Translations under genes and position numbers: made by a program | DNA from: an uncultured bacterium | Lineage (GTDB): Bacteria; Patescibacteriota; Minisyncoccia; Phycocordibacterales; UBA9973 | Direction: 5' to 3' | DNA length: 50,248 bases | NCBI GenBank assembly: GCA_903888625.1 | Contig: CAISUD010000060.1 | Location: forward strand, 1-50,248 | Part shown: positions 1 through 50,248 of the stretch, in pieces | Position numbering within the stretch: the stretch's first letter is position 1 | Layout: every line of letters starts with the position of its first letter | Notes under the pieces: generated by a model | What the model saw: only the letters and a program-made list of their open reading frames with translations | Database searches by the model: none | Told to the model about the DNA's origin: nothing

Positions 1-366
1 GGGTTATGGTAACCACTATTTTCATTATCCTTATGGAATAGCAACTGACTCTTCAGGCAATGTGTATGTTGCGGATACTGGGAATAATCTTATTCAAAAA
101 TTTACTTCAGATGGACAATATATTACTCAATGGGGAAGTTACGGCACTAGTAATGGTCAATTTATTAGTCCTTCGGGAATAGCAACTGACTCTTCAGGTA
201 ATGTGTATGTTGCGGATACTAATAATTATCGTATCCAAAAATTTACTTCAGATGGACAATATATTACTCAATGGGGGGGTTATGGTAACCACTATTTTCA
301 TTATCCTTATGGAATAGCAACTGACTCTTCAGGCAATGTGTATGTTGCGGATACTGGGAATAATCG
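1..366 (+). repeat. 138-141 bp tandem DNA repeats underlying the NHL blades
   Basis: Bases 1-89 are identical to 277-365. Bases 95-133 are identical to 236-274. Confidence 0.9.
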
Positions 367-541
367 TATCCAAGTTTTTTCGCCAGCAATTTTTTCAATT
401 GAATCTAATGGTGGTATTCCTTATATTTCATACAATTTCACTTTAAAAGCAAAAAATTTAGGCAGTGGGTATGAATATAATTATTCGAAAAATTTTAGTG
501 GTGGAGCAACTTTACGAGTAACTCCATCTCTCCCAGAATAA
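2..541 (+). CDS. NHL-repeat protein (5' end outside window)
   Basis: Frame is open from base 2 (track starts at M62). Three ~46-aa units GIATDSSGNVYVADTxNNxIQKFTSDGQYITQWG typical of NHL propeller blades. TAA at 539-541. Confidence 0.8.
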   Translation, partial: GYGNHYFHYPYGIATDSSGNVYVADTGNNLIQKFTSDGQYITQWGSYGTSNGQFISPSGIATDSSGNVYVADTNNYRIQKFTSDGQYITQWGGYGNHYFHYPYGIATDSSGNVYVADTGNNRIQVFSPAIFSIESNGGIPYISYNFTLKAKNLGSGYEYNYSKNFSGGATLRVTPSLPE

Positions 542-542
542 T

Positions 543-1064
543 ATGAAAAATTTAAAAAATAAAAAAAGAAAAATAAATTTGGAAAGGCAAAAAGGTTACG
601 TGACATTGCTGGTAATGTTGATCGTAGCAACGGTAAGTTTTGGTTTGATTCTTTCGGCTCTTCGTTCAAGCGTAAACAGCACACAAGATTCATTAGCAAT
701 TTTAAAAGGTGCTGAAGCCAGAGCTTCCGCCAATGCTTCTATGGAAGATGCTCTTTATGCAATATATAGTGATCCATATATTGCAGCGGGAACGGTTGGC
801 ACAGTTATTTGTACTGGTGCTCCACCAGAGACATGCACAACAAGTCCAGGTCACCGAGAATATACAATACAATCTACTGATCATGTTAATACTTCTTGTG
901 AACCTCCTGCTTGTACACCATACACAAGTCAAGCAAGTACTAATTGGCAAATTTTGGCAACAGGTGTTGCTGATGGAGTTACTCAAAGAATACAAGTAAA
1001 TGCTGTTCTAAATAATGGTGTTGTCTTAATTAATAATTGGCAAGAAAATGATTTTTCTGAGTAA
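543..1064 (+). CDS. pilus-associated minor-pilin-like protein (PilX-N-like N-terminus)
   Basis: Basic leader ending ERQKG followed by hydrophobic helix YVTLLVMLIVATVSFGLILSAL. Starts 1 nt after the upstream stop and lies just upstream of a canonical prepilin gene. Confidence 0.45.
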   Translation: MKNLKNKKRKINLERQKGYVTLLVMLIVATVSFGLILSALRSSVNSTQDSLAILKGAEARASANASMEDALYAIYSDPYIAAGTVGTVICTGAPPETCTTSPGHREYTIQSTDHVNTSCEPPACTPYTSQASTNWQILATGVADGVTQRIQVNAVLNNGVVLINNWQENDFSE

Positions 1065-1155
1065 AGACTATATTTTGAGATAATTTTTATTAGTGTTAAT
1101 ATTAAAAATAGGGTATAATAGAAAAAGTGTTTATTATTAGTAAATTATAAAAAAT

Positions 1156-1866
1156 ATGCAATTAAAAAAACAATTTAAAAAACAAGGTGGCTTCACTCTT
1201 TTGGAAATTCTATTGGTTGTCGCTGCTATTGCTATCTTGGCAGGTATCATAATTCTTGCTATCAATCCAAACAAACAATTGGGTGATACTCGTAATTCTC
1301 AACGTCGCTTAGCCATTGATTCCATTATCAATGCTGTTTATCAATATTCACTTGACCACAATGGGCAATTACCCGGAGAGACGGGTGCTGCCCTCTCAAT
1401 TCCAGTGGGGGACATTAGCTCAGCGGCAGAAATTTGTTTAAATGATCCACAAGACCCAAATGGCAGACATATATTGGGATGTAGCGATCAAAATGGTGGT
1501 GCTGTTGATTTATCTGATTTAACTAGAAATGCCACCTATCTCACTTCTATCCCAGCTGATCCACTTCCTTCTGCTACTGATTCAGGTATTGCGGAAGATG
1601 GTAATGATTTTTGGTCTTGTTTTAGTTCTGATGGTGTAGCAAATAATGACTTAGGCTCATATGGTATATCTGGACCTGATGGCAGTGATCGGCTTCCACT
1701 TCCTACTGTAAATAACAGTTACGATGGAACCAGAAGAGGCTCAGGCTATTATATCTATCAAGATTCTAATACTCATCTTATTCATGTTTTTGCTCCTTGT
1801 GCCGAACAGACTAATTGGGATGAAGCAAGTGGAACTGGTGCAATTGATCTTTCTACTGTTCGTTAA
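1156..1866 (+). CDS. type IV pilin-like protein (prepilin N-terminal cleavage/methylation domain)
   Basis: KKQGG|FTLLEILLVVAAIAILAGIIILAI: G-1, F+1, E+5 class III signal peptide. Confidence 0.85.
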   Translation: MQLKKQFKKQGGFTLLEILLVVAAIAILAGIIILAINPNKQLGDTRNSQRRLAIDSIINAVYQYSLDHNGQLPGETGAALSIPVGDISSAAEICLNDPQDPNGRHILGCSDQNGGAVDLSDLTRNATYLTSIPADPLPSATDSGIAEDGNDFWSCFSSDGVANNDLGSYGISGPDGSDRLPLPTVNNSYDGTRRGSGYYIYQDSNTHLIHVFAPCAEQTNWDEASGTGAIDLSTVR

Positions 1867-1868
1867 TT

Positions 1869-3359
1869 ATGGAAGAAGCAAAGAAAAATAATTTTCATTT
1901 AAAGATTAAAAAAAATGCTGGACCAATTTTTGCTTTTTTGGTTTTGTTTATTTCACTTACTTTAACTTATTTTGCTTGGCGTTATAATCTTCAACTTTTA
2001 GAAAGTCAGGCACAATTACTATCCAGTGCAGGGCAATCTTCTTTACAGAGTTTTGCTATTTATGCTTCTAGTAATCAAATTTCTAAATTGATTGTAGTTG
2101 GAGGAATTATCGCTTCTTTTTCTATTTTTGGAATTATGCTTTCGATTTTAAGTGCTAGACGTAGAGCAGTAGATATTGCAGAAATAATTACTAAAAATTT
2201 AAAAGAAAAAAGTTTAGAATTAGAAAAATTAAATAAACTTTTAGCTAAAGAAACCAATGAAAATAACGCTATTTTGTCTTCAATGGGAGAGTCTTTGATT
2301 GGAATTTCCGGGGAAGGGAAAATTCTTTTTATGAATCAGATGGCGACGGCGTTAGTTGGACTTGCCAGTGGTGATGCTTACGGAAGAAACATCGATGAAG
2401 TTTTGCCTTTATACAAAAATGAAGAATTAATTGAACCTGAAAATTCTCCTATTCATCGAACAATTAAAGAAAATGAAATGGGTAGAGTTTATTTGTATGA
2501 CAATATTTTTACTAAAGATAAAAATGATCGTCGTTTCCCAATTGTTCTTTCTTCTGTTCCAATCAATCAAGAATATTCAGTCTATGACATTGCGAGTATT
2601 ATAATGTTTCATGATATTTCTACTGAAAAAGCAGTTGATCGTGCAAAAACAGAATTTGTGTCGCTAGCTGCTCACCAGTTGCGAATGCCACTTACTACTA
2701 TCAGATGGTATGTAGAAATGTTATTAGCTGGAGATCGAGGAGCCATTACTCCTGAACAGAAAGAATATATTGCAGAGATTGAAGAGAGTAATAAACGAAT
2801 GATTTTTTTGGTGAATAATTTATTAAATGTTTCAAGAGTTCGGTTAGGAACTTTTTCAATCGAACCTGTGCCAACTGATTTAAGTAAAATAGTAGAAAGT
2901 GTGATTGCTGAATTTAAACCTATTATCACTAAGAAAAAAATGAAAATAGAAACAGAAATTAGTGAAGGCATAAAAATATTTAATGCCGATTCAAATTTAA
3001 TGCGAGTAATTTTTCAAAATCTTGTTTCAAATGCTTTGAAATACACTGGCGAAGAGGGAACAATAAAAATTTCAATTGGTGAGAATAATGATCGTTTTTT
3101 TATTTCGGTAATTGACAATGGTTATGGTATTCCAAAAGATGATCAACCAAAAATATTCTCACAATTATATCGAGCAGAAAATGTCAAAACTAAAGAAGCC
3201 GATGGCAGTGGTTTGGGACTTTTTATGATAAAAACAATTATTGAAGAAGCCGATGGCACCATTTCTTTTAATTCTGAAGAAAATAAGGGTACGAAATTCT
3301 TTGTGACTTTTCCTAAAACTGGTATGAAAGCTAAAAAAGGCAGTGTAAAACTGACATAG
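1869..3359 (+). CDS. sensor histidine kinase (TM, PAS-like, HisKA, HATPase_c)
   Basis: H-box SLAAHQLRMPLTTI, N-box NLVSNALKYT, G1 DNGYGIP, G2 GSGLGL. Two N-terminal hydrophobic segments. No response regulator adjacent. Confidence 0.9.
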   Translation: MEEAKKNNFHLKIKKNAGPIFAFLVLFISLTLTYFAWRYNLQLLESQAQLLSSAGQSSLQSFAIYASSNQISKLIVVGGIIASFSIFGIMLSILSARRRAVDIAEIITKNLKEKSLELEKLNKLLAKETNENNAILSSMGESLIGISGEGKILFMNQMATALVGLASGDAYGRNIDEVLPLYKNEELIEPENSPIHRTIKENEMGRVYLYDNIFTKDKNDRRFPIVLSSVPINQEYSVYDIASIIMFHDISTEKAVDRAKTEFVSLAAHQLRMPLTTIRWYVEMLLAGDRGAITPEQKEYIAEIEESNKRMIFLVNNLLNVSRVRLGTFSIEPVPTDLSKIVESVIAEFKPIITKKKMKIETEISEGIKIFNADSNLMRVIFQNLVSNALKYTGEEGTIKISIGENNDRFFISVIDNGYGIPKDDQPKIFSQLYRAENVKTKEADGSGLGLFMIKTIIEEADGTISFNSEENKGTKFFVTFPKTGMKAKKGSVKLT

Positions 3360-3494
3360 TTGCTTTTTCTAAAAAGGTGGTATGATTAATATGTCGGGTC
3401 CTATTTACTACATTAATTTACTCGAGGACATTTATAAAATAACTTATGTTATATGGTTTATTTAGATAAATACGTCATATTAACTATTAAAAAA

Positions 3495-3935
3495 ATGAAA
3501 TATAAAAAACAAATTGCTACTACAGCACTCGCTATTTCTCTCCTTGTTGGAGGCACCAATGTGTTTGCTGCTACACCACAGGATTTAGGAATAAAAAATA
3601 TTACTCAATCTTATCAAAAACAAAATAAGGATAAGGGAAAAGAATTTAGAAAACAACATGACGTTGTCGGAGTTGTTTCAGTTCTGACAAGTACTGGTTT
3701 CACACTTAATGTTAAAAATTTAAAAACCAAAAAAACTTCTTCAACTGATATTCTGACCAATTCCACTACTACCTACAAAAAAGATGGACTTAAAGCATCT
3801 GAGACAGATTTACTAGTTGGACAGAAAGTAGTTGTGACGGGGACGCTCGATACAACGACTTCAATTTTTACTGCCAAAACTGTAAAAATTGTCACTAAAA
3901 TTTCCACTACCCCAAAAAGTAAAAATAAAGTATAA
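3495..3935 (+). CDS. secreted hypothetical protein
   Basis: Signal peptide MKYKKQIATTALAISLLVGGTNVFA at the internal Met 3495 (the track ORF starts at 3453). Thr/Lys-rich beta-type body. Confidence 0.55.
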   Translation: MKYKKQIATTALAISLLVGGTNVFAATPQDLGIKNITQSYQKQNKDKGKEFRKQHDVVGVVSVLTSTGFTLNVKNLKTKKTSSTDILTNSTTTYKKDGLKASETDLLVGQKVVVTGTLDTTTSIFTAKTVKIVTKISTTPKSKNKV

Positions 3936-3969
3936 AACCCTACAGGTCTTGCCTGTAAAACTAAAAAAT

Positions 3970-3999
3970 ACACACCAACAATGGTGTGTATTTTTGTTT
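3970..3999 (+). terminator. rho-independent terminator
   Basis: Stem acacacca/tggtgtgt with a 4-nt loop, followed by atttttgttt. Confidence 0.7.
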
Positions 4000-4000
4000 G

Positions 4001-4085
4001 CGGAGACGGTGAGATTCGAACTCACGGTACCTTGCGGTACTCTTGTTTTCAAGACAAGTGCGTTAGACCTCTCCGCCACGTCTCC
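4001..4085 (-). tRNA. tRNA-Ser (anticodon UGA)
   Basis: Reverse complement folds as GGAGACG acceptor, anticodon loop CTTGAAA, long variable arm AGTACCGCAAGGTACC, T-loop TTCGAAT, discriminator G. Confidence 0.9.
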
Positions 4086-4131
4086 GTATAGTTACTCTAC
4101 TTTATTTTGAGATTTTTCTCAAGTATATATA

Positions 4132-4156
4132 AAAATACCCCAGATTGGGGTATTTT
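4132..4156. terminator. bidirectional hairpin terminator
   Basis: aaaatacccc / ggggtatttt stem with a 5-nt loop, A-run on one side and T-run on the other. Lies downstream of the minus-strand gene 4165-4470. Confidence 0.65.
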
Positions 4157-4164
4157 ATAATTTT

Positions 4165-4470
4165 TTATTTATTCTCTGTGGAAATATTTTCGGTAGTTGG
4201 ATTTTCTTTTTTAACTGGAGTAATTTTTTTAAACAAAATAATTTCCGTAAAAACTCTTTTAACATCTGTCCATTTTTTCTTGGCAAAACCAAAAAGATAA
4301 ATAATTTCAAGAATTCCGACAGTGTTGAAAACAAGTAAAGCTAAAAACCAACCTCGTTGACCTCTTTTTGCGGCTGTCCAAATAGCGTAACCTTTCCAAA
4401 AAAGTGTCCAAAGTGCTAATAAAACTATTAATAATAATGGTATTCTCAAACCTGAATATTGGTTAATCAT
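4165..4470 (-). CDS. small membrane protein, function unknown
   Basis: Two hydrophobic helices (IPLLLIVLLALWTLFW, WFLALLVFNTVGILEIIYLF). Compact ORF with a terminator directly downstream. Confidence 0.6.
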   Translation of the reverse strand: MINQYSGLRIPLLLIVLLALWTLFWKGYAIWTAAKRGQRGWFLALLVFNTVGILEIIYLFGFAKKKWTDVKRVFTEIILFKKITPVKKENPTTENISTENK

Positions 4471-4520
4471 TTTTGTATTATATCAGAAAAACACTTTTTG
4501 TGCTAGTATATTTAACATAT

Positions 4521-4949
4521 ATGCAGAAATTTTTAGGGATAGATTTTGGGACAAAAAGGGTAGGATTAGCCATTTCGGATGAAAATGGCCAGTTGGCTTT
4601 CCCATTTAAAATTTTGAAAAATGATGCCGAATTATACGATATGATTCATAACATTTGTGGGGAAGAAGACATTTCCGAAATTGTACTCGGTGAATCGTTG
4701 GATTTTTCTGGTGAGGAAAATGTTTTAATGGAAAAAATAAAACAATTTAAAAAAGAATTAGAAAAATTAAATTTACCAATTCATTTTCAAAAAGAATTTT
4801 TGACAACGGTTGAAGCGAGGGGCAGGGGTGGTAAAGAAAAAAATAATGCCAGGAAGGTGAAAAAAGTAGAAGCTCAAAAAGCTGATGCCGTAGCTGCCGC
4901 TCTTATTTTACAAAGGTATTTGGACCGAAGAAATTCACCTCACCCCTAG
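4521..4949 (+). CDS. ruvX: Holliday-junction-resolvase-like nuclease RuvX/YqgF
   Basis: MQKFLGIDFGTKRVGLAISD start typical of YqgF, so Met 4521 is preferred to the track start 4473. The stop TAG 4947-4949 lies inside the palindromic element. Confidence 0.8.
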   Translation: MQKFLGIDFGTKRVGLAISDENGQLAFPFKILKNDAELYDMIHNICGEEDISEIVLGESLDFSGEENVLMEKIKQFKKELEKLNLPIHFQKEFLTTVEARGRGGKEKNNARKVKKVEAQKADAVAAALILQRYLDRRNSPHP

Positions 4950-4987
4950 CCCCTCTCCTTATAAAGGAGAGGGGCTAGGGGTGAGGT
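4937..4987. repeat. GC-rich palindromic element, copy 1 (complete)
   Basis: Perfect 24-bp arms acctcacccctagcccctctcctt / aaggagaggggctaggggtgaggt with a 3-nt loop. The flank ttctttaggattttaatt is shared with copy 2. Confidence 0.9.
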
Positions 4988-5011
4988 TCTTTAGGATTTT
5001 AATTAAATTTT

Positions 5012-5020
5012 TGCTATCAT
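5012..5020 (+). promoter_or_regulatory. extended -10 box (TGcTATCAT), predicted leaderless start
   Basis: The -10 hexamer ends 6 nt before ATG 5027. No SD in between. Confidence 0.45.
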
Positions 5021-5026
5021 AAATCT

Positions 5027-5401
5027 ATGAGCTATGTGTCTTATGATGAATTTAAGAAAATGGAAATACGAGTTGGGACTATTTTAAAAGTAGAACCTGT
5101 TCCAGAAACTGACAAACTTCTTTGTTGTCAGGTTGATTTCGGTTCAATTATTATTGAAAATCCTGATGGCACGAAAGAAGAAAAGAGAAACATTAGACAA
5201 ATTATTTCTGGAATTCATGAATATTATCCCGATCCAAGTGTTTTAATCAACAAACAAGTTTTATATATTGTTAATTTAGAACCAAGGACAATCAAAGGTT
5301 ACGAGAGCAATGGGATGTTGATGGCAGTCGATGGAATAGATGGCAAGCCAGTTTTCCTTGTTCCAGAGGTGCCAGTTAACCCTGGAAGTAAAGTTAGATA
5401 A
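5027..5401 (+). CDS. tRNA-binding domain protein (CsaA / EMAP-II-like OB fold)
   Basis: FKKMEIRVGTILKVEPVPETDKLLCCQVDFG ... LEPRTIKGYESNGMLMAV matches the tRNA_bind domain pattern. Confidence 0.75.
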   Translation: MSYVSYDEFKKMEIRVGTILKVEPVPETDKLLCCQVDFGSIIIENPDGTKEEKRNIRQIISGIHEYYPDPSVLINKQVLYIVNLEPRTIKGYESNGMLMAVDGIDGKPVFLVPEVPVNPGSKVR

Positions 5402-5402
5402 A

Positions 5403-7100
5403 ATGGAATATAAAAACGAAACAAAAAACTGTCAGAATTGTAAAAATGAGTTTGTAATCAAACCAGACGATTTTGGGTTTTATGAACAAATGAAAGTTCC
5501 TCCTCCTGTTTGGTGTCCACAGTGTCGCTTACTTCGACGTATGGCTTGGTATGGATATCGAATTTTATATAAACGTAAATGTGATTTTACTGGTGAAAAT
5601 ATAATTACTTTTTATCATCCTAGTGTTCCAGGAAAAATTTATAAACAAGATATTTGGTGGAGTGATAAATGGGATCCAAAAAGTTATGGTCGCGATTATG
5701 ATTTTTCTAAACCATTTTTTGAACAATACAAAGAATTATTTGAGGAAGTTCCTAAGGCTTCACTTAACACAGAATATACTACTATGATAAATAGTGAATA
5801 TTGTAACGCAGCTAGTTTCCAAAAAAATGGTTATCTTTGTTTTAAACATATTACTGGAGAAGATTCTGCTTATACAAACGTAGCATTAAATACAAAAGAT
5901 TCTTTAGATCTTGCTTATTCATCCAACCCAGAACTTTGTTATGAAATAGTGGATGTGCGAAATTCTTTTCAAACTTTTTTTTCGCAAGATTGTGAAAATT
6001 GTCACAGTGTTTATTTCTCTAGAGATTTAGTAAATTGTGGTGATTGTTTTGGATGTACCTCATTAAGGAATAAAAATTATTGTTTATTTAATAAACAATT
6101 AACTAGAGAAGAGTATTTAAAAAAAATTAAAGAATTTGATCTTGGTTCAATGAAAAATGTTTTGGAATTTAAAAGAAAGGCTTATCTTTTGTCATTAGAT
6201 TATCCACGTCGAGCAACTCTTGGTAGAAATAATTTAAATGTTTCTGGAGAATATATATATAATTCAAAAAATGTTCATGATGCGTACTTTGTTTCTGATT
6301 CAGAAAATATTAGATACTCTCAGTTATTTTTAAAAGGGAAAACTCATAATTGTTATGATTTTACAGCTTTTGGTTCTAGTTCAGAATGGATATATGAAGT
6401 AACTTGGATGGGATTAAATACTTCGAATGTTAAATTTGGAATTTGGGGATATCGTAATCATCATACAGAATACACTTTTGGTTGTCATGGGTCTGCTTAT
6501 TTATTTGGTTGTGTTGGTTTAAATAAAGCCGAATATTGTGTTTTTAACAAGCAATATTCCAAAGAAGAATATTTTTCATTAGTTGAAAAAATTAAAAAAC
6601 AAATGGAAAAAATTCCTTTTATTGACAGAAGAGGATTAAAGCATGGATATGGTGGGCAGATACCCATTGATCTTTGCCCATATGCTTATAATGAATCTAC
6701 TGCTTTTGAATTTTTCCCATTAACAAAAGAAGAGGCGATTGCTAAAGGTTTTACTTGGCGTGACCCTGATTCACGTGAATACCTTCCAGCTAGTATTATT
6801 ATTCCAGATCATATTAAAGATGTGACAGATGATATATTAAAAGCAATTTTAAAATGTTTAGCTTGTGGTAAGAATTATCAAATAATTCAAAAAGAGTTAC
6901 AATTTTTACGTCGTTTTAATTTTCCTATTCCACATGATTGTCCACTTTGCCGAGATAGGAATCGTATTAAACAATTAAATCCGATGCAAACATATAAACG
7001 TAGCTGTGGTAAATGCAATATAGTAATTGAAACTTCTTATTCACCAGATCGACCAGAAATAGTTTATTGTGAAAAATGTTATCAGCAGGAAGTTTATTAA
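5403..7100 (+). CDS. cysteine-rich zinc-ribbon-flanked repeat protein, unknown function (paralogue 1)
   Basis: Start set at MEYKNETKNCQNCKNEF by identity with paralogue 2 (track start 5340 overlaps the upstream gene). N- and C-terminal CxxC...CxxC ribbons. Internal CxxCxxCFGCxxL..YCxFNKQ motifs. Confidence 0.75.
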   Translation: MEYKNETKNCQNCKNEFVIKPDDFGFYEQMKVPPPVWCPQCRLLRRMAWYGYRILYKRKCDFTGENIITFYHPSVPGKIYKQDIWWSDKWDPKSYGRDYDFSKPFFEQYKELFEEVPKASLNTEYTTMINSEYCNAASFQKNGYLCFKHITGEDSAYTNVALNTKDSLDLAYSSNPELCYEIVDVRNSFQTFFSQDCENCHSVYFSRDLVNCGDCFGCTSLRNKNYCLFNKQLTREEYLKKIKEFDLGSMKNVLEFKRKAYLLSLDYPRRATLGRNNLNVSGEYIYNSKNVHDAYFVSDSENIRYSQLFLKGKTHNCYDFTAFGSSSEWIYEVTWMGLNTSNVKFGIWGYRNHHTEYTFGCHGSAYLFGCVGLNKAEYCVFNKQYSKEEYFSLVEKIKKQMEKIPFIDRRGLKHGYGGQIPIDLCPYAYNESTAFEFFPLTKEEAIAKGFTWRDPDSREYLPASIIIPDHIKDVTDDILKAILKCLACGKNYQIIQKELQFLRRFNFPIPHDCPLCRDRNRIKQLNPMQTYKRSCGKCNIVIETSYSPDRPEIVYCEKCYQQEVY

Positions 7101-7124
7101 ATATTTATAGTTTTAAAAAAATAA

Positions 7125-8888
7125 ATGGAATATAAAAACGAAACAAAAAACTGTCAGAATTGTAAAAATGAGTTTGTAATCGAACCAGATGATTTTGGAT
7201 TTTATGAAAAAATAAATGTTCCACCTCCAACTTTTTGTCCAGAGTGTAGAATGAAAAGAAGAATGATTTGGAGGAATATAAGATTTTTAACTAAAGGCAA
7301 AGATGCTAAAGGGAACGAAATATTTATGTGTATTCATCCAAAAGCAAAGATTCCAGTGTACGAGTTTTCTTATTGGAACAGCGACAACTGGGGTGCTTTG
7401 AGTTTTGGCAGAGAATATATTTTTACTAAAAACTTTTTTGATCAGTTTCGAGATCTTTTTTATTCTGTGCCATTTCCAGCAAAAACTATTCAGAGATCGA
7501 TTAATTCTGATTATTCAAATAATTGTGATGATATGAAAAATACTTATTTGTGTTTCAATGCTACTTTCTTGGAAGACTGTGCTTATTGCATCGGTGCTAG
7601 TAAGTTAAAAAATTGTTTTGATATGAGTACTTGTTATGAAGATGAACTTTGTTATGAAAGTGTTCGAGTAGATAAAAGTTACCACACTATTGGATCTTAT
7701 ATGTGTGATAGCTGTGTAGATGTCTATTTTTCCAAGGATTGTGTGGGTTGTAATAATTGCTTTGGGTGTGTAAATTTGCGTAATTCTTCTTATAAAATAT
7801 TTAACGTACAATACACAAGGGAAGAATATATTAAGAAATTAGAAACATATAATTTACATACTTGGGGAGGTTTTTCTAAGGCGAAAAAAGAGGCTGAAAA
7901 TTTTTGGAGAAAGTTCCCGATAAAATATATGCTTGGTTTTCGGAATCATATGGTTTCAGGAGAAGATATAAAAGATAGCAGAAATGCAATTAATTGTTAT
8001 GGGGTAAAAGGAGCTGAAAATATTAAATATGTGCAAGATGCTTCTTTTGGTGGAGCTAGTAACTCTTATGATTTTACAAGTTGGGGATTAAACGTGTCTC
8101 AATTGTATGAATGCTTAGTGTGCGGAGAAAACCTTTATGATTTGAAGTTTTGTTATAATTGCTATCCTGACTGTCGAGAACTTGAATATTGTATTCAAAT
8201 GAGAAGATCTAAAAATTGTTTTGGATGTGTAGGGCTTAGAGATAAACAATATTGTGTTTTGAACAAACAATTTTCTAAAGAAGAGTATTGTTCACTAGTT
8301 GAAAAAATCAAGAAACAAATGGAAGAAATTCCTTTTATTGATAAAAAAGGAAATATATATAAATATGGGGAATTTTTTCCAAGCGATCTTTCTCCTTTTG
8401 CTTATAATGAGACTTATTTAAATGATCATTTTCCTTCCAACAAAGAAGAGGTTGAGAATATTGGTTTTAATTGGCGAGATGCAGAAAAAAGAGAATATGC
8501 AACCACTTTGGATTTTAGTGAATTAGTCGAATCTATTAAAGAGGCAGATGAATCAATAACTAAAGAAGTAATAAAATGTTCAGCCTGTAATAAAGCATAT
8601 CGGATTTTAAATAGCGAGTTTAGTTTTTTAAAAAATTTAAATTTACCATTGCCTAGAAAATGTAATAATTGTAGATTTTCCGATAGACAAAAGTTTATAG
8701 TTCCACCAAAATTTACAGAAGCTCAATGTATGTGTGGAGGAGAACAATCTATGAATTTTAAGTATAAAAATACTAGAATACATGATTTTCATAGAGGAGG
8801 AGAATGTCAAAATTTTTTTATGACCGCTTATGACTCTCAAAAAGATATTATTTATTGTGAAAAATGTTATCAGCAGGAAGTTTATTAA
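7125..8888 (+). CDS. cysteine-rich zinc-ribbon-flanked repeat protein, unknown function (paralogue 2)
   Basis: Same architecture as 5403-7100. The first 57 nt and last 38 nt are identical at DNA level to paralogue 1. Confidence 0.75.
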   Translation: MEYKNETKNCQNCKNEFVIEPDDFGFYEKINVPPPTFCPECRMKRRMIWRNIRFLTKGKDAKGNEIFMCIHPKAKIPVYEFSYWNSDNWGALSFGREYIFTKNFFDQFRDLFYSVPFPAKTIQRSINSDYSNNCDDMKNTYLCFNATFLEDCAYCIGASKLKNCFDMSTCYEDELCYESVRVDKSYHTIGSYMCDSCVDVYFSKDCVGCNNCFGCVNLRNSSYKIFNVQYTREEYIKKLETYNLHTWGGFSKAKKEAENFWRKFPIKYMLGFRNHMVSGEDIKDSRNAINCYGVKGAENIKYVQDASFGGASNSYDFTSWGLNVSQLYECLVCGENLYDLKFCYNCYPDCRELEYCIQMRRSKNCFGCVGLRDKQYCVLNKQFSKEEYCSLVEKIKKQMEEIPFIDKKGNIYKYGEFFPSDLSPFAYNETYLNDHFPSNKEEVENIGFNWRDAEKREYATTLDFSELVESIKEADESITKEVIKCSACNKAYRILNSEFSFLKNLNLPLPRKCNNCRFSDRQKFIVPPKFTEAQCMCGGEQSMNFKYKNTRIHDFHRGGECQNFFMTAYDSQKDIIYCEKCYQQEVY

Positions 8889-8897
8889 TTTATTAAA

Positions 8898-9506
8898 ATG
8901 AAAATTTTTGAAATATTACCTTTAATACAAATGGTTGGACTTATTGGAATATATTGCTTTATTTTTGCCGAGTCGGGATTATTTTTTGGATTTTTTTTGC
9001 CAGGAGATTCACTGCTATTTACCGCTGGAGTTTTGGCTTCGGCTGGATATTTTAATTTTGGATTTTTATTTATAGGTTGTTTTGTTTGTGCAGTATTGGG
9101 AGATTCAGTTGGTTATTATTTTGGTACAAAAGTTGGCCCTAAAATTTTTACCCGGCAAGATTCTTTTTTTTGGAATCAAAAAAATATAGAGAAGACAAAT
9201 AATTTTTATAAAAAATATGGGAATAAAACAATAACACTGGCTCGATTTGTGCCAATTATTCGCACTTTTGCTCCTATTATGGCTGGGGTTGGAAAAATGA
9301 AATACAAAGTATTTTTATTGTGGAACATATTAGGCGGTTTCCTGTGGGTAGGCGTGGTGACTACGCTCGGGTATTTTTTAGGGAACCATATAAAAAATAT
9401 TGATAAAATTATTTTACCAATAATTCTTTTGATAATTTTTATTTCTATCGTACCAATATTATTTCAATTTATTCGAGAGAGAAAAAAGATTGACCCAAGG
9501 TCTTAA
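8898..9506 (+). CDS. DedA-family membrane protein
   Basis: FAESGLFFGFFLPGDSLLFTAGVLAS and LARFVPIIRTFAPIMAG motifs of DedA/SNARE-associated proteins. Multiple TM helices. Confidence 0.8.
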   Translation: MKIFEILPLIQMVGLIGIYCFIFAESGLFFGFFLPGDSLLFTAGVLASAGYFNFGFLFIGCFVCAVLGDSVGYYFGTKVGPKIFTRQDSFFWNQKNIEKTNNFYKKYGNKTITLARFVPIIRTFAPIMAGVGKMKYKVFLLWNILGGFLWVGVVTTLGYFLGNHIKNIDKIILPIILLIIFISIVPILFQFIRERKKIDPRS

Positions 9507-9524
9507 AAATGCTAATTTTATCTT

Positions 9525-9548
9525 ATGCGCGGTTAGCTCAGTTGTAGC
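9525..9548 (+). pseudogene. 5' fragment of tRNA-Val (duplicate)
   Basis: atgcgcggttagctcagttg (9525-9544) is identical to 9595-9614, the start of the intact tRNA-Val. It diverges afterwards and cannot fold as a cloverleaf. Confidence 0.7.
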
Positions 9549-9564
9549 GACGCGTGGAAAACAC

Positions 9565-9573
9565 TGTTATAAT
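9565..9573 (+). promoter_or_regulatory. extended -10 box TGtTATAAT upstream of tRNA-Val
   Basis: Perfect TGnTATAAT, 23 nt upstream of the tRNA 5' end. Confidence 0.45.
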
Positions 9574-9596
9574 CAATTTGTAATATCATATACAAT

Positions 9597-9669
9597 GCGC
9601 GGTTAGCTCAGTTGGTAGAGCAACCCGTTTACACCGGGAAGGTCGCAGGTTCGAGTCCTGCACCGCGCA
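9597..9669 (+). tRNA. tRNA-Val (anticodon UAC)
   Basis: GCGCGGT/ACCGCGC acceptor, D-arm GCTCAGTTGGTAGAGC, anticodon loop TTTACAC, T-arm GCAGGTTCGAGTCCTGC. Confidence 0.9.
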
Positions 9670-9675
9670 CACAAT

Positions 9676-9747
9676 GCCCTCGTAGTTCAATGGATAGAAC
9701 AGAGCTCTTCTAAGGCTTTGATGTAGGTTCGATTCCTACCGAGGGCA
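9676..9747 (+). tRNA. tRNA-Arg (anticodon UCU)
   Basis: GCCCTCG/CGAGGGC acceptor, anticodon loop CTTCTAA (stem has two G-U pairs), T-arm GTAGGTTCGATTCCTAC. Confidence 0.8.
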
Positions 9748-9749
9748 CA

Positions 9750-10472
9750 ATGAAAATAAAAGTCCTATATGAAGACAAAGATATTTTAGCCATAGATAAA
9801 CCAAGTGGTATTTCGGTGCACCCTGATGGTAAGAGTAAAGAATTAACAATTACTGATTGGGTGCTTAAAAATTATCCAAAAATAAAAGGGGTTGGCGAAC
9901 CAATAACTTTTAACAACCAAGAAATCGATCGCCCGGGGATTGTTCATCGATTAGACAAAGATACTTCGGGAGTTTTACTTTTAGCAAAAAATCAAAAAGC
10001 TTATGAATTTTTAAAGAATCAATTTAAAGGGAGGGAAATAAAAAAAATATATCACGCAATAGTTTCTGGTTGGGTAAATCCGCCAGCTGGCAGAGACAAT
10101 GGAATAATCAATAAACCGATTGGCAGAAGCCCGAGTGATTTTCGTAGGCGTTTGGCGGGGCGCGGGGCCAGAGGAGAACTGCGTGAAGCAGTTACAGAGT
10201 ATAAGGTTTTGAAAAAATTTACCTCTGGAGAAAAATTTACTTATTTAGAAGTAAAACCAAAAACTGGTAGAACTCACCAAATTCGGGTGCATTTGAAATT
10301 TTTAAATCATCCAGTTGTTGGGGATACTTTATATAACCCCAAAGGGCCAAAGTTGAAAGGTATTGATCGTTTAGCTCTCCATGCGAAGTCTATTGAATTT
10401 AAAAATCTAAAAGGTGAAACCGTCAAAATAGAATCACCACTACCGAAAGAGTTTTTGAAAATTGAGAAATAA
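9750..10472 (+). CDS. RluA-family pseudouridine synthase
   Basis: Catalytic motif HRLDKDTSGVLLLAK and C-terminal TGRTHQIRVH. Confidence 0.9.
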   Translation: MKIKVLYEDKDILAIDKPSGISVHPDGKSKELTITDWVLKNYPKIKGVGEPITFNNQEIDRPGIVHRLDKDTSGVLLLAKNQKAYEFLKNQFKGREIKKIYHAIVSGWVNPPAGRDNGIINKPIGRSPSDFRRRLAGRGARGELREAVTEYKVLKKFTSGEKFTYLEVKPKTGRTHQIRVHLKFLNHPVVGDTLYNPKGPKLKGIDRLALHAKSIEFKNLKGETVKIESPLPKEFLKIEK

Positions 10473-10482
10473 ATATAAAATT

Positions 10483-11283
10483 ATGGAAAAGAGCATATTA
10501 AAGAATCAAACAAAAATATTACGCTTAGCCCACTATAATATTTTTAAAGGTGGAGAAAAACGAATAGATGATATTTTTACTGTTATAAGAGAAATTAATG
10601 CTGATATCATTGGTATGCTGGAAGCAGTTAGCTGGCAAAAAAATAATAGTCAAATTAAAAAAAATATTCAAAAATCAGGATATAAGTTTTATAAATTAGC
10701 TATTGCAAATTCAAAATACAATATTGCTATTCTTTCAAAGATTCCAGTTTATGTAAGATGTATTAAAAATGGATTTAGGCATACGTTGGTGCAGGTTTTA
10801 TTGAAAGAAGGTAAATATAAGGGATTTTGTGTTTTTTTTGTTCATTTATCTCCAGTGTCAGAGGAAGACAGGCTAAAAGAATTAGAAAAGGTATTAGAAT
10901 TTGTTTCAAAATTTCCTAAATCAATTATTATGGGAGATTTTAATTCGCTTTCCCCGCATGATACTTATAATAAAGAAAAACTTTTATCATTTTTTAAGAA
11001 TAATAATATTACAAAATTTGGTAAAGAAAATTTATGTTTTGAAGTTATCTCAAAAATAGAATCATATGGGTTAATTGATGCAATGATTTATCTTGGTAAA
11101 AAATTTGATTATTCTGTTCCAACTCCATATAACACCGATATTAATCATTCAATGAAAATAAGAGTTGATTATGGTTTTCTTTCAAAAAAAATAATAAAAA
11201 GATTATGTAAAACAGAATTATATAAAACGAATATTTCTAATCTTGCCTCAGATCACTATCCTTTTTTTCTTGATATAAAATAA
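10483..11283 (+). CDS. endonuclease/exonuclease/phosphatase (EEP) family protein
   Basis: LAHYNIFKGG, MLEA, GDFNSLSP and SDHYPFFLDI motifs. Start placed at the Met after the rluA stop overlap. Confidence 0.7.
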   Translation: MEKSILKNQTKILRLAHYNIFKGGEKRIDDIFTVIREINADIIGMLEAVSWQKNNSQIKKNIQKSGYKFYKLAIANSKYNIAILSKIPVYVRCIKNGFRHTLVQVLLKEGKYKGFCVFFVHLSPVSEEDRLKELEKVLEFVSKFPKSIIMGDFNSLSPHDTYNKEKLLSFFKNNNITKFGKENLCFEVISKIESYGLIDAMIYLGKKFDYSVPTPYNTDINHSMKIRVDYGFLSKKIIKRLCKTELYKTNISNLASDHYPFFLDIK

Positions 11284-11284
11284 A

Positions 11285-11319
11285 AAAGAAGTGGTTGTTA
11301 AATTTGCAGCCACTTCTTT
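11285..11319. terminator. bidirectional terminator hairpin between convergent genes
   Basis: aaagaagtggttg / cagccacttcttt stem, with flanking A and T runs. Confidence 0.7.
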
Positions 11320-11323
11320 GTCG

Positions 11324-12205
11324 CTAGACACATATTTGTGCCTGCATTAAGATTTTAATTTTATCCATTCGTTCTTTTTTAGTAAGATTATATGGACAAA
11401 AGTTGCTTGATAGGTTAAAAATTTCTTTTAGAAATATTTTTCTATCACCATTTGAAGGAATTAATTTTAATGCTAATTCTCTGATTCCATCTGGGTCATT
11501 TAAATTTAATTGATCAAATGCATCATTAACTTCTAAGTGATCCAAAAACGTGGTAAAGAAATTTTTTGCTTTAGCCGCTAATTCATACCCAAGAGCATTG
11601 TGAATACAGCATAAAATATCGTTTTCTGTAAAACCAACATTTTGTTCTAGTATAGCAAAACGAAATCGGCGTAATATTCCCATTGGATCAAACTTTCTTT
11701 TTAATTCCTCTTGAATAGTTTTTTGATTTGTAGGATTCGGAAAATGTACAATATATTTTTCTCCATATTTTACTAATGGGGGAAAAGTATCTACATAATA
11801 AATTTCATTATTAGGTCCGATGCAAAAGTTTGATAATCTAGCATCAATTCCAACTTCAGGAGTTTTTTGTTCTAAAACTCCTTTCATTGCTGTAAGCATT
11901 TTTTCTATTATTAGAAGTTCAGCTTTTCCTCCTTGAAATATTTTTTCTATGTCAAGTCCAACATAAGGAGACTGCTGTATTGCTTTTCCATCTTTTTCAA
12001 AACAAAGATAAGGAGAAGCCAGTGGAACTCCAAGTTTTGATAGTTTTTCTCTAAAAAAAATACTTACTTCATTAACCCATGAGATATTTGTAATATTAAC
12101 ATCCTTAGGTGCAATTTCTTTTTCGACTATTATTCCTCTGCCATTGTTTATGCAGGAGACTAGAGCATAGTTAGACTCTATCTGCCAAATTATTTCTCTT
12201 CCCAT
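11324..12205 (-). CDS. hypothetical protein, possible protein-kinase-like fold
   Basis: GIDARLSNFCIG (D-x4-N catalytic-loop-like) followed by IYYVDTFPP (DFG-like). Otherwise no recognisable family. Confidence 0.35.
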   Translation of the reverse strand: MGREIIWQIESNYALVSCINNGRGIIVEKEIAPKDVNITNISWVNEVSIFFREKLSKLGVPLASPYLCFEKDGKAIQQSPYVGLDIEKIFQGGKAELLIIEKMLTAMKGVLEQKTPEVGIDARLSNFCIGPNNEIYYVDTFPPLVKYGEKYIVHFPNPTNQKTIQEELKRKFDPMGILRRFRFAILEQNVGFTENDILCCIHNALGYELAAKAKNFFTTFLDHLEVNDAFDQLNLNDPDGIRELALKLIPSNGDRKIFLKEIFNLSSNFCPYNLTKKERMDKIKILMQAQICV

Positions 12206-12240
12206 GTCTTTTTTGTCTTTTTCTATTATGTGTAAATTTT

Positions 12241-12289
12241 TAGGATTATCTAAAACTCTAAATCTAAAATAGAGGCTTAGATAATCCTA
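12241..12289. promoter_or_regulatory. perfect 13-bp inverted repeat (possible operator)
   Basis: taggattatctaa (12241-12253) and ttagataatccta (12277-12289), about 35 nt upstream of the start of the minus-strand gene. Confidence 0.35.
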
Positions 12290-12422
12290 TAAACAAACTC
12301 ATTTTTTTCAAAGATTTTTCTTAAAAATATCATATAAAAGGAATATAGTAAAGTTTAATTTGTGTATATCTTTCATCACACAATTTGCTTTTAGAAAAAT
12401 TTTATGATAGAGTGTGTTAATT

Positions 12423-12881
12423 ATGACAGTTACAAAAATAAAATTTAGTCCGGTAGATATTGAGGCTCGCAAGAAGCTTACTTTTGGTGCTGGAGACACA
12501 GTTCGAGTTTGGTCCAAAATTGCTGAAGAAAAGGTTTCAACTAAGGCAAATAAAAAAGCTGAAAAAATCATTAAATTCCGTTTACAGGCTTTTGAAGGGA
12601 TAGTTTTAGCTCGAAAACATGGAACCGAAGCTGGAGCTACTTTTACTGTTCGTCGAATTGCTTCTGGAGTTGGAGTAGAGAGAATTTTCCCTCTTTTTTC
12701 CCCAATGGTAGAAAAAATTGAAATAGTTAAAAAATCTCGAGCTCGAAGATCAAAACTTTATTACATTCGAACCAAAGCTATCAAAGACGTTCGCCGAAAA
12801 ATGCGTTCAGTCACAATGCAAGAAGGGGACGAATCCCTCGACTCCGCTCAAGATGATTCTTCAGTAAAAGAATCAGAATAA
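12423..12881 (+). CDS. rplS: 50S ribosomal protein L19
   Basis: GDTVRVWSKI ... RLQAFEGIVLARKHG ... FTVRRIASGVGVERIFPLFSP. Carries an internal insert and an acidic C-terminal tail. Alternative GTG start at 12414. Confidence 0.9.
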   Translation: MTVTKIKFSPVDIEARKKLTFGAGDTVRVWSKIAEEKVSTKANKKAEKIIKFRLQAFEGIVLARKHGTEAGATFTVRRIASGVGVERIFPLFSPMVEKIEIVKKSRARRSKLYYIRTKAIKDVRRKMRSVTMQEGDESLDSAQDDSSVKESE

Positions 12882-12892
12882 AAATTTTAATC

Positions 12893-12926
12893 AAAAAAAT
12901 CCATTTCACAAAAATGGATTTTTTTG
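12893..12926 (+). terminator. rho-independent terminator
   Basis: aaaaaaatccattt / aaatggattttttt stem with a 5-nt loop. Confidence 0.75.
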
Positions 12927-12941
12927 ATAGAGTTGTTATAT

Positions 12942-13024
12942 GCGCAGGTGGAGAAACGGTAGACTCGCAACCTTGAGGTGGTTGTGCTCGTAAGGGCGTG
13001 GAGGTTCAAATCCTCTCCTGCGCA
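12942..13024 (+). tRNA. tRNA-Leu (anticodon GAG)
   Basis: GCGCAGG/CCTGCGC acceptor, anticodon stem-loop CAACC TTGAGGT GGTTG, long variable arm, T-loop TTCAAAT. Confidence 0.85.
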
Positions 13025-13048
13025 CATTAAAATTAATTAAAAAATTTT

Positions 13049-13618
13049 ATGTTATATACAAAAAAAGGGGATGATGGGAAGACGAAGACTTTTGGTTGCG
13101 ATCAGAGAATTTCAAAAAGTTCAGCTATTGCTGAAGCTCTTGGTGCACTCGATGAGATAAATTCATATTTAGGACTTTGCAAAATTAAAGCAATTAAGGA
13201 GAATAAAAAAAATTCTAATTTTTTAAAAATAAATAATCTTAATTTTGAAGATATTATTTTAAATGTTCAAGAAAATCTTTTTATAATTCAAGCAGAAGTT
13301 GCCGGTTCAAAAATCTTTCTCGGTGAAGAAAAAGTAAACGAATTGGAAGAAATCATAAAGGCAATTGAAAAAGAATTACCACCAATAAAATCATTTTTTA
13401 TTTCTGGTGGAGTGAAGTTGGCAGTATATTTTGATATTGCCAGGACCATAGCAAGGCGAGCCGAAAGGCGAGTGGTAGAAGTAAGTGAAGAAAATAAAAT
13501 TGAAGTTAATAAAAATACACTGGCATATTTAAACCGTCTTTCAAGTTTATTATATGCACTCGCTAGACTTACCAACCATAAATTTGGTATAACTGAAGAG
13601 AGCCCTGATTATAAATAG
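13049..13618 (+). CDS. PduO-type ATP:cob(I)alamin adenosyltransferase family protein
   Basis: N-terminal YTKKGDDGKT motif and C-terminal LNRLSSLLYALAR helix typical of the family. Confidence 0.8.
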   Translation: MLYTKKGDDGKTKTFGCDQRISKSSAIAEALGALDEINSYLGLCKIKAIKENKKNSNFLKINNLNFEDIILNVQENLFIIQAEVAGSKIFLGEEKVNELEEIIKAIEKELPPIKSFFISGGVKLAVYFDIARTIARRAERRVVEVSEENKIEVNKNTLAYLNRLSSLLYALARLTNHKFGITEESPDYK

Positions 13619-13627
13619 GGTATATAT

Positions 13628-13700
13628 GGTGCCTATAGTGTAATGGTTAGCACTAGGGTTTGTGGAACCCTCAGTTCGAGTTCGAATCTCGATAGGCACC
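13628..13700 (+). tRNA. tRNA-His (anticodon GUG)
   Basis: Extra G-1 before GTGCCTA, anticodon loop TTGTGGA, T-arm TCGAGTTCGAATCTCGA, discriminator C. Confidence 0.9.
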
Positions 13701-13816
13701 CAAAATTTTATTAATATTATTTTAATATTCGACATTTACAATTTAAGACAGAAATAAATTGTTCTTTTCTTATTTTATGGTCGATTATTTAATAGTTTAG
13801 CTAAATTCAAAAATTT

Positions 13817-13990
13817 ATGACAAAAAGCTCTAAAACTACTCTGGTAACTATTGGTATTATTCTACTAGTACTTGGAATAATCGGTATGATAGCCAGCTTT
13901 CATGTAACTTGGATGTGGTTGCTCTTGATTTTGGGGGTAATCGGAATCCTCTTCGGTTGGTCAGCTAAGAGCGAAAACCAAATGAAATAA
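13817..13990 (+). CDS. 57-aa two-helix membrane protein (below the ORF-track cutoff)
   Basis: Hand translation gives MTKSSKTTLVTIGIILLVLGIIGMIASFHVTWMWLLLILGVIGILFGWSAKSENQMK. A terminator follows directly. Confidence 0.5.
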   Translation: MTKSSKTTLVTIGIILLVLGIIGMIASFHVTWMWLLLILGVIGILFGWSAKSENQMK

Positions 13991-13998
13991 TCGAAACT

Positions 13999-14030
13999 AA
14001 AAGCGTCTCCGAAGAAGGCGCTTTTAGTTT
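13999..14030 (+). terminator. rho-independent terminator
   Basis: aaaagcgtct / aggcgctttt stem (one G-U pair), then a T-rich tail. Confidence 0.7.
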
Positions 14031-14065
14031 GGGTAGTTTTAGAAATTAAAATTTTTTTAAAAAAA

Positions 14066-14074
14066 TGTTATGAT
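14066..14074 (+). promoter_or_regulatory. extended -10 box (TGtTATGAT), predicted leaderless start
   Basis: The hexamer ends 6 nt before ATG 14081. Confidence 0.45.
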
Positions 14075-14080
14075 ATTTTA

Positions 14081-15769
14081 ATGACTCAAAATGAAGCATT
14101 AGATATTTTGAAAACTGGAGCGAATGTTTTTTTGACTGGGGAACCTGGCGCTGGAAAAACTTATACTATTAATGAGTATATCCGATATTTACGTGAGCAT
14201 GAAATAGAAACAGCTATTACTGCCTCGACGGGAATTGCCGCGACCCATATCGGTGGGATGACGATTCATTCTTGGAGTGGCATTGGAATAAAAAATAAAT
14301 TAACTAAATATGATTTAGATAAAATAAGTTGCAATGAATATGTGTGCCGAAGAATTCGCCGAGCGAAGGTTTTAATAATTGACGAAGTCTCGATGCTTTC
14401 AGCCGATACTCTTTTGATGATCGAAGCTGTCTGTCGCGAAGTAAAACAAAAAGCAGAAATTTTTGGTGGCTTACAAGTTATTTTTGTGGGTGATTTTTTC
14501 CAATTACCACCAATAGTAAAAAATTTTGAGCAAGACCCTCAAAGTTCGCTTTATGAAAATAAAACGGAATCAATTTTTGCTTGCAATTCTATCGTTTGGG
14601 AGAGAGCCCGACCAATAATTTGCTATTTAGATGAGCAATATCGCCAAGACGATACAGATTTTTTAACTATTCTCTCAGCGATTCGAGCAAACTCATTTTG
14701 CGAGAGTCATTTAGAAAAGATAAAATCTCGGAAGGTTGAAAAAACAAAGTTACCAAAAAATGTCCCGAAACTTTATTCGCATAATTTTAATGTTGATTTT
14801 GTGAATACTGAAACTTTGGCAAAAATTGAAAAAGAAATTGAAACTTTTGAGATGTCTGCTGTTGGGCATTCAGCTTTGACTACGATTCTAAAAAAAGGTT
14901 GTTTGTCACCAGAGATTCTGTCGCTTAAGATTGGAGCTGAAGTGATGTTTACTAAAAATAATCAAAAAGAAGGTTTTGTGAATGGCACTTTGGGCACGGT
15001 GGTTGATTTTTCACGAGGGACGAGATATCCAATTGTTAAAACTAGGAGTGGACGAACGATAGAAGTAGAACCGATGGAGTGGGTAGTCGAAGAGAATGGC
15101 AAAATTCGGGCTAGAATCATCCAAATTCCACTTCGTTTGGCTTGGGCGATAACAGTGCACAAAAGCCAAGGAATGAGCATGGATTCGGCCATTATGGACT
15201 TGTCGGAAGTTTTTGAATATGGGCAAGGTTATGTGGCTTTGTCGCGAGTGCGTCGGCTCTCGGGGATTTATTTAATCGGAATAAATGAAAAAGCATTTAA
15301 GGTGCATCCAGAAGTTTTATTAAAAGATAAAAATTTTAAAAAAGAATCGGCTGAAGCAAAAAAAATGTTTGGGGAAATACCACAAGACGAACTCCAAAAA
15401 ATGCATGAGAATTTCATCATAGCTTCCGGCGGGGAAATAAAAGTAAGCGGAAAAATAAGAAAAGAAAAGAAAGAAAGAAGGTGGGAGAAAACTCTGGAAT
15501 TAATAAAAAGTGGTAAAACAATAGCCGAAGTTGCAAAAGAGAGGAGTCGAACGGGAGAAACAATCATAGAACACCTAGAGGAGTTAAAAAAAATTAATAA
15601 ATTACCAATCAAAGAAATTAATCACATTTTTGCAAAAGATGATTCTAAAATTAAAAAAATTTATCCTGTTTTAAAAAAAATGGGGCCCGAACCATTAAGA
15701 CCAATTTTTGACCATTTCAAAGGCCAATTTTCTTACGAAACTATCCGTTTAGCCAGGTTGCTATTATAA
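14081..15769 (+). CDS. Pif1/RecD-like superfamily-1 DNA helicase with C-terminal HTH region
   Basis: Walker A GEPGAGKTY, Walker B LIIDEVSM, GDFFQLPPI, ITVHKSQGMSMD, ALSRVR. Confidence 0.9.
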   Translation: MTQNEALDILKTGANVFLTGEPGAGKTYTINEYIRYLREHEIETAITASTGIAATHIGGMTIHSWSGIGIKNKLTKYDLDKISCNEYVCRRIRRAKVLIIDEVSMLSADTLLMIEAVCREVKQKAEIFGGLQVIFVGDFFQLPPIVKNFEQDPQSSLYENKTESIFACNSIVWERARPIICYLDEQYRQDDTDFLTILSAIRANSFCESHLEKIKSRKVEKTKLPKNVPKLYSHNFNVDFVNTETLAKIEKEIETFEMSAVGHSALTTILKKGCLSPEILSLKIGAEVMFTKNNQKEGFVNGTLGTVVDFSRGTRYPIVKTRSGRTIEVEPMEWVVEENGKIRARIIQIPLRLAWAITVHKSQGMSMDSAIMDLSEVFEYGQGYVALSRVRRLSGIYLIGINEKAFKVHPEVLLKDKNFKKESAEAKKMFGEIPQDELQKMHENFIIASGGEIKVSGKIRKEKKERRWEKTLELIKSGKTIAEVAKERSRTGETIIEHLEELKKINKLPIKEINHIFAKDDSKIKKIYPVLKKMGPEPLRPIFDHFKGQFSYETIRLARLLL

Positions 15770-15771
15770 AT

Positions 15772-15815
15772 CCACTAGGTCTTGCCTAGTGGGTTAGGGC
15801 GGAGGCGTTGCCTCC
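15772..15815. terminator. two hairpins between convergent genes
   Basis: ccactagg-tcttg-cctagtgg and ggaggc-gtt-gcctcc. Confidence 0.6.
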
Positions 15816-15819
15816 ACTT

Positions 15820-16326
15820 TTAATATTGAACACCGTCATTATTTTCACCGTACCCAAATGGTTTTTTAGGTTCTAAATTTTTGTTTAATTTATATTTACC
15901 TATATTTGCGATATCATTATTACCAAGTTCTGGGTCAAGTTCTTTTATATCATGAACAATGTCACTATTTTCAGTTGAGGTTGGAGCAATTGTTTGGTTA
16001 GGGATTTTATCTAAAGGATTTTTTATGTGGTACATAATGTCAGAGATTTGATCTTCTGTTAATCCTTCGGCTGGGAGTTTTTCATATTGAATTTCATCAT
16101 AATATTTATCTGGCGACTCGAGGTATGTGCTATCACCAGGGAGAGTAAAAGCATATTTTTTTAATAATTCTTGTCCCATTGGAGTACTTACAAATGGTAT
16201 ATTAAGTGAATCCTTGTTTTGAGTATTTGGGTTTTGTGCGTTGTCTTTAAGTGGTATGGCACCAAGAACAGCACCAATTCCTATAATTCCTGCTTTTTTA
16301 AAAAATTTATTTTCTTTAAAATTCAT
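15820..16326 (-). CDS. hypothetical membrane-anchored or secreted protein
   Basis: N-terminal hydrophobic segment AGIIGIGAVLGAIPL. Acidic, Pro/Asn-rich body. No recognisable family. Confidence 0.5.
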   Translation of the reverse strand: MNFKENKFFKKAGIIGIGAVLGAIPLKDNAQNPNTQNKDSLNIPFVSTPMGQELLKKYAFTLPGDSTYLESPDKYYDEIQYEKLPAEGLTEDQISDIMYHIKNPLDKIPNQTIAPTSTENSDIVHDIKELDPELGNNDIANIGKYKLNKNLEPKKPFGYGENNDGVQY

Positions 16327-16349
16327 GTTTATTATATAATATTTTTAAT

Positions 16350-17057
16350 TTAACCCAATTCCAAACTATGTAAAAATTTTTCGAGTTCTTTGCTTTTTAT
16401 TTGTCGATAGGAGCCATCGGGGATTTTGCCGAGTTCGATATTCATAATTCGAATTCTTTTTAAGTCGGAGACTTCTTGGAAAAGGGCTTCGCACATTCGA
16501 CGGATTTGGTGTCTTTTACCTTCAGTTAAAATAACTTTGAAAGTATTTTCATTCACAATTTCAACTTTGCATTTTGCCGTCTTTTCATCTTGGATTTTTA
16601 CTCCGGCTTCCATTTTATTTTTAAAACTTGAGCGTAAAGTATTTTTTACTTTTACTAAATATTCTTTTTCGTGCAAATAATTTGGGCCGAGCAACCGATC
16701 GGTAATTCTGCCATCATTCGTTAAAATAATTAAACCATGAGAATCTTTATCAAGCCTACCAATTGGAAAAACATCTTTTAAAGCTACTACACTTTTTATT
16801 TCTTTTTCTTCGCCTTGAGCCGAATGAGTGACGATGCCTTTTGGTTTGTTGTAAGCAAAATATAAATAGGGGATTTGTTTGCCTCGGAAGCGAACTTCAA
16901 TAGAATCTTTTTCGGTGACTTTGTCACCTAGCACTGCCAGTTTGCCATTGATGAAAACTTTTTTATCAATGATAAGTTCGTCCGCCCCCCGGCGAGTTGA
17001 GTGTTTATTTAAAGCTAAGTATTTATTTATCCGCATTGGATATATTGGTTTTTCCAT
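16350..17057 (-). CDS. RsuA/RluB-family pseudouridine synthase (S4 domain plus catalytic domain)
   Basis: S4-like N-terminus MRINKYLA...SRRGADELI. Catalytic GRLDKDSHGLIILTNDG. KRHQIRRM. Confidence 0.9.
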   Translation of the reverse strand: MEKPIYPMRINKYLALNKHSTRRGADELIIDKKVFINGKLAVLGDKVTEKDSIEVRFRGKQIPYLYFAYNKPKGIVTHSAQGEEKEIKSVVALKDVFPIGRLDKDSHGLIILTNDGRITDRLLGPNYLHEKEYLVKVKNTLRSSFKNKMEAGVKIQDEKTAKCKVEIVNENTFKVILTEGKRHQIRRMCEALFQEVSDLKRIRIMNIELGKIPDGSYRQIKSKELEKFLHSLELG

Positions 17058-17087
17058 AGACCCTAGTATAGCATTAAATTTGATATT

Positions 17088-17130
17088 GCTCCCTCTCCTT
17101 AATAAGGAGAGGGCAAGGGTGAGGTTCTTT
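17088..17130. repeat. GC-rich palindromic element, copy 2 (left arm truncated)
   Basis: gctccctctcctt aata aggagagggcaagggtgaggttcttt. The right arm and flank match copy 1 at 4964-5000. Confidence 0.8.
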
Positions 17131-17152
17131 TGGATTTTTAATTTATAAAATA

Positions 17153-17161
17153 TGTTAAAAT
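17153..17161 (+). promoter_or_regulatory. extended -10 box (TGtTAAAAT), predicted leaderless start
   Basis: The hexamer ends 6 nt before ATG 17168. Confidence 0.4.
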
Positions 17162-17167
17162 GTATAA

Positions 17168-18538
17168 ATGCGGAAAACCATTTTAGAAAAACTTTTTAGT
17201 GCACCGGCGGAGGTTTTAGAGCGGGGGGTAGAGGTGGGTAAGGAAATTGAGCATGATATTGCTAATGAAAAACCAATAAAAGAAGCCAAGGAGTATTGGA
17301 AGATTTTAGGGCCGGGGCTCACAACTGGGGCTGCGGATGATGATCCCTCTGGAATTGCTACTTATTCGCAAATGGGAGCTTCTCGAGGATTTGGCTTACT
17401 TTGGCTATCTTTATTTACTTTTCCACTGATGGGTGCAATCCAAGAAATGTGTGCTCGGATTGGGATGGTCAGCGGGGTGGGACTCGCGACAAATATCAAA
17501 AGGCATTTTTCTAAAAAAGCATTATACTTTTGTGTATTTCTACTTTTACTTGCGAATGTTTTTAATATTGGAGCAGATTTAGGAGCTATGGCAAAATCAC
17601 TTCAGTTGATTTATCCAAAAATAGGATTTACTTTTTTAATATTTTTCTTTGCCCTTGGCACTCTTGCTTTGCAAATTTTTGTTCCTTATAAAAAATATTC
17701 TAAATATTTAAAATATTTATCCTTAGTACTTTTAGCTTATGTTTTTTCTGCTTTTGCTGTTCATGTCAATTGGGGTGATGTTTTTCGCCATATAGTTGTG
17801 CCAACAATAAATTTTTCTAAAGATGAGATAATCTTAATTTGTGCTGCTTTTGGCACAACCATTTCTCCTTATTTGTTTTTTTGGCAAACCTCTCAAGAGG
17901 TTGAAGAAGATATTTTAAAAGGAAAAAAAACAGAAGAAATGCGTCGAGAGCAGACGACTAGGGGGGATATTAAAAAAATGAGAATTGATAATTGGTCTGG
18001 GATGCTTTTTTCAAATTTAATTATGTTTTTTATTATCGTTACTTGTGCGGCGGCACTTTTTCAGAATGGAATTACCAATATTGGCACGGCTGCTGACGCA
18101 GCTTTGGCACTCCGTCCTTTTGCCGGCGATTTTGCTTTCTTTATCTTTGCACTGGGTGTTATCGGTATTGGGCTACTCGCAATTCCAGTCCTGGCTGGTT
18201 CGGCTTCATATGCAATGTCTGAAACATTCGGTTGGAAGACAGGGCTTTACCGAAAATTAAAAAACGCTACTTCATTTTACGGAATAATTATTGTGGCAAT
18301 GGTGCTCGGAATTATTTTAAACTTTATCGGATTGGACCCAATCAAAGCCCTCATTTACGCGGCAGTTTTAAATGGAATTACTTCTCCAGTAATGATTTAT
18401 TTTATTGTAAAACTTTCTGCCAAAAAGGAATTAATGGGAGAATATAAAAACAAAAGAGCAGGGAATATCATTGGTTGGTTTTCGGTCGGATTATTATTTG
18501 TAGTTAGTTTGGTTACATTAATATTTATTTTTAAATAA
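17168..18538 (+). CDS. Nramp-family divalent metal transporter
   Basis: GPGLTTGAADDDPSGIATYSQMGA signature and about 11 hydrophobic helices. Confidence 0.85.
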   Translation: MRKTILEKLFSAPAEVLERGVEVGKEIEHDIANEKPIKEAKEYWKILGPGLTTGAADDDPSGIATYSQMGASRGFGLLWLSLFTFPLMGAIQEMCARIGMVSGVGLATNIKRHFSKKALYFCVFLLLLANVFNIGADLGAMAKSLQLIYPKIGFTFLIFFFALGTLALQIFVPYKKYSKYLKYLSLVLLAYVFSAFAVHVNWGDVFRHIVVPTINFSKDEIILICAAFGTTISPYLFFWQTSQEVEEDILKGKKTEEMRREQTTRGDIKKMRIDNWSGMLFSNLIMFFIIVTCAAALFQNGITNIGTAADAALALRPFAGDFAFFIFALGVIGIGLLAIPVLAGSASYAMSETFGWKTGLYRKLKNATSFYGIIIVAMVLGIILNFIGLDPIKALIYAAVLNGITSPVMIYFIVKLSAKKELMGEYKNKRAGNIIGWFSVGLLFVVSLVTLIFIFK

Positions 18539-18541
18539 AAT

Positions 18542-19603
18542 ATGCAAACCTTAAAAGACTTTGATTTAACAGATTACAATACCTTTGGCATAAATGCTAA
18601 AGCAAAATTTTTAGTTGAGATAAATAAAGAAGCAGATTTTTTAGAATTACTTGAAACTACTGAATACAAAAACAACCAAAAACTTTTTTTAGGCGGAGGA
18701 AGTAATATGCTTTTAGTGAAAGATTTTGACGGGCTCATTGTTTTAAATAAATTAAAAGGCATTGAAATAATTAAAGAGGATGAGGAAAATGTCTGGGTAA
18801 AAGCGATGGGTGGGGAAATATGGAACGATTTGGTTTTATTTTCAGTTGAAAAAGGTTTTTGGGGACTTGAGAATTTGTCGCTCGTGCCAGGCACCGTCGG
18901 TGCTTCACCAGTACAAAATATTGGAGCCTATGGGTCTGAAGCTAAAGATACTATCTTTGAAGTTGAGGCTATCGATATAAAAAATGCAGGGAAAAAAGTT
19001 TTTACAAATAAAGAATGTGAGTTTGGTTATCGAGATAGTATTTTCAAAAATAAATTAAAAGGTAAATATTTTATTATTGCAGTTATTTTTAAATTAAGTA
19101 AAAAACAAAATAAAAATGTAAATTATCGAGCCTTGCAAGAATATTTGGATGAAAATAAATTGGAAATAAAAAGCTCGGGGGATGTAGCCAGAATTATTGC
19201 CGAAATCAGAGAGAGTAAATTACCCAATCCAAAAATTTTAGGTAATGCTGGAAGTTTTTTCAAAAATGTATATGTGGATATAGATAAATTGTTAGAGATA
19301 GAATTGTTATATCCGGATGTTCCATGTTTCGAAGAGGAAAACAGAACCTCACCCCTGACCCCTCTCCTTAATAAGGAGAGGGGAAACCAGACAATAAAAA
19401 TCCCGACAGCGTGGCTCATAGAGAAATGTGGTTGGAAAGGCAAAAGAGTCGGTAATGTCGGCGTACACATCAAACAATCGCTCGTTTTAGTAAATTATGG
19501 CGGAGCCACCGGCGCGGAAGTCTTGGACTTAGCCAATAAAATAATCGATTCCGTTGATCAAAAATTCGGCATAAAACTCACCCTCGAAGTGAATTTGATT
19601 TGA
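18542..19603 (+). CDS. murB: UDP-N-acetylenolpyruvoylglucosamine reductase
   Basis: FAD-binding N-terminus FLGGGSNMLL, LSLVPGTVGASPVQNIGAYG, GNAGSFFKN, and a C-terminal AWLIEKCGWKG ... LVLVNYG region. Confidence 0.9.
   Translation: MQTLKDFDLTDYNTFGINAKAKFLVEINKEADFLELLETTEYKNNQKLFLGGGSNMLLVKDFDGLIVLNKLKGIEIIKEDEENVWVKAMGGEIWNDLVLFSVEKGFWGLENLSLVPGTVGASPVQNIGAYGSEAKDTIFEVEAIDIKNAGKKVFTNKECEFGYRDSIFKNKLKGKYFIIAVIFKLSKKQNKNVNYRALQEYLDENKLEIKSSGDVARIIAEIRESKLPNPKILGNAGSFFKNVYVDIDKLLEIELLYPDVPCFEEENRTSPLTPLLNKERGNQTIKIPTAWLIEKCGWKGKRVGNVGVHIKQSLVLVNYGGATGAEVLDLANKIIDSVDQKFGIKLTLEVNLI
19346..19383. repeat. GC-rich palindromic element, copy 3, in-frame inside murB
   Basis: acctcacccctgacccctctcctt aata aggagagggg. 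Translated as TSPLTPLLNKERG within the murB reading frame. Confidence 0.85.
19546..19603 (+). repeat. direct repeat A: functional 3' end of murB
   Basis: Aligns without gaps to 20802-20859, with 17-nt identical blocks gatcaaaaattcggcat and cgaagtgaatttgattt. Confidence 0.85.
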
Positions 19604-20801
19604 TATTCATAGGTAATAAGTTATCCACACCACGAAATTGACTTAATTCGTGGTTTCTGATACCATGAAATTATGCAATTTAATAGAATACAAACAATAG
19701 AAAAAGAACTTTCTCCCAAAAGGGTTTTAATTGTATATGGCCCAAGAAGAATTGGTAAAACCACATTAGTAAAAGCTTTTGCTGAAAAAAATAAGAACAG
19801 AAAAGTTTTGTTTTCTGTAGGAGATGATATGAGGTTACAAAAGCTTTTTAACTCCGGTCTTCGGAAGGAAATATTAGAATGGGCAATACCCTACGAAATT
19901 CTTATTATTGATGAAGCTCAATATATAAAAAATATTGGTCAAGCTATTAAAATGATAATTGATGAATATGGAGACAAGAAAATTATTTTAACTGGATCTT
20001 CTTCTTTTGAAATTGCTCAAAATGTGGGCGAGCCATTGACTGGTCGTCATTTTACTATGACATTACTGCCAATTATGCAGAACGAAATTTTAAAAAGTAA
20101 TTTTGAAAAAAAAGAGATACTCGAAGATATTCTTGTTTTTGGATCTTACCCAGAAATTTTAATACAAAATGATAAAGAACAAAAAATACGTATTTTAGAT
20201 GAGTTAGTAAGTTCGTATCTTTTAAAAGATATTTTGATTTTGGATAAAATAAAATCACCCAATACATTAATTGATATTTTGAAAGCTTTAGCCTTTCAAG
20301 TTGGTAATGAAGTTTCTTTTGCAGAAATAGGCAATCTTGTTGGTAGAGATACAAAAACGGTTCAAAGATATATTGATATTTTAGAAAAAACCTTTGTTTT
20401 AAAACGAGTCAAAGGTTATAGTAAAAATTTAAGAAAAGAAATATCTAGAAAATCTAAATTTTACTTTTATGATTTAGGGGTGAGAAATGCAATTATCAAT
20501 CAATATAATGGGGTTTCATTAAGGAATGATGTCGGTGCGCTATGGGAGAATTTTGTTTTTATGGAGCTTTATAAAAAATCTCTTGCTTTTAAAGAATACA
20601 AAGAATTTTATTTTTGGAGAACTCATGAAGGTGCAGAAGTAGATATAATTACAGAAAAAGATGGGAAGATATCAGCTTATGAATGTAAATGGACAAAAGA
20701 TGGTTCTAAAAATTTAAAATTATTTAAAACAATTTATCCAGATGCAGAAATTAGTGTCGTCAATAAAGATAATTATTTGGATTTTTTAACTGTAAAACAA
20801 T
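19604..20801 (+). mobile_element. putative single-gene cassette (AAA+/DUF4143 ATPase) inserted in the murB 3' end
   Basis: Bounded by the duplicated murB tail. Carries its own TTGACT-17-TACCAT promoter. A paralogous arrangement occurs at secY. Confidence 0.5.
19638..19666 (+). promoter_or_regulatory. promoter TTGACT-17-TACCAT (TGa extended -10), leaderless
   Basis: The -10 ends 6 nt before ATG 19673. Confidence 0.5.
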
Positions 20802-20809
20802 CGATTTAG
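19673..20809 (+). CDS. AAA+ ATPase with DUF4143-type C-terminal domain (COG1373-like)
   Basis: Walker A GPRRIGKTT, Walker B LIIDEAQ, central HTH-like region, C-terminal EVDII...YECKW (D...ExK nuclease-like motif). Confidence 0.8.
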   Translation: MQFNRIQTIEKELSPKRVLIVYGPRRIGKTTLVKAFAEKNKNRKVLFSVGDDMRLQKLFNSGLRKEILEWAIPYEILIIDEAQYIKNIGQAIKMIIDEYGDKKIILTGSSSFEIAQNVGEPLTGRHFTMTLLPIMQNEILKSNFEKKEILEDILVFGSYPEILIQNDKEQKIRILDELVSSYLLKDILILDKIKSPNTLIDILKALAFQVGNEVSFAEIGNLVGRDTKTVQRYIDILEKTFVLKRVKGYSKNLRKEISRKSKFYFYDLGVRNAIINQYNGVSLRNDVGALWENFVFMELYKKSLAFKEYKEFYFWRTHEGAEVDIITEKDGKISAYECKWTKDGSKNLKLFKTIYPDAEISVVNKDNYLDFLTVKQSI

Positions 20810-20859
20810 TCGATCAAAAATTCGGCATCAAACTTGTCCCCGAAGTGAATTTGATTTAG
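20802..20859 (+). repeat. direct repeat B: displaced, diverged copy of the murB 3' end
   Basis: Still reads DQKFGIKLVPEVNLI* in the murB frame (functional copy: DQKFGIKLTLEVNLI*). 11 mismatches in 58 nt. Confidence 0.85.
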
Positions 20860-20876
20860 GCCCCTTAGGGTGTATA

Positions 20877-20918
20877 ACCCGGTAGTAGAATTTTTTGCAA
20901 AAAATCTCACTACCGGGT
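20877..20918 (+). terminator. long hairpin following the relic murB tail
   Basis: acccggtagt ... actaccgggt outer stem with an inner A/T stem. The 3' end overlaps GGGTATAAT (a possible -10 for the FKBP gene). Confidence 0.45.
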
Positions 20919-20958
20919 ATAATTAACTTATTATAAATTAATTTTTTAAAATAAATAT

Positions 20959-21435
20959 ATGTTAAAAAATAATAAAGGTAAAATAATCGTTTGGGTTTTA
21001 GTCGTCGTTATCGTCGTCGCTGTTTTAGTTTTTCTTACAATTAAGGTTTATCATAATAACAATAATAATATGCCAAATAATAATGGAGAGGGGGTGGTGG
21101 GGACAGTTTCTGATGGTGCAAAAGCTGGAGACACAGTCACAGTAAATTACACCGGTAAATTAGCCGATGGAACTGTTTTTGATTCAAATGTGGATCCAAA
21201 ATTTAAACACGTAGAACCTTTTTCTTTCATTTTAGGTGCAGGACAAGTTATTCCAGGTTGGGATAAAGGAGTCCTAGGAATGAAAGTCGGAGACAAGAAA
21301 ACTTTAGTTATTCCACCAGAAGATGCTTATGGAGCAACTGGGGCTGGCGGAGTTATTCCACCAAATGCAACCTTAACTTTTGATGTTGAAGTTACTAATA
21401 TTGCACCTGCTACGACAGGGGCAACAGCTAATTAA
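20959..21435 (+). CDS. FKBP-type peptidyl-prolyl isomerase, membrane anchored
   Basis: N-terminal TM IIVWVLVVVIVVAVLVFLTI. VTVNYTGKLADGTVFDSN ... FILGAGQVIPGWDKGVLGMKVGDK ... LTFDVEV. Confidence 0.9.
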   Translation: MLKNNKGKIIVWVLVVVIVVAVLVFLTIKVYHNNNNNMPNNNGEGVVGTVSDGAKAGDTVTVNYTGKLADGTVFDSNVDPKFKHVEPFSFILGAGQVIPGWDKGVLGMKVGDKKTLVIPPEDAYGATGAGGVIPPNATLTFDVEVTNIAPATTGATAN

Positions 21436-21444
21436 TAAAAAATT

Positions 21445-22251
21445 ATGAAAATTTCAGATGAAAAAAAGAAAAAGATTTTTTGGATTACGAAAGCCATTGT
21501 CTTTGTTTTAATAGTTTCATGCGCTGTAAAATATTTAGCTAGTTGTGGAAATTTTAGCGAAAATGGAAATAACATAGTAAACACTATTTCATTTTCTGGT
21601 CATGGAGAAATTAATGCTGTGCCTGATATAGCAAATATTAATTTTACTATTTCCAAAGATGCGGGGACAGTGAAAGATGCACAAAATCAAGTTGCCCAAG
21701 TTGAGAAAAATTCCTTAGATTTTTTAAAGACAAATGGAATAGCTAATGCGGATATCAAAACTACCGATGCTTCTTTTTATCCAAAATATCAATATAAATA
21801 TACGGCTGTACCACAAATAGCCTGCATATCTCTAAATTGTCCGCCACCAGTTGGCAACAATGTCATTGTTGGATACACTGCTAGCGAAAATATTAGTGTT
21901 AAAATTCGCAACACCGATTCAGCTGGGAAAATAATTCAAGGCCTAGGTTCGCTTGGAGTTTCAAATTTGAATGGTCCAGATTTTACAGTGGACAATCCAA
22001 ATGGCTTAAAAGTTTCTGCTAGAAAATTGGCAATTGATGAAGCAAAAAATAAAGCCGGAGTTTTAGCTAAAGACCTTGGAATTCGTTTAGGCAAAATTAC
22101 TTCTTTTTCTGAAGATGGAGTGAATTCAATGCCACTCTACAATGCGAAAGCCATGAGTACCGATAGTGTAGCAGTCAGCGCTCCAGCCGTGCTTCCAACT
22201 GGTGTGAACTTGATAACTTCTGATGTCACTATAACTTATGAAATAAAATAA
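21445..22251 (+). CDS. SIMPL/DUF541-domain protein
   Basis: Signal anchor, then ISFSGHGEINAVPDIANINFTI and C-terminal ITSDVTITYEI, typical of BP26/SIMPL proteins. Confidence 0.7.
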   Translation: MKISDEKKKKIFWITKAIVFVLIVSCAVKYLASCGNFSENGNNIVNTISFSGHGEINAVPDIANINFTISKDAGTVKDAQNQVAQVEKNSLDFLKTNGIANADIKTTDASFYPKYQYKYTAVPQIACISLNCPPPVGNNVIVGYTASENISVKIRNTDSAGKIIQGLGSLGVSNLNGPDFTVDNPNGLKVSARKLAIDEAKNKAGVLAKDLGIRLGKITSFSEDGVNSMPLYNAKAMSTDSVAVSAPAVLPTGVNLITSDVTITYEIK

Positions 22252-22284
22252 AATTTGACTATTTTATCGAAAAAGAGTAGTATT

Positions 22285-22310
22285 AAAAAAGCCCTCGAAG
22301 GGGCTTTTTT
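22285..22310 (+). terminator. rho-independent terminator
   Basis: aaaaaagccc tcgaag gggctttttt. Confidence 0.75.
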
Positions 22311-22360
22311 ATAAGAAATAAATGTTGTAGAATAAGATTATTATTTAATTTTTTAAAAGG

Positions 22361-22546
22361 ATGTCAAAAATAACTGATTATTTAAAAGAAACAAAGACAG
22401 AGTTGAAACATGTGAATTGGCCAACTAGACGTCAGACCCTTTATTATACTTTGATAGTAGTTGTGATTTCTATTCTAGTCGCTTACTTTTTGGGTATTTT
22501 TGATTTTATTTTCTCCCAAGGGCTAGTTAAATTAATTGGTTTTTAA
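22361..22546 (+). CDS. secE: preprotein translocase subunit SecE
   Basis: 61 aa. ETKTELKHVNWPTRRQ followed by a single TM. Lies directly upstream of nusG. Confidence 0.85.
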   Translation: MSKITDYLKETKTELKHVNWPTRRQTLYYTLIVVVISILVAYFLGIFDFIFSQGLVKLIGF

Positions 22547-22554
22547 AATTATTT

Positions 22555-23100
22555 ATGGCAAAACAAGAAACACAAGCAGTTAGAAATTGGTATGCAATTC
22601 ATACTTATGCCGGATATGAAAATGCGGTTCTTCGTAATTTGAAACAACGCATAGATTCTCTCGGTGCCCACGACAAAATTTTCAATGTCATCGTGCCAGT
22701 TGAAAAGAAAATAAAAATAAAAGCTGGTAAAAGAGTAGAAGTTGAAGAAAAAATTTACCCAGGCTATGTGCTTGTAGATATGATTGTGACCGATGATTCT
22801 TGGTATATTGTACGAAACACTCCACGAGTCACTGGCTTCGTTGGGGCTGGAGTTAATCCTGTTCCACTTAAAAAAGAAGAAGTAGATTATTTATTCAAGA
22901 AAATGGATACAGGTACAGCTAAACACAATATCGATTTGGCTATCGGGGAGACAGTTCGGATTGTCGATGGACCATTTAAGGATTTAGAAGGTAAAGTAAA
23001 TTCAGTGGATCAAGAAAGAGGTAAAGTAAAAGTACTGGTTTCAATGTTCGGTCGGGAAACTCCAGTTGAATTAGATTTCTTACAGGTCAAAAAGATTTAA
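22555..23100 (+). CDS. nusG: transcription termination/antitermination factor NusG
   Basis: WYAIHTYAGYENAV NGN start and a KOW motif VRIVDGPFKDLEGKV. Confidence 0.9.
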   Translation: MAKQETQAVRNWYAIHTYAGYENAVLRNLKQRIDSLGAHDKIFNVIVPVEKKIKIKAGKRVEVEEKIYPGYVLVDMIVTDDSWYIVRNTPRVTGFVGAGVNPVPLKKEEVDYLFKKMDTGTAKHNIDLAIGETVRIVDGPFKDLEGKVNSVDQERGKVKVLVSMFGRETPVELDFLQVKKI

Positions 23101-23111
23101 ATAATACTTGT

Positions 23112-23213
23112 CCCGTACTAAATTTTTGATTGCTTCTAAATCAAGAAAATAGACAAAAAGGACAAAATAGTATAGATTAACATTATTAACAATAAATAAA
23201 ATTTAGTATCGGG
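23112..23213 (+). promoter_or_regulatory. long-range stem bracketing the nusG-rplK spacer
   Basis: cccgtactaaattt (23112-23125) pairs with aaatttagta(t)cggg (23199-23213). The 3' arm abuts ATG 23214. Confidence 0.5.
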
Positions 23214-23639
23214 ATGGCAAAAAAAATAACCAAAAAAATAAAATTACAAATCCAAGCAGCTAAAGCAACTCCGGCACCACCACTTGGGCCTGCTCTTGGA
23301 CAAGCTGGAATCAACATCGGAGATTTCGTGACCAAGTTTAACGCTGCTACCCAAAAAATGGCAGGGGATAAAGTTTCGGTAGTAGTTTCTGTTTACGAAG
23401 ATCGGACTTACGATTTTATCGTCAAAACTCCACCAATCACTGGCCTCATTTTAAAAGCTGCTGGGATAGAGAAAGGTTCTGGTAAGAATGCAGTTACGAA
23501 AGTTGGAAAAATCACCAAAGCGCAAGCATTGGAAATTGCCAAGAAAAAAGGAACAGATTTGAATGCCAAAGACGACGCGGGCGCAATCAATATAGTTGCC
23601 GGTTCAGCAAGGTCAATGGGCATAGAAGTTAAAGATTAA
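23214..23639 (+). CDS. rplK: 50S ribosomal protein L11
   Basis: IKLQIQAAKATPAPPLGPALGQAGINI ... FIVKTPP. Confidence 0.95.
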   Translation: MAKKITKKIKLQIQAAKATPAPPLGPALGQAGINIGDFVTKFNAATQKMAGDKVSVVVSVYEDRTYDFIVKTPPITGLILKAAGIEKGSGKNAVTKVGKITKAQALEIAKKKGTDLNAKDDAGAINIVAGSARSMGIEVKD

Positions 23640-23660
23640 AATCTTTTAAATATTAAACAC

Positions 23661-23691
23661 AAAAAAGCCAACACAAAATGTTGGCTTTTTT
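23661..23691 (+). terminator. rho-independent terminator after rplK
   Basis: aaaaaagccaac / gttggctttttt stem with a 7-nt loop. Confidence 0.8.
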
Positions 23692-23757
23692 AATTTGCAA
23701 AAAGCGATAGACGAATTGATGATTTTAATTTTAGAAACTTTATGATATATTTATACA

Positions 23758-24291
23758 ATGGAAAATATAGATAAAAAAATTCACTTAAATCATAAAGATT
23801 TAATAGAAAAAATAAAAGCCCATAAGGTTTTAGGGCATAAAATTGTTTGTACTATTGGTTCATGGGATATGCTCCATATCGGTCATTTAAGGTATTTGAA
23901 TGCAGCTAAAAAACACGGAGATATCCTGATTGTGGGGGTAGACAGTGATAGAGGTATTAAGTCTTACAAAGGTCCTTTAAGACCTATTATTCCAGAAAAA
24001 GAACGAATAGAAATGTTATCTTATCAATCTTGTGTTGACTATGTCACCTTAGTTGATGATATAGACGAGAAAGGTAATTGGTTATATGCAATTATTAAAG
24101 ATTTACCGGTTGATGTTTTTGTGGCAGTAGGTGGAAATAGTTACACTGAAAAACAAAAAAAAATGATCAAAAAATTATGTAAAAAGATTTCTGTTATTCC
24201 TAGACAAGCTGAAAGTACTTCATCAACAGATATTGTGCAGAATGTTATTAAAACTCATTTACTTGGACAAGTTAAGAATAAAAAAAAGTAA
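23758..24291 (+). CDS. cytidylyltransferase-family nucleotidyltransferase (TagD / RfaE-domain-II-like)
   Basis: GSWDMLHIGHLRYL (HxGH motif) and VGVDSD. About 177 aa. Confidence 0.7.
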   Translation: MENIDKKIHLNHKDLIEKIKAHKVLGHKIVCTIGSWDMLHIGHLRYLNAAKKHGDILIVGVDSDRGIKSYKGPLRPIIPEKERIEMLSYQSCVDYVTLVDDIDEKGNWLYAIIKDLPVDVFVAVGGNSYTEKQKKMIKKLCKKISVIPRQAESTSSTDIVQNVIKTHLLGQVKNKKK

Positions 24292-24292
24292 T

Positions 24293-25129
24293 ATGGTAGA
24301 AAAAAGAATTTTAGTGATAAATATCCCAGTAGTACACAAAGGGTTTTTGGACTTTATAAAAAAGAATCAAAAAAATATTTCAATAATTTATTTGGCAGAA
24401 AACAAATTAGTAGAAAAAATTTTAGGGGTAAAAGAAGATATCGCTTCTTTTGATCACAAAACAGCACAAAAATTCTTAACAGTTCTTGGGTTTAAGAAGG
24501 TTCAAGTACTTAGTGAAAAGAACATAACAGAATTAAAAAATAAAAAATTATTATTGGTTAATGACAAATTCTCTAGAGAATTAGTGAAACTTTACTTTAT
24601 TGAGAAAAATATAAAATGGGATAAAGTTTTTTTACGTTGGGATAATGATAGTGTTATCTCTAATCATTCTTTACATGAGAAGAAAAGTAAAAGTTTGAAA
24701 GATAAAAGCTGGATGAAAGAAGCTTATAAGGAAGCTCACAAAAGTGGTTGTTGGTGGAGAAATGTAGGCGCAGTAGTTGTAAAAGATGGTTCCATTATAC
24801 TTCGTGACTATAATGAAGGGGTACCAAGTGATTATACTCCGTACCAAGTTGGTCACATAAGAGATTATGTGAAGGCAGGAGAAAAACAAGAATTAAGTTC
24901 TACGATTCATGGAGAACAAAAAATAATAGCTGAGGCAGCTCGGAAGGGGATTTCCTTAGAAGGAGCTAGCTTGTATATTACACATTTTCCTTGTCCAGTT
25001 TGTGTCAAAATAATTATTTTTTCTGGGATTAAGCATTGTTTTTTTTCAGAAGGAACAGCTAACCTAAGTGGTGAAAAAATGTTAAAATTGTTTGGGATAA
25101 AATTATTAGCAGTTAATATAAAAAAATAA
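24293..25129 (+). CDS. dCMP/cytidine deaminase-domain protein with an extra ~130-aa N-terminal domain
   Basis: C-terminal HGEQKIIAEAA ... THFPCPVCVKII (HxE...PCxxC zinc site). Start at Met 24293, just after the upstream stop. Confidence 0.75.
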   Translation: MVEKRILVINIPVVHKGFLDFIKKNQKNISIIYLAENKLVEKILGVKEDIASFDHKTAQKFLTVLGFKKVQVLSEKNITELKNKKLLLVNDKFSRELVKLYFIEKNIKWDKVFLRWDNDSVISNHSLHEKKSKSLKDKSWMKEAYKEAHKSGCWWRNVGAVVVKDGSIILRDYNEGVPSDYTPYQVGHIRDYVKAGEKQELSSTIHGEQKIIAEAARKGISLEGASLYITHFPCPVCVKIIIFSGIKHCFFSEGTANLSGEKMLKLFGIKLLAVNIKK

Positions 25130-25130
25130 T

Positions 25131-25955
25131 ATGAGACAATATTTAGATTTATTACAAGATGTTTTAGAAAATGGACAGGGAAAGAGTGACCCTCATGGAG
25201 TTGGTAGTATCGCTGTGTGTGGCAGAACTATGAGATTTGATTTATCTAAAGGTGAATTTCCAATGCTAACAACTAAAAAATTACATTTTAAATCGATTGC
25301 GATTGAGCTTCTATGGTTTTTACGAGGAGAAACAAATATTCAATTTATGAAAGATAATAAAGTTTCAATTTGGGATGAGTGGGCAACACCAGAAATTTGT
25401 CAAAAAATGGCGCTTCCAGAAGGTGATGTTGGAAGAATTTATGGAGCACAATGGAGGCACTGGAAAAAAACTGATGGAGGAGAAATTGATCAAATAAAAA
25501 ATTTAATCAATGGATTGAAAGAACATCCAGATTGGCGTCGGCACATGGTCACAGCTTGGAATCCAGAAGATGTTGATAAAGTTTTTGTTGCTCCATGCCA
25601 TGGTATTTTTAAATGTTTTGCTGTTAATGGAGAGTTATCCTTACATTTATTCCAAAGAAGTGCGGATGTTTTTTTGGGTGTCCCGTATAATATTGCTTCA
25701 TATTCGTTATTACTTCTTATGCTTGCACAGGTGACAGGAATGAAACCGAAAGAATTCATTCATACCATGTCTGACGTGCATCTTTATAATAACCATTTTG
25801 AACAGGCTCGAGAACAATTGAAAAGGAAGCCTAAAAAACTTCCTCAACTTGTAATTAATCCAGAGACTAAAGATATTTTTGATTTTAAGTATGAGGATTT
25901 TACATTAGTAAATTATGAGGCTGACCCAAACATTAAAGCCGAAGTCGCTATTTAA
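25131..25955 (+). CDS. thyA: thymidylate synthase
   Basis: MRQYLDLLQDVLENG, RHMVTAWNPEDV, APCHGIFKCF, QRSADVFLGVPYNIASY. Confidence 0.95.
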   Translation: MRQYLDLLQDVLENGQGKSDPHGVGSIAVCGRTMRFDLSKGEFPMLTTKKLHFKSIAIELLWFLRGETNIQFMKDNKVSIWDEWATPEICQKMALPEGDVGRIYGAQWRHWKKTDGGEIDQIKNLINGLKEHPDWRRHMVTAWNPEDVDKVFVAPCHGIFKCFAVNGELSLHLFQRSADVFLGVPYNIASYSLLLLMLAQVTGMKPKEFIHTMSDVHLYNNHFEQAREQLKRKPKKLPQLVINPETKDIFDFKYEDFTLVNYEADPNIKAEVAI

Positions 25956-25961
25956 GAAATT

Positions 25962-26402
25962 TTAACCAATTGGGAAAAAGACAGTTTTAGCCATGTTATC
26001 TTTTGTTGATTTAGGGTAAATAAGATGAAAATGTAAATGGCAAACAGTAGCACCAGTGTAGTCAGTGTTACCAAATCTTATTACTAATCCTCCGCCTTTT
26101 ATTTTATATTTTTTTATTGCCCAATTCGCTAGCGTTTTTACTGATCTAAAATCTGACTCAGTTAATTCATTGAAATTTTCTTTATGTTTTTCACCAATTA
26201 TCAAAAAATGTAACTGAGTATTTTTGTAAGGCCAGCTATTTTTTGTTATAAACCAACCTGTTTCAATTTTTAAAATTGGTTCTTTATGATATTTGAAATT
26301 TTTTGGGCAGAAAGGACACTTTCCCTTTTTTTCAATTGAGGAAATGACCGCAGCATACTCTTTTTTATTTTTTGAAAATTTTGGATTAACTACTCTTTTC
26401 AT
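25962..26402 (-). CDS. HIT-family nucleotide hydrolase/transferase
   Basis: CPFCP near the N-terminus and the histidine triad CHLHFHLI. Confidence 0.7.
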   Translation of the reverse strand: MKRVVNPKFSKNKKEYAAVISSIEKKGKCPFCPKNFKYHKEPILKIETGWFITKNSWPYKNTQLHFLIIGEKHKENFNELTESDFRSVKTLANWAIKKYKIKGGGLVIRFGNTDYTGATVCHLHFHLIYPKSTKDNMAKTVFFPIG

Positions 26403-26403
26403 A

Positions 26404-26925
26404 TTATATTTTTTTTATATACTCAGCAAATTCTAAATCGTATTTATTTAAATCATCTTTGGGATATTTTCCGTTTTTTATTTTTTGCCATTTATCCGGA
26501 TCAATTTTCGGGAAAAATATTTCAGCATCTTTAAACTCTCCATCTACGTGGGTAATGTATAGCTTATCCGCTAGGTCTATAAATAATTTATAGATCATGC
26601 CTCCGCCGATGATGAAATTTTCTTCATTCGGATTTTTTAATAATTCTAATACTTCATTTACTGAATAAACAATTTCTGCTCCAGGGGCGGTGAAAGATTT
26701 ATCTTGGGTGAGAATAATATTTCGACGATTGGGTAGTAGTCGCCCGATTTGTTTTCCATTTTCATCCCGGGCAAGTGATTCAAAAGTTTTTTGCCCCATC
26801 ACTACTGTATGTCCTCTGGTAGTCTCCCTGAAATGCTTCATATCGGCAGGTAGTGACCAAAGAAGGTCATTCTTTTTTCCAAGTTCATTATTTTTACCGA
26901 TAGCTGCGATGATTGAAATACTCAT
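26404..26925 (-). CDS. folA: dihydrofolate reductase
   Basis: ISIIAAIGKNNELGKKNDLLWSLPADMKHFRETTRGHTVVMGQKTFES and IIGGGMIY. Confidence 0.9.
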   Translation of the reverse strand: MSISIIAAIGKNNELGKKNDLLWSLPADMKHFRETTRGHTVVMGQKTFESLARDENGKQIGRLLPNRRNIILTQDKSFTAPGAEIVYSVNEVLELLKNPNEENFIIGGGMIYKLFIDLADKLYITHVDGEFKDAEIFFPKIDPDKWQKIKNGKYPKDDLNKYDLEFAEYIKKI

Positions 26926-26950
26926 AAATCTATTATAGCCTAAAAAAATA

Positions 26951-26977
26951 AAAACCTGAACTTTTGGTTCAGGTTTT
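26951..26977 (-). terminator. hairpin terminator after rpmB
   Basis: aaaacctgaac / gttcaggtttt stem flanked by A/T runs. Abuts the rpmB stop. Confidence 0.7.
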
Positions 26978-27219
26978 TATTTTATAAGTCCGGCTTTTTT
27001 GAGGGTTTTGTAAACACCGTTTTTCTTCATTGTTCGCATGCCTCTGGTAGAGACTTCAATATTCACAGATTTGTTTAGTTCAGGCACAAAAACTTTCTTC
27101 TTTTGAAGATTTGGGTATTTACGTTTTTTGCCAGTTGGATTGAATTTGGTGGCACGAGTCCTATTGGAATAGCCCCCTCCGACAATCGAACCTTTTTTTG
27201 ATATTGCACATGATTTCAT
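26977..27219 (-). CDS. rpmB: 50S ribosomal protein L28
   Basis: MKSCAISKKGSIVGGGYSNRTRATK...PNLQKKKVF pattern of bL28. Confidence 0.85.
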   Translation of the reverse strand: MKSCAISKKGSIVGGGYSNRTRATKFNPTGKKRKYPNLQKKKVFVPELNKSVNIEVSTRGMRTMKKNGVYKTLKKAGLIK

Positions 27220-27229
27220 AACTTTTTTA

Positions 27230-27238
27230 TGCTATCAT
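27230..27238 (+). promoter_or_regulatory. extended -10 box (TGcTATCAT), predicted leaderless start
   Basis: Same 9-mer as at 5012. It ends 7 nt before ATG 27246. Confidence 0.45.
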
Positions 27239-27245
27239 AAAACGC

Positions 27246-27890
27246 ATGAGTACGCAAGCAATCGATGTTATCTTTTATATCGCTATCTTAATTATGTCTG
27301 TGGTCATCCATGAAATTTCTCATGGCTTTATGGCAGAAAAATTAGGAGACAATACTGCTCGAGTAGCCGGAAGACTGACTTTAAACCCGATAAAACATTT
27401 AGATTTATTTGGTTCAATAATTTTACCAGTGTTACTTTATCTTTCCGCTGGCTTTGCTTTTGGTTGGGCGAAACCAGTGCCTTACAATCCAAACAATCTT
27501 CGTAATAAAAGATACGGCACCGTCGCCGTAGCTTCGGCTGGTGTTTTGGCTAATCTTTTTATTGCACTTTTATTTGGTTTAATAATTCGTTTGGCCCCAT
27601 ATTTTGGCTTAGCTCCTTTTGACTCATTTGCTGTTTTACCTTTTTATAAAATTATGATTGATATAGTTTTTATAAATATTGCTTTGGCTACTTTTAATTT
27701 AATTCCAATTCCGCCACTTGATGGGTCCAAAATTCTTTTTAATCTACTACCAGGGTCAATTTATCGTGTTAGTGATTTTTTGGAAAGGTACGCTTTAATT
27801 TTTTTAGTAATTTTTATTGTTTTTTTCTCTAACTATTTGTATCCAATTTTAGCTTTCATTTTTCATTTAGTGACTGGACTTAGATTATAA
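27246..27890 (+). CDS. site-2 protease (M50) family membrane metalloprotease
   Basis: HEISH zinc motif in a TM helix. NLIPIPPLDGSKIL second motif. Confidence 0.85.
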   Translation: MSTQAIDVIFYIAILIMSVVIHEISHGFMAEKLGDNTARVAGRLTLNPIKHLDLFGSIILPVLLYLSAGFAFGWAKPVPYNPNNLRNKRYGTVAVASAGVLANLFIALLFGLIIRLAPYFGLAPFDSFAVLPFYKIMIDIVFINIALATFNLIPIPPLDGSKILFNLLPGSIYRVSDFLERYALIFLVIFIVFFSNYLYPILAFIFHLVTGLRL

Positions 27891-27928
27891 GATTTGCAAT
27901 TTTTCTTGAATTATAGTAGATTATTCAA

Positions 27929-28351
27929 GTGCCAACAATTAATCAATTAATCAAGAAAAATAGAAGTATTACCCGAAAGAAATCAAAAGCGGTGGCACTT
28001 GCTCGTGGTTTTAATGTTTTGAAAAATAGACCTGTCTTTTACCCAGCTCCTTTTAAAAGGGGAGTTTGCACGAAAGTTACCACTACTACTCCAAAGAAAC
28101 CAAACTCCGCTCTCCGAAAGATTGCTCGGGTTCGTTTGACTAATGGTATGGAAGTGACAGCTTATATTCCAGGAGAAGGACACAATCTACAAGAACACTC
28201 TGTCGTTATGTTACGAGGTGGACGTGTCAAAGACTTGATCGGTGTTAGATATCACATTGTTCGTGGAGTGCTTGATACTCAAGGAGTTGAAAAACGCCGA
28301 CAAAGTAGATCACTTTATGGAAATAAGAGACCAAAAGAAGCTAAGAAGTAA
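27929..28351 (+). CDS. rpsL: 30S ribosomal protein S12 (GTG start)
   Basis: PTINQLIKK ... [20 protein letters not shown] ... GVRYHIVRG. Confidence 0.95.
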
Positions 28352-28357
28352 ATTATA

Positions 28358-28385
28358 AATTACGAATTATCAATTACGAATTAAA
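28358..28385 (+). repeat. intergenic spacer motif family A (28-mer)
   Basis: aattacgaattatcaattacgaattaaa is identical to 44025-44052. Internally it is two copies of aattacgaatta. Confidence 0.9.
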
Positions 28386-28386
28386 G

Positions 28387-28857
28387 ATGCGAAGAAAAAT
28401 AAAAAATAAAAATATCGTTGAACCAGATTTCATTTATAACTCTCAAAAATTAGAGAAATTTATCAATTACACTATGTGGTCTGGAAAGAAGGAGACTGCT
28501 CGAAAAGTAATGTATAAAGCTTTTGATGTTATTAAAGAAAAAACTGGCAATCCAAATCCACTTGAGATTTTTGATTTGGCTATGAAAAATGCAGGACCTC
28601 TTACAGAAGTTCGTTCAAAAAGAATTGGAGGTGCTAACTACCAAGTGCCTCGAGAAGTTCGTCCAGAACGCCGACTTGCTCTTGCAATGCGTTGGATTCG
28701 TGATGCCGCTCGTTCTAAAAAGGGACAACCAATGCATATTAAACTTGCTGATGAATTAATTTCAGCTTCAAAAAATGAAGGTGCAGCTATTAAGAAAAAA
28801 GAAGATACTCACAAAATGGCAGAATCCAACAAAGCCTTTGCTCACTTCGCTTGGTAA
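28387..28857 (+). CDS. rpsG: 30S ribosomal protein S7
   Basis: GGANYQVPREVRPERRLALAMRWI ... KAFAHFAW. Confidence 0.95.
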   Translation: MRRKIKNKNIVEPDFIYNSQKLEKFINYTMWSGKKETARKVMYKAFDVIKEKTGNPNPLEIFDLAMKNAGPLTEVRSKRIGGANYQVPREVRPERRLALAMRWIRDAARSKKGQPMHIKLADELISASKNEGAAIKKKEDTHKMAESNKAFAHFAW

Positions 28858-28995
28858 ACCCGCACACTTAATTTGCCATAGCTTTTTTATTCTGCCGATC
28901 GAAATACTTACTTAATTTTATATTTATTACTTATATACAAGTATTATTTTTTTTATATTGAAAAAGCAGAATAATGGCAAGTTAAGTGTGCGGGT
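28858..28995. repeat. large inverted repeat directly after the rpsG stop
   Basis: acccgcacacttaatttgccat (28858-28879) and atggcaagttaagtgtgcgggt (28974-28995), 1 mismatch. An inner ttattctgc/gcagaataa pair. AT-rich loop. Confidence 0.85.
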
Positions 28996-29006
28996 AAATC
29001 CCAATC

Positions 29007-29261
29007 TCATTTCAAACTTTCCTTAATCCTTTTTTTAAGAAATCTTCTAGCATTTCCTCTTAATTTTAGAGCTTGTTCTCTTTCACGAGCATCTTTTTCG
29101 ATTTTGTATGCTTCATAATAAATAAGTTCAAATGGCCTTCTAAATTTGGTAGAAAACGACTGTCCTGTTTGATGTTCTCTTATTCTTCTTTTTAAATCTT
29201 TTGTGCTTCCAATATATAATTCTTCATCTTTTTGACTCTTTAATACATATACGTAAAACAT
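29007..29261 (-). CDS. GIY-YIG nuclease-domain protein (small YhbQ/UPF0213-like)
   Basis: FYVYVLKSQKDEELYIGSTKDLKRRIREH ... YYE ... REREQALK. Start taken at MFYVYVL (the track ORF extends to 29297). Confidence 0.8.
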   Translation of the reverse strand: MFYVYVLKSQKDEELYIGSTKDLKRRIREHQTGQSFSTKFRRPFELIYYEAYKIEKDAREREQALKLRGNARRFLKKRIKESLK

Positions 29262-29290
29262 ATATAAATAATAACATAATTTATTGCTTG

Positions 29291-29318
29291 CCCGCATACT
29301 TAAATTAAGTGTGTGGGG
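29291..29318. repeat. short palindrome built on the same 13-mer as 28858-28995
   Basis: cccgcatacttaa / ttaagtgtgtgggg, a degenerate version of cccgcacacttaa / ttaagtgtgcggg. Confidence 0.7.
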
Positions 29319-29321
29319 TTA

Positions 29322-29351
29322 TTGACTTTATGTATCGGGGGGGGGTATTAT
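29322..29351 (+). promoter_or_regulatory. putative promoter TTGACT-18-TATTAT with a G9 tract in the spacer
   Basis: TTGACT 29322-29327, G9 29337-29345, TATTAT 29346-29351, about 29 nt upstream of ATG 29381. Confidence 0.4.
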
Positions 29352-29380
29352 TAGAGTATTAAGAATTAAACTTTAAAATT

Positions 29381-29692
29381 ATGGAAAAAAACCAATGGAA
29401 TAATAATGGTATGAAGCTTATTCATCCAGAAAAACAAACTAATTTTAATGAAAAACTCCGTCCTTTGTTTGAGGCTATGAAAAAAGGCGAAAGAATAAAA
29501 TTAGTAATTTGTATGAGAGGGATAGATAATAAAGATAATCTAGAAAAAGATTTTAAAATAGAAGATTTTGTTGCTAAAGAATATTGGACTGACTTTTCAC
29601 AAAATCGTGATGAAAGCATAAAAGATGATCGTGTAACAACAGATAAAGGACAAGATTTTTATATGAGCTGGGTTCGTTATTTTGAATTTTAA
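29381..29692 (+). CDS. hypothetical protein
   Basis: 103-aa ORF between rpsG and fusA with its own terminator. No recognisable motif. Confidence 0.5.
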   Translation: MEKNQWNNNGMKLIHPEKQTNFNEKLRPLFEAMKKGERIKLVICMRGIDNKDNLEKDFKIEDFVAKEYWTDFSQNRDESIKDDRVTTDKGQDFYMSWVRYFEF

Positions 29693-29734
29693 CTATAAAA
29701 AATTTGCAAAAAGAGAGCATATGTTATATATTAT

Positions 29735-29757
29735 AAAAAGCGCACTAGGCGCTTTTT
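29735..29757 (+). terminator. rho-independent terminator
   Basis: aaaaagcgc actag gcgcttttt. Confidence 0.7.
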
Positions 29758-29811
29758 ATTTACAAAATTATTTGCTAGAACCTAGAAACTAGCTACCAAA
29801 AACTAATATAT

Positions 29812-31965
29812 ATGGAACGAGATTATCCGTTAGAAAAAGTTAGAAATATTGGAATTATCGCCCACATCGATGCGGGTAAAACAACTACCACCGAGCGTGT
29901 GCTTTTTTACACTGGGGTGTCTCATAAAATTGGGGAAGTGCATGATGGAGAAACTACTACCGATTGGATGGAACAAGAACGTGAAAGAGGTATCACCATC
30001 ACGTCCGCTGCTGTGACTTGTTTTTGGACTCCGACTTATTGCGATCCAAAAGATAAAACAAAGAAAACTCGTTTTAATATTATTGATACACCTGGGCACA
30101 TTGATTTCACTGTTGAAGTGAAACGTTCACTTCGAGTTCTCGATGGCGCGGTAGTTGTTTTTGATGGTGTCGCCGGAGTAGAACCACAATCTGAAACCAA
30201 CTGGCGTTATGCCGATGAAGCCAAAGTGCCTCGAATTTGTTTCATAAATAAATTGGACCGTATCGGTGCTTCTTTTGAACATTCCTTTGCTACGATTTTA
30301 GATCGTTTGACCAAAAAAGCTGTGCGTTTGCAAATCCCTATCGGCCTCGAAGAAAAACATGAAGGTGTAGTTGATTTACTCACAATGAAAGCTTTTTATT
30401 TTGAAGGTGAAATGGGAAATCTTGTTCTTGAAAAAGAAATTCCTGAAGACATGCGAGCTGATGCAGAAAAATACCACAATGAATTGATTGAAAAAATTGT
30501 TGAATTAGATGATGTCACGATGAATGATTATTTAGAAGGCAAGATTCCTGATATGGCAACCTTGAAAAAACTTTTGAGGAAAGGAGTTATTGCTAATGAA
30601 ATTTTCCCAGTGTATGCTGGCTCGGCTCTCAAAAACAAAGGAGTACAACTTGTGCTTGATGGCGTAGTAGATTATTTGCCTTCACCACTTGATATCCCAC
30701 CAATTACTGGAACTGATCCAGATAAAAATGATGAACCAATTGTTCGTCATGCAAGTGATTCTGAACCATTTTCAGCTCTGGCTTTTAAAGTTGCGACCGA
30801 TCCATTCGTCGGACAACTTATTTTCTTCCGAGTATATTCCGGAACCTTGTCTTCTGGTTCTTATGTTTACAATCCACGAACTCGTAATAAAGAACGTATC
30901 GGCCGAATTCTTCGAATGCATGCCAATGACAGAGAAGAAGTGAAAGAAGTTTTCGCTGGAGAAATTGCAGCCGCCGTCGGACTTAAAGACACCATTACTT
31001 CTGATACTATTTGTGAAGAAGAACATCCAATTGAACTCGATAGAATTATTTTCCCAGAACCAGTTATTCAACTTCGTATTGAACCAAAGACAAAAGCTGA
31101 CCAAGAAAAAATGGGTATGGCTCTTAACCGACTTGCTCAAGAAGATCCAACTTTTAAAGTTTCAACTGATCAAGAAACTGGTGAGACAATTATCGCTGGG
31201 ATGGGAGAACTTCATTTGGAAATTATTGTAGACCGAATGAAAAGAGAGTTTACTGTTGAGGCCAACGTGGGTAAACCACAAGTAGCTTACCGAGAAACTA
31301 TCACTAGTACTTCTGATGCAGAAGGAAAGTATATCAAGCAATCAGGAGGTCGTGGAAACTATGGTCATGTGAAGATTAAGATTAAACCAATGACAATTCT
31401 TACCAAAGAAGAAGTCGAAGACTTACCAAAAAATACTAAACGTTCAGATGGTTTTGAATTTATCAACGATATCAAAGGAGGTGTCATTCCTCAAGAATAT
31501 ATTTCTCCTTGTGAAAAAGGATTTAAAGAAGGGTTGGACAGGGGAGTCTTGGCAGGTTTCAAAATTGTAAATGTTTCGGTTGATCTTTATGACGGTAGTT
31601 ATCACGAAGTGGATTCCAATGAAATGGCTTTCAAAATTGCCGCTTCGATGGCAGTGCAAGATGCTTGTAAGAGAGCAAAACCAGTAATCCTAGAGCCAAT
31701 GATGAAAGTTGAAGTTGTTACACCAGAAAAGTTTATGGGAGACGTGACTGGAAACCTTTCTTCAAAACGTGGAATTATTGAAGGTATGGAAGATCGTGGA
31801 ATGAATAAAGTTTTGAAAGCAATTGTTCCTCTCTCTGAAATGTTCGGCTATATGACCTCACTCCGTTCAATGACCGAAGGCCGTGCATCATTCACTATGG
31901 AATTCATGCGTTACGATATTGTGCCAAACAACGTCGCTGAAACAATTATCTCTGCTAGAAAATAA
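29812..31965 (+). CDS. fusA: elongation factor G
   Basis: [37 protein letters not shown]. Full five-domain length. Confidence 0.95.
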
Positions 31966-31969
31966 ATCT

Positions 31970-32356
31970 ATGATAGATGGAAAATTTGGGGTAAATGAAA
32001 ATAAACAAGAGGTTCCACAAATACATGATGTAACTGGTATTTCTCAGGATTACATAAATCAAATTTCAGGGTTGATTGCTTTTTATAAACTAAAAAATGA
32101 TATATCTGCTGTAAAAAATAGATTTAGTAAATATCCATTACCAATAAAAAAATATGAAGATGTTTATCTAGATGATAAATATAATAATGTTGTAAATGAT
32201 AAAAATCGGTCTGGTATTCTAAAGCTAGACGAACTTGTGGAACAATTAAATGAGATTTTAAAAAATCCAGACACTGATGATTATAAAGATTCTTTTATAA
32301 GAATATGTAATGAAATATTATTTACTATTTTAGGGGATAGAAGTAGAGAAATTTAA
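31970..32356 (+). CDS. hypothetical protein
   Basis: 128 aa from Met 31970, 2 nt after the fusA stop (the track ORF 31883 overlaps fusA). No recognisable family. Confidence 0.45.
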   Translation: MIDGKFGVNENKQEVPQIHDVTGISQDYINQISGLIAFYKLKNDISAVKNRFSKYPLPIKKYEDVYLDDKYNNVVNDKNRSGILKLDELVEQLNEILKNPDTDDYKDSFIRICNEILFTILGDRSREI

Positions 32357-32358
32357 AT

Positions 32359-32386
32359 TTGACATTATTTTGTAATTTGCTATTAT
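32359..32386 (+). promoter_or_regulatory. promoter TTGACA-16-TATTAT (TGc extended -10) for tuf
   Basis: aaatttgacattattttgtaatttgctattat. Nearly the same layout as 38354-38381. Followed by a ~145-nt leader. Confidence 0.6.
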
Positions 32387-32536
32387 CTAAACAACTGCAC
32401 TTTTGGCAGTTTTTATATTGCTAATTTTACCCAGGAGGTAAATAAGCAGTAATTATTATTAGTTTAATAAAAATTAGTAGTTAGGCCTTAGTGACTGGTT
32501 CTCGTACACTGAGTTTTAATTATTAAACACATTATT

Positions 32537-33730
32537 ATGGCAGAAGAATTTAAAAGAGATAAGCCCCATGTAAACGTTGGTACTATCGGTCACGTCGACC
32601 ACGGTAAAACAACCTTAACTGCGGCTATTTTGCATGTATTAAACTTGGCTGGTAAAACAGTTCGACTTCGAGGTGTTGATCAAATCGACAATGCTCCAGA
32701 AGAAAAAGCTCGTGGAATCACCATTAACATTTCCCACAACGAATATGCAACCGATGCTCGTCACTATGCACACATCGATGCCCCAGGACACGCTGACTAT
32801 ATTAAAAATATGATCACTGGTGCCGCTCAAATGGACGGTGCTATTTTGGTGGTGGCTGCGACAGATGGAGCTATGCCACAAACTCGTGAACACGTCCTTT
32901 TGGCTAAACAAGTTGGTGTGCCTCGAATCATTGTTTTCTTAAACAAGTGCGATATGGTAGATGATAAAGATATGATTGATATGGTTGAAGAAGAAATTCG
33001 TGAACTTCTAACCAAGCAAGGTTTTGATGGAGCTGGTGCTCCTGTTATTCGTGGTTCAGCTCTAAAAGCTCTTGAAGCTAAAGATTTGGATGATGAATGG
33101 GCAAAGAAAATTCTTGAATTAACTAATGCTCTTGATACTTATATCCCAGTTCCAGAACGAGATACTTCCAAACCTTTCCTTATGCCAGTAGAAGATATTT
33201 TCTCTATTGAAGGACGAGGTACAGTTGTAACTGGAAAAATCGAGAGAGGAGTAATCAAAGTTGGAGAAGAAGTTGAAATTGTTGGAATCAAACCAACTCA
33301 AAAATCAACTGTTACTGGAATTGAAATGTTCAATAAAAATTTACAAGAGGGTATGGCTGGAGACAATGCTGGAGTCTTACTACGAGGACTTAAGAAAGAA
33401 GATATTACTCGTGGACAAGTTCTATGTAAACCAGGTACTACTACTCCACACGACAACTTCACTTGTGAAGTTTACATTTTGAAGAAAGAAGAAGGTGGAC
33501 GTCATACTCCATTCTTTAAGGGTTACAAACCACAATTCTACATTCGTACCACAGACGTAACTGGAGAAGTTACTTTGGCTGAAGGAGTAGAAATGGTAAT
33601 GCCAGGGGATACAGCCAAATTTACTGTAAAGTTAGTTACGCCAGTTGCCTTGGAAGATCAACAAAGATTTGCTATTCGTGAAGGAGGCAAGACAGTTGGT
33701 GCTGGAGTTGTTACAAAAATCATTGCATAG
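32537..33730 (+). CDS. tuf: elongation factor Tu
   Basis: [31 protein letters not shown]. Confidence 0.97.
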
Positions 33731-33810
33731 TAAATTAGGCGCTAGGCACTAGGTATTAGCTGAATTAAAAAAGCTAGAGCCTAGAGCCTAAAGCCTAGAA
33801 TCCTAAATTC
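33731..33810 (+). repeat. CTAG-rich spacer (family C)
   Basis: taggcgctaggcactaggt ... agctagagcctagagcctaaagcctagaatccta. Shares taggcactagg with 41306-41316 and gcctaaagcctag with the 39280s. Confidence 0.8.
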
Positions 33811-34236
33811 ATGCCTGAAACAAAAACAAAAATTAAAAAGACAAAGGTGGTAAAAAAAATTGATACAGATGAAGAGTCAATTTCTTCTAATAAGATTAAA
33901 ATTCCTAAAAAAGAAAAAAAAGAAGATAACAAAGTAGTGCTTCGAATTCGGGTTCGAGCCTATGAAAGTAAAATTCTTGATGCTTCTGTTAAACAAATTA
34001 TCGACACTGCGATGCGTTACGATGCCAAGATAATTGGTCCGGTACCATTGCCTACTGAAATCAAAAAATACACAGTTAATCGTGCTTCTTTTATTTACAA
34101 AAATACTCGAGAACAATTTGAAATTAGAGTGCATAAAAGATTAATTGATATTATTAACCCTGAAGCCAAGACAATGGAAGCGCTTACCAATTTATCATTA
34201 CCTTCGGGAGTTGATATAGATGTAAAAATGTTATAA
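33811..34236 (+). CDS. rpsJ: 30S ribosomal protein S10 with a ~40-aa Lys-rich N-terminal extension
   Basis: Core LRIRVRAYESKILDASVKQIIDTA ... GPVPLPT ... FEIRVHKRLIDI. Confidence 0.9.
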   Translation: MPETKTKIKKTKVVKKIDTDEESISSNKIKIPKKEKKEDNKVVLRIRVRAYESKILDASVKQIIDTAMRYDAKIIGPVPLPTEIKKYTVNRASFIYKNTREQFEIRVHKRLIDIINPEAKTMEALTNLSLPSGVDIDVKML

Positions 34237-34263
34237 CTACGAGCTTAACGCCACAAAAATTAT

Positions 34264-34878
34264 ATGAAATTTATTTTAGGAACAAAACAGAATATGACGC
34301 AATATTTTGCGGAAGACGGTACAGTTTTTCCTGTTACGATCATAGAGGCAGGACCTGTGACAGTCACCAGAATTTTTGAAAAAGAAAAAGATGGCTATAA
34401 TTCAGTGCAAGTCGGTTATGGTACACAAAAAAAAGAAAGAATCAATAAATCTGAAATCGGTCAAATGAAAGGTGGCTTGTATAAAACTATTAAAGAATTC
34501 CGCTTAAAGCCTACTGATAAAACTGAAGCCAAAGAAGGTGATATTTTGGATGTTTCTGTCTTTACTGCTGGAGACAAACTTCAAATTTCTGGAGTTTCCA
34601 AAGGTAAAGGTTTTCAAGGAGTTGTCAAAAGACATGGCTTCCACGGAGGACCACGTTCTCACGGACAAAAACATTCTGAACGTGAGCCAGGAAGTATCGG
34701 AGGAGGTCTCCGAACTCACGTGCCAAAAGGTATGCGAATGGCCGGACGAATGGGTTCCGATAGAATTACATATAAAAATTTAAAAGTAATTATGGTAGAT
34801 AAAGAAAATAATTTGATGTTGATTAAAGGGGCAGTACCAGGAAGAAGGGGAACATTAATTGAAATAGTCAGTAGATAA
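34264..34878 (+). CDS. rplC: 50S ribosomal protein L3
   Basis: ILGTKQNMTQYF..DG..FPVTIIEAGP ... GKGFQGVVKRHGF. Confidence 0.95.
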   Translation: MKFILGTKQNMTQYFAEDGTVFPVTIIEAGPVTVTRIFEKEKDGYNSVQVGYGTQKKERINKSEIGQMKGGLYKTIKEFRLKPTDKTEAKEGDILDVSVFTAGDKLQISGVSKGKGFQGVVKRHGFHGGPRSHGQKHSEREPGSIGGGLRTHVPKGMRMAGRMGSDRITYKNLKVIMVDKENNLMLIKGAVPGRRGTLIEIVSR

Positions 34879-34901
34879 TACGAAAATTATGCGAAAGCTA
34901 C

Positions 34902-34917
34902 AAAAAATAACGAAAAT
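34902..34917 (+). repeat. spacer motif family A' (ACGAA-type 16-mer)
   Basis: aaaaaataacgaaaat is identical to 38821-38836. Both spacers also start with atacgaaaa. Confidence 0.8.
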
Positions 34918-34925
34918 ATAAAAAT

Positions 34926-35597
34926 ATGGAAGCAAAAATACAAAAAAAAATATATGATCAAAAAGGAGCTGAAGCCGGGAGTATCGACTTGCCAGCAAAA
35001 GTTTTCGGAGCTAAATGGCGCGCTGATTTAGTGCATCAAGTAGTAGAAGGAATGCGTTCCAATAAGCGAGCTGGTACAGCTGATACCAAGGGTCGCGGAG
35101 AAGTTCGCGGAGGAGGTAAGAAACCTTGGAAACAAAAGGGAACTGGACGAGCTCGTCATGGATCCTCACGTTCACCTATTTGGGTTGGAGGAGGTGTCAC
35201 TCATGGACCACTTGCAGAAAAGAATTATAAAAGGAAAATTTCTAAAAAAATGCGAGCACAAGCGCTATTTTCTGTTTTGTCTAAAAAATTAAAAGATGAA
35301 GAGATTATTTTTGTTGATACTTTAGTAATTGCTAAAATAAATACCAAAGCAGGCGCTGAAGTAATGCAGAATTTAGCTAAAGCGACAGGTGCCAAGCCAC
35401 TAGCTAATTCAAAAAAGCCAAGAGTACTAGTTGCCTTGTTTGACCGAAATGAAAAGATAGAAAAAAGTTTCCGTAATTTACCCCAGCTTGAAATAGTTTT
35501 CTTAAAAAATTTAAATCCGCTTGATGTCTTAAATTATCAGTATCTTTTAATTGAAAATCCAACTGAAAGTATTAAATTTTTAGAGTCACGAGGATAA
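34926..35597 (+). CDS. rplD: 50S ribosomal protein L4
   Basis: TKGRGEVRGGGKKPWKQKGTGRARHGSSRSPIWVGGGVTHGP. Confidence 0.95.
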   Translation: MEAKIQKKIYDQKGAEAGSIDLPAKVFGAKWRADLVHQVVEGMRSNKRAGTADTKGRGEVRGGGKKPWKQKGTGRARHGSSRSPIWVGGGVTHGPLAEKNYKRKISKKMRAQALFSVLSKKLKDEEIIFVDTLVIAKINTKAGAEVMQNLAKATGAKPLANSKKPRVLVALFDRNEKIEKSFRNLPQLEIVFLKNLNPLDVLNYQYLLIENPTESIKFLESRG

Positions 35598-35604
35598 AAA
35601 TAAA

Positions 35605-35880
35605 ATGATAATAAATAAAATAATTAAAAAACCAAGAATTACCGAAAAAGCATCTTTTGCTGCTGAGCAAAATGTCTATACTTTTTTAGTTGAAGATTCC
35701 GCTAACAAAAGCGAAATCAAAAAAGCCGTTTTCGAACTTTATAAAGTTAAACCAGTTAAAGTAAATATTATTTTGATTGCGGACAAAAGAGTTTCTTATC
35801 GAGGGAAAAGAGGGTTGAAGGGCCGAGGGAAAAAGGCATTAGTTTATTTAAAAGAGGGAGATAAAATAGAATTTATTTAA
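35605..35880 (+). CDS. rplW: 50S ribosomal protein L23
   Basis: IIKKPRITEKAS ... FLVEDSANKSEIKKAVFELYKVKPVKVN. Confidence 0.9.
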   Translation: MIINKIIKKPRITEKASFAAEQNVYTFLVEDSANKSEIKKAVFELYKVKPVKVNIILIADKRVSYRGKRGLKGRGKKALVYLKEGDKIEFI

Positions 35881-35881
35881 T

Positions 35882-36730
35882 ATGAAAACGCATAAACCTA
35901 CAACTAAATCAAGACGCCAAATGACTCACGTGACCTATCGCGGAGTTATTACGAAGACTGAGCCAGAAAAATCTTTAACCCACGGTTTTCGCCGTTCTGT
36001 TGGACGCAATAGTCAAGGACGAATAACCACTCGCCATAAAGGTGCTGGACATAAGCGTTTATATCGAGAAGTTGATTTTTTATATAATAAAAAAGAAATT
36101 CCAGCAAAAATTAAAAGTGTTGAATACGATCCAAATCGTTCAGCTTTTATTGGTCTTGCCGTTTATAAAGATGGAGAAAAAAGATATGTAGTTTTACCGA
36201 AAGCAGTTAAAGTCGGTGAAACTTTCATTGTATCTGAAAAGGCAGAACTTTCAGTTGGCAATAGATTGCCTTTGAAAAATATTCCAGTTGGTACTTTTGT
36301 TTACAATATTGAATTGAAACCTCGAGGCGGTTCCAAAATTGGCCGTTCGGCAGGAATCTTTGCTCAAGTTGTGGCTAATGCCGATGGTTATACCAACATA
36401 AAAATGCCATCTTCTGAAGTTCGAAAAATAAATGAAAATTGTTGGGCTTGTATCGGAGTTGTTTCTAATGAAGAACATCATTTAGAAAATTATGGTAAGG
36501 CCGGACGCTCTCGTTGGAAAGGAATTCGTCCGACTGTCCGAGGTACTGCCATGAACCCAGTAGACCATCCATACGGAGGAGGTGAAGGCAGACAAGGCCG
36601 TGGAACCAAGCGTCCAAAGACGATGTGGGGTAAAGTCACCGGTGGACGAAAAACAAGACACCCAAAGAAATACTCCAATGTCTTTATGGTTTCTCGCCGA
36701 AAAACCGGCAAATCCCGAAAGTCTCAATAG
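35882..36730 (+). CDS. rplB: 50S ribosomal protein L2
   Basis: GRNSQGRITTRHKGAGHKRLYR ... GTAMNPVDHPYGGGEGR. Confidence 0.97.
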   Translation: MKTHKPTTKSRRQMTHVTYRGVITKTEPEKSLTHGFRRSVGRNSQGRITTRHKGAGHKRLYREVDFLYNKKEIPAKIKSVEYDPNRSAFIGLAVYKDGEKRYVVLPKAVKVGETFIVSEKAELSVGNRLPLKNIPVGTFVYNIELKPRGGSKIGRSAGIFAQVVANADGYTNIKMPSSEVRKINENCWACIGVVSNEEHHLENYGKAGRSRWKGIRPTVRGTAMNPVDHPYGGGEGRQGRGTKRPKTMWGKVTGGRKTRHPKKYSNVFMVSRRKTGKSRKSQ

Positions 36731-36733
36731 ATA

Positions 36734-36781
36734 CATAGTTTTAACAAAAAATGCATAGTTTGTTGCAGATTTGCATAGTTT
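36734..36781 (+). repeat. three direct repeats CATAGTTT at exact 20-bp phasing
   Basis: Copies at 36734, 36754 and 36774. The third overlaps the -35 TTGCAT of the downstream promoter. Confidence 0.7.
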
Positions 36782-36799
36782 TGTGGTAAATGCTATTAT
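36771..36799 (+). promoter_or_regulatory. promoter TTGCAT-17-TATTAT (TGc extended -10), leaderless
   Basis: The -10 ends 6 nt before ATG 36806. Confidence 0.5.
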
Positions 36800-36805
36800 T
36801 ACCAT

Positions 36806-37534
36806 ATGGATGAAAAAGATTTAATTTCCATAAGAGAAACAGCTGAAATATTAAATGTTTCAATTGATACATTAAGACGTTGGGACGAGAGCGGACGTTT
36901 TTTGTCTGTTCGCAATAGCCCAACAGGTCATCGTTATTATTCAAAAAAAGCTGTTTTGATTTATTTAAACGATTTATTAAAAATAGCTACTGATTGGATT
37001 TCAAGTGGGGTAGAAATGCCAGCTAATTTTTATTGTGCTAATAGTGGAGTGTTGCAGTCTCGTTTAGCTAAAATGCAAGATGAGTTTGGAAAAATAAATA
37101 ATGAAGAAATAAAAAAAATATATCCGTTGGTCGTGGCTGTAGCAGGAGAAATTGGCAACAATTCTTTTGATCATAATCTAGGGAATTGGCCTGATGTGCC
37201 TGGAATTTTCTTTGGTTATGATTTAAATAAAAGACAAGTTGTATTAGCTGATCGTGGTCAAGGAATTTTACAAACATTAAAAAGAGTTCGTCCAGAATTA
37301 ATAGATGATAAGGAAGCTTTAAGAATTGCTTTTACAGAAATTTTGTCTGGTCGAGCACCAGAAGAAAGAGGGAATGGACTAAAGTTTGTAAGACAAGTTG
37401 TCACTCAAAGCTTATTAGGTTTGTCTTTTCAGACTGGTAATGCAGAACTGGAATTAAAGAAAGACAGTTCTGATTTAAATATAAAAAATGCTGGAAATTA
37501 TTATAGAGGTTGTATCGCTTTTATTACTTTTTAG
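36806..37534 (+). CDS. MerR-type HTH fused to a GHKL (SpoIIAB/RsbW-like) ATPase domain
   Basis: HTH IRETAEILNVSIDTLRRWDESGRF..R..TGHRYY. N-box GEIGNNSFDH, G1 DRGQGI, G2 GNGLKFV. Confidence 0.7.
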   Translation: MDEKDLISIRETAEILNVSIDTLRRWDESGRFLSVRNSPTGHRYYSKKAVLIYLNDLLKIATDWISSGVEMPANFYCANSGVLQSRLAKMQDEFGKINNEEIKKIYPLVVAVAGEIGNNSFDHNLGNWPDVPGIFFGYDLNKRQVVLADRGQGILQTLKRVRPELIDDKEALRIAFTEILSGRAPEERGNGLKFVRQVVTQSLLGLSFQTGNAELELKKDSSDLNIKNAGNYYRGCIAFITF

Positions 37535-37548
37535 TATAATATAAATAT

Positions 37549-37839
37549 ATGAATATATTTTTAGAAAAATTTGGAACGACATTAATTTCTCGACAATCTG
37601 GCAGAGAGGCTTTTTCTGCCTTCAAACCACTTTTAAATAATCTTGGTGCGACAGAAGATATAACAATTGATTTTAAAGGAGTTATTACTTTTTCGCCATC
37701 TTGGGGGGATGAATTTTTAAGGCCATTAATAGAAGGATATAAAAATAAAGTTGTCCTAAAAAATACAGAAAATCTTTCAGTTAAGGCTACATTGGAAATT
37801 TTAGAAAAAATTGGAGATATGAAGTTTAATACTTTATAA
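37549..37839 (+). CDS. STAS-like DUF4325-domain protein
   Basis: LISRQSGREAF...ITIDFKGVITFSPSWGDEFL follows the DUF4325 pattern (SR..G ... v.lDF.GV...s.SF.DEf). Confidence 0.65.
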   Translation: MNIFLEKFGTTLISRQSGREAFSAFKPLLNNLGATEDITIDFKGVITFSPSWGDEFLRPLIEGYKNKVVLKNTENLSVKATLEILEKIGDMKFNTL

Positions 37840-37846
37840 TACATCT

Positions 37847-38239
37847 ATGCAAAAAATTAATGAGAAAAAAAGGTTTTCGTTGGTGGCTCGGGTGAAAAGT
37901 ACTAACAATGCTTTTCGGGGTTTTGTTATTTTTTTAAAAAGTACGCATAATTTTTGGGTGCATATTTTCTTTGCCGTCTTGGCAATTTATTTAGGTTTTC
38001 TTTTTCAGATTTCTAGTACTGAATGGATGTTTTTAGTTTTAGTTATTGGTTTAGTTTTTATCACCGAATCATTTAATACCGCTATGGAGATTGATATTGA
38101 TTTAACTTCTCCAGATTTTCATCCGTATGCCAGGGATACAAAGGATGTCGCTGCCGGTACAGTTTTAATAGCTGTCCTCCTCGCGGGGATTGTCGGAATT
38201 ATTATCTTTTTGCCCAAGATTTTAGCTTTGTATTTTTAA
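37847..38239 (+). CDS. dgkA: diacylglycerol/undecaprenol kinase (DgkA family)
   Basis: ESFNTAMEIDIDL ... ARDTKDVAAGTVLIAVL aligns with the E. coli DgkA motifs EILNSAIEAVVD and AKDMGSAAVLIA. Three TM helices. Confidence 0.8.
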   Translation: MQKINEKKRFSLVARVKSTNNAFRGFVIFLKSTHNFWVHIFFAVLAIYLGFLFQISSTEWMFLVLVIGLVFITESFNTAMEIDIDLTSPDFHPYARDTKDVAAGTVLIAVLLAGIVGIIIFLPKILALYF

Positions 38240-38260
38240 AAATTCTCCTCTTCTAGAGTA

Positions 38261-38343
38261 CCCGATTTTAATAAATCGGGGGAGGTGGATGCATTTAATA
38301 TCCACCCCGTCTTTTGAGTACAAAAGCCACCCCTCAAGAGGGG
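38261..38343 (+). terminator. cluster of four GC-clamped hairpins after dgkA
   Basis: cccgattt-taat-aaatcggg, ggtggat-9nt-atccacc (followed by cgtctttt), cttttg-agta-caaaag, cccc-tcaaga-gggg. Confidence 0.45.
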
Positions 38344-38353
38344 AATATAAAAT

Positions 38354-38381
38354 TTGACATTTTATGCCTATTTGCTAATAT
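38354..38381 (+). promoter_or_regulatory. restart promoter TTGACA-16-TAATAT (TGc extended -10) for rpsS and downstream genes
   Basis: aaatttgacattttatgcctatttgctaatat. Followed by an ~80-nt leader with the GC-rich stem gtcgcgc/gcgcgac (38418-38444). Confidence 0.6.
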
Positions 38382-38464
38382 AAGAACAAGCTCGTTTGGA
38401 GCTTTTTGTTTACTAGCGTCGCGCCTATAGGACGGTCGCGCGACATGATTTCGCTAAATCAATT

Positions 38465-38812
38465 ATGACACGATCAATCAAAAAAGGAATAAATGTAGAC
38501 GAAAAACTGCTAAAAAAGATAGCAGGTAAAAATCCGCTTCAAACTCCAATGATCAAGACTTGGAAGCGTGCTTGTCAGATAGCACCGGAGATGGTTGGTT
38601 TCGTTTTTGGTGTTCACAATGGCAAAACTCACGTAGAAGTTTTGGTCACTGAAGATATGGTAGGTCACCGCTTGGGAGAATTTTCACAAACCAAGAAATT
38701 TATTAAACATGGAGGTAAAATGCAGAAAGAGTTAGAACAAAAGAAAAAAGAAGCTGAAATAACTCAAGCCAAGTCTGCGACGGCTGCCGCTGCTGATGCC
38801 AAGAAAAAATAA
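38465..38812 (+). CDS. rpsS: 30S ribosomal protein S19 with a Lys/Ala-rich C-terminal extension
   Basis: TRSIKKGINVDEKLLKK ... GVHNGKTHVEVLVTEDMVGHRLGEF. Confidence 0.95.
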   Translation: MTRSIKKGINVDEKLLKKIAGKNPLQTPMIKTWKRACQIAPEMVGFVFGVHNGKTHVEVLVTEDMVGHRLGEFSQTKKFIKHGGKMQKELEQKKKEAEITQAKSATAAAADAKKK

Positions 38813-38820
38813 ATCATACG

Positions 38821-38836
38821 AAAAATAACGAAAATT
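38821..38836 (+). repeat. spacer motif family A' (second copy)
   Basis: aaaaaataacgaaaat is identical to 34902-34917. Confidence 0.8.
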
Positions 38837-38847
38837 AAAAAAATAAC

Positions 38848-39297
38848 ATGAAAGCATTTTTAAAAAATTACAGACAGTCACCAAGAAAAGTTCGCTTAGT
38901 AGCGAGCCTAGTTTCTGGTAAAGACGTTACTTCGGCTATTACTGAATTAGATTTTTTAGCTAAAAGAGCCGGTGAACCAATCAAGAAACTTTTACTTTCA
39001 GCCGTCGCTAATGCCAAACAATTAGGACTTGAACAAGAAAGTTTATTTATCAAAGAAATGCGAGTTGATAAAGGCATAATCATGAAAAGAATGATGCCAG
39101 CTGCCATGGGTACAGGTCACCGCATCAACAAACGTACTAGTCATGTCACCTTAGTTTTAGCTGAAAAAGCTGTTAAAAAATCCGCCTCCGCTAAAAGCTC
39201 CGGCGAGACGAAGGAAAAAGTTGTTAAAGAAATTAAAAAAGTTGTCGAGAAATTAGATAAAAAGTCGAAACCTAAAAAGCTAAAGCCTAGTGCCTAA
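38848..39297 (+). CDS. rplV: 50S ribosomal protein L22 with a Lys-rich C-terminal extension
   Basis: YRQSPRKVRLVASLVSGKDV ... MKRMMPAAMGTGHRINKRTSHVT. Confidence 0.95.
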   Translation: MKAFLKNYRQSPRKVRLVASLVSGKDVTSAITELDFLAKRAGEPIKKLLLSAVANAKQLGLEQESLFIKEMRVDKGIIMKRMMPAAMGTGHRINKRTSHVTLVLAEKAVKKSASAKSSGETKEKVVKEIKKVVEKLDKKSKPKKLKPSA

Positions 39298-39317
39298 AGC
39301 CTAGTAGCCTATTCATT

Positions 39318-39995
39318 ATGTCAAAAATAGTTCACCCATATGCACATAGATTGATAATCCTCCGAGACTGGAAGTCCCGCTGGTTTGCTGACCACAAAAA
39401 ATATTGTGAGTACTTAAAAGGTGATGTTTTAATTCGTGAATATTTAGAAAAGAAATTGCGTGGAAACTATATTTCTTCAATTGAAATTGAACGTAGTCAA
39501 AAAGCTACTCGTTTTATCATTCGTACTTCTCGACCAGGACTTATCATTGGCCGAAATGGGGAAGGGGCAGTGAAGCTCAAAGAAGAAATTTTGAAAAAGA
39601 TGGAAAAGTTAAAATTGACTAAATCAGAAGATTTTAAATTGGAAATTGTAGAAATTCCAAACCCAGAAGCTGATGCAGCAATTGTCGCTTATATGATTGC
39701 CGAAGGTTTAGAGAAAAGAATGCCATATCGTCGAGTCATCAAACAAACTATTGAAAAGGTTATGGGAACTCGTGGTGTAGAAGGAGCTCGCGTAGTCCTT
39801 TCTGGAAGATTAGGTGGTGCTGAAATTGCTCGTACCGAGGAACTCAAAAAAGGTTCTATCCCACTTCAAACTTTCCGAGCAGACATCGATTTTAAAAGAG
39901 AGCGTGCCCATTTACCATATGGTGATGTCGGTATAAAAGTTTGGATTTATCGCGGAAAGATTTTTTCCAAGAAGTCGGAAGATAATAAAAATTAG
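39318..39995 (+). CDS. rpsC: 30S ribosomal protein S3
   Basis: KIVHPYAHRL...W.SRWFA ... GLIIGRNGEG (KH domain) ... SGRLGGAEIAR. Confidence 0.95.
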   Translation: MSKIVHPYAHRLIILRDWKSRWFADHKKYCEYLKGDVLIREYLEKKLRGNYISSIEIERSQKATRFIIRTSRPGLIIGRNGEGAVKLKEEILKKMEKLKLTKSEDFKLEIVEIPNPEADAAIVAYMIAEGLEKRMPYRRVIKQTIEKVMGTRGVEGARVVLSGRLGGAEIARTEELKKGSIPLQTFRADIDFKRERAHLPYGDVGIKVWIYRGKIFSKKSEDNKN

Positions 39996-40001
39996 AAATA
40001 T

Positions 40002-40430
40002 ATGTTATTACCCAAAAAAGTAAAATTTAGAAAATGGCAATCCAACCGAATCAATCTGAAAGCTCGGACGCCAGAAACTCGTGGTACCAAACTAGCCTTT
40101 GGATCTTATGGATTGAAAGCTGAGACTCAAGCCCGAGTGAAATCAAATCAAATTGAATCTGCTCGAAAAGCAATGTCTCGATCTTTAACTAAAGCTGGTA
40201 AATATTGGATTCGAATTTTTCCAGATAGACCTTACACTGCGAAAGCAGCCGAGGTAGGTATGGGAAAGGGTAAAGGAGATCCACAAGGATACTGTTTTGA
40301 AGTTTTTCCAGGCAGAATAATTTTTGAAGTTGATGGAGTTGAAGAAAGTATTGCTCGTGAAGCTCTCCGCAAAGCTGGGACAAAACTTCCAGTAAAATGT
40401 CGAGTCGTTTCTAGAGCTCATAAACAGTAG
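40002..40430 (+). CDS. rplP: 50S ribosomal protein L16
   Basis: MLLPKKVKFRKWQ ... IRIFPDRPYTAK..EVGMGKGKG. Confidence 0.95.
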   Translation: MLLPKKVKFRKWQSNRINLKARTPETRGTKLAFGSYGLKAETQARVKSNQIESARKAMSRSLTKAGKYWIRIFPDRPYTAKAAEVGMGKGKGDPQGYCFEVFPGRIIFEVDGVEESIAREALRKAGTKLPVKCRVVSRAHKQ

Positions 40431-40454
40431 TTCGATAAACTTACTATAAATAAT
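40428..40454 (+). repeat. spacer motif family B (starts at the TAG stop of rplP)
   Basis: tagttcgataaacttactataaataat versus tagttcgacaagctcactataaataat at 43108-43134 (3 transitions). Confidence 0.85.
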
Positions 40455-40463
40455 AATAAAAAT

Positions 40464-40664
40464 ATGGCAAAAACAAAAAAAGAAATGAGTGAAAACTTAA
40501 AAGGAATGAAAAAAGAAGAGCTAAAAGCCAAGCTTTTAGTCTTGCAAGAAGAAATTCGAGTAATTCGTTTTAAGGCTGGAGGTTCTAAATCAAAAAACGT
40601 CAAAGAAACTGCTAGTTTAAAGAAACAAGTTGCCAGAATTTTAACAGAAATTAATAATAAATAA
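40464..40664 (+). CDS. rpmC: 50S ribosomal protein L29
   Basis: 66 aa. [24 protein letters not shown]. Correct operon position. Confidence 0.9.
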
Positions 40665-40665
40665 T

Positions 40666-40926
40666 ATGACTAAAGAAGAAACAAAAAAAGAAATAGCTAA
40701 AAAGAGTAATGTCCTAAAGGGGGTAGTAGTTTCTGATAAAATGGACAAGACCATTGTTGTTGCTGTTTCTCGTTTTATTAAACATCCAAAGTATGGAAAG
40801 TTTTATAGCCAAACCAAAAAATACAAAGCCCATGACGCAGAAAATAAATACAAAACAGGGGATAAAGTAGAAATAATTGAAACCAGGCCGATTTCAAAAG
40901 ATAAAAAATTTAAAGTTTTAAAATAA
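40666..40926 (+). CDS. rpsQ: 30S ribosomal protein S17
   Basis: [18 protein letters not shown] ... [28 protein letters not shown]. Confidence 0.95.
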
Positions 40927-40930
40927 TTAT

Positions 40931-41302
40931 ATGATTCAACCAGAAACATTAGTAAAAATAACAGACAATGCTGGAGGCACCGTCGGGAAGGTGTTCAAGG
41001 TTTTAGGTAGTGCTCACAAGAGATACGCCCAACTTGGAGAACTGGTAATTATTTCGGTAAAAGTTGCTCAACCACGAAAAGGTGTTAAAAAGAAAGATGT
41101 ACACCAAGCCGTAGTTGTCCGCCAAAGAAATGCTTACCGTCGTAAAGATGGTTCATATATTCGTTTCGATGATAATGCCGTGGTTATACTAGAGAAAGGG
41201 AAAAAAGATCCAAAGGCTGGACGTGTCTTCGGACCAATTCCAAGAGAGTTGGCAGAAAAAGGTTTTCAGAAAATAATATCATTAGCCCCAGAAGTAATTT
41301 AA
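40931..41302 (+). CDS. rplN: 50S ribosomal protein L14
   Basis: MIQPETLVKITDNAG ... AVVVRQR...R.DGSYIRFDDNA. Confidence 0.95.
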   Translation: MIQPETLVKITDNAGGTVGKVFKVLGSAHKRYAQLGELVIISVKVAQPRKGVKKKDVHQAVVVRQRNAYRRKDGSYIRFDDNAVVILEKGKKDPKAGRVFGPIPRELAEKGFQKIISLAPEVI

Positions 41303-41353
41303 TAAATAGGCACTAGGCTTTAGGTTCTAGGCATTAGTAAAAAATAAAAAATT

Positions 41354-41659
41354 ATGAAACTTAAAAAAGGAGACAATATAATAGTAATCGCAGGCAAGGA
41401 CAAAGGCAAAAAAGGTAAAATTGTCCGAGTTTTAGTGGCCCAAAACAAAGTAGTAGTAGAGGCCATCAATATGGTCAAGAAAAGTCAGCGTCCCCGAAAG
41501 TCTGGAGAAAAAGGACAAGTCATAAGTATGGCTATGCCGATTCATGCTTCAAATATAATGTTGGTAGATCCAAAGACAAATAAAGGTACCCGTTTGGGTA
41601 AGAAAAAAGTTGGCGATAAAATGGTTCGAGTTGCCAGAAAAAGTAATCAAGAAGTATAA
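41354..41659 (+). CDS. rplX: 50S ribosomal protein L24
   Basis: KLKKGDNIIVIAGKDKGKKGKI (KOW motif). Confidence 0.9.
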   Translation: MKLKKGDNIIVIAGKDKGKKGKIVRVLVAQNKVVVEAINMVKKSQRPRKSGEKGQVISMAMPIHASNIMLVDPKTNKGTRLGKKKVGDKMVRVARKSNQEV

Positions 41660-41664
41660 ATAAT

Positions 41665-42234
41665 ATGAAACATTTAACTGTAAAAGAAAAAGAAGCAGAG
41701 GCTTACACAAAAATGAAAACAATTTCTGGGGCGTTAAGCTCGGAGTTTCATTATAAAAATGTTATGGCTTCACCAAAATTACAAAAGATAGTCATCAATG
41801 TCGGCACTGGTACTGGTATTAAAAAAGATAAAAACCGAAATGATTTTGTAGCTGATCGCTTGGCTAAAATCACTGGACAAAAAACAGCCTTACGAGGTGC
41901 CAAGAAATCTATTGCTTCCTTCAAGATTCGTCAGGGCGACCCTATCGGGGTAGTAGTGACACTACGAGGCAAAAGAATGTTTGCCTTTTTGGAAAAATTA
42001 ATCAATGTGGCCTTGCCTCGTACTAAAGACTTTCGAGGGATCAACCGCAGTGTAGTAGATAGTATTGGTAATTTAACTTTAGGCATCAAAGAGCACACAA
42101 TTTTCCCAGAAACAGCCGACGAAGATATCAAAGATGTTTTCGGACTTTCCATCACTGTAGTTTCCTCAGCAAAAACAAAAAAAGAAGGCATGGCCTTTTT
42201 CGAACTCCTAGGTGTTCCGTTTAAGAAAGAATAA
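41665..42234 (+). CDS. rplE: 50S ribosomal protein L5
   Basis: PKLQKIVINVGTG ... GDPIGVVVTLRG..M..FLEKLI..ALPR..DFRG. Confidence 0.95.
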   Translation: MKHLTVKEKEAEAYTKMKTISGALSSEFHYKNVMASPKLQKIVINVGTGTGIKKDKNRNDFVADRLAKITGQKTALRGAKKSIASFKIRQGDPIGVVVTLRGKRMFAFLEKLINVALPRTKDFRGINRSVVDSIGNLTLGIKEHTIFPETADEDIKDVFGLSITVVSSAKTKKEGMAFFELLGVPFKKE

Positions 42235-42247
42235 AATAAAATTTTAT

Positions 42248-42276
42248 TTGACTATTTTTGGGCTTTCTGCTAGACT
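42248..42276 (+). promoter_or_regulatory. internal promoter TTGACT-17-TAGACT (TGc extended -10) upstream of rpsN
   Basis: tttatttgactatttttgggctttctgctagact, followed by a ~125-nt leader. Confidence 0.45.
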
Positions 42277-42403
42277 AGAGAAGTCTAGGAGTTAGGCAAG
42301 ATCTGTGTTTCTCCTTAAGGCTTTTAGCGAAAAGCTAGGTTTTAAGAAAGGACACAAGATATCACCTAAAAATAGACGCGTTTTATTATTAAATAAATTA
42401 AAA

Positions 42404-42589
42404 ATGGCAAAAACATCAGTAGTTGCAAGAAGTAAAAAGACACCCAAATTTCAAACTCGAGCTAAAAATCGATGTTTTCGCTGTGGCCGAGGCAATGGCT
42501 ATATGCGAGACTTTGGTATTTGCCGAATTTGTTTTCGAGAATTAGCCAATGAAGGTATGTTACCAGGAGTTAGAAAATCAAGTTGGTAG
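42404..42589 (+). CDS. rpsN: 30S ribosomal protein S14, zinc-binding type Z (61 aa)
   Basis: [12 protein letters not shown]...[24 protein letters not shown]. Met 42404 is preferred to the track start 42305. Confidence 0.9.
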
Positions 42590-42604
42590 AAAAAATATAT
42601 GGAT

Positions 42605-42723
42605 CCCGTTAGAAGTCGCGATCGCAATAATATAAAAAACAAAATTATGAAATTAAATAAAAAAGAAATTATAAATATAACCAAAGAGATAAGCGAAAAG
42701 ATCGCGATCTACTTCTAAACGGG
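42605..42723 (+). promoter_or_regulatory. long-range stem bracketing the rpsN-rpsH spacer
   Basis: cccgttagaagtcgcgatc (42605-42623) pairs with gatcgcga(tcta)cttcta(a)acggg (42700-42723). The 3' arm abuts ATG 42724. AT-rich loop. Confidence 0.5.
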
Positions 42724-43110
42724 ATGGATACAATATCAAACATGATAATAATGATGAAGAACGCAAGTATAGCCGGCAAAGAAGTCGTTTCTTTCCCATA
42801 TTCAAAAATGAAAAATGCTATTGCCCTTTGTTTGAAGAAAGAAGGTTATATTTCCGAAGTTTCTAAAAAAACAAAAAAAGGTCAGCCAATTTTAGAGGTC
42901 AATTTGATTTATGTAGACAAGAAGCCAAGAATTACCGATGTTGAGAGAATTTCGAAACAATCCCGCCGAGTATATTTTGGCATGAAAGACATTCACACGG
43001 TTCGCAGTGGTTCTGGATTATTGGTGCTTTCAACTCCAAAAGGAATTTTATCAGGCAAAGAAGCACGACGTGAACAGGTCGGAGGGGAAGCTTTATTTAA
43101 GATTTGGTAG
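42724..43110 (+). CDS. rpsH: 30S ribosomal protein S8
   Basis: DTISNMIIMMKNA ... LVLSTPKGILSGKEARREQVGGEALFKIW. Confidence 0.95.
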   Translation: MDTISNMIIMMKNASIAGKEVVSFPYSKMKNAIALCLKKEGYISEVSKKTKKGQPILEVNLIYVDKKPRITDVERISKQSRRVYFGMKDIHTVRSGSGLLVLSTPKGILSGKEARREQVGGEALFKIW

Positions 43111-43134
43111 TTCGACAAGCTCACTATAAATAAT
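43108..43134 (+). repeat. spacer motif family B (starts at the TAG stop of rpsH)
   Basis: Matches 40428-40454 at 24 of 27 positions. Confidence 0.85.
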
Positions 43135-43146
43135 TAATTAAATTTT

Positions 43147-43680
43147 ATGAGTAGAATTGGAAAACAAGAAATAACAATACCGAGTGGAGTAGAAGTCACA
43201 AAGAATGGCGCAATTTTGACAGTCAAAGGTCCAAAAGGCTCTTTGCAAAAAGTTTTTCGAGATGATATCGAAATAAAAATCGCTGACGGTAAGATCAATT
43301 TAAATATTAAAAGAAATGATAAATTTTCTAAATCATTGTGGGGGACTTATGCTTCACATTTAAAAAATATGATTGCCGGAGTTCAAACTCCATATCAGAA
43401 AAAATTAATCCTAGAAGGAGTTGGATTCAAATCTGAAGTCAAAGGCAAGGAACTTGTTTTTGCTCTTGGTTTTTCACATCCTGTCATTGTAAAGATTCCT
43501 GAAGGCATTACGGCTACTGCAGAAAAGAACAATATCACTATCGTTGGTATCGATAAAGAATTGGTTGGAAGTTTCACTGCCGGGATTCGTGCCCTTAAGA
43601 AACCAGAACCATATAAAGGTAAAGGTATGCGTTATGAGGATGAAGTTATTAGACGTAAACAAGGTAAAAAGACCACTTAA
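43147..43680 (+). CDS. rplF: 50S ribosomal protein L6
   Basis: [17 protein letters not shown] ... [10 protein letters not shown] ... [14 protein letters not shown]. Confidence 0.95.
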
Positions 43681-43682
43681 TT

Positions 43683-44024
43683 ATGATAAATAAAACTGAC
43701 AAAAGAATAAGATTAAAAACAAAAATTAGAGCTAAAATTTCTGGGACTAAAGAATGTCCAAGACTTTCTGTTTTTCGTTCTAACAAATTTATTTATGCAC
43801 AAATTATTGATGATAGTACCAGTAAAACTTTAGCCCAGGCTAGTGATATCAAAATGGTTAAAGGGACAAAGATAGAAAGAGCTAAAGAAGTTGGTAAGAA
43901 CGTAGCACTTGCTTGTGCTAAAATAAAAATTACCAAAGTTGTTTTCGATCGAAATGGTTTTAAATATACTGGGAGAGTAAAATTAGTAGCTGATACAGCC
44001 CGAGAGGGAGGTCTGAAGTTTTAA
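43683..44024 (+). CDS. rplR: 50S ribosomal protein L18
   Basis: [19 protein letters not shown] ... [27 protein letters not shown]. Confidence 0.95.
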
Positions 44025-44052
44025 AATTACGAATTATCAATTACGAATTAAA
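44025..44052 (+). repeat. intergenic spacer motif family A (second copy)
   Basis: Identical 28-mer to 28358-28385. Here it lies between rplR and rpsE. Confidence 0.9.
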
Positions 44053-44054
44053 AA

Positions 44055-44603
44055 ATGGATAAAGATAATAAAAAAAATAATAATCGTAGGTCAAGTTCTT
44101 TTGACAGACCGAAGCCAGAGTTTGATCAAAAAATTATTGATATTCGTCGAGTCACTCGGGTAGTTGCTGGAGGACGCCGATTTTCTTTTAGTGTGGCTCT
44201 CATTGCTGGAGACAAAAAAGGAGCTATTGGTCTTGGTCTCGGAAAAGCTGGGGACACTGCACTCGCTATTAATAAAGCTCTTCGTAATGCAAAGAAAAAT
44301 ATGGTTAAGGTTAATTTGACTAAAACCATGTCTATTCCACATGAAATTTCTGCTAAATTTTCTAGTTCCCAAATTAAATTAATGCCAAACAAGGGCCGTG
44401 GCCTCGTAGCAGGTTCTGCAGTGCGAGATATTATTAAGTTGGCTGGAATGAAAGACATTACCGGCAAGATTTTGTCTGGTAGTAAAAATAAATTAAACAA
44501 TGCCAAGGCTGTTATGTTGGCCTTATCTTCAATTTCTAGTAAATATGTAAAAATAGTGCCAGAGACAATCGTAGTTGCTAATAAAGAAATCGTGAAAGAA
44601 TAA
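44055..44603 (+). CDS. rpsE: 30S ribosomal protein S5
   Basis: IDIRRVTRVVAGGRRFSFSVALIAGDKKGAIGLGLGKA. Confidence 0.95.
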   Translation: MDKDNKKNNNRRSSSFDRPKPEFDQKIIDIRRVTRVVAGGRRFSFSVALIAGDKKGAIGLGLGKAGDTALAINKALRNAKKNMVKVNLTKTMSIPHEISAKFSSSQIKLMPNKGRGLVAGSAVRDIIKLAGMKDITGKILSGSKNKLNNAKAVMLALSSISSKYVKIVPETIVVANKEIVKE

Positions 44604-44626
44604 AATTACCAGCTAAATTAAAAACT

Positions 44627-44938
44627 ATGCAAATAAATAATTTAAAAAGAGTTCATAAGAATAAAAAAGACCGCTTGGTCGGACGAGGAGGTAAGCATGC
44701 CAAAACTTCCGGACGGGGAGGTAAAGGGCAGACAGCTCGAGCTGGAAACAAGCGTCGTCCAGAGCTTCGTGATATCATAAAGAAGTTACCAAAGAATCGT
44801 GGTTATAGATTTAAATCTATTCACAAAAAAGTTTTAGTAGCCAAGGATAAAGTTGTTACCAAAGATGGCAAGCCGGAAACCTATTCAGAAATTCGAAAGA
44901 GATTAAATTTAAAAGGAGGCAAAATAGTTATAAAGTAA
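44627..44938 (+). CDS. rplO: 50S ribosomal protein L15 (short form, 103 aa)
   Basis: LVGRGGKHAKTSGRGGKGQTARAG ... LPKNRGY. It follows rpsE after 23 nt, so no L30 gene lies between them. Confidence 0.8.
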   Translation: MQINNLKRVHKNKKDRLVGRGGKHAKTSGRGGKGQTARAGNKRRPELRDIIKKLPKNRGYRFKSIHKKVLVAKDKVVTKDGKPETYSEIRKRLNLKGGKIVIK

Positions 44939-44962
44939 AAAGTTGAAAGTTTGTAAAGTACA

Positions 44963-46234
44963 ATGAATAATTTTTGGAATAAAATGAAATTAATTTGGAC
45001 AGACATCTCTCTACGTAAGAAGATTCTGTTTGTTTTAGGTGCCTTAGTAGTTTTTAGACTTCTAGCATCTATTCCAATTCCAGGAATCGACACTGTAGAG
45101 CTCAATCGTTTTCTATCCAACAATCAATTTTTCGGAATCTTAAATATCTTTTCCGGGGGTGGACTTTCTAATCTTTCGATCATCATGCTTGGAGTCGGAC
45201 CATATATTACTGGTTCGATTATTATGCAACTTCTTACAATTATGGTGCCAGCCTTAAAAAGGCTTTACCACGAAGAAGGCGAGCTTGGCAGAAAGAAATT
45301 TTCTCAATATTCCAGGTTAATCACTGTTCCACTTGCAGCTGTTCAAGGTTTTTCACTGCTTGCAATTTTACAATCACAACATATTTTAACTAACTTAACT
45401 TTTTTCAGTAAAATGACCAATTTGATTGTCGTCATCGCTGGTTCTATCTTGTTGATGTGGATCGGAGAATTGATGTCAGAATTTGGTATTGGAAACGGTG
45501 TTTCACTTTTGATTTTTGCTGGTATCGTGGCTCGGATTCCTTCCGAAGTCGGACAATTCTTTTTCTCTTTTGATGTTTCGCAAATCCCGCTTTTGTTATT
45601 GTTCATCGCTATGGGCGCCCTGGTTATTGCGGGGGTAGTGGTGGTGACCGAAGCTGAACGACCAATTCCGGTGACCTATGCCAAGCAAGTTCGAGGTTCG
45701 AAAATGTATGGTGGTGGTTCTACTTATTTACCACTTCGCGTAAACCAAGCTGGAGTTATTCCAATTATTTTTGCTCTTTCAATTTTACTCTTTCCTCAAA
45801 TGATCGGTAACTTTATGGCTGGTTCCGCTAATGCCATTGTACTTAAAATTTCTCATGCTTTAGTTGCTTTTTCACAAACATCCTGGCTATATGCAGTCTT
45901 ATATTTTATTTTAGTTTTCCTTTTCACTTATTTTTATACAGCCGTCACTTTCGACCCAGAAGCACTTTCGACTAATTTGCAAAAAAATGGAGCCTTCATC
46001 CCAGGTATCAGGCCTGGTGCATCGACTTCAACTTATATTTCAAAAGTTTTAAATCGTATCACCTTACTTGGAGCCATCTTCCTTGGTTTGATTGCTATTT
46101 TACCGCTCATCATGCGAGCCGTAACCGGCATCACCGCTATCGCTATGGGTGGCACAGCCCTCCTCATCGTTGTCTCAGTTTTACTTGATCTCATTAAAAA
46201 AGTAGACGCCCAGATCTCTATGCGAGAATACTAG
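44963..46234 (+). CDS. secY: preprotein translocase subunit SecY
   Basis: RKKILFVLGALVVFRLLASIPIPGID ... LGVGPYITGSIIMQLL ... ten TM helices. Confidence 0.95.
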   Translation: MNNFWNKMKLIWTDISLRKKILFVLGALVVFRLLASIPIPGIDTVELNRFLSNNQFFGILNIFSGGGLSNLSIIMLGVGPYITGSIIMQLLTIMVPALKRLYHEEGELGRKKFSQYSRLITVPLAAVQGFSLLAILQSQHILTNLTFFSKMTNLIVVIAGSILLMWIGELMSEFGIGNGVSLLIFAGIVARIPSEVGQFFFSFDVSQIPLLLLFIAMGALVIAGVVVVTEAERPIPVTYAKQVRGSKMYGGGSTYLPLRVNQAGVIPIIFALSILLFPQMIGNFMAGSANAIVLKISHALVAFSQTSWLYAVLYFILVFLFTYFYTAVTFDPEALSTNLQKNGAFIPGIRPGASTSTYISKVLNRITLLGAIFLGLIAILPLIMRAVTGITAIAMGGTALLIVVSVLLDLIKKVDAQISMREY

Positions 46235-46236
46235 GA
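46196..46236 (+). repeat. direct repeat A: functional 3' end of secY
   Basis: aaaaaagtagacgcccagatctctatgcgAgaatactagga. 40 of 41 positions identical to 47412-47452. Confidence 0.9.
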
Positions 46237-47411
46237 TTCAGGTTGCATTTTAGGTATGTATTTTGTATACTATACTCATGAATTATATACGACAAATAAC
46301 CAATAATTTAAAGAATAATTTAGGTAAAAAACCAATTATTGTTCTTTATGGGGCTAGACAAGTCGGAAAAACTACTTTAGTAAAGAATATTTTAACTGAT
46401 TTTAAAAATCCTCTTTACCTTCAAGGAGATGACCCAAAAGACATTCTTTTGTTAGAAAAAAAATCTGGAAAAGAACTTCAAACACTTGTTAGTAATCATG
46501 ATATTATTATCATCGATGAAGCACAACAAGTTGAAAATATTGGTAATATTTTAAAACTTATTGCTGATAATGTACCAGGAGCAAATGTAATTGCTACCGG
46601 ATCTAGTTCTTTTGATTTAGCAAATAAAATTAGTGAACCCCTGACTGGCAGAAATCGCAAATTTTATTTATATCCGCTCTCAATAAAAGAAATTATTTTG
46701 GCTTATGGAGAAATTGATGTAAATAAAAAACTCGAAGAGTATTTAATTTTTGGAATGTATCCGCAAATAGTAAATTCATCTTCACGTGAAGAAAAAAAAA
46801 TATTAGTTAAAGAATTAGTGAGTGATTATTTATTTAAAGATTTGTTTTTATTTGGTGATATTCGCAATTCTTTTGCTTTTGAAAAATTAGTAAAATTGCT
46901 CGCACTTCGTGTTGGAAGTGAAATCTCATATTCGGAACTCGCCAAAGAAATTGGGATTAGTCGCGATACTGTTTTAAATTATGTTACTTTATTAGAACAA
47001 TCATTTATTATCTTTCGTTTAAAACCATTGTATACAAATAAAACGAAAGAAATTAATAAAACTCATAAAATATATTTTTATGATATTGGTATTAGAAATG
47101 GAGTTTTAGGTAATTTTGATCCACTTGAATTAAGATCAGATAAAGGTGCAGTTTTTGAGAATTTTTTTATCTCTGAAAAACTAAAACAACGGTCATATCT
47201 GGGTGATGATAGTGATATAAATTTTTGGCGTAATAGGCAAGCTGGGGAAGTTGATTTTATTGAATCTTTTCATCAAGGAAGAGAATTATTTGCATATGAA
47301 TGTAAATGGAAAGAAATTGTTAGTACACCTATTTCATTTAAAAATATTTATCCGAATGCAAAATTTACCTGCATAACAAGTTTTAATATAGTAGATCATT
47401 TTAATCAAATC
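46237..47411 (+). mobile_element. putative single-gene cassette (AAA+/DUF4143 ATPase) inserted in the secY 3' end
   Basis: Bounded by the duplicated secY tail. Has its own TTGCAT-17-TATACT promoter. Same design as the murB insertion. Confidence 0.5.
46243..46271 (+). promoter_or_regulatory. promoter TTGCAT-17-TATACT, leaderless
   Basis: The -10 ends 6 nt before ATG 46278. Confidence 0.45.
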
Positions 47412-47450
47412 AAAAAAGTAGACGCCCAGATCTCTATGCGGGAATACTAG
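46278..47450 (+). CDS. AAA+ ATPase with DUF4143-type C-terminal domain, fused in-frame to the relic secY tail
   Basis: Walker A GARQVGKTT, Walker B IIIDEAQ, EVDFI...YECKW. The last 12 aa KKVDAQISMREY equal the SecY C-terminus. ATG 46278 is preferred to the track TTG 46263. Confidence 0.8.
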   Translation: MNYIRQITNNLKNNLGKKPIIVLYGARQVGKTTLVKNILTDFKNPLYLQGDDPKDILLLEKKSGKELQTLVSNHDIIIIDEAQQVENIGNILKLIADNVPGANVIATGSSSFDLANKISEPLTGRNRKFYLYPLSIKEIILAYGEIDVNKKLEEYLIFGMYPQIVNSSSREEKKILVKELVSDYLFKDLFLFGDIRNSFAFEKLVKLLALRVGSEISYSELAKEIGISRDTVLNYVTLLEQSFIIFRLKPLYTNKTKEINKTHKIYFYDIGIRNGVLGNFDPLELRSDKGAVFENFFISEKLKQRSYLGDDSDINFWRNRQAGEVDFIESFHQGRELFAYECKWKEIVSTPISFKNIYPNAKFTCITSFNIVDHFNQIKKVDAQISMREY

Positions 47451-47452
47451 GA
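47412..47452 (+). repeat. direct repeat B: displaced copy of the secY 3' end
   Basis: One synonymous difference (cgA/cgG) from 46196-46236. Followed by a family-C-type CTAG spacer. Confidence 0.9.
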
Positions 47453-47479
47453 CTAGTTTATAGGTTCTAGTTGTTAGGT

Positions 47480-48250
47480 TTATTTATTTAATCTTTTAGC
47501 CTCAGCCAAAGCAAGTTTGAAAACACTTCGCAAGGTTGTGGCTATTTCTTTTGATTCGATAATGATTCCTAATTTTTCCTTCCAGGAAGCGATCATAACT
47601 TTGTCATTATAGATTTCTATGTCAGTTGGTACAGGAAATTCATTCTGAGGAACGAGAGTCGTATCTCGATATTCAATTTGATCATTGGCTTTTCTTTTAT
47701 GGGCAAGGGGAGTGTCGGCTACGAAAGTATGGATGAATATTTTTTTCTTGGCACGTCGTTCGTAATAAGTAGAAAAATATTTTGGCAATGTTTCGTGCAT
47801 TTCTTCATAAGTAGAAGTTGAATAAATGTCTCCTTTTGAAGACAAAGAATCTTCATAAACATGCTCGAGCCCCTCAAGTCCTTCATAGAAACTTATTTTT
47901 GGTCTGTCCCCGACATTATGCATTAAAGTGAGTTCTGGTAATATTTCAAGCGCACTTTCGGCTAAGTTTTTTTGAATTTCTGCTTGTTTATTTAAGTATT
48001 CAATTAATTTAATAGGGGAGAGGGCAACATATTCTTGTTTTGGTTCTTTGCCAGAAATGTTTACTAGGTTTTTACTAGCGAGACTGTCGAGAATCACATA
48101 GCCAGTTGATCGGTTAATTCCTGCTTTTCGAGAAATCTCGGCAACTGTTCCTCGACCGAGTTCTAGTATAGTCAAATATATAGCTATTTCTTTGTCTAAA
48201 AAGCCACTTTCTTTTAATATTTCCTTTGTTTTTAATAATTGTTCTTTCAT
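47480..48250 (-). CDS. TrmB-family transcriptional regulator
   Basis: N-terminal wHTH GFLDKEIAIYLTILELGRGTVAEISRKAGINRSTGYVILDSLASKNLV plus a TrmB-like C-terminal domain. Confidence 0.8.
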   Translation of the reverse strand: MKEQLLKTKEILKESGFLDKEIAIYLTILELGRGTVAEISRKAGINRSTGYVILDSLASKNLVNISGKEPKQEYVALSPIKLIEYLNKQAEIQKNLAESALEILPELTLMHNVGDRPKISFYEGLEGLEHVYEDSLSSKGDIYSTSTYEEMHETLPKYFSTYYERRAKKKIFIHTFVADTPLAHKRKANDQIEYRDTTLVPQNEFPVPTDIEIYNDKVMIASWKEKLGIIIESKEIATTLRSVFKLALAEAKRLNK

Positions 48251-48366
48251 ATATAAGCATTATATTCCAAAGCCTATTTTGTGTCAATAGAAAATAACAA
48301 AATTTTGTGGATATCTTTTTAACCTTAAAATATATAGCTCAAAATAAATTAAATTGGTAAATTTGC

Positions 48367-48394
48367 TTGACAATATATTTAATTCTGCTATACT
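48367..48394 (+). promoter_or_regulatory. promoter TTGACA-16-TATACT (TGc extended -10)
   Basis: gcttgacaatatatttaattctgctatact. Followed by a ~110-nt leader before ATG 48508. Confidence 0.55.
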
Positions 48395-48507
48395 TATATC
48401 AAATAAGGTTATTTGAAAAAAGTTTTTAGTAGTCATTAATTGGTTTTCCAAGGCTCTTTCTGGGGTTTTAGATAACTAATTAATTATTAACTAAAAAAAT
48501 AAAAGCA

Positions 48508-49188
48508 ATGAAAACAAATTCTAAACAATTTAAGTATATTTCTTCTGATTGGGAAGATTTTTATGAAGAGTTCCTAAATATATGTAGAAAAGAACACGAA
48601 ACCGAAAATTTTTTTTATCTTCGTAGAGATTGGGAAAATTTCTATCGGCAGTATTTCGGACTAGAAGTCGATTTGTCTGAAATTCTAGTACCTCAATGTT
48701 CTAAAGAAAATTATTACCTTTTGTTTATGATAAAAGTGACACCGCAATTTGTATATGATGTATGGAATAACAAACGTCGTACAGAAAAAAGCTCATTTTG
48801 GGGAGATTCGAACTATGATCTCCATGATGGAAAGTTTGATCTTGATAAAGAAATAACATTAGGGAGAAATACAACTGAATCATATGCAGTATGGGTGCAA
48901 GGGGGTAAACGTCCTGTTCGTTACGACTATAATTCTTATTCTGAATCTATGACCATAAATTCTGGTATCACTCTTCTTGAACAAATGGTTTTCCAATCAA
49001 ATTATTACTTTAAAACAGGAAATTTGTTGGATAAAAAAATTACAACTCTTTGTGATGGGTCAAGAGACCGCGAGGGATGTATCCCAAGTATTGGATATAA
49101 TGGTAGTGGTATATTGATTATAAATCAATCAAATCCGACATATGATTTTTGGGTTGAAAAAGGCCGTCGTGAAATAGTAGTTCATTGA
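48508..49188 (+). CDS. hypothetical protein
   Basis: 226-aa ORF with an internal duplicated DWEDFYEEF / DWENFYRQYF motif. No recognisable family. Confidence 0.5.
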   Translation: MKTNSKQFKYISSDWEDFYEEFLNICRKEHETENFFYLRRDWENFYRQYFGLEVDLSEILVPQCSKENYYLLFMIKVTPQFVYDVWNNKRRTEKSSFWGDSNYDLHDGKFDLDKEITLGRNTTESYAVWVQGGKRPVRYDYNSYSESMTINSGITLLEQMVFQSNYYFKTGNLLDKKITTLCDGSRDREGCIPSIGYNGSGILIINQSNPTYDFWVEKGRREIVVH

Positions 49189-49239
49189 AAATTCTAAAAA
49201 CAAATAAAATAAAGTGTTAAACAATTAAAAATTGAAATT

Positions 49240-49725
49240 ATGAAAAGAATCCTTATTGTACAGATTGGCGGCACGATTGCTGGCGGTTATGAAAATGATC
49301 AATTAGTTTATGGAGGAGGCCCGAGAGAGTTAATTGGCAAGTATTTATCCAAAGCCGGAATAGGTACCAATACTCTTGATATTGTGCCTTCTGACCCAAA
49401 CATTCAAATTGATTTCACAATTGATTATGATGTTCTCTTTTTCAAGAATAGCACGGAAGTAACAGATGATGACAGGCTAAAGATTGCTGCATATTTGCAG
49501 GCAGTAAACTATGATCAAATCATTGTACTTTACGGCAATAACCCGGAGTCTTACTTTCGTACTGAAAAGTACGTTAAAGAGGTAGTTAAAAGAAAAACTA
49601 TTGTTTTCGTTGGATCAAAAAAGCCATTCGATGTTTATTTTTCAGATGCGCCTATTTTTCTTGGTATGGCTATCACAATGGTTCAATTGAAAGAACCCGG
49701 AGTTTATCATGTTATAAACTTCTAA
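49240..49725 (+). CDS. hypothetical protein with an asparaginase/glutaminase-like N-terminal motif
   Basis: ILIVQIGGTIAGG resembles asparaginase signature 1 (ILATGGTIAGG). The region equivalent to HGTDT reads YGNNP. Confidence 0.35.
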   Translation: MKRILIVQIGGTIAGGYENDQLVYGGGPRELIGKYLSKAGIGTNTLDIVPSDPNIQIDFTIDYDVLFFKNSTEVTDDDRLKIAAYLQAVNYDQIIVLYGNNPESYFRTEKYVKEVVKRKTIVFVGSKKPFDVYFSDAPIFLGMAITMVQLKEPGVYHVINF

Positions 49726-49743
49726 AAGAAATGTTTTAAAATC

Positions 49744-49776
49744 AAAACCCGCGGAGCAATCTTGCGGGTTTTTTAT
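49744..49776 (+). terminator. rho-independent terminator
   Basis: aaaacccgc / gcgggtttt stem with an 11-nt loop and a T run. Confidence 0.75.
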
Positions 49777-49796
49777 TTTATACTATAATAGAAAAT

Positions 49797-50192
49797 ATGG
49801 TAACAGAATATATGGGTCCAATAGGCCTTGAACCAAAAAGTAATAATTATGAACATGCTCATGAATTAGCCGAAGCTATATCTGAAGAATTTCTGAAAAG
49901 ATATGATTTAGATGGACATGGAATCGAAGAAACAACAGGGGTAAAATATGATAGTGACATGGATTTTTGGAGTTATGAAATGCTCCAGAATAATAAAGGA
50001 GAGAAACCAAAATCGAAGGAAGAAGTTGTTACAGTTTTTGAAGAAATAATAAATGGAATATATGAATGGGATTTATCAAACAAATCTGATTCTGATTTAA
50101 ATAAGGTTTATAATACCCAAAGGGGATTTCCCCGTCGGCTTGCCGCGGGGCTCCTTGTAGGAAAGATTGAAAACCCTCGGTTTTCAAGTTAA
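49797..50192 (+). CDS. hypothetical protein
   Basis: 131-aa acidic ORF. No recognisable motif. The window ends 56 nt downstream. Confidence 0.4.
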   Translation: MVTEYMGPIGLEPKSNNYEHAHELAEAISEEFLKRYDLDGHGIEETTGVKYDSDMDFWSYEMLQNNKGEKPKSKEEVVTVFEEIINGIYEWDLSNKSDSDLNKVYNTQRGFPRRLAAGLLVGKIENPRFSS

Positions 50193-50248
50193 ACTAGAGG
50201 CATGAGCCTCAAACGAACTTACCACAATATATATGACACACACTATCA

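What the first reader, a model, noticed from the sequence alone, without database searches (positions are those of the whole stretch)
19546..20859. Single-gene AAA+/DUF4143 cassette in the murB 3' end, bracketed by a duplicated murB tail
The last 58 nt of murB (19546-19603, ..DQKFGIKLTLEVNLI*) recur 1256 nt downstream (20802-20859). The alignment has no gaps, two 17-nt identical blocks and 11 mismatches. The downstream copy still reads ..DQKFGIKLVPEVNLI* in frame.

Between the copies lies only one gene. It encodes an ATPase with Walker A/B motifs, an HTH-like middle region and a C-terminal EVD...ECK motif compatible with a PD-(D/E)xK nuclease (AAA_14+DUF4143, COG1373-type). The gene has its own TTGACT-17-TACCAT promoter. 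The downstream copy is followed by what looks like the native terminator hairpin (20877-20918).

A diverged paralogue (roughly 40% identity by eye) shows the same design at secY (46196-47452). Two independent insertions that each regenerate the 3' end of an essential gene suggest a mobile or homing cassette carrying a surrogate gene tail. This is analogous to att sites of islands that target gene 3' ends, but no integrase is present. The ATPase-nuclease itself may be the mobility function.
Basis: partly seen in the sequence, partly recalled or inferred. Interest (0 to 1): 0.85.

Follow-up and report, generated by a model that had tools for sequence, protein, structure and literature searches.

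The report
Mobile ATPase-nuclease cassettes duplicating gene tails
Two 1.17-kb single-gene cassettes, each encoding an ATPase fused to a nuclease, sit just after the essential genes murB and secY between two copies of the gene's last 50-90 bases; the same layout recurs in about a quarter of this very common gene family across many phyla, so a gene now listed as a candidate phage-defence gene looks like an undescribed kind of mobile element.

Summary
The murB tail (19537-19603) recurs at 20793-20859, and the secY tail (46185-46236) recurs at 47401-47452. Each pair brackets one AAA_14+DUF4143 gene.

Relatives have empty sites: murB runs straight into the FKBP gene, and secY into a convergent kinase gene.

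The pattern holds across the family. 32 of 114 non-redundant loci from many phyla have flanking direct repeats, against 2 of 65 control ORFs. Targets include gene tails, a tRNA 3' part, a gene start and intergenic hairpins.

Related genes at different loci share only a discrete block, from 40-88 nt before the ATG to 0-13 nt past the last conserved codon. No integrase, transposase or terminal inverted repeats are present.

The two repeat copies differ mostly by synonymous changes (22:4). In L107 and L121 the gene-proximal tail is a different allele, while the distal tail is coupled to the next gene. One tail was therefore imported with the cassette.

Best reading: a cassette that spreads by recombination at conserved target segments and carries a spare gene end, like fungal mitochondrial mobile ORFs. 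Whether its own ATPase-nuclease drives the movement is untested.

The family is PADLOC candidate PDC-S01.

The parts
18542..19603 (+). murB CDS (353 aa), the target gene of cassette 1
   Evidence: Pfam FAD_binding_4 and MurB_C. It is 73% identical to P0122.
19537..19603 (+). Upstream (gene-attached) copy of the murB tail, stop codon included
   Evidence: Direct repeat D1. It encodes KIIDSVDQKFGIKLTLEVNLI*.
19604..19623 (+). 20-nt spacer between the murB stop and the cassette. It may be a degraded copy of the first 20 nt of the native murB-FKBP spacer, or donor-derived.
   Evidence: Weak similarity to the empty-site spacers of L179 and L176, judged by eye and not scored.
19624..20789 (+). Cassette 1, the conserved mobile block (1166 bp)
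   Evidence: Nucleotide homology to L088, L089, L090 and L091, which sit at other loci, starts 47-55 nt before the ATG and ends 0-1 nt after codon 372.
19629..19666 (+). Promoter TTGACT (19638-19643) -17- TACCAT (19661-19666). The -35 box is flanked by the inverted repeat ACCACGA/TCGTGGT, a putative operator.
   Evidence: Promoter scan. The same layout occurs upstream of family members: 71 of 96 have a 6-of-7 or better inverted repeat, against 13 of 96 shuffled sequences, and the half-sites differ between elements.
19673..20809 (+). ATPase-nuclease 1 CDS (378 aa): AAA+ domain, winged helix, PD-(D/E)xK. The last 6 codons and the stop lie outside the conserved block.
   Evidence: PADLOC PDC-S01, E 6e-131.
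20793..20859 (+). Downstream (displaced) copy of the murB tail
   Evidence: It is followed at 20868-20877 by GGGTGTATAA, the motif that follows murB in the empty sites L179 and L176.
20877..20918 (.). Palindromic hairpin inserted in the native murB-FKBP spacer. It is not part of the cassette and was not called a terminator.
44963..46234 (+). secY CDS, the target gene of cassette 2
   Evidence: Pfam SecY, 8e-101.
46185..46236 (+). Upstream copy of the secY tail (core 46194-46236)
46237..47402 (+). Cassette 2 (1166 bp) by analogy with cassette 1. Promoter TTGCAT (46243-46248) -17- TATACT (46266-46271).
   Evidence: Left end set by the end of the repeat; right end set at the codon equivalent to residue 372. 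No close relative at another locus was available to fix the ends independently.
46278..47450 (+). ATPase-nuclease 2 CDS (390 aa from the ATG; the longest ORF starts at TTG 46263). Its last 13 codons and stop are those of the secY tail copy.
   Evidence: PDC-S01, E 5e-133.
47401..47452 (+). Downstream copy of the secY tail (core 47410-47452)
   Evidence: The junctions are confirmed in three independent assemblies.

Best explanation
Each locus holds a discrete cassette of about 1.17 kb: an operator-promoter plus one gene for an AAA+ ATPase, winged-helix and PD-(D/E)xK nuclease protein. The cassette has integrated at the end of a conserved gene and is bracketed by two homologous copies of the target segment.

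Proposed working:
1. The cassette travels together with a captured piece of target DNA (S). This could be a circle made by recombination between the two copies, or a linear fragment that carries both copies.
2. In a new genome it integrates by recombination between S and the resident target (Campbell or ends-in type, or synthesis-dependent repair).
3. The gene stays intact because one copy, the surrogate tail, completes it. The other copy is left on the far side of the cassette.
4. Jumps to new targets happen exactly at the cassette ends, by a primary insertion step that is still unknown.

The encoded protein probably binds its own operator through the winged helix. It may also use the ATPase and the Hjc-like nuclease to start or resolve the recombination.

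Shown: insertion, recurrence across the family, discrete ends, import of one tail allele, intact catalytic motifs. Inferred: the circle or homologous-recombination route, and the role of the protein.
For: Insertion:
- Empty sites: murB runs directly into FKBP-SIMPL in L176-L179. secY runs directly into a convergent kinase gene in L166-L168.

Recurrence:
- 32 of 114 dereplicated family loci have flank repeats scoring 40 or more. Among control ORFs the figure is 2 of 65, after removing four 'controls' that were family ATPases (Fisher p = 1.7e-5).
- 30 of 108 loci show the duplication at protein level.
- Targets differ: murB, secY, murI (L088, with an ATPase 87% identical to the window's), an RpoD-like tail (L042), two thirds of tRNA-Arg (L011), a gene start (L083) and intergenic hairpins.

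Discrete ends:
- At least 10 independent pairs of 76-95% identical genes at different loci share only the stretch from -40..-88 to +0..+13.

Imported tail:
- Upstream and downstream copies differ by 22 synonymous and 4 non-synonymous codons. This gives p = 4e-6 against the 40% synonymous share expected from in-place decay.
- L107: gene body, then X (44/46 identical), then an 85-aa different tail, then the cassette, then X again, then an intact 90-aa tail coupled by ATGA overlap to the next gene.
- L121: the unit of tail plus cassette is doubled in tandem before a divergent native tail.

Protein:
- Walker motifs, D324 and K339 are invariant; E337 is conserved in at least 90% of the 25 sequences.
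- The C-terminal domain model matches Hjc resolvases, the R2 restriction-like endonuclease, XisH and McrC.
- The operator palindrome changes in step between elements.
Against: - No circle, excision product or filled/empty polymorphism within one strain was seen. All contigs of the window strain carry the cassettes.
- About 70% of family loci show no flank repeat, including close relatives and three isolate plasmids.
- For murB itself the synonymous to non-synonymous count is 4:4, and which copy is imported is unresolved.
- No conserved motif was noticed by eye at the ten insertion junctions inspected, and there are no terminal inverted repeats. How the protein would recognise ends or targets is therefore unclear.
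- The step that creates a first duplication at a new target is not explained.
- Nearly all survey loci are metagenome assemblies.
Confidence: 0.6

Rival explanations
1. The gene is a host-beneficial anti-phage defence gene (PADLOC candidate PDC-S01) with no mobility function. It is shuttled passively by DNA uptake and host RecA recombination, or by homology-facilitated illegitimate recombination anchored in conserved neighbouring genes. The duplicated tails are by-products of that process.
For: Both window proteins match PDC-S01 at E about 1e-131. The family is reported as the fourth most common 'defence' across prokaryotes, with transfers between the two domains (PMC12988326). It occurs on 144 plasmids. 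ATPase-nuclease fusions are a common design in defence systems (own knowledge).
Against: The candidate status rests on genes being found embedded inside defence loci, and a self-inserting cassette would show the same signal. The one representative tested gave no protection against T4, T5 or T7 (bioRxiv 10.1101/2024.09.26.614923). Passive illegitimate joins should give ragged ends, yet the ends are the same to within about 10-40 nt in at least 10 lineages and at different targets. Control ORFs in the same loci almost never show flank repeats.
Confidence: 0.25
2. The cassette is an ordinary transposon-like element. It inserts at widely staggered cuts and so makes a long target-site duplication, whose downstream copy then decays in place.
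For: Some pairs are nearly identical: L015 74/75, L013 187/191, L011 54/56, L126 45/46. In some loci the copy abuts the cassette's left end directly: L125, L013, the secY locus and L121.
Against: The differences between copies are 85% synonymous, which in-place decay does not predict. In L107 and L028 the regions beyond the high-identity stretch are homologous but only 30-45% identical in protein. In L111 and L088 the sequence after the upstream copy is unrelated to the sequence after the downstream copy. There is no known transposase and there are no terminal inverted repeats. Repeat lengths run from 27 to about 190 nt.
Confidence: 0.08
3. A tyrosine or serine recombinase encoded elsewhere in the genome integrates the cassette at att-like sites, as happens for islands in tRNA and gene 3' ends.
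For: The duplicated 3' part of tRNA-Arg in L011 looks like a classical attL/attR pair. A Xer-like recombinase gene lies a few kb away in L089.
Against: There is no recombinase inside any cassette. ATPases that are 83-87% identical sit at unrelated targets with no shared core sequence. Repeat length and sequence vary without limit. No recombinase gene was noticed between 17.5-23 kb or 44.5-49 kb of the window.
Confidence: 0.05
4. The structure is an assembly chimera or a collapse of strain variants.
For: Several independent contigs of the same strain break inside ATPase 1. L088 and L089 diverge 27 nt into the downstream copy.
Against: The copies are 86-90% identical, not identical. Both secY junctions are reproduced at 99.8-100% in three other samples. 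The same design recurs in dozens of unrelated assemblies.
Confidence: 0.02

Closest known systems
Mobile endonuclease ORFs (mORFs) of fungal mitochondria: Glomus atp6, atp9, cox2 and nad3, and Allomyces macrogynus atp6 (PMC3630166)
   Same: A free-standing nuclease gene is inserted in the 3' part of a conserved gene. An inserted, foreign C-terminal segment completes the gene, and the native C-terminal segment is displaced downstream of the ORF. The differences between copies are largely synonymous. In some cases the ORF runs in frame with the gene.
   Different: The enzyme family is unrelated: LAGLIDADG or GIY-YIG there, AAA+ plus winged helix plus PD-(D/E)xK here. The host is bacterial and archaeal chromosomes and plasmids, not organelles. 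The cassette has its own operator-promoter. Targets also include tRNA, gene starts and intergenic hairpins. Cleavage of the empty site has been shown for Allomyces and is untested here.
Integrase-borne genomic islands and prophages that integrate in the 3' ends of tRNA, tmRNA or protein genes
   Same: Direct repeats of the target's 3' part flank the element, and the element supplies a replacement 3' end. L011 duplicates the 3' two thirds of tRNA-Arg.
   Different: There is no tyrosine or serine recombinase. The unit is 1.17 kb with a single gene. Close relatives use unrelated targets.
PADLOC PDC-S01 (COG1373; AAA_14 + DUF4143), a candidate single-gene anti-phage system
   Same: It is the same protein family. 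The literature describes it as an ATPase fused to a PD-(D/E)xK domain.
   Different: That literature treats it as a defence candidate. I found no description of discrete ends, flank duplications or surrogate tails. The library searched covers only part of the literature.
Tn7 TnsA (restriction-endonuclease-like nuclease) with TnsC (AAA+), MuB, and IS21 IstB
   Same: An AAA+ ATPase is combined with a PD-(D/E)xK nuclease in DNA transposition. TnsC, MuB and IstB appear among weak sequence or fold matches.
   Different: Those systems need a DDE transposase and terminal repeats, and they make short fixed duplications. None of these features is present here.
Archaeal Holliday-junction resolvase Hjc
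   Same: Among the top matches to the C-terminal domain model, Hjc has the lowest rmsd (3.6-4.5 A, 20-23% identity). It is a structure-specific rather than a sequence-specific nuclease, which would fit the lack of a junction motif.
   Different: The Foldseek E-values are weak (0.003-0.05). Hjc is a small stand-alone dimer with no ATPase or winged helix.

Membership tests
AAA_14 + DUF4143 (COG1373) / PADLOC PDC-S01 | Full-length match to the family profiles | tested here: met
   PF13173 1e-28 and PF13635 2e-39, both above the gathering scores. PDLC04789 at E 6e-131 and 5e-133 over the full length.
PD-(D/E)xK nuclease superfamily | Catalytic D...(D/E)xK motif on a restriction-endonuclease-like alpha-beta core | tested here: met
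   D324 and K339 are invariant and E337 is conserved in at least 90% of 25 sequences. The domain model (pLDDT 81) finds Hjc, R2-RLE, XisH, McrC and Can2 nuclease folds, at weak E-values but probabilities of 0.8-0.99. DUF4143 is listed in this superfamily in PMC3424549.
PD-(D/E)xK nuclease superfamily | Nuclease activity | not testable with these tools
   Needs biochemistry.
Free-standing homing-endonuclease element (mORF type) | Element present or absent at the same site in a conserved gene among relatives | tested here: met
   Empty murB and secY sites.
Free-standing homing-endonuclease element (mORF type) | Foreign flanking sequence (inserted C-terminal) co-transferred with the ORF, and native C-terminal displaced | tested here: met
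   L107 and L121. Synonymous to non-synonymous 22:4 between copies. Inconclusive for murB itself (4:4).
Free-standing homing-endonuclease element (mORF type) | The encoded endonuclease cleaves the empty target site sequence-specifically | not testable with these tools
   The ten junction sequences inspected by eye share no evident motif. This speaks against strict sequence specificity but is not a test.
Integrase-mediated integrative element | Tyrosine or serine recombinase gene within the element | tested here: not met
   The conserved unit holds a single gene with no recombinase domain.
Integrase-mediated integrative element | Direct repeats (attL/attR) sharing a conserved core | tested here: not met
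   Repeats are present, but no shared core was seen by eye among closely related elements.
Insertion sequence or transposon | DDE, HUH, serine or tyrosine transposase | tested here: not met
   Pfam and NCBIfam give only weak AAA+ similarity to IstB.
Insertion sequence or transposon | Terminal inverted repeats and a short duplication of fixed length | tested here: not met
   The left-versus-right inverted-repeat score equals that of shuffled sequence (13.9 vs 13.4). Repeats run from 27 to about 190 nt.
Anti-phage defence system | Protection against phage shown by experiment | not testable with these tools
   One published test of a PDC-S01 representative showed no protection against T4, T5 or T7.

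The most novel reading that the evidence does not exclude
AAA_14-DUF4143 (PDC-S01) genes are autonomous single-gene mobile elements of a new enzymatic class. The ATPase-nuclease itself would catalyse insertion and homology-guided spread into the ends of conserved genes, tRNAs and hairpins, while carrying a spare copy of the target. The family's reputation as one of the commonest 'defence systems' would then stem largely from this self-insertion into other loci.
Probability: 0.35. Interest if true: 0.9.

Novelty: new variant of a known kind. Interest (0 to 1): 0.8.

Why it matters
- This family has tens of thousands of copies in bacteria and archaea and is currently counted as a leading 'candidate defence system'. 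If these genes are selfish cassettes, defence-system censuses and 'guilt by embedding' inferences need correcting.
- A nuclease class not known to mobilise DNA would join the list of mobility enzymes.
- The design is a compact, natural way of inserting a gene into an essential locus without breaking it, which could be of use for genome engineering.
- It would also explain chimeric 3' ends and orphan gene-tail fragments in small genomes such as those of Patescibacteria.
- The claim is directly testable with one protein and one 1.2-kb DNA.

Tried and rejected
- Same-strain empty site: all contigs carrying the identical MurB or SecY also carry the cassette.
- Deciding which murB copy is native from MurB C-termini: both TLEVNLI and VPEVNLI occur in relatives. 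DNA identity to the empty-site relatives is 53/67 and 52/67 for the upstream copy and 47/67 for the downstream copy, which is not decisive.
- Terminal inverted repeats: none.
- A common motif at insertion junctions: none seen by eye.
- A third target copy after the tandem elements of L099: none.
- Close homologues P0007 and P0008: different contexts, no flank repeat.
- Solved structures by sequence: only P-loop-level hits to RecA and TnsC.
- The whole-protein fold search is dominated by the AAA+ part (ORC/Cdc6, DnaA, RuvB, NLRs) and says nothing about the nuclease.
- Phage and plasmid collections: few phage hits (9 records). Three isolate plasmids showed no flank repeat.
- Literature: nothing on mobility of DUF4143, COG1373 or PDC-S01. 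The search for AAA_14 returned only unrelated papers.
- First control set: 6 of 69 ORFs were positive, but 4 of them turned out to be ATPases of the same family.
Full report
THE OBSERVATION

The window looks like a Patescibacteria (Paceibacterota-type) contig, judging from the names attached to the closest homologues.

murB (18542-19603) is followed by a 378-aa ORF (19673-20809) and then by a second copy of the murB tail. The gapless repeat is 19537-19601 vs 20793-20857, 65 nt at 86%.

The secY locus has the same design. 46185-46236 matches 47401-47452 (52 nt, 90%; the core 43 nt has 2 mismatches). The second ORF reads in frame through the copy, ending ..IKKVDAQISMREY*.

In 497 cross-locus control alignments of upstream against downstream flanks the highest score was 34. 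The two window pairs score 85 and 79.

Both ORFs are AAA_14 + DUF4143 and are 36% identical to each other.

Three independent assemblies reproduce both secY junctions at 99.8-100%. Four reproduce the murB left junction, but those contigs break inside the ATPase gene.

THEY ARE INSERTIONS

In the nearest MurB relatives for which DNA was retrieved (73% and 63% identity), murB is followed after about 60 nt by the same FKBP and SIMPL genes that lie at 20959 onwards in the window. One of them also has the same Nramp gene upstream.

The spacer motif GGGTGTATAA that follows murB in those empty sites follows the downstream copy in the window, at 20868-20877.

In SecY relatives of 92-94% identity, secY abuts a convergent cytidylate-kinase-like gene with no ATPase gene between.

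The hairpin at 20877-20918 is real. It lacks a T tract, is not called a terminator, and is absent from the empty sites. It is a separate small insertion.

THE PATTERN IS FAMILY-WIDE

I fetched 80 loci from species-representative genomes and 78 from metagenomes. In each I aligned the 500 nt before the gene with the 500 nt after it.
- 19 of 84 loci (the 80 genome loci plus four others) and 19 of the metagenome loci scored 40 or more.
- After dereplication, 32 of 114 loci scored 40 or more.
- Control ORFs of similar size in the same loci gave 6 of 69. Four of those six were themselves ATPases of this family, which leaves 2 of 65 (Fisher p = 1.7e-5).
- A protein-level search found direct duplications in 30 of 108 loci.

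In most positive loci the downstream copy starts within about 50 nt of the ATPase stop codon.

The targets differ from locus to locus:
- the murI tail in L088 and L089, whose ATPase is 87% identical to the window's
- an RpoD-like tail (L042)
- glycosyltransferase and acetyltransferase tails (L107, L121, L111)
- the 3' two thirds of tRNA-Arg (L011)
- the promoter and first codons of a downstream gene (L083)
- genes on the opposite strand (L022, L028)
- intergenic hairpins (L008, L013, L093)

The positive loci come from Patescibacteria, Chloroflexota, Nitrospirota, Desulfobacterota, Elusimicrobia, Ignavibacteria and other phyla.

A DISCRETE UNIT

The window cassette was aligned with its 83-86% identical relatives at other loci. 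Homology starts at ..TCCACACCACGAAATTGAC (about 19624) and stops at ..GATTTTTTAA (20789). The unit is 1166 bp.

At least 10 independent pairs of 76-95% identical genes at different loci give the same result. Homology begins 40-88 nt before the ATG and ends 0-13 nt after codon 372. One example is L023 vs L027: 95% identical over 1260 nt, with unrelated flanks.

In the window lineage the last codons and the stop codon come from the flank. In most family members the stop follows 1-3 codons after residue 372.

The 5' end of the unit is a promoter, TTGAC(T/A)-17-(G/T)ATACCAT, lying 35-37 nt before the ATG. A palindrome flanks its -35 box, and the half-sites of the palindrome change in step between elements. 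71 of 96 loci have a 6-of-7 or better inverted repeat, against 13 of 96 shuffled sequences. This suggests that the protein's own winged helix regulates the gene.

There are no terminal inverted repeats. There is no recombinase or transposase domain.

ONE TAIL IS IMPORTED

Where the repeat is coding, the two copies differ mostly at synonymous positions (synonymous/non-synonymous): L077 10/3, L088 4/1, L107 3/0, L098 3/0, L111 1/0, secY 1/0. Pooled, this is 22/4.

If the downstream copy were a duplicate decaying in place, about 40% of the differences should be synonymous. The observed share gives p = 4e-6. Both copies therefore evolved as parts of working genes, in different genomes.

L107 shows the anatomy:
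- the glycosyltransferase body
- a 46-nt stretch X (44/46 identical between the two copies)
- an 85-aa tail and stop codon
- the cassette
- X again
- a different, intact 90-aa tail whose stop overlaps the start of the next gene

The distal tail is thus the native one, and the proximal tail came in with the cassette.

L121 has the unit of tail plus cassette twice in tandem, followed by a divergent tail coupled to the next gene. The stop codon of the proximal tail lies inside the cassette's operator.

For murB itself the count is 4/4. Both tail variants occur in relatives, so the direction is unresolved there.

THE PROTEIN

The Walker A motif (GPRRIGKT), the Walker B motif (IIDEAQ), D324 and K339 are invariant in 25 sequences; E337 is conserved in at least 90% of them.
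- The full model (pLDDT 88) resembles ORC/Cdc6, DnaA, RuvB, STAND NTPases, TnsC and MuB.
- The C-terminal domain modelled alone (pLDDT 81) finds restriction-endonuclease-fold proteins. These include the R2 element endonuclease, XisH and, with the lowest rmsd, Hjc resolvases, along with McrC and Can2. The E-values are weak but the hits are consistent.
- DUF4143 is listed as a PD-(D/E)xK family of unknown function (PMC3424549).
- Both window proteins match PADLOC PDC-S01. That candidate is described as the fourth most common 'defence' in prokaryotes (PMC12988326).
- The one representative tested did not protect against T4, T5 or T7 (bioRxiv 10.1101/2024.09.26.614923).

MECHANISM (INFERENCE)

All the layouts fit a cassette that is joined to a captured segment S of target DNA and integrates by recombination between S and the resident target.
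- The crossover falls in the best-conserved part of S.
- The copy on the gene-body side completes the gene with donor sequence, and the other copy keeps the native continuation. This holds for targets on either strand and for gene starts.
- Tandem units (L121) are what repeated integration, or unequal exchange between the copies, would produce.
- Nearly identical repeats in non-conserved DNA (L013, L015, L126) would be recent primary events. How those arise, and why target switching occurs exactly at the cassette ends, is unknown.
- No shared motif was noticed at the junctions, and the nuclease fold resembles Hjc. Both points favour a structure- or homology-guided role over sequence-specific homing.

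COMPARISON AND NOVELTY

The closest analogue is the mobile endonuclease ORF of fungal mitochondria. There an inserted C-terminal segment completes the gene and the native C-terminal is displaced (PMC3630166). The enzyme family, the hosts, the range of targets and the self-contained promoter all differ here.

The cassette fails the membership tests for integrase islands and for transposons. I found no publication describing mobility of this family, though the library searched covers only part of the literature.

I rate it a new variant of a known kind. It would become categorically new if the ATPase-nuclease proves to be the mobility enzyme.

CAVEATS

- Almost all survey loci are metagenome assemblies.
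- About 70% of family members show no flank repeat.
- No excision product or same-strain polymorphism was seen.
- The defence-gene rival, with passive spread, is not excluded.

Noticed in passing
window 4937-4994, 17091-17114, 19346-19383: A family of G+C-rich hairpin repeats (..CCCCTCTCC-TTAnnAA-GGAGAGGGG..). The copy at 4937-4994 forms a perfect 24-bp stem (dG -31). One copy lies inside murB, where it adds 16 in-frame residues (NRTSPLTPLLNKERGN) that are missing from the 337-aa homologues. Similar in-frame hairpins occur in the glycosyltransferase of L121.
   Followed up: partly
window 20877-20918: A palindromic hairpin with no T tract is inserted in the murB-FKBP spacer, between two copies of GGGT(G)TATAA. 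It is absent from the empty sites L179 and L176. A promoter-like TTGCAA-17-TATAAT for the FKBP gene (20895-20923) overlaps it.
   Followed up: partly
window 5340-7100 and 7125-8888: Two tandem paralogous genes of about 586 aa. Their 5' ends (125 nt, 90%) and 3' ends (53 nt, 89%) are much better conserved than their middles.
   Followed up: no
window 47480-50248 compared with L166 and L167 5269-8500: Downstream of the secY cassette the window has a convergent TrmB-family gene and unrelated ORFs. Relatives have the cmk-like, adk, amino-acid-kinase and map genes there. Synteny breaks exactly at the cassette. In L153 a TrmB-like gene tail lies next to a family cassette.
   Followed up: partly
L166 7220-7660 compared with L167: A DUF559 (Vsr-like endonuclease) gene lies between the amino-acid-kinase and map genes in L166 but not in L167. 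This is another small nuclease gene that is present in one relative and absent in the other.
   Followed up: no
window 20523-20658 (ends of L170, L171, L172): Three independent assemblies of the same strain end inside the 3' third of ATPase 1. This hints at a repeat shared with other copies in the genome, or at heterogeneity in the population.
   Followed up: no
L027 2153-2174 and 3434-3454: The 21-nt right end of the cassette (CCCTgCCAgCATCATGGCAG) also occurs 21 nt upstream of its left end. It could be a relic of a circle junction or of a tandem copy. The 95% identical cassette in L023 lacks it.
   Followed up: partly
L098 and L099 3001-5391; L083 1309-5131; L005 2049-2303: Two different family members sit next to each other in L098/L099 and in L083. 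In L005 an 84-aa AAA_14 fragment follows a full copy. This suggests repeated insertion at the same spot.
   Followed up: partly
L046 1849-3156; L054 7061-8155: Among the ORFs chosen as controls, a more distant AAA+ ATPase (L046, 145-nt flank repeat) and a Fic-family gene (L054, 74-nt repeat rich in hairpins) also carry flanking direct repeats.
   Followed up: no
window 28357-28410 and 44024-44077; 33768-33805 and 39274-39311: Short intergenic repeats lie upstream of ribosomal-protein genes (AAATTACGAATTATCAATTACGAATTAAA; CTAGAGCCTAG-type). They may be shared regulatory or terminator motifs.
   Followed up: no

Follow-up and report, generated by a model that had tools for sequence, protein, structure and literature searches.

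A putative BldC-type HTH-GHKL and STAS switch cassette in the rplB-rpsS gap of an uncultured bacterium

The window analyzed here is the whole of a 50,248-nt stretch of DNA from an uncultured bacterium (GCA_903888625.1, CAISUD010000060.1:1-50248), and positions are counted from its first letter. Between the ribosomal protein genes rplB and rpsS lie a gene for an HTH-GHKL protein, a gene for a small STAS-like protein, and dgkA (Table 1); the rest of the S10/spc genes are found 3' of rpsS. The coordinates, the three genes, the three repeats spaced by 20 bp, and the TTGCAT-17-TATTAT promoter given in a preliminary description of the locus were all confirmed. Misassembly was excluded because the same gene arrangement recurs on eight independently assembled contigs. 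When the insert, the leader of rpsS, and the GC-rich blocks of non-coding DNA in the gaps of relatives were compared with Rfam, no match to a known RNA was obtained.

Table 1 Features of the rplB-rpsS interval in the window
Feature	Position	Strand	Basis and remarks
rplB (L2)	35882..36730	+	Pfam Ribosomal_L2_N/C; upstream transcription unit ends with rplB
Inserted cassette (putative operators, promoter, and two genes)	36731..37834	+	DNA comparison with L122; L181-L184
Three direct repeats (putative operators)	36732..36781	+	Sequence; comparison with homologous loci
Cassette promoter, TTGCAT-17-TATTAT with extended -10 TG (36791-36792)	36771..36799	+	Sequence; promoter scan
242-aa HTH-GHKL protein gene	36806..37534	+	Pfam MerR 8.8e-10; AF2/Foldseek; hhalign
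96-aa STAS-like protein gene (DUF4325/VapS family)	37549..37839	+	DUF4325 5.9e-4; AF2/Foldseek; hhalign
dgkA (diacylglycerol kinase)	37847..38239	+	DAGK_prokar 2e-31
Terminator-like hairpin GGTGGAT-N9-ATCCACC with T-rich tail	38284..38316	+	Closes the cassette/dgkA unit; sequence scan
rpsS promoter TTGACA-16-TAATAT with TG, then 5' hairpin AAGCTCgtttgGAGCTT and U-run	38354..38404	+	Clade-conserved
rpsS (S19)	38465..38812	+	Pfam Ribosomal_S19 3e-30; opens downstream transcription unit

Few gene adjacencies in bacteria are as conserved as the rplB-rpsS junction, and in the preliminary description it was the insert that split it. However, all relatives with an RplB at least 80% identical have a gap of variable length (70–1390 bp) between the two genes, containing HicAB, Phd–MazF, GIY-YIG, or dgkA alone, and the rpsS promoter and hairpin are kept in all of them, as well as in locus L018. 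Across the clade, rplB and rpsS are separate transcription units, and toxin-antitoxin (TA) and other cassettes use the intervening gap as a landing pad. As the split is clade-wide and the rpsS promoter is conserved, the broken adjacency was not caused by the cassette. Nor do the three genes occupy this position in all related genomes: the gaps of relatives differ, and in the closest relative by RplB (L122, 94% identical) the order is rplB-terminator-dgkA-promoter-rpsS, with the pair absent.

DNA homology between the window and L122 ends at 36729 and resumes at 37835, and for this reason only 36731–37834 was considered the new insert. Of the 1.7-kb, three-gene insert originally proposed, the insertion itself stands, given the locus without the pair, while dgkA has to be left out of it, being resident in L122. 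dgkA was already in place when the cassette arrived; in another relative (L150), it shares the gap with a further ORF. Since dgkA begins 7 nt 3' of the cassette, the two are probably co-transcribed. A TATAAT sequence is located at 37835-37840, just 5' of dgkA.

The same cassette was found at the same site in loci L181-L184. It is present in relatives whose RplB is 89-96% identical, yet absent from the gap of the 94% relative. In L181, the cassette is followed by a 49-nt duplicate of the rplB 3' end (98% identical) and then by a terminator; HicAB and Phd-MazF modules lie at the same site in other relatives with the same rplB 3' duplication. The CCCC-GAAA-GGGG terminator found after rplB in L122 and L181 is missing in the window genome. 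We propose that the cassette arrived beside the resident dgkA by host recombination that would have duplicated the rplB 3' end, and that the window genome afterwards lost both this duplicate and the terminator of rplB. The route may have been a Campbell-type single crossover of a circle or homology-facilitated illegitimate recombination; no recombinase is encoded by the cassette.

Beyond this clade, the pair was found in at least 535 Patescibacteria species, across CPR classes, and a DUF4325 gene lies directly 3' of the HTH-GHKL gene in 78 of 80 species loci. Clustering of the neighboring genes at the 80 loci (1115 ORFs in 1001 clusters) revealed no family recurring in more than five loci and no conserved PP2C, sigma factor, PIN nuclease, or integrase; the earlier description, too, had a kinase-like domain tethered to a DNA-binding domain with no sigma factor involved. 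Of the genomic places examined, a single one (contigs L006 and L007) had PP2C next to the pair, and of 73 loci only 50 had a downstream neighbor in the same orientation. Locus-specific direct repeats, sitting tight against the cassette ends, flanked 15 of 69 loci (~22%) compared to 4 of 197 shifted controls (Fisher p = 7e-7), and L094 holds two copies that are 99% identical. Judged by these comparisons, the pair appears to be a self-contained mobile cassette, widespread in Patescibacteria and without conserved neighbors.

Its position in the window had suggested a link to ribosomal operon expression or simply a tolerated selfish insertion, and the second proved the better option. That the cassette was recruited to regulate the S10/spc operon is highly improbable and is largely refuted by the comparative data. 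Its place between rplB and rpsS, with no rplB terminator, would let DNA-bound repressor serve as a roadblock, and the pair directly precedes rplC-rplB-rpsS in L095; however, no ribosomal gene is located near the pair in 78 of the 80 other loci, and the two exceptions (rplB or rpsS nearby) match the chance expectation of 1-2. The rpsS promoter, moreover, is conserved in the clade whatever the cargo, and no operator motif was found near it.

The 242-aa protein consists of a BldC-like MerR-type winged HTH (~aa 5-55), a conserved helical linker (~57-100), and a GHKL domain (~100-242). MerR was its only Pfam match; the HTH aligned with the BldC structures 6ama/6amk in the PDB (2e-4) and, below the cut-off, with NCBIfam HTH_BldC (1e-4). 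BldC is a 68-aa stand-alone MerR-like regulator from Streptomyces that binds head-to-tail on direct repeats (PMC5859096). Residues D21, T22, R25, W26, H42, and R43 align with BldC K26, T27, R30, W31, H46, and R47, of which K26, R30, W31, H46, and R47 contact DNA in BldC (PMC5859096). The domain thus retains the MerR-type assignment made earlier, as far as the Pfam match goes, but not the implied classical MerR dimer: like BldC, it has a winged HTH without the classical coiled coil and with the DNA-contact residues kept, and it is predicted to belong to a BldC/excisionase-like subtype for direct repeats.

In the C-terminal domain, NNSFDH (aa 118-123), DRGQGI (149-154), and GNGLKF (189-194) are invariant or nearly so in 30 homologues, in which E115, N119, D149, G151, G153, G189, and G191 are invariant; the N-box matches ExxxNxxD. 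Relatives without the HTH keep the GHKL motif residues, except for the D149 position, which is F in P0342 and Y in P0369, and they likewise have a DUF4325 gene next. The AF2 model of the protein had a pLDDT of 81.8, and the best 50 Foldseek matches in the PDB were all Hsp90, GyrB, ParE, or topo VI/II, except for the MerR-family regulator BmrR (rank 33). The GHKL matches had mostly probabilities of about 0.9-1.0 and E values of about 1e-4, and the viral library agreed. The predicted structure supports a GHKL fold (Bergerat alpha/beta sandwich) for this domain. Residues 56-100 formed only helices in the AF2 model and had no STAS match in Pfam, indicating that an internal STAS domain is absent.

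Sequence searches were performed at several levels. Neither HATPase_c nor HATPase_c_2 was matched in Pfam by the window domain or by four other homologues, even at E 10, and weak HATPase matches were limited to distant relatives (P0316, 0.018; Phishy gp32, 4.5e-4 and 2e-3). Pfam, NCBIfam, and PADLOC returned no GHKL-domain match, with PADLOC giving only an HTH match to mad1; sequence searches of the PDB returned HTH matches only; and the 242-aa protein matched no known toxin or defense family. VapKSC is an anti-phage TA system composed of the VapK kinase, the VapS STAS antitoxin, and the VapC PIN toxin (Chambers et al., EMBO J 2026, PMC13373217), and CapK/CapS, a "controller of adjacent pathways," combines an HTH-STAS-GHKL kinase with a STAS-wHTH repressor (PMC13373217). 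Using hhalign, the family profile aligned over the whole domain with VapK (probability 70.6%, E 3.9e-5, 126 columns, 33% identity), whereas CapK gave a local G1 match only (E 5.5e-4). Probabilities against SpoIIAB, RsbW, and the N-terminal part of GyrB were below 1%, and for this reason no specific SpoIIAB/RsbW membership is claimed. The GHKL fold and motifs of the "SpoIIAB/RsbW-like" ATPase proposed earlier hold, while the specific likeness was not detectable by sequence. From one profile-sequence alignment and the predicted structure, we consider the domain, with moderate confidence, a divergent, VapK-related putative kinase/ATPase.

The 96-aa protein scored 19.9 bits (5.9e-4) against DUF4325 (PF14213), short of the gathering cut-off of 23 bits; many homologues that are 60-90% identical carry PF14213 and are named DUF4325 by NCBI. 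Its AF2 model had a pLDDT of 93.7, and the best four Foldseek matches were RsbS-type STAS proteins, free or in stressosomes (probability 0.96-0.98, TM 0.58-0.65, E only 0.05-0.1). Model and homologues support a STAS fold and membership in the DUF4325 family, as originally described. hhalign also connected the protein with VapS (probability 76.8%, E 2.1e-5), which itself matches Pfam DUF4325 at 1e-16. Profile searches thus answered in part for both proteins: Pfam did not match HATPase and left DUF4325 below its cut-off, and the hhalign comparisons with VapK and VapS were positive. A conserved Ser stands at the start of STAS helix 2; S51 is invariant, also in the partners of the HTH-less relatives, and S49 nearly so. 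As VapS S48 aligns with P50, between these two residues, the candidate phospho-acceptor is ambiguous, S51 or S49. The C-terminal inhibitory region of VapS (residues 94-116) is absent, the 96-aa protein ending with the last STAS helix in the AF2 model, and there is no DNA-binding tail. In the literature, DUF4325 appeared in three incidental mentions only and PF14213 in none. MerR-GHKL/DUF4325 pairs, earlier called uncharacterized, are no longer entirely so, given that the homologous pairs CapK/CapS and VapK/VapS, linked to them by hhalign, were characterized in 2026 (PMC13373217).

A different role for the GHKL domain was considered, namely that of an ATP-dependent dimerization clamp (cf. GyrB, MutL, Hsp90, MORC) rather than a kinase, in which the ATP level would set cooperative binding and the STAS protein would be a non-phosphorylated modulator. 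The top Foldseek matches are indeed GHL-type ATPases (Hsp90, GyrB, topo VI/II) and not kinases, the N-box fits ExxxNxxD, and the 21-bp spacing of the sites described below invites bridging via the C-terminal domains. However, at about 140 aa the domain is small, a transducer domain is missing, the kinase VapK is its nearest relative by sequence, and the invariant Ser of the partner falls in the canonical STAS phospho-site region, all of which makes a clamp rather unlikely.

Upstream of the pair, CATAGTTT occurs at 36734, 36754, and 36774, with an exact spacing of 20 bp; these are three of its seven copies in 50 kb. The operator copies read TACATAGTTT (36732-36741), TGCATAGTTT (36752-36761), and TGCATAGTTT (36772-36781), the third overlapping the -35 element. 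The promoter was read from the sequence as TTGCAT (36771-36776), a 17-bp spacer, and TGcTATTAT with the -10 at 36794-36799, and a promoter scan gave the same site shifted by one base. The ATG at 36806 follows the -10 by 6 nt and is not preceded by a Shine-Dalgarno sequence. The predicted start lies at or beside this ATG, and the transcript would therefore be leaderless, which agrees with the promoter of its own first ascribed to the insert. The operator-to-ATG distance of 34 nt belongs to the commonest class among homologues.

Of 81 homologues, 77 had an array of this type upstream (~300-fold enrichment), with a modal spacing of 21 bp (21 bp 59 times, 20 bp 14 times). The density of TG[CT]ATAG upstream was 2.12 per 150 nt versus 0.007 in 9746 control windows, only 66 of which contained any operator copy. 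When the HTH residue at position 21, just before TLRRW, was compared with operator bases 3-4, the two were observed to covary: of 56 cases with D, 53 had CA; all 18 with Q/M had TA, both with N had GG, and three of the four with T/S had AG. Because of the 81-locus comparison and this residue-base covariation, the repeats are strongly supported as candidate operators of the HTH-GHKL protein, a role for which the preliminary description had thought them plausible. As with BldC, the half-site resembles G-N4-AT-rich and the number of direct repeats per array varies, which for the cassette was seen in silico. BldC protomers, however, touch on ~9-10-bp repeats, whereas the cassette has a repeat spacing of 20-21 bp and an HTH joined to a GHKL domain of ~140 aa. 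The layout also differs from the classical MerR palindrome in a 19-bp promoter spacer, having direct repeats and a 17-bp spacer. At L028, an extra operator pair precedes an AAA ATPase gene.

The extra pair at L028 is one of the points that would agree with a vertically inherited core Patescibacteria transcription factor whose regulon is wider; poor synteny would then explain the variety of its positions, and the window would show a local rearrangement. Divergence of the pair is also similar to that of ribosomal proteins (74% identity versus 73% for RpsS in L018, and 52% versus 49% for RplB in L095), so that vertical descent fits as well as mobility, and hundreds of species across CPR classes share it. 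Against a core factor stand the absence from the L122 gap when relatives at both lower and higher RplB identity have the cassette, the enrichment of flanking duplications, the two nearly identical copies in L094, and the near absence of operators away from the cassette, and we hold it to be quite unlikely.

In our judgment, 36731-37834 is probably a mobile, self-repressing switch, made up of a BldC-type HTH joined to a VapK/CapK-related GHKL domain and a VapS-type STAS protein, that recombined into a gap already split. With strong comparative support, one HTH protomer would bind each TGCATAGTTT repeat on the same face of the DNA, given the 20-21 bp spacing, and the promoter-proximal copy covers the -35 element, so that the HTH-GHKL protein would repress its own leaderless promoter. 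Binding cooperativity may be set by the GHKL domains of neighboring DNA-bound protomers together with the STAS partner. VapK phosphorylates VapS and CapK phosphorylates CapS (PMC13373217); by homology, a signal would cause the kinase to phosphorylate the STAS protein on S51 or S49, and the resulting change in the complex would derepress the cassette and the downstream gene, here dgkA.

Comparison with VapKSC revealed a GHKL domain aligning with VapK over its full length, with the N-box NSF[DE]H, G1, and G2 in register, a small protein aligning with VapS and falling in the same Pfam family, a STAS gene directly after the kinase gene, and the conserved Ser opening STAS helix 2. [quoted passage not shown] The internal STAS domain of CapK and VapK forms an ssDNA-sensing groove (PMC13373217). 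With CapK/CapS, the cassette shares a kinase-substrate pair on its own promoter with putative autoregulation, an HTH at the kinase N-terminus, and a similar G1 region (D-x-G-x-G-I-x-x-T-L-K-R). In CapKS, however, it is CapS that binds DNA, at palindromes and through a domain of its own, and no role is known for the HTH of CapK (PMC13373217); here the DNA-binding domain is on the putative kinase, the sites are direct repeats, and no immune operon follows the cassette (CBASS, Bub, and others were not recurrent among 80 loci).

Partner switching by SpoIIAB-SpoIIAA and RsbW-RsbV also pairs a GHKL kinase with a single-domain STAS antagonist. The cassette follows the same logic, and its STAS fold is closest to RsbS; however, it has no sigma factor or conserved PP2C phosphatase, and no significant sequence similarity to SpoIIAB or RsbW was found. 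HicAB and Phd-MazF of relatives are similar to the cassette in size and number of genes and share its insertion site and the duplication of the rplB 3' end but differ in that the cassette has no recognizable toxin and bears its DNA-binding domain on the larger, enzyme-like protein.

These likenesses raise the possibility of a TA or abortive-infection module, in which the GHKL kinase would be a toxic effector acting on a host target, DUF4325 a pseudo-substrate antitoxin, and the HTH a means of type II-style autoregulation. The cassette is small, mobile, apparently autoregulated, and of two genes, and it has its landing site and the rplB 3' duplication in common with HicAB and Phd-MazF. VapS, of the DUF4325 family, is a proven antitoxin in VapKSC (PMC13373217), and DUF4325 genes are found coupled to PIN.4 VapC genes. 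Gordonia phage Phishy gp32, a STAS+HATPase fusion related to the family, lies in a prophage accessory region, and other relatives are located near zeta-toxin, resolvase, and YaaC genes. Searches for relatives on plasmids gave no match with an HTH-less homologue and a single match to VapS, a decayed locus without kinase sequence. However, the protein resembles no known toxin or defense family, the kinase is a sensor and not an effector in CapK/CapS and VapKSC (PMC13373217), and very high conservation in at least 535 species is unusual for an addiction module; overall, we regard such a module as unlikely.

The putative self-repressing switch would represent a third architecture beside CapK/CapS and VapKSC, with an HTH-GHKL protein and a bare STAS protein, and it hints at a possible role for the unexplained HTH of CapK. 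More tentatively, and with less than even confidence in the whole, it may be a phylum-wide, minimal mobile CapK/VapK-VapS switch of Patescibacteria in which the kinase is itself the operator-bound repressor with a one-residue/two-base code, which spreads between genomes by host recombination leaving long target duplications, and which either serves as an autonomous addiction/defense sensor or supplies downstream genes with a portable inducible promoter. If true, this would also account for a CapK HTH without known function. The recurrent rplB 3' duplication points to a recombination-based route of insertion, and a highly conserved adjacency is constitutively split across a clade and used as a cassette landing pad. 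For annotation, insertions in the ribosomal operons of these genomes are to be treated as cargo and not as ribosome-related genes. Patescibacteria are ultra-small, have very few recognizable regulators, and are organisms beyond culture; a kinase-STAS switch with a readable operator code in hundreds of their species would offer a concrete, testable circuit.

Gene calls and sequence inspection confirmed the preliminary description of the rplB-rpsS region (three open reading frames, repeats, and a promoter), and the identical arrangement was found on eight contigs, each assembled independently. Three of the seven copies of CATAGTTT in the whole 50-kb window are located at 36734, 36754, and 36774; the promoter-proximal copy lies within cTTGCAT and overlaps the -35 element. 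The ATG of gene 1 is positioned 6 nt past the -10 element without a Shine-Dalgarno sequence, making a leaderless transcript plausible. The accompanying interpretation was supported in part: the pair formed by genes 1 and 2 as an insertion and the repeats as operators held up, whereas a ribosomal operon link and the inclusion of dgkA in the insert did not.

Features of the window and contents of the rplB-rpsS gap in comparison loci
Locus	Feature	Position	Remark
Window	rplB	end 36730	
Window	Cassette promoter	36771-36776 (cTTGCAT, -35); 36794-36799 (-10)	17-bp spacer; TGcTATTAT
Window	Gene 1, 242-aa ORF	36806-37534	
Window	Gene 2, 96-aa ORF	37549-37839	
Window	dgkA	37847-38239	
Window	Conserved rpsS promoter and hairpin element	38354-38404	
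Window	rpsS	start 38465	remaining S10/spc genes downstream
L113	HicB-like protein and HicA	5897-6428	directly after rplB
L096	Phd and PemK/MazF	1689-2304	directly after rplB
L117	GIY-YIG endonuclease		
L139, L141	N6-methyltransferase fragments		
L122	dgkA only		
L150	dgkA and 243-aa ORF		ORF without family match
Several other loci	ORFs without assignment, or GC-rich non-coding blocks		blocks without Rfam match

In L122, the comparison locus closest by RplB (94% identity), the order is rplB, intrinsic terminator, dgkA, rpsS promoter, and rpsS; the absence of the pair there bears out the proposed insertion at this junction. Homology between the window and L122 was interrupted solely between 36730 and 37835, so the insert measures 1.1 kb and comprises the operators, the promoter, and both genes. 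It had been thought to include dgkA; however, L122 has dgkA without the cassette, and homology resumes at 37835. Judged from this alignment, dgkA was resident before the cassette, and the rplB terminator was lost in the window. Loci L181-L184 (RplB 89-96% identical) have the cassette in the same position, with a 93% identical pair, and in L181 a 49-nt, 98%-identical second rplB 3' end begins 2 nt after the gene 2 stop codon, followed by the rplB terminator. The HicAB and Phd-MazF cassettes are each followed by an rplB 3' duplicate as well (61 nt and 28 nt, respectively). The presence of other cassettes at this very site favors a rival reading in which the kinase would be the effector of a toxin-antitoxin or abortive-infection system.

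The gap itself was compared in 80 metagenomic loci encoding RplB relatives. Lineages with RplB up to 60% identical had, with one exception, the usual tight rplB-rpsS junction (3-103 bp); at 60-75% identity the gap reached 4 kb or rpsS was absent within 5 kb, and every relative at 80% or above had a gap of 70-1390 bp. The cassette had been credited with splitting the S10 operon, but the gap is present in all of these close relatives with diverse cargo. Across the loci compared, the split is a property of the clade and was not caused by the cassette, whose insertion into a gap already there is strongly supported. Whatever the gap contained, about 60 nt upstream of rpsS were conserved, comprising TTGACA-N16/17-TGnTAtTAT and then a short hairpin with a U-run; the hairpin stem differs between lineages by compensatory changes (AGCTC/GAGCT to GGCTC/GAGCC). 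Because this promoter element precedes rpsS regardless of cargo, rpsS is the first gene of a separate transcription unit across the clade.

The hairpin and U-run (L098-L168 and the window) may act as an attenuator or stabilize the 5' end. The window and L014 have about 60 extra nt upstream of rpsS (38405-38464) with a GTCGCGC...GCGCGAC palindrome. In L018, whose pair is 74% identical, rpsS retains the conserved promoter with a staphylococcal-nuclease-like gene upstream instead of rplB (region 1503-5158); the pair lies 2.3 kb away on the other strand, and rplB was not found within 9.6 kb. The gaps of L103, L104, L108, L111, L115, and L144 contain 460-965-bp blocks of 49-53% GC against a background of about 40%, in which neither a convincing ORF nor an Rfam match was found; these may be structured RNAs or decayed elements. 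Elsewhere in the window, a 96-aa GIY-YIG/T5orf172 ORF (29007-29297, opposite strand), next to a 103-aa ORF without assigned function (29381-29692), interrupts the str operon between rpsG (28387-28857) and fusA (29812-31965), another apparently selfish insertion into a conserved ribosomal cluster. S10 (33811-34236) has a Lys-rich N-terminal extension of roughly 40 aa, and S19 (38465-38812) and L22 (38848-39297) have C-terminal tails rich in Lys/Ala/Glu.

A scan of species-representative genomes revealed at least 535 loci with the cassette, whose record titles mostly named Patescibacteria or related candidate groups and in a few cases other taxa. The DUF4325 gene directly followed gene 1 in 78 of the 80 best loci. 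The 1115 neighboring ORFs formed 1001 clusters, no family occurring at more than 5 loci, and the contexts were mutually unrelated (zeta-toxin, resolvase, PP2C/YaaC, CAP-domain protein, a 3168-aa protein, glycosyltransferases). The option of a link to ribosomal operon expression, including control of that operon, is not supported. Flanking direct repeats (20-213 bp, 84-100% identical, differing in sequence per locus) were found in 15 of 69 testable loci, compared to 4 of 197 pseudo-cassettes displaced by 3-4.5 kb (Fisher p = 7e-7). The upstream copy ends 0-110 nt ahead of the first operator, and the downstream copy in most cases starts -28 to +62 nt relative to the gene 2 stop; a search for such a repeat around the window copy found none. 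The cassette encodes no recombinase, and the repeat pattern fits host-mediated recombination, possibly by single-crossover integration of a circle bearing flanking homology or by homology-facilitated illegitimate recombination following DNA uptake. The pair is a self-contained cassette and apparently mobile. A core regulator inherited vertically is a competing reading; in the two loci where both were measurable, pair divergence was similar to ribosomal-protein divergence, so long episodes of vertical descent alongside mobility are likely too. L094 carries two cassette copies with downstream sequence (1852-3600 and 6849-8597; 99.3% identical) 5 kb apart on one contig, either through segmental duplication or because the cassette inserted twice.

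Upstream of 81 family members, TG[C/T]ATAG occurred on average 2.12 times per 150 nt, compared to 0.007 in 9746 control windows drawn from those loci. Two to four copies were present in 67 loci; the spacing was 21 bp in 59 cases and 20 bp in 14. The final copy usually serves as the -35 element and most often lies 34 nt from the ATG, the window value. The motif covaries between lineages with the residue just before the recognition helix's invariant TLRRW: D with TGCATAG (53/56 loci), Q or M with TGTATAG (18/18), N with TGGGTAG (2/2), and T or S with TGAGTAG (3/4). The N-terminal domain of gene 1 matches MerR profiles, and its best relatives in the PDB include BldC (6ama, 6amk; E 2e-4), in which K26, T27, R30, W31, H46, and R47 make base, backbone, and minor-groove contacts, bound head-to-tail on direct repeats (PMC5859096). 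These align with D21, T22, R25, W26, H42, and R43, making the covarying residue 21 the counterpart of the base-reading Lys26, and the cassette operator resembles the BldC half-site (G, four bases, A/T-rich tail). The arrays and the residue-base covariation substantiate the repeats as operators; that the HTH reads them is strongly supported, and direct binding with autorepression by -35 occlusion is well supported as a prediction. In L028, TGCATAGATTT occurs twice, 19 bp apart (903-940); the two copies lie 5 kb from the cassette and some 180 nt ahead of an AAA-type ATPase gene, and the regulator may act there too. In L176 (~3900-3960), two GTAGCCCTCCTGGAAT copies lie upstream of a GC-rich HTH-less homologue, 21 bp apart as in Patescibacteria although this homologue has no fused HTH.

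Sequence searches of Pfam, NCBIfam, PADLOC, and PDB gave no match for the C-terminal domain of gene 1, which has only 295 relatives among 1.8 billion cluster representatives. Its AlphaFold model (pLDDT 81.8) matched GHKL proteins only, and E115, N119, D149-G153, and G189-G191 are invariant in 30 homologues. Members of an HTH-less subgroup (181-195 aa), partly outside Patescibacteria, also have a DUF4325 gene directly after them. Gordonia phage Phishy encodes a relative, gp32, between its tail genes and integrase; in gp32, STAS is fused to HATPase_c/HATPase_c_2. The confident gene 2 model (pLDDT 93.7) best matched RsbS-type STAS proteins.

Chambers et al. (EMBO J 2026, PMC13373217) describe CapK/CapS, in which the ssDNA-activated CapK (HTH-STAS-GHKL) phosphorylates the STAS-wHTH repressor CapS at a conserved Ser, and VapKSC, in which phosphorylation of the STAS antitoxin VapS by VapK releases the VapC toxin. 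Using VapK, CapK, and VapS sequences from the appendix of that paper, the gene 1 family profile aligned with the whole VapK GHKL domain (probability 70.6%, E 3.9e-5, 33% identity), with NSFDH opposite NSFEH and G1 and G2 in register; CapK aligned at G1 only. SpoIIAB, RsbW, and GyrB sequences scored below 1% probability in the same test. The gene 2 profile matched VapS (probability 76.8%, E 2.1e-5), and VapS matches Pfam DUF4325 at 1e-16. PIN.4 VapC genes were reportedly coupled to DUF4325 genes in a 2017 note, which VapS membership in DUF4325 accounts for. VapS S48 lies opposite P50 of gene 2, which sits between S49 and S51. Of these two serines, S51 is invariant, including in HTH-less systems, and S49 is replaced by Ala in a few. 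One rival reading is an ATP-dependent clamp with no kinase activity. It is strongly supported that the two genes are an obligate pair homologous to a kinase-substrate pair, and their products are read as a VapK/VapS-like kinase-STAS pair with putative kinase activity. CapK and VapK have an ssDNA-binding STAS domain, whereas gene 1 does not. In one lineage (L006, 7022-7783, minus strand), a convergent PP2C phosphatase gene overlaps the DUF4325 gene at its end. With this gene the kinase/substrate/phosphatase triad would be complete, but the arrangement is not recurrent.

We considered that the gene 1 protein would repress its own leaderless promoter, with cooperativity set jointly by the STAS protein and by the GHKL domains of protomers whose binding sites are two helical turns apart. 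Phosphorylation at S51 or S49 would remodel the complex and derepress transcription, which would run through dgkA and end at the hairpin at 38284-38306. The HTH-GHKL and STAS proteins represent an architecture new among the CapK/VapK-STAS systems; this variant is very widespread in Patescibacteria, and the window copy is cargo in a clade-specific landing pad within the ribosomal protein cluster.

Follow-up and report, generated by a model that had tools for sequence, protein, structure and literature searches.

Why does a gene for an ATPase-nuclease lie between two copies of the 3′ end of secY, and which process put it there? The window (the whole stretch of DNA analyzed, 50,248 nucleotides of a Patescibacteria (CPR) bacterium) contains a complete secY gene (44963-46234, + strand; 423 amino acids; Pfam SecY, E = 7.6e-101), which closes a ribosomal-protein operon. 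As an earlier note on this DNA had claimed, 41 nt comprising the functional secY tail, its stop codon, and 2 further nt (46196-46236, + strand) recur at 47412-47452 (+ strand) with a single mismatch, the synonymous change CGA/CGG. The downstream copy is a relic secY tail and now forms the 3′ end of the ATPase open reading frame (ORF). With a synonymous ATT/ATC codon the repeat is 44 nt long (from 46193 in the upstream copy), and it extends weakly to 52 nt at 90% identity. Behind the downstream copy lies a CTAG-rich spacer with a weak terminator-like hairpin (47446-47471, + strand; a terminator-like match), the original gap between the secY stop and the convergent gene. That gene encodes a TrmB-family regulator (47480-48250, - strand; Pfam TrmB, 3e-13) and is the native neighbor of secY.

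When up to 3 mismatches were allowed, the 41-mer occurred twice in the whole window and a third copy was absent, while two matches arose in 0 of 100 shuffled sequences. The protein tail that it encodes, IKKVDAQISMREY followed by the stop codon, is kept in 80 SecY relatives. An Rfam search of positions 44000 to 50248 gave zero matches. A dispersed terminator or REP-like element was ruled out, the 41-mer being unique secY coding sequence with only two copies rather than a general terminator-like element.

The same junctions were present in five further contigs from other samples (L001-L004 and L175; 99.6 to 100% identity), and some of the contigs with secY junctions had been assembled at k = 141. 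An assembly artefact was excluded because both junctions occur in independent assemblies, the repeat is shorter than k = 141, and a single-nucleotide polymorphism distinguishes its copies. Among SecY relatives (77 to 91% identity), 0/80 had an ATPase gene after secY, and a second copy of the secY tail was found in 0 of the 77 that were testable; together with the independent assemblies, this marks the cassette as a true insertion. One relative (L147) represents the empty site, with a TrmB gene (85% identical) directly after secY. A CTAG-rich spacer of like kind directly follows the secY stop in L099, L129, L152, and L143, in agreement with the claim that the spacer behind the downstream copy is of native type. 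Within the same species no empty allele was seen because every contig with an identical SecY carries the cassette. In the comparison meant to identify the native copy, synonymous sites proved saturated even against the closest SecY (91% amino acid identity) and MurB (73%) relatives.

The inserted cassette (46237-47411, + strand; about 1.17 kb, 1172 nt between the repeats) consists of a promoter and the ATPase-nuclease coding sequence and, in this copy, lacks its own stop codon. ORF and domain searches between the secY repeats and in the adjacent genes found one ORF in the interval and no integrase or recombinase, and comparison of the cassette ends found no terminal inverted repeats. The promoter, of the sigma-70 type (46243-46271, + strand), has the -35 box TTGCAT (46243-46248), a 17-nt spacer, and the -10 box TATACT (46266-46271), so that the interval holds what had been described for it, namely, this promoter and one ATPase gene. 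A consensus promoter scan did not list TTGCAT/TATACT because the -35 box matches only 3 of 6 positions. Both boxes, at identical spacing, are kept across 30 homologous loci, in which the family promoter consensus ggTATACTTGCtATTTTAaGTATATATATTGTATACTATACct-ATG has a conservation of about 0.80, versus 0.37 for background. Operator-like TATAC/GTATAC palindromes lie at the promoter (TTGTATAC/GTATAC), and such repeats at the left edge of the cassette co-vary with the protein subfamily. The ATPase start was placed by homology at the ATG at 46278, with a TTG at 46263 likewise open. Since this ATG sits only 6 nt past the -10 box, the ATPase mRNA is probably leaderless. In the 30 loci, family-wide DNA conservation begins about 43 nt upstream of the ATG, and the repeat in the window ends at -42; the left edge of the cassette thus coincides with the start of conservation. 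Beyond the coding sequence, at the right end, the homologous loci show no conservation.

The ATPase ORF (46278-47450, + strand; 390 amino acids) has its own sequence up to 47408 (ending HFNQ); its last 13 codons and stop (47409-47450) are the duplicated secY tail. It shares the secY frame across the second repeat copy and ends HFNQ-IKKVDAQISMREY, which bears out the proposed in-frame fusion of the ATPase to a relic secY tail. Homologues cover 96% of the ATPase and stop near HF; in the 30 loci, conservation ends at "NIVxHF" and is followed by 0 to 11 variable residues. In two homologues (P0002 and P0003), the stop codon falls within the tail of a convergent neighbor. An AF2 model of the ATPase has a pLDDT of 80, with the SecY-derived residues 379 to 390 below 50. 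Since homologues end 0 to 11 variable residues past HF and residues 379 to 390 are modeled with low confidence, the SecY tail on the ATPase is probably incidental read-through.

The cassette protein matches Pfam AAA_14 (2.3e-28) and DUF4143 (2.7e-38), both above the cut-offs, and the PADLOC profile for PDC-S01 (PDLC04789; E = 4.9e-133; residues 3 to 374 of 390, profile positions 2 to 372 of 375). GxxxxGKT and DEAQ (Walker A and B), E294, D326, and E341-C-K343 are invariant in 13 aligned sequences, and, as judged from this alignment, the Walker and PD-(D/E)xK motifs of the secY-cassette protein are intact. DUF4143 is classed as PD-(D/E)XK (PMC3424549). The protein joins an AAA+ ATPase domain to a winged helix and a PD-(D/E)xK nuclease domain. 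An NCBIfam search assigned no family to the cassette proteins, giving at most weak sub-threshold matches (e.g., IstB). A sequence search of solved structures returned P-loop-level matches only (TnsC, E = 0.004), which were dismissed as not meaningful.

The window holds a sister case at murB. A second PDC-S01 gene (19673-20809, + strand; 378 amino acids), a paralogue 36% identical to the secY-cassette ATPase over 367 residues, also matches the PADLOC PDC-S01 profile over its full length (E = 5.7e-131). It is flanked by a 65-nt repeat of 86% identity, of which the upstream copy (19537-19601, + strand) is the functional murB tail and the downstream copy (20793-20857, + strand) is a relic murB tail, behind which lies the native promoter region of FKBP. 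The promoter of this cassette (TTGACT, 17 nt, TACCAT; 19638-19666) is flanked by the inverted repeat CCACGAA/TTCGTGG, and TTATCCACA lies at 19621-19629. The ATPase ends at a TAG inside the downstream repeat, in a frame different from that of murB. Empty murB-FKBP sites are present in two relatives (L166 and L169), so that the locus and its relatives offer clean filled-site/empty-site pairs in two essential genes, secY and murB. The functional murB copy matches relatives at 51 to 52 of 66 nt and the relic at 46 of 66 nt; if anything, the functional copy appears closer to the relatives. A "mobile tail" common to distant MurBs was considered and rejected: the C-terminal peptide of P0156 is almost identical, but its DNA matches at 51 of 66 nt with synonymous differences, and its site is empty.

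In about 1.2 Mb of selected loci, flanking repeats of 44, 65, 44, 44, 87, 70, and 30+ nt surround 7 of ∼63 distinct PDC-S01 genes, versus 3 distinct control ORFs (4 matches) of 233 to 234, an enrichment of ∼8-fold. Lengths range from 30 to 87 nt with a mode of 40 to 44 nt, and several repeats are imperfect (86 to 93% identity). At two of the loci (L018 and L042) the repeats coincide in part with dispersed repeats and may not stem from an insertion. The earlier note had seen in secY and murB a reproducible pattern of one gene family, one position relative to the stop codon of an essential gene, and one kind of tail duplication. The pattern itself holds up, given the 65-nt murB repeat and the empty murB-FKBP relatives; its restriction to one gene family does not. 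Like repeats flank three unrelated inserts (in L119, L021, and L034), a PaaX-like gene (40 nt), a subtilase gene (44 nt), and an AbiE pair (80 nt), and the duplication signature is not specific to the PDC-S01 family. The common position was not upheld either, since other repeat-flanked cases involve terminators, a convergent orientation, or the tails of genes that are not essential. Family-wide targeting of secY or murB was likewise ruled out: no other ATPase locus adjoins SecY, and MurB is found only at a distance, non-adjacent, in L077.

Two of these loci indicate where the repeat comes from. In L158, whose ATPase is 76% identical to that of the secY cassette, a repeat of ∼44 nt consists of internal codons of the tail of a convergent peptidase gene, with the stop codon outside the repeat. 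The native peptidase end (...EEEVRFQSPNIQ and stop) and its terminator have been left behind upstream, and the present gene terminates in ...EEEVKFK. In L119, the repeat is a perfect one of 40 nt from the tail of a cmk-like gene; the last two codons and the stop lie outside it, and the native end is stranded beyond the insert. In L158 and L119, the genes have exchanged their native ends for short new tails; secY and murB stay intact. Since both repeats are internal to a coding tail and leave the native gene end as a relic, comparison of these loci indicates that the repeat is target-derived and not a replacement tail brought by the cassette. The suggestion that the upstream, functional secY copy had arrived with the cassette is therefore not supported, although at secY itself the 1 or 2 synonymous differences between the copies are too few to decide it; the functional murB copy is, if anything, nearer to relatives.

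The answer that we favor, with somewhat more belief than doubt, is that secY received, 41 to 44 nt upstream of its end, a self-contained cassette of one gene acquired by horizontal transfer and that the target segment was duplicated by the insertion through a host or trans-acting pathway. The insertion event itself would have duplicated the segment, possibly through the filling in of two nicks some four helical turns from each other or, alternatively, through a template switch during replication, with re-entry into the chromosome ∼40 nt behind the point of departure. One repeat copy would then complete secY and the other would remain as a relic, with the in-frame SecY-tail fusion as a by-product. 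The duplication would be the work of a host or otherwise trans-acting pathway, not of a cassette-borne recombinase and probably not of the ATPase itself; we know of no prokaryotic pathway documented for duplications of 40 to 90 nt. The bias toward 3′ ends would be explained without targeting by survivorship in compact genomes, where only those insertions may be seen that kept the neighboring gene functional, by duplication or by a fortuitous new stop. The protein may act as an ATP-dependent DNA-sensing nuclease, with a candidate anti-phage or selfish function, and may repress its own promoter through its winged helix-turn-helix (wHTH) domain.

A different and rather unlikely course would be a Campbell-type event, in which a circular DNA with the cassette and 40 to 90 nt of a donor secY tail entered the recipient secY tail by a single RecA-type crossover, so that the repeats are chimeras of donor and recipient. 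It is close to the idea, in the earlier note, of a tail brought by the cassette. The secY copies differ at two sites, both synonymous, as would fit two once-functional secY alleles, and imperfect repeats such as those of 86 to 93% identity would also be accommodated. The murB relic reads LVPEVNLI, a natural variant found in 12 MurB relatives, versus LTLEVNLI in the functional copy. About 40 nt is the minimal length for RecA-dependent recombination, and the floor of repeat length near 40 nt therefore favors this reading. It requires, however, a donor with the cassette beside the same tail, and neither the 80 SecY relatives nor the two nearest MurB contexts inspected supplied one; the nearest ATPase homologues occupy unrelated sites. 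The internal repeats of L158 and L119 would further demand a prior disruptive simple insertion at the exact point, and the relic, not the functional murB copy, is the more distant from relatives.

Could the PDC-S01 protein instead mobilize its own gene, either as a new kind of mobile element with one gene or as a nuclease gene that homes ectopically? We regard this as improbable, as we do the steps that it would take: binding of the left-end palindromes by the wHTH, nicks placed 40 to 90 nt, or some four helical turns and more, apart by the PD-(D/E)xK domain of an AAA+ oligomer on the target, and repair that copies or ligates the cassette and fills the gaps. The ∼8-fold enrichment is consistent with it, in that the protein could contribute to its own insertion, and so are the minimal unit, which holds only a promoter and a stop-less ORF, and the subfamily-specific operator-like repeats, placed at the left edge as in many IS elements. 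PDC-S01 proteins retain ∼70% amino acid identity across different CPR classes, and the family was defined by its "embedded" state inside other operons (bioRxiv 10.1101/2024.01.29.577857), embedding being the way the family was discovered and not a criterion of sequence membership. Against self-insertion, terminal inverted repeats are missing and the right end has no site matching the left. The repeat lies at a variable distance from the conserved ends, 5 to ∼270 nt at the left and -39 to +50 nt at the right. Paralogues in one genome are not near-identical copies, with only 36 to 45% identity, and one identical protein (P0015) stays in a single stable context in 24 contigs. The PaaX-like gene, the subtilase gene, and the AbiE pair have like repeats with no ATPase inside, and to our knowledge no protein of the PD-(D/E)xK/AAA+ type is a complete transposase.

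Islands and prophages that integrate at the 3′ ends of genes or tRNAs (tRNA/tmRNA islands; phage 21 and e14 in icd) carry a replacement tail. Like them, the cassette is bounded by a direct repeat that takes in a conserved gene's 3′ end, and the target is left intact. Unlike them, it has no integrase and comprises a single 1.2-kb gene, the repeats vary in sequence and length between loci, and those of L158 and L119 do not restore the native C terminus. Under a further reading, which we hold to be very improbable, the cassette would be what is left of a larger island that carried an integrase, or a unit mobilized in trans by a site-specific recombinase, with the repeats as attL/attR and the rest deleted. 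Direct repeats that span a gene 3′ end are the classic signature of such elements, and in a sister contig an IS200/IS605 Y1 transposase gene lies ∼2.7 kb beyond the ATPase; Y1 transposases, however, produce no target duplication. Neither inside the unit nor adjoining it is there an integrase, the repeats of L158 and L119 are internal to coding tails, and in at least 5 independent loci the repeat-bounded unit is only the single gene of the 1.17-kb type, with unrelated repeats of different lengths.

Transposons, casposons, and Cas1-Cas2 in CRISPR repeat duplication also leave an insert between direct copies of its target. Cas1-type integrases are the known prokaryotic makers of long duplications, of 14 to 15 bp for casposons and 28 to 37 bp for CRISPR repeats. 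The duplications here differ in being 40 to 87 nt and variable, without terminal inverted repeats and with neither a transposase nor Cas1 inside or close to the unit; a search of the cassette for DDE, HUH, serine, and tyrosine recombinases and Cas1 found only AAA_14 and DUF4143. Unlike transposons, the cassettes do not occur as identical elements in multiple copies, and the duplication length is neither fixed nor element specific. Free-standing homing endonuclease genes (such as seg and mob of T-even phages; PD-(D/E)xK homing enzymes exist) resemble the cassette as single nuclease genes with their own promoter, found between conserved genes or at their ends, with a patchy distribution among relatives. 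Homing, in contrast, proceeds without target duplication, whereas both repeat copies are intact here, and the site is occupied by the cassette in 0/80 SecY relatives, the nearest homologues being elsewhere.

Insertion with target duplication by a host or trans-acting pathway, the reading that we prefer, bears on both the genomes and the protein family. The loci share a recurrent insertion signature without an integrase and with a target duplication of 40 to 90 nt, which was not described in the literature searched on DUF4143/COG1373/PDC-S01 and on target duplications in Patescibacteria. If a host or other pathway makes the duplications, it would be a previously unrecognized way for ultra-compact CPR genomes to gain genes and would explain how cassettes land in the ends of essential genes without killing the cell. 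The locus and its relatives also give a precise anatomy of the transferable unit, a minimal promoter/operator with an ORF that here lacks its own stop.

PDC-S01 (AAA_14 plus DUF4143; COG1373) is a "phage defence candidate" that was found by guilt-by-embedding (bioRxiv 10.1101/2024.01.29.577857). It is reported to rank fourth in frequency among prokaryotic defence calls and to be common in lineages with small genomes, Patescibacteria among them, and its anti-phage activity is still unvalidated (PMC12988326). The locus thus bears on a family among the most frequent prokaryotic "defence" calls. Both window proteins resemble it in being full-length matches to its profile, single-gene units with an ATPase and a PD-(D/E)XK domain. 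They differ in their setting, which is not a defence operon: the neighbors are secY and TrmB in one case and murB and FKBP in the other. Neither a flanking target duplication nor the conserved promoter/operator cassette structure was described in the PDC-S01 literature searched, and four plasmid-borne homologues from non-CPR bacteria, a small sample (n = 4), had no flanking repeats. Should the protein insert itself after all, it would represent a novel class of mobile elements, and tens of thousands of genes now annotated as defence would have to be reinterpreted; the "embedded" hallmark on which the defence-candidate label is based would then reflect self-insertion and not immunity.

A Foldseek search with the whole chain of the cassette protein gave 2fna (E = 6.6e-08) and 2qen (E = 8.5e-07) as best matches, over ∼356 aligned columns. 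These are SSO1545 and PABY2304, respectively, archaeal AAA+ ATPases of the PF01637 plus DUF234 type. They are the best whole-chain fold matches but share only 16 to 18% identity with the cassette protein and give no mechanistic transfer. The C-terminal domain of the murB paralogue matches DUF234 weakly.

A 41-nt direct repeat, AAAAAAGTAGACGCCCAGATCTCTATGCG(A/G)GAATACTAGGA, was found at 46196-46236 and 47412-47452 and reaches 44 nt once the preceding synonymous ATT/ATC codon is included. The upstream copy is the 3′ end of a complete secY gene (44963-46234; Pfam SecY, E = 7.6e-101). No third copy was present in the window with up to 3 mismatches allowed, and two matches to the repeat were recovered in 0 of 100 shuffles. 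The copies are separated by 1172 nt containing a single ORF, whose start was placed by homology at the ATG at 46278. This ORF crosses the downstream copy in the secY frame, giving a product that ends ...HFNQ-IKKVDAQISMREY*. These data bear out the earlier note, which had described a repeated tail and an ATPase fused in frame to it. The fusion is incidental, because the ATPase ORF has no stop codon before the junction and reads into the flank. The same structure was observed in five other contigs from different samples (L001-L004 and L175; 99.6 to 100% identity), part of them built at k=141. An assembly artefact was ruled out, since the contigs of other samples agree, k=141 exceeds the repeat length, and the copies differ by one SNP.

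A metagenome scan yielded 80 loci encoding SecY proteins 77 to 91% identical to that of the window. The ATPase was found 3′ of secY in none of the 80, and of the 77 whose downstream sequence was available, none showed the tail twice in direct orientation. Every relative alignable at the SecY C terminus ends in a single (I/M)KK(V/I)DAQ(I/V)SMREY-type tail, and the tail DNA varies freely at synonymous sites. In one relative (L147), secY is directly followed by an 85%-identical counterpart of the convergent TrmB gene found beyond the window cassette; in four others (L099, L129, L152, and L143), a CTAG-rich spacer of the kind found after the downstream repeat directly follows the secY stop. The ancestral order was therefore secY, the CTAG spacer/hairpin (47446-47471 in the window), and convergent trmB, and the secY-tail ATPase cassette is an insertion. 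The second such gene in the window (19673-20809), at murB, behaves the same way. In two murB relatives (L166 and L169), an FKBP gene lies ~60 nt after murB; in the window, a 1.19-kb cassette and then a 65-nt relic tail (86% identity) come between murB and the FKBP promoter.

What lies 3′ of secY differs greatly from one to the next of the 80 relatives. In the window, secY is the last gene of a ribosomal-protein operon; adk, map, infA, and rpmJ are absent from 46234 onward. The genes after the cassette encode TrmB, two proteins without a family match, and an asparaginase-like protein, and a sister contig carries an IS200/IS605 Y1 transposase just past the position of the window end.

Upstream and downstream flanks were compared for 67 full-length homologues in ~1.2 Mb of fetched CPR sequence, representing ~63 distinct cassettes, with a locus seen in several assemblies (L158-L161) counted once. 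Significant flanking direct repeats were detected at the window secY (44 nt) and murB (65 nt) cassettes and at loci L158 (~44 nt, with an indel), L041 (44 nt), L020 (87 nt), and L018 (61 to 70 nt), as well as in L042, around the second member of a tandem pair (30 nt exact, ~150 nt with gaps). The two L042 genes (1702-4225) are divergent, and the second has its own repeat, which suggests that it inserted beside a pre-existing cassette. Among 234 control ORFs of 250 to 500 aa at the same loci, flanking repeats occurred at only 4 (3 distinct), and each was a dispersed intergenic repeat or a promoter duplication.

Two loci were decisive for the origin of the repeats. In L158, the repeat spans codons FQPDKVILGKEEEV in a convergent peptidase gene. 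Beyond the cassette, the native peptidase end (RFQSPNIQ*) survives with its terminator as a stranded relic that was later frameshifted, and the functional gene now terminates in KFK*, read from the cassette edge. In L119, a perfect 40-nt repeat of the tail of a cmk-like gene leaves out the last two codons. Both repeats omit the native gene ends. The repeat is therefore target derived: it duplicates whatever stretch of the target was hit and is not a designed replacement tail. The proposals that the upstream, functional secY tail arrived with the cassette and that insertion is tied to the stop codons of essential genes were not supported. In the main rival explanation, a circular fragment carrying the cassette plus a donor tail would have joined the chromosome through one homologous crossover. 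The purely synonymous differences between the secY copies, a natural variant (VPEV) in the murB relic, and a repeat-length floor of ~40 nt speak for such an event; the required donors were not found, and L158 and L119 fit it awkwardly. We regard this crossover as possible but doubtful. Five of the ten repeats around ATPase and other inserts are 40 to 44 nt long.

These other inserts were found with an all-against-all repeat scan. In L119, a SecY relative, a PaaX-like gene (6278-7041; 182 aa; PaaX_M, 2.5e-19) sits right after secY, bracketed by the perfect 40-nt repeat taken from the tail of the cmk-like gene, which is convergent. A subtilase gene in L021 (1573-3952), beside a PDC-S01 cassette, lies between 44-nt repeats (89% identity), and an AbiE toxin-antitoxin pair with an AbiEii toxin in L034 (1908-3034) lies between 80-nt repeats (99% identity). 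The duplication signature is thus not specific to the ATPase. Flanking repeats were found at none of four non-CPR plasmid-borne homologues. An identical homologue (P0015) had one unchanged context in 24 contigs, paralogues within a genome are only 36 to 45% identical, and nothing resembles a proliferating transposon. Near each end of the PaaX-like insert is a 28-bp palindrome, GTGAATTCTAGCATATGCTAGAATTCAC, and L147 has a related palindrome in its secY-trmB interval.

The secY-cassette gene is clearly a member of PDC-S01, a phage-defence-candidate family. Both window proteins, which share 36% identity, contain AAA_14 and DUF4143 domains and match PADLOC PDC-S01 over their full length (E = 4.9e-133 and 5.7e-131). 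DUF4143 (COG1373) has been placed in the PD-(D/E)XK superfamily (PMC3424549). Walker A, Walker B, and E294...D326...E341-C-K343 were invariant in a 13-member alignment. An AlphaFold model of the secY-cassette protein (pLDDT 80, pTM 0.71) predicts an ATPase core together with helical and winged-helix regions and an alpha/beta domain at the C terminus, with pLDDT <50 for the SecY-derived residues 379-390. Among solved structures, two uncharacterised AAA+ proteins from archaea, 2fna and 2qen, matched best, ahead of STAND and ORC-type ATPases; a PDB sequence search gave only P-loop-level matches. What defined the family was its occurrence "embedded" within multi-gene defence systems (bioRxiv 10.1101/2024.01.29.577857), and it is reported to be the fourth commonest defence call in prokaryotes, though without experimental validation (PMC12988326).

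Comparison of homologues set the cassette boundaries. More than 7,900 were found, many 66 to 76% identical across different CPR classes. Almost all are ~376 to 380 aa long, with 96% query coverage, and the final 13 residues are therefore a peculiarity of the secY locus. Across 30 loci, upstream DNA conservation was at background from -80 to -60 (mean top-base frequency, 0.37), rose near -43, and averaged 0.80 over the last 45 nt before the ATG. The window secY repeat ends at -42, the exact start of this family-wide conservation. The left-end consensus, ggTATACTTGCtATTTTAaGTATATATATTGTATACTATACct-ATG, comprises a -35 box (TTGACA or TTGCTA), a 17-nt spacer, a -10 box (TATACT), and GTATAC palindromes. 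The ATG lies 6 nt past the -10 box, and the predicted mRNA would therefore be leaderless. The murB-type subfamily keeps this promoter geometry with different inverted repeats around the -35 box: CCACGAA/TTCGTGG in the window and ATCCACAAA/TTTGTGGAT in homologous locus L074. These left-end inverted repeats are putative operators for the protein's wHTH domain. At the right end, conservation runs through NIVxHF and is followed in homologues by 0 to 11 unrelated residues; in P0002 and P0003, the ATPase stop codon lies within the convergent neighbour's tail. No terminal inverted repeats were found at the secY cassette ends. Mobilisation of the cassette by its own ATPase-nuclease could draw on the enrichment of flanking repeats at PDC-S01 genes, the minimal unit, and the left-end palindromes. 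It is nevertheless unlikely, given variable gaps between repeat and cassette end, no right-end site, no identical copies, and the same repeats around non-ATPase cargo.

The promoter sequence TTTGTATACTAT (46262-46273) recurs in inverted form, as ATTGTATACAAA, within the ATPase gene (47027-47038), at the codons for the invariant PLYTNKT motif; the inverted copy could be an additional operator site, or codon use could have produced it by chance. The window has a single TTATCCACA, the consensus DnaA-box sequence, at the murB cassette left edge (19621-29). This motif is also found immediately before the promoter in several of the homologous cassettes (L030, L031, and L041) and, reversed, inside the L018 repeat.

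The cassette is a horizontally acquired, self-transcribed single-gene unit in which no recognisable recombinase was found. Our preferred reading, at about even odds, is a one-step insertion, in which the two target strands would be broken ~40 to 90 nt apart or a replication template switch would re-enter behind its departure point. Host or unknown trans-acting functions would be the agents, and survivorship in a compact genome would account for the preference for gene tails and terminators. Three known classes come close to this insertion, but a defining feature of each was looked for and was absent. Islands targeting 3′ ends are defined by an integrase, whereas none is present at the secY cassette, and a decayed integrase island is very improbable. 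In contrast with transposon, casposon, or CRISPR-type target duplications, the secY-type insertion has no transposase, inverted repeats, or fixed length. Free-standing homing endonuclease genes leave no duplication and should share a site, while the secY cassette has a duplication and no shared site. The searchable literature yielded no description of a 40- to 90-nt duplication signature. The observation, a defence-candidate cassette with an undescribed insertion signature, is solid and raises a testable question.

Other repeats were noted in the window. A GC-rich palindromic element (ACCTCACCCCT..CCCCTCTCCTTAxxAAGGAGAGGGG..) occurs at 4937-5000, 17077-17138, and 19346-19383; the third copy, inside the murB ORF, coincides with a 16-codon insertion relative to 337-aa MurB relatives and is a candidate in-frame MITE/REP-like insertion. 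The FKBP promoter motif GGTGTATAATT, conserved in L166 and L169, is interrupted in the window by a 40-nt hairpin, cccggtagtagaattttttgcaaaaaatctcactaccggg (20878-20917). With GGGTGTATAA and GGGTATAA at its flanks, the hairpin resembles a small palindromic insert accompanied by a short duplication. Tandem paralogous genes at 5340-7100 and 7125-8888 (586 and 587 aa) share DNA segments of 74 to 90% identity and identical 38-nt 3′ ends. The intergenic repeat AAATTACGAATTATCAATTACGAATTAAAG precedes two ribosomal-protein genes (28357-28410 and 44024-44077), and similar ATTACGAATTA repeats lie in the same operon of a relative (L125). At the window start (28-420), inside the first ORF, a 117-nt unit is present as three copies in tandem at a spacing of ~135 to 141 nt, with 71 to 90% identity.
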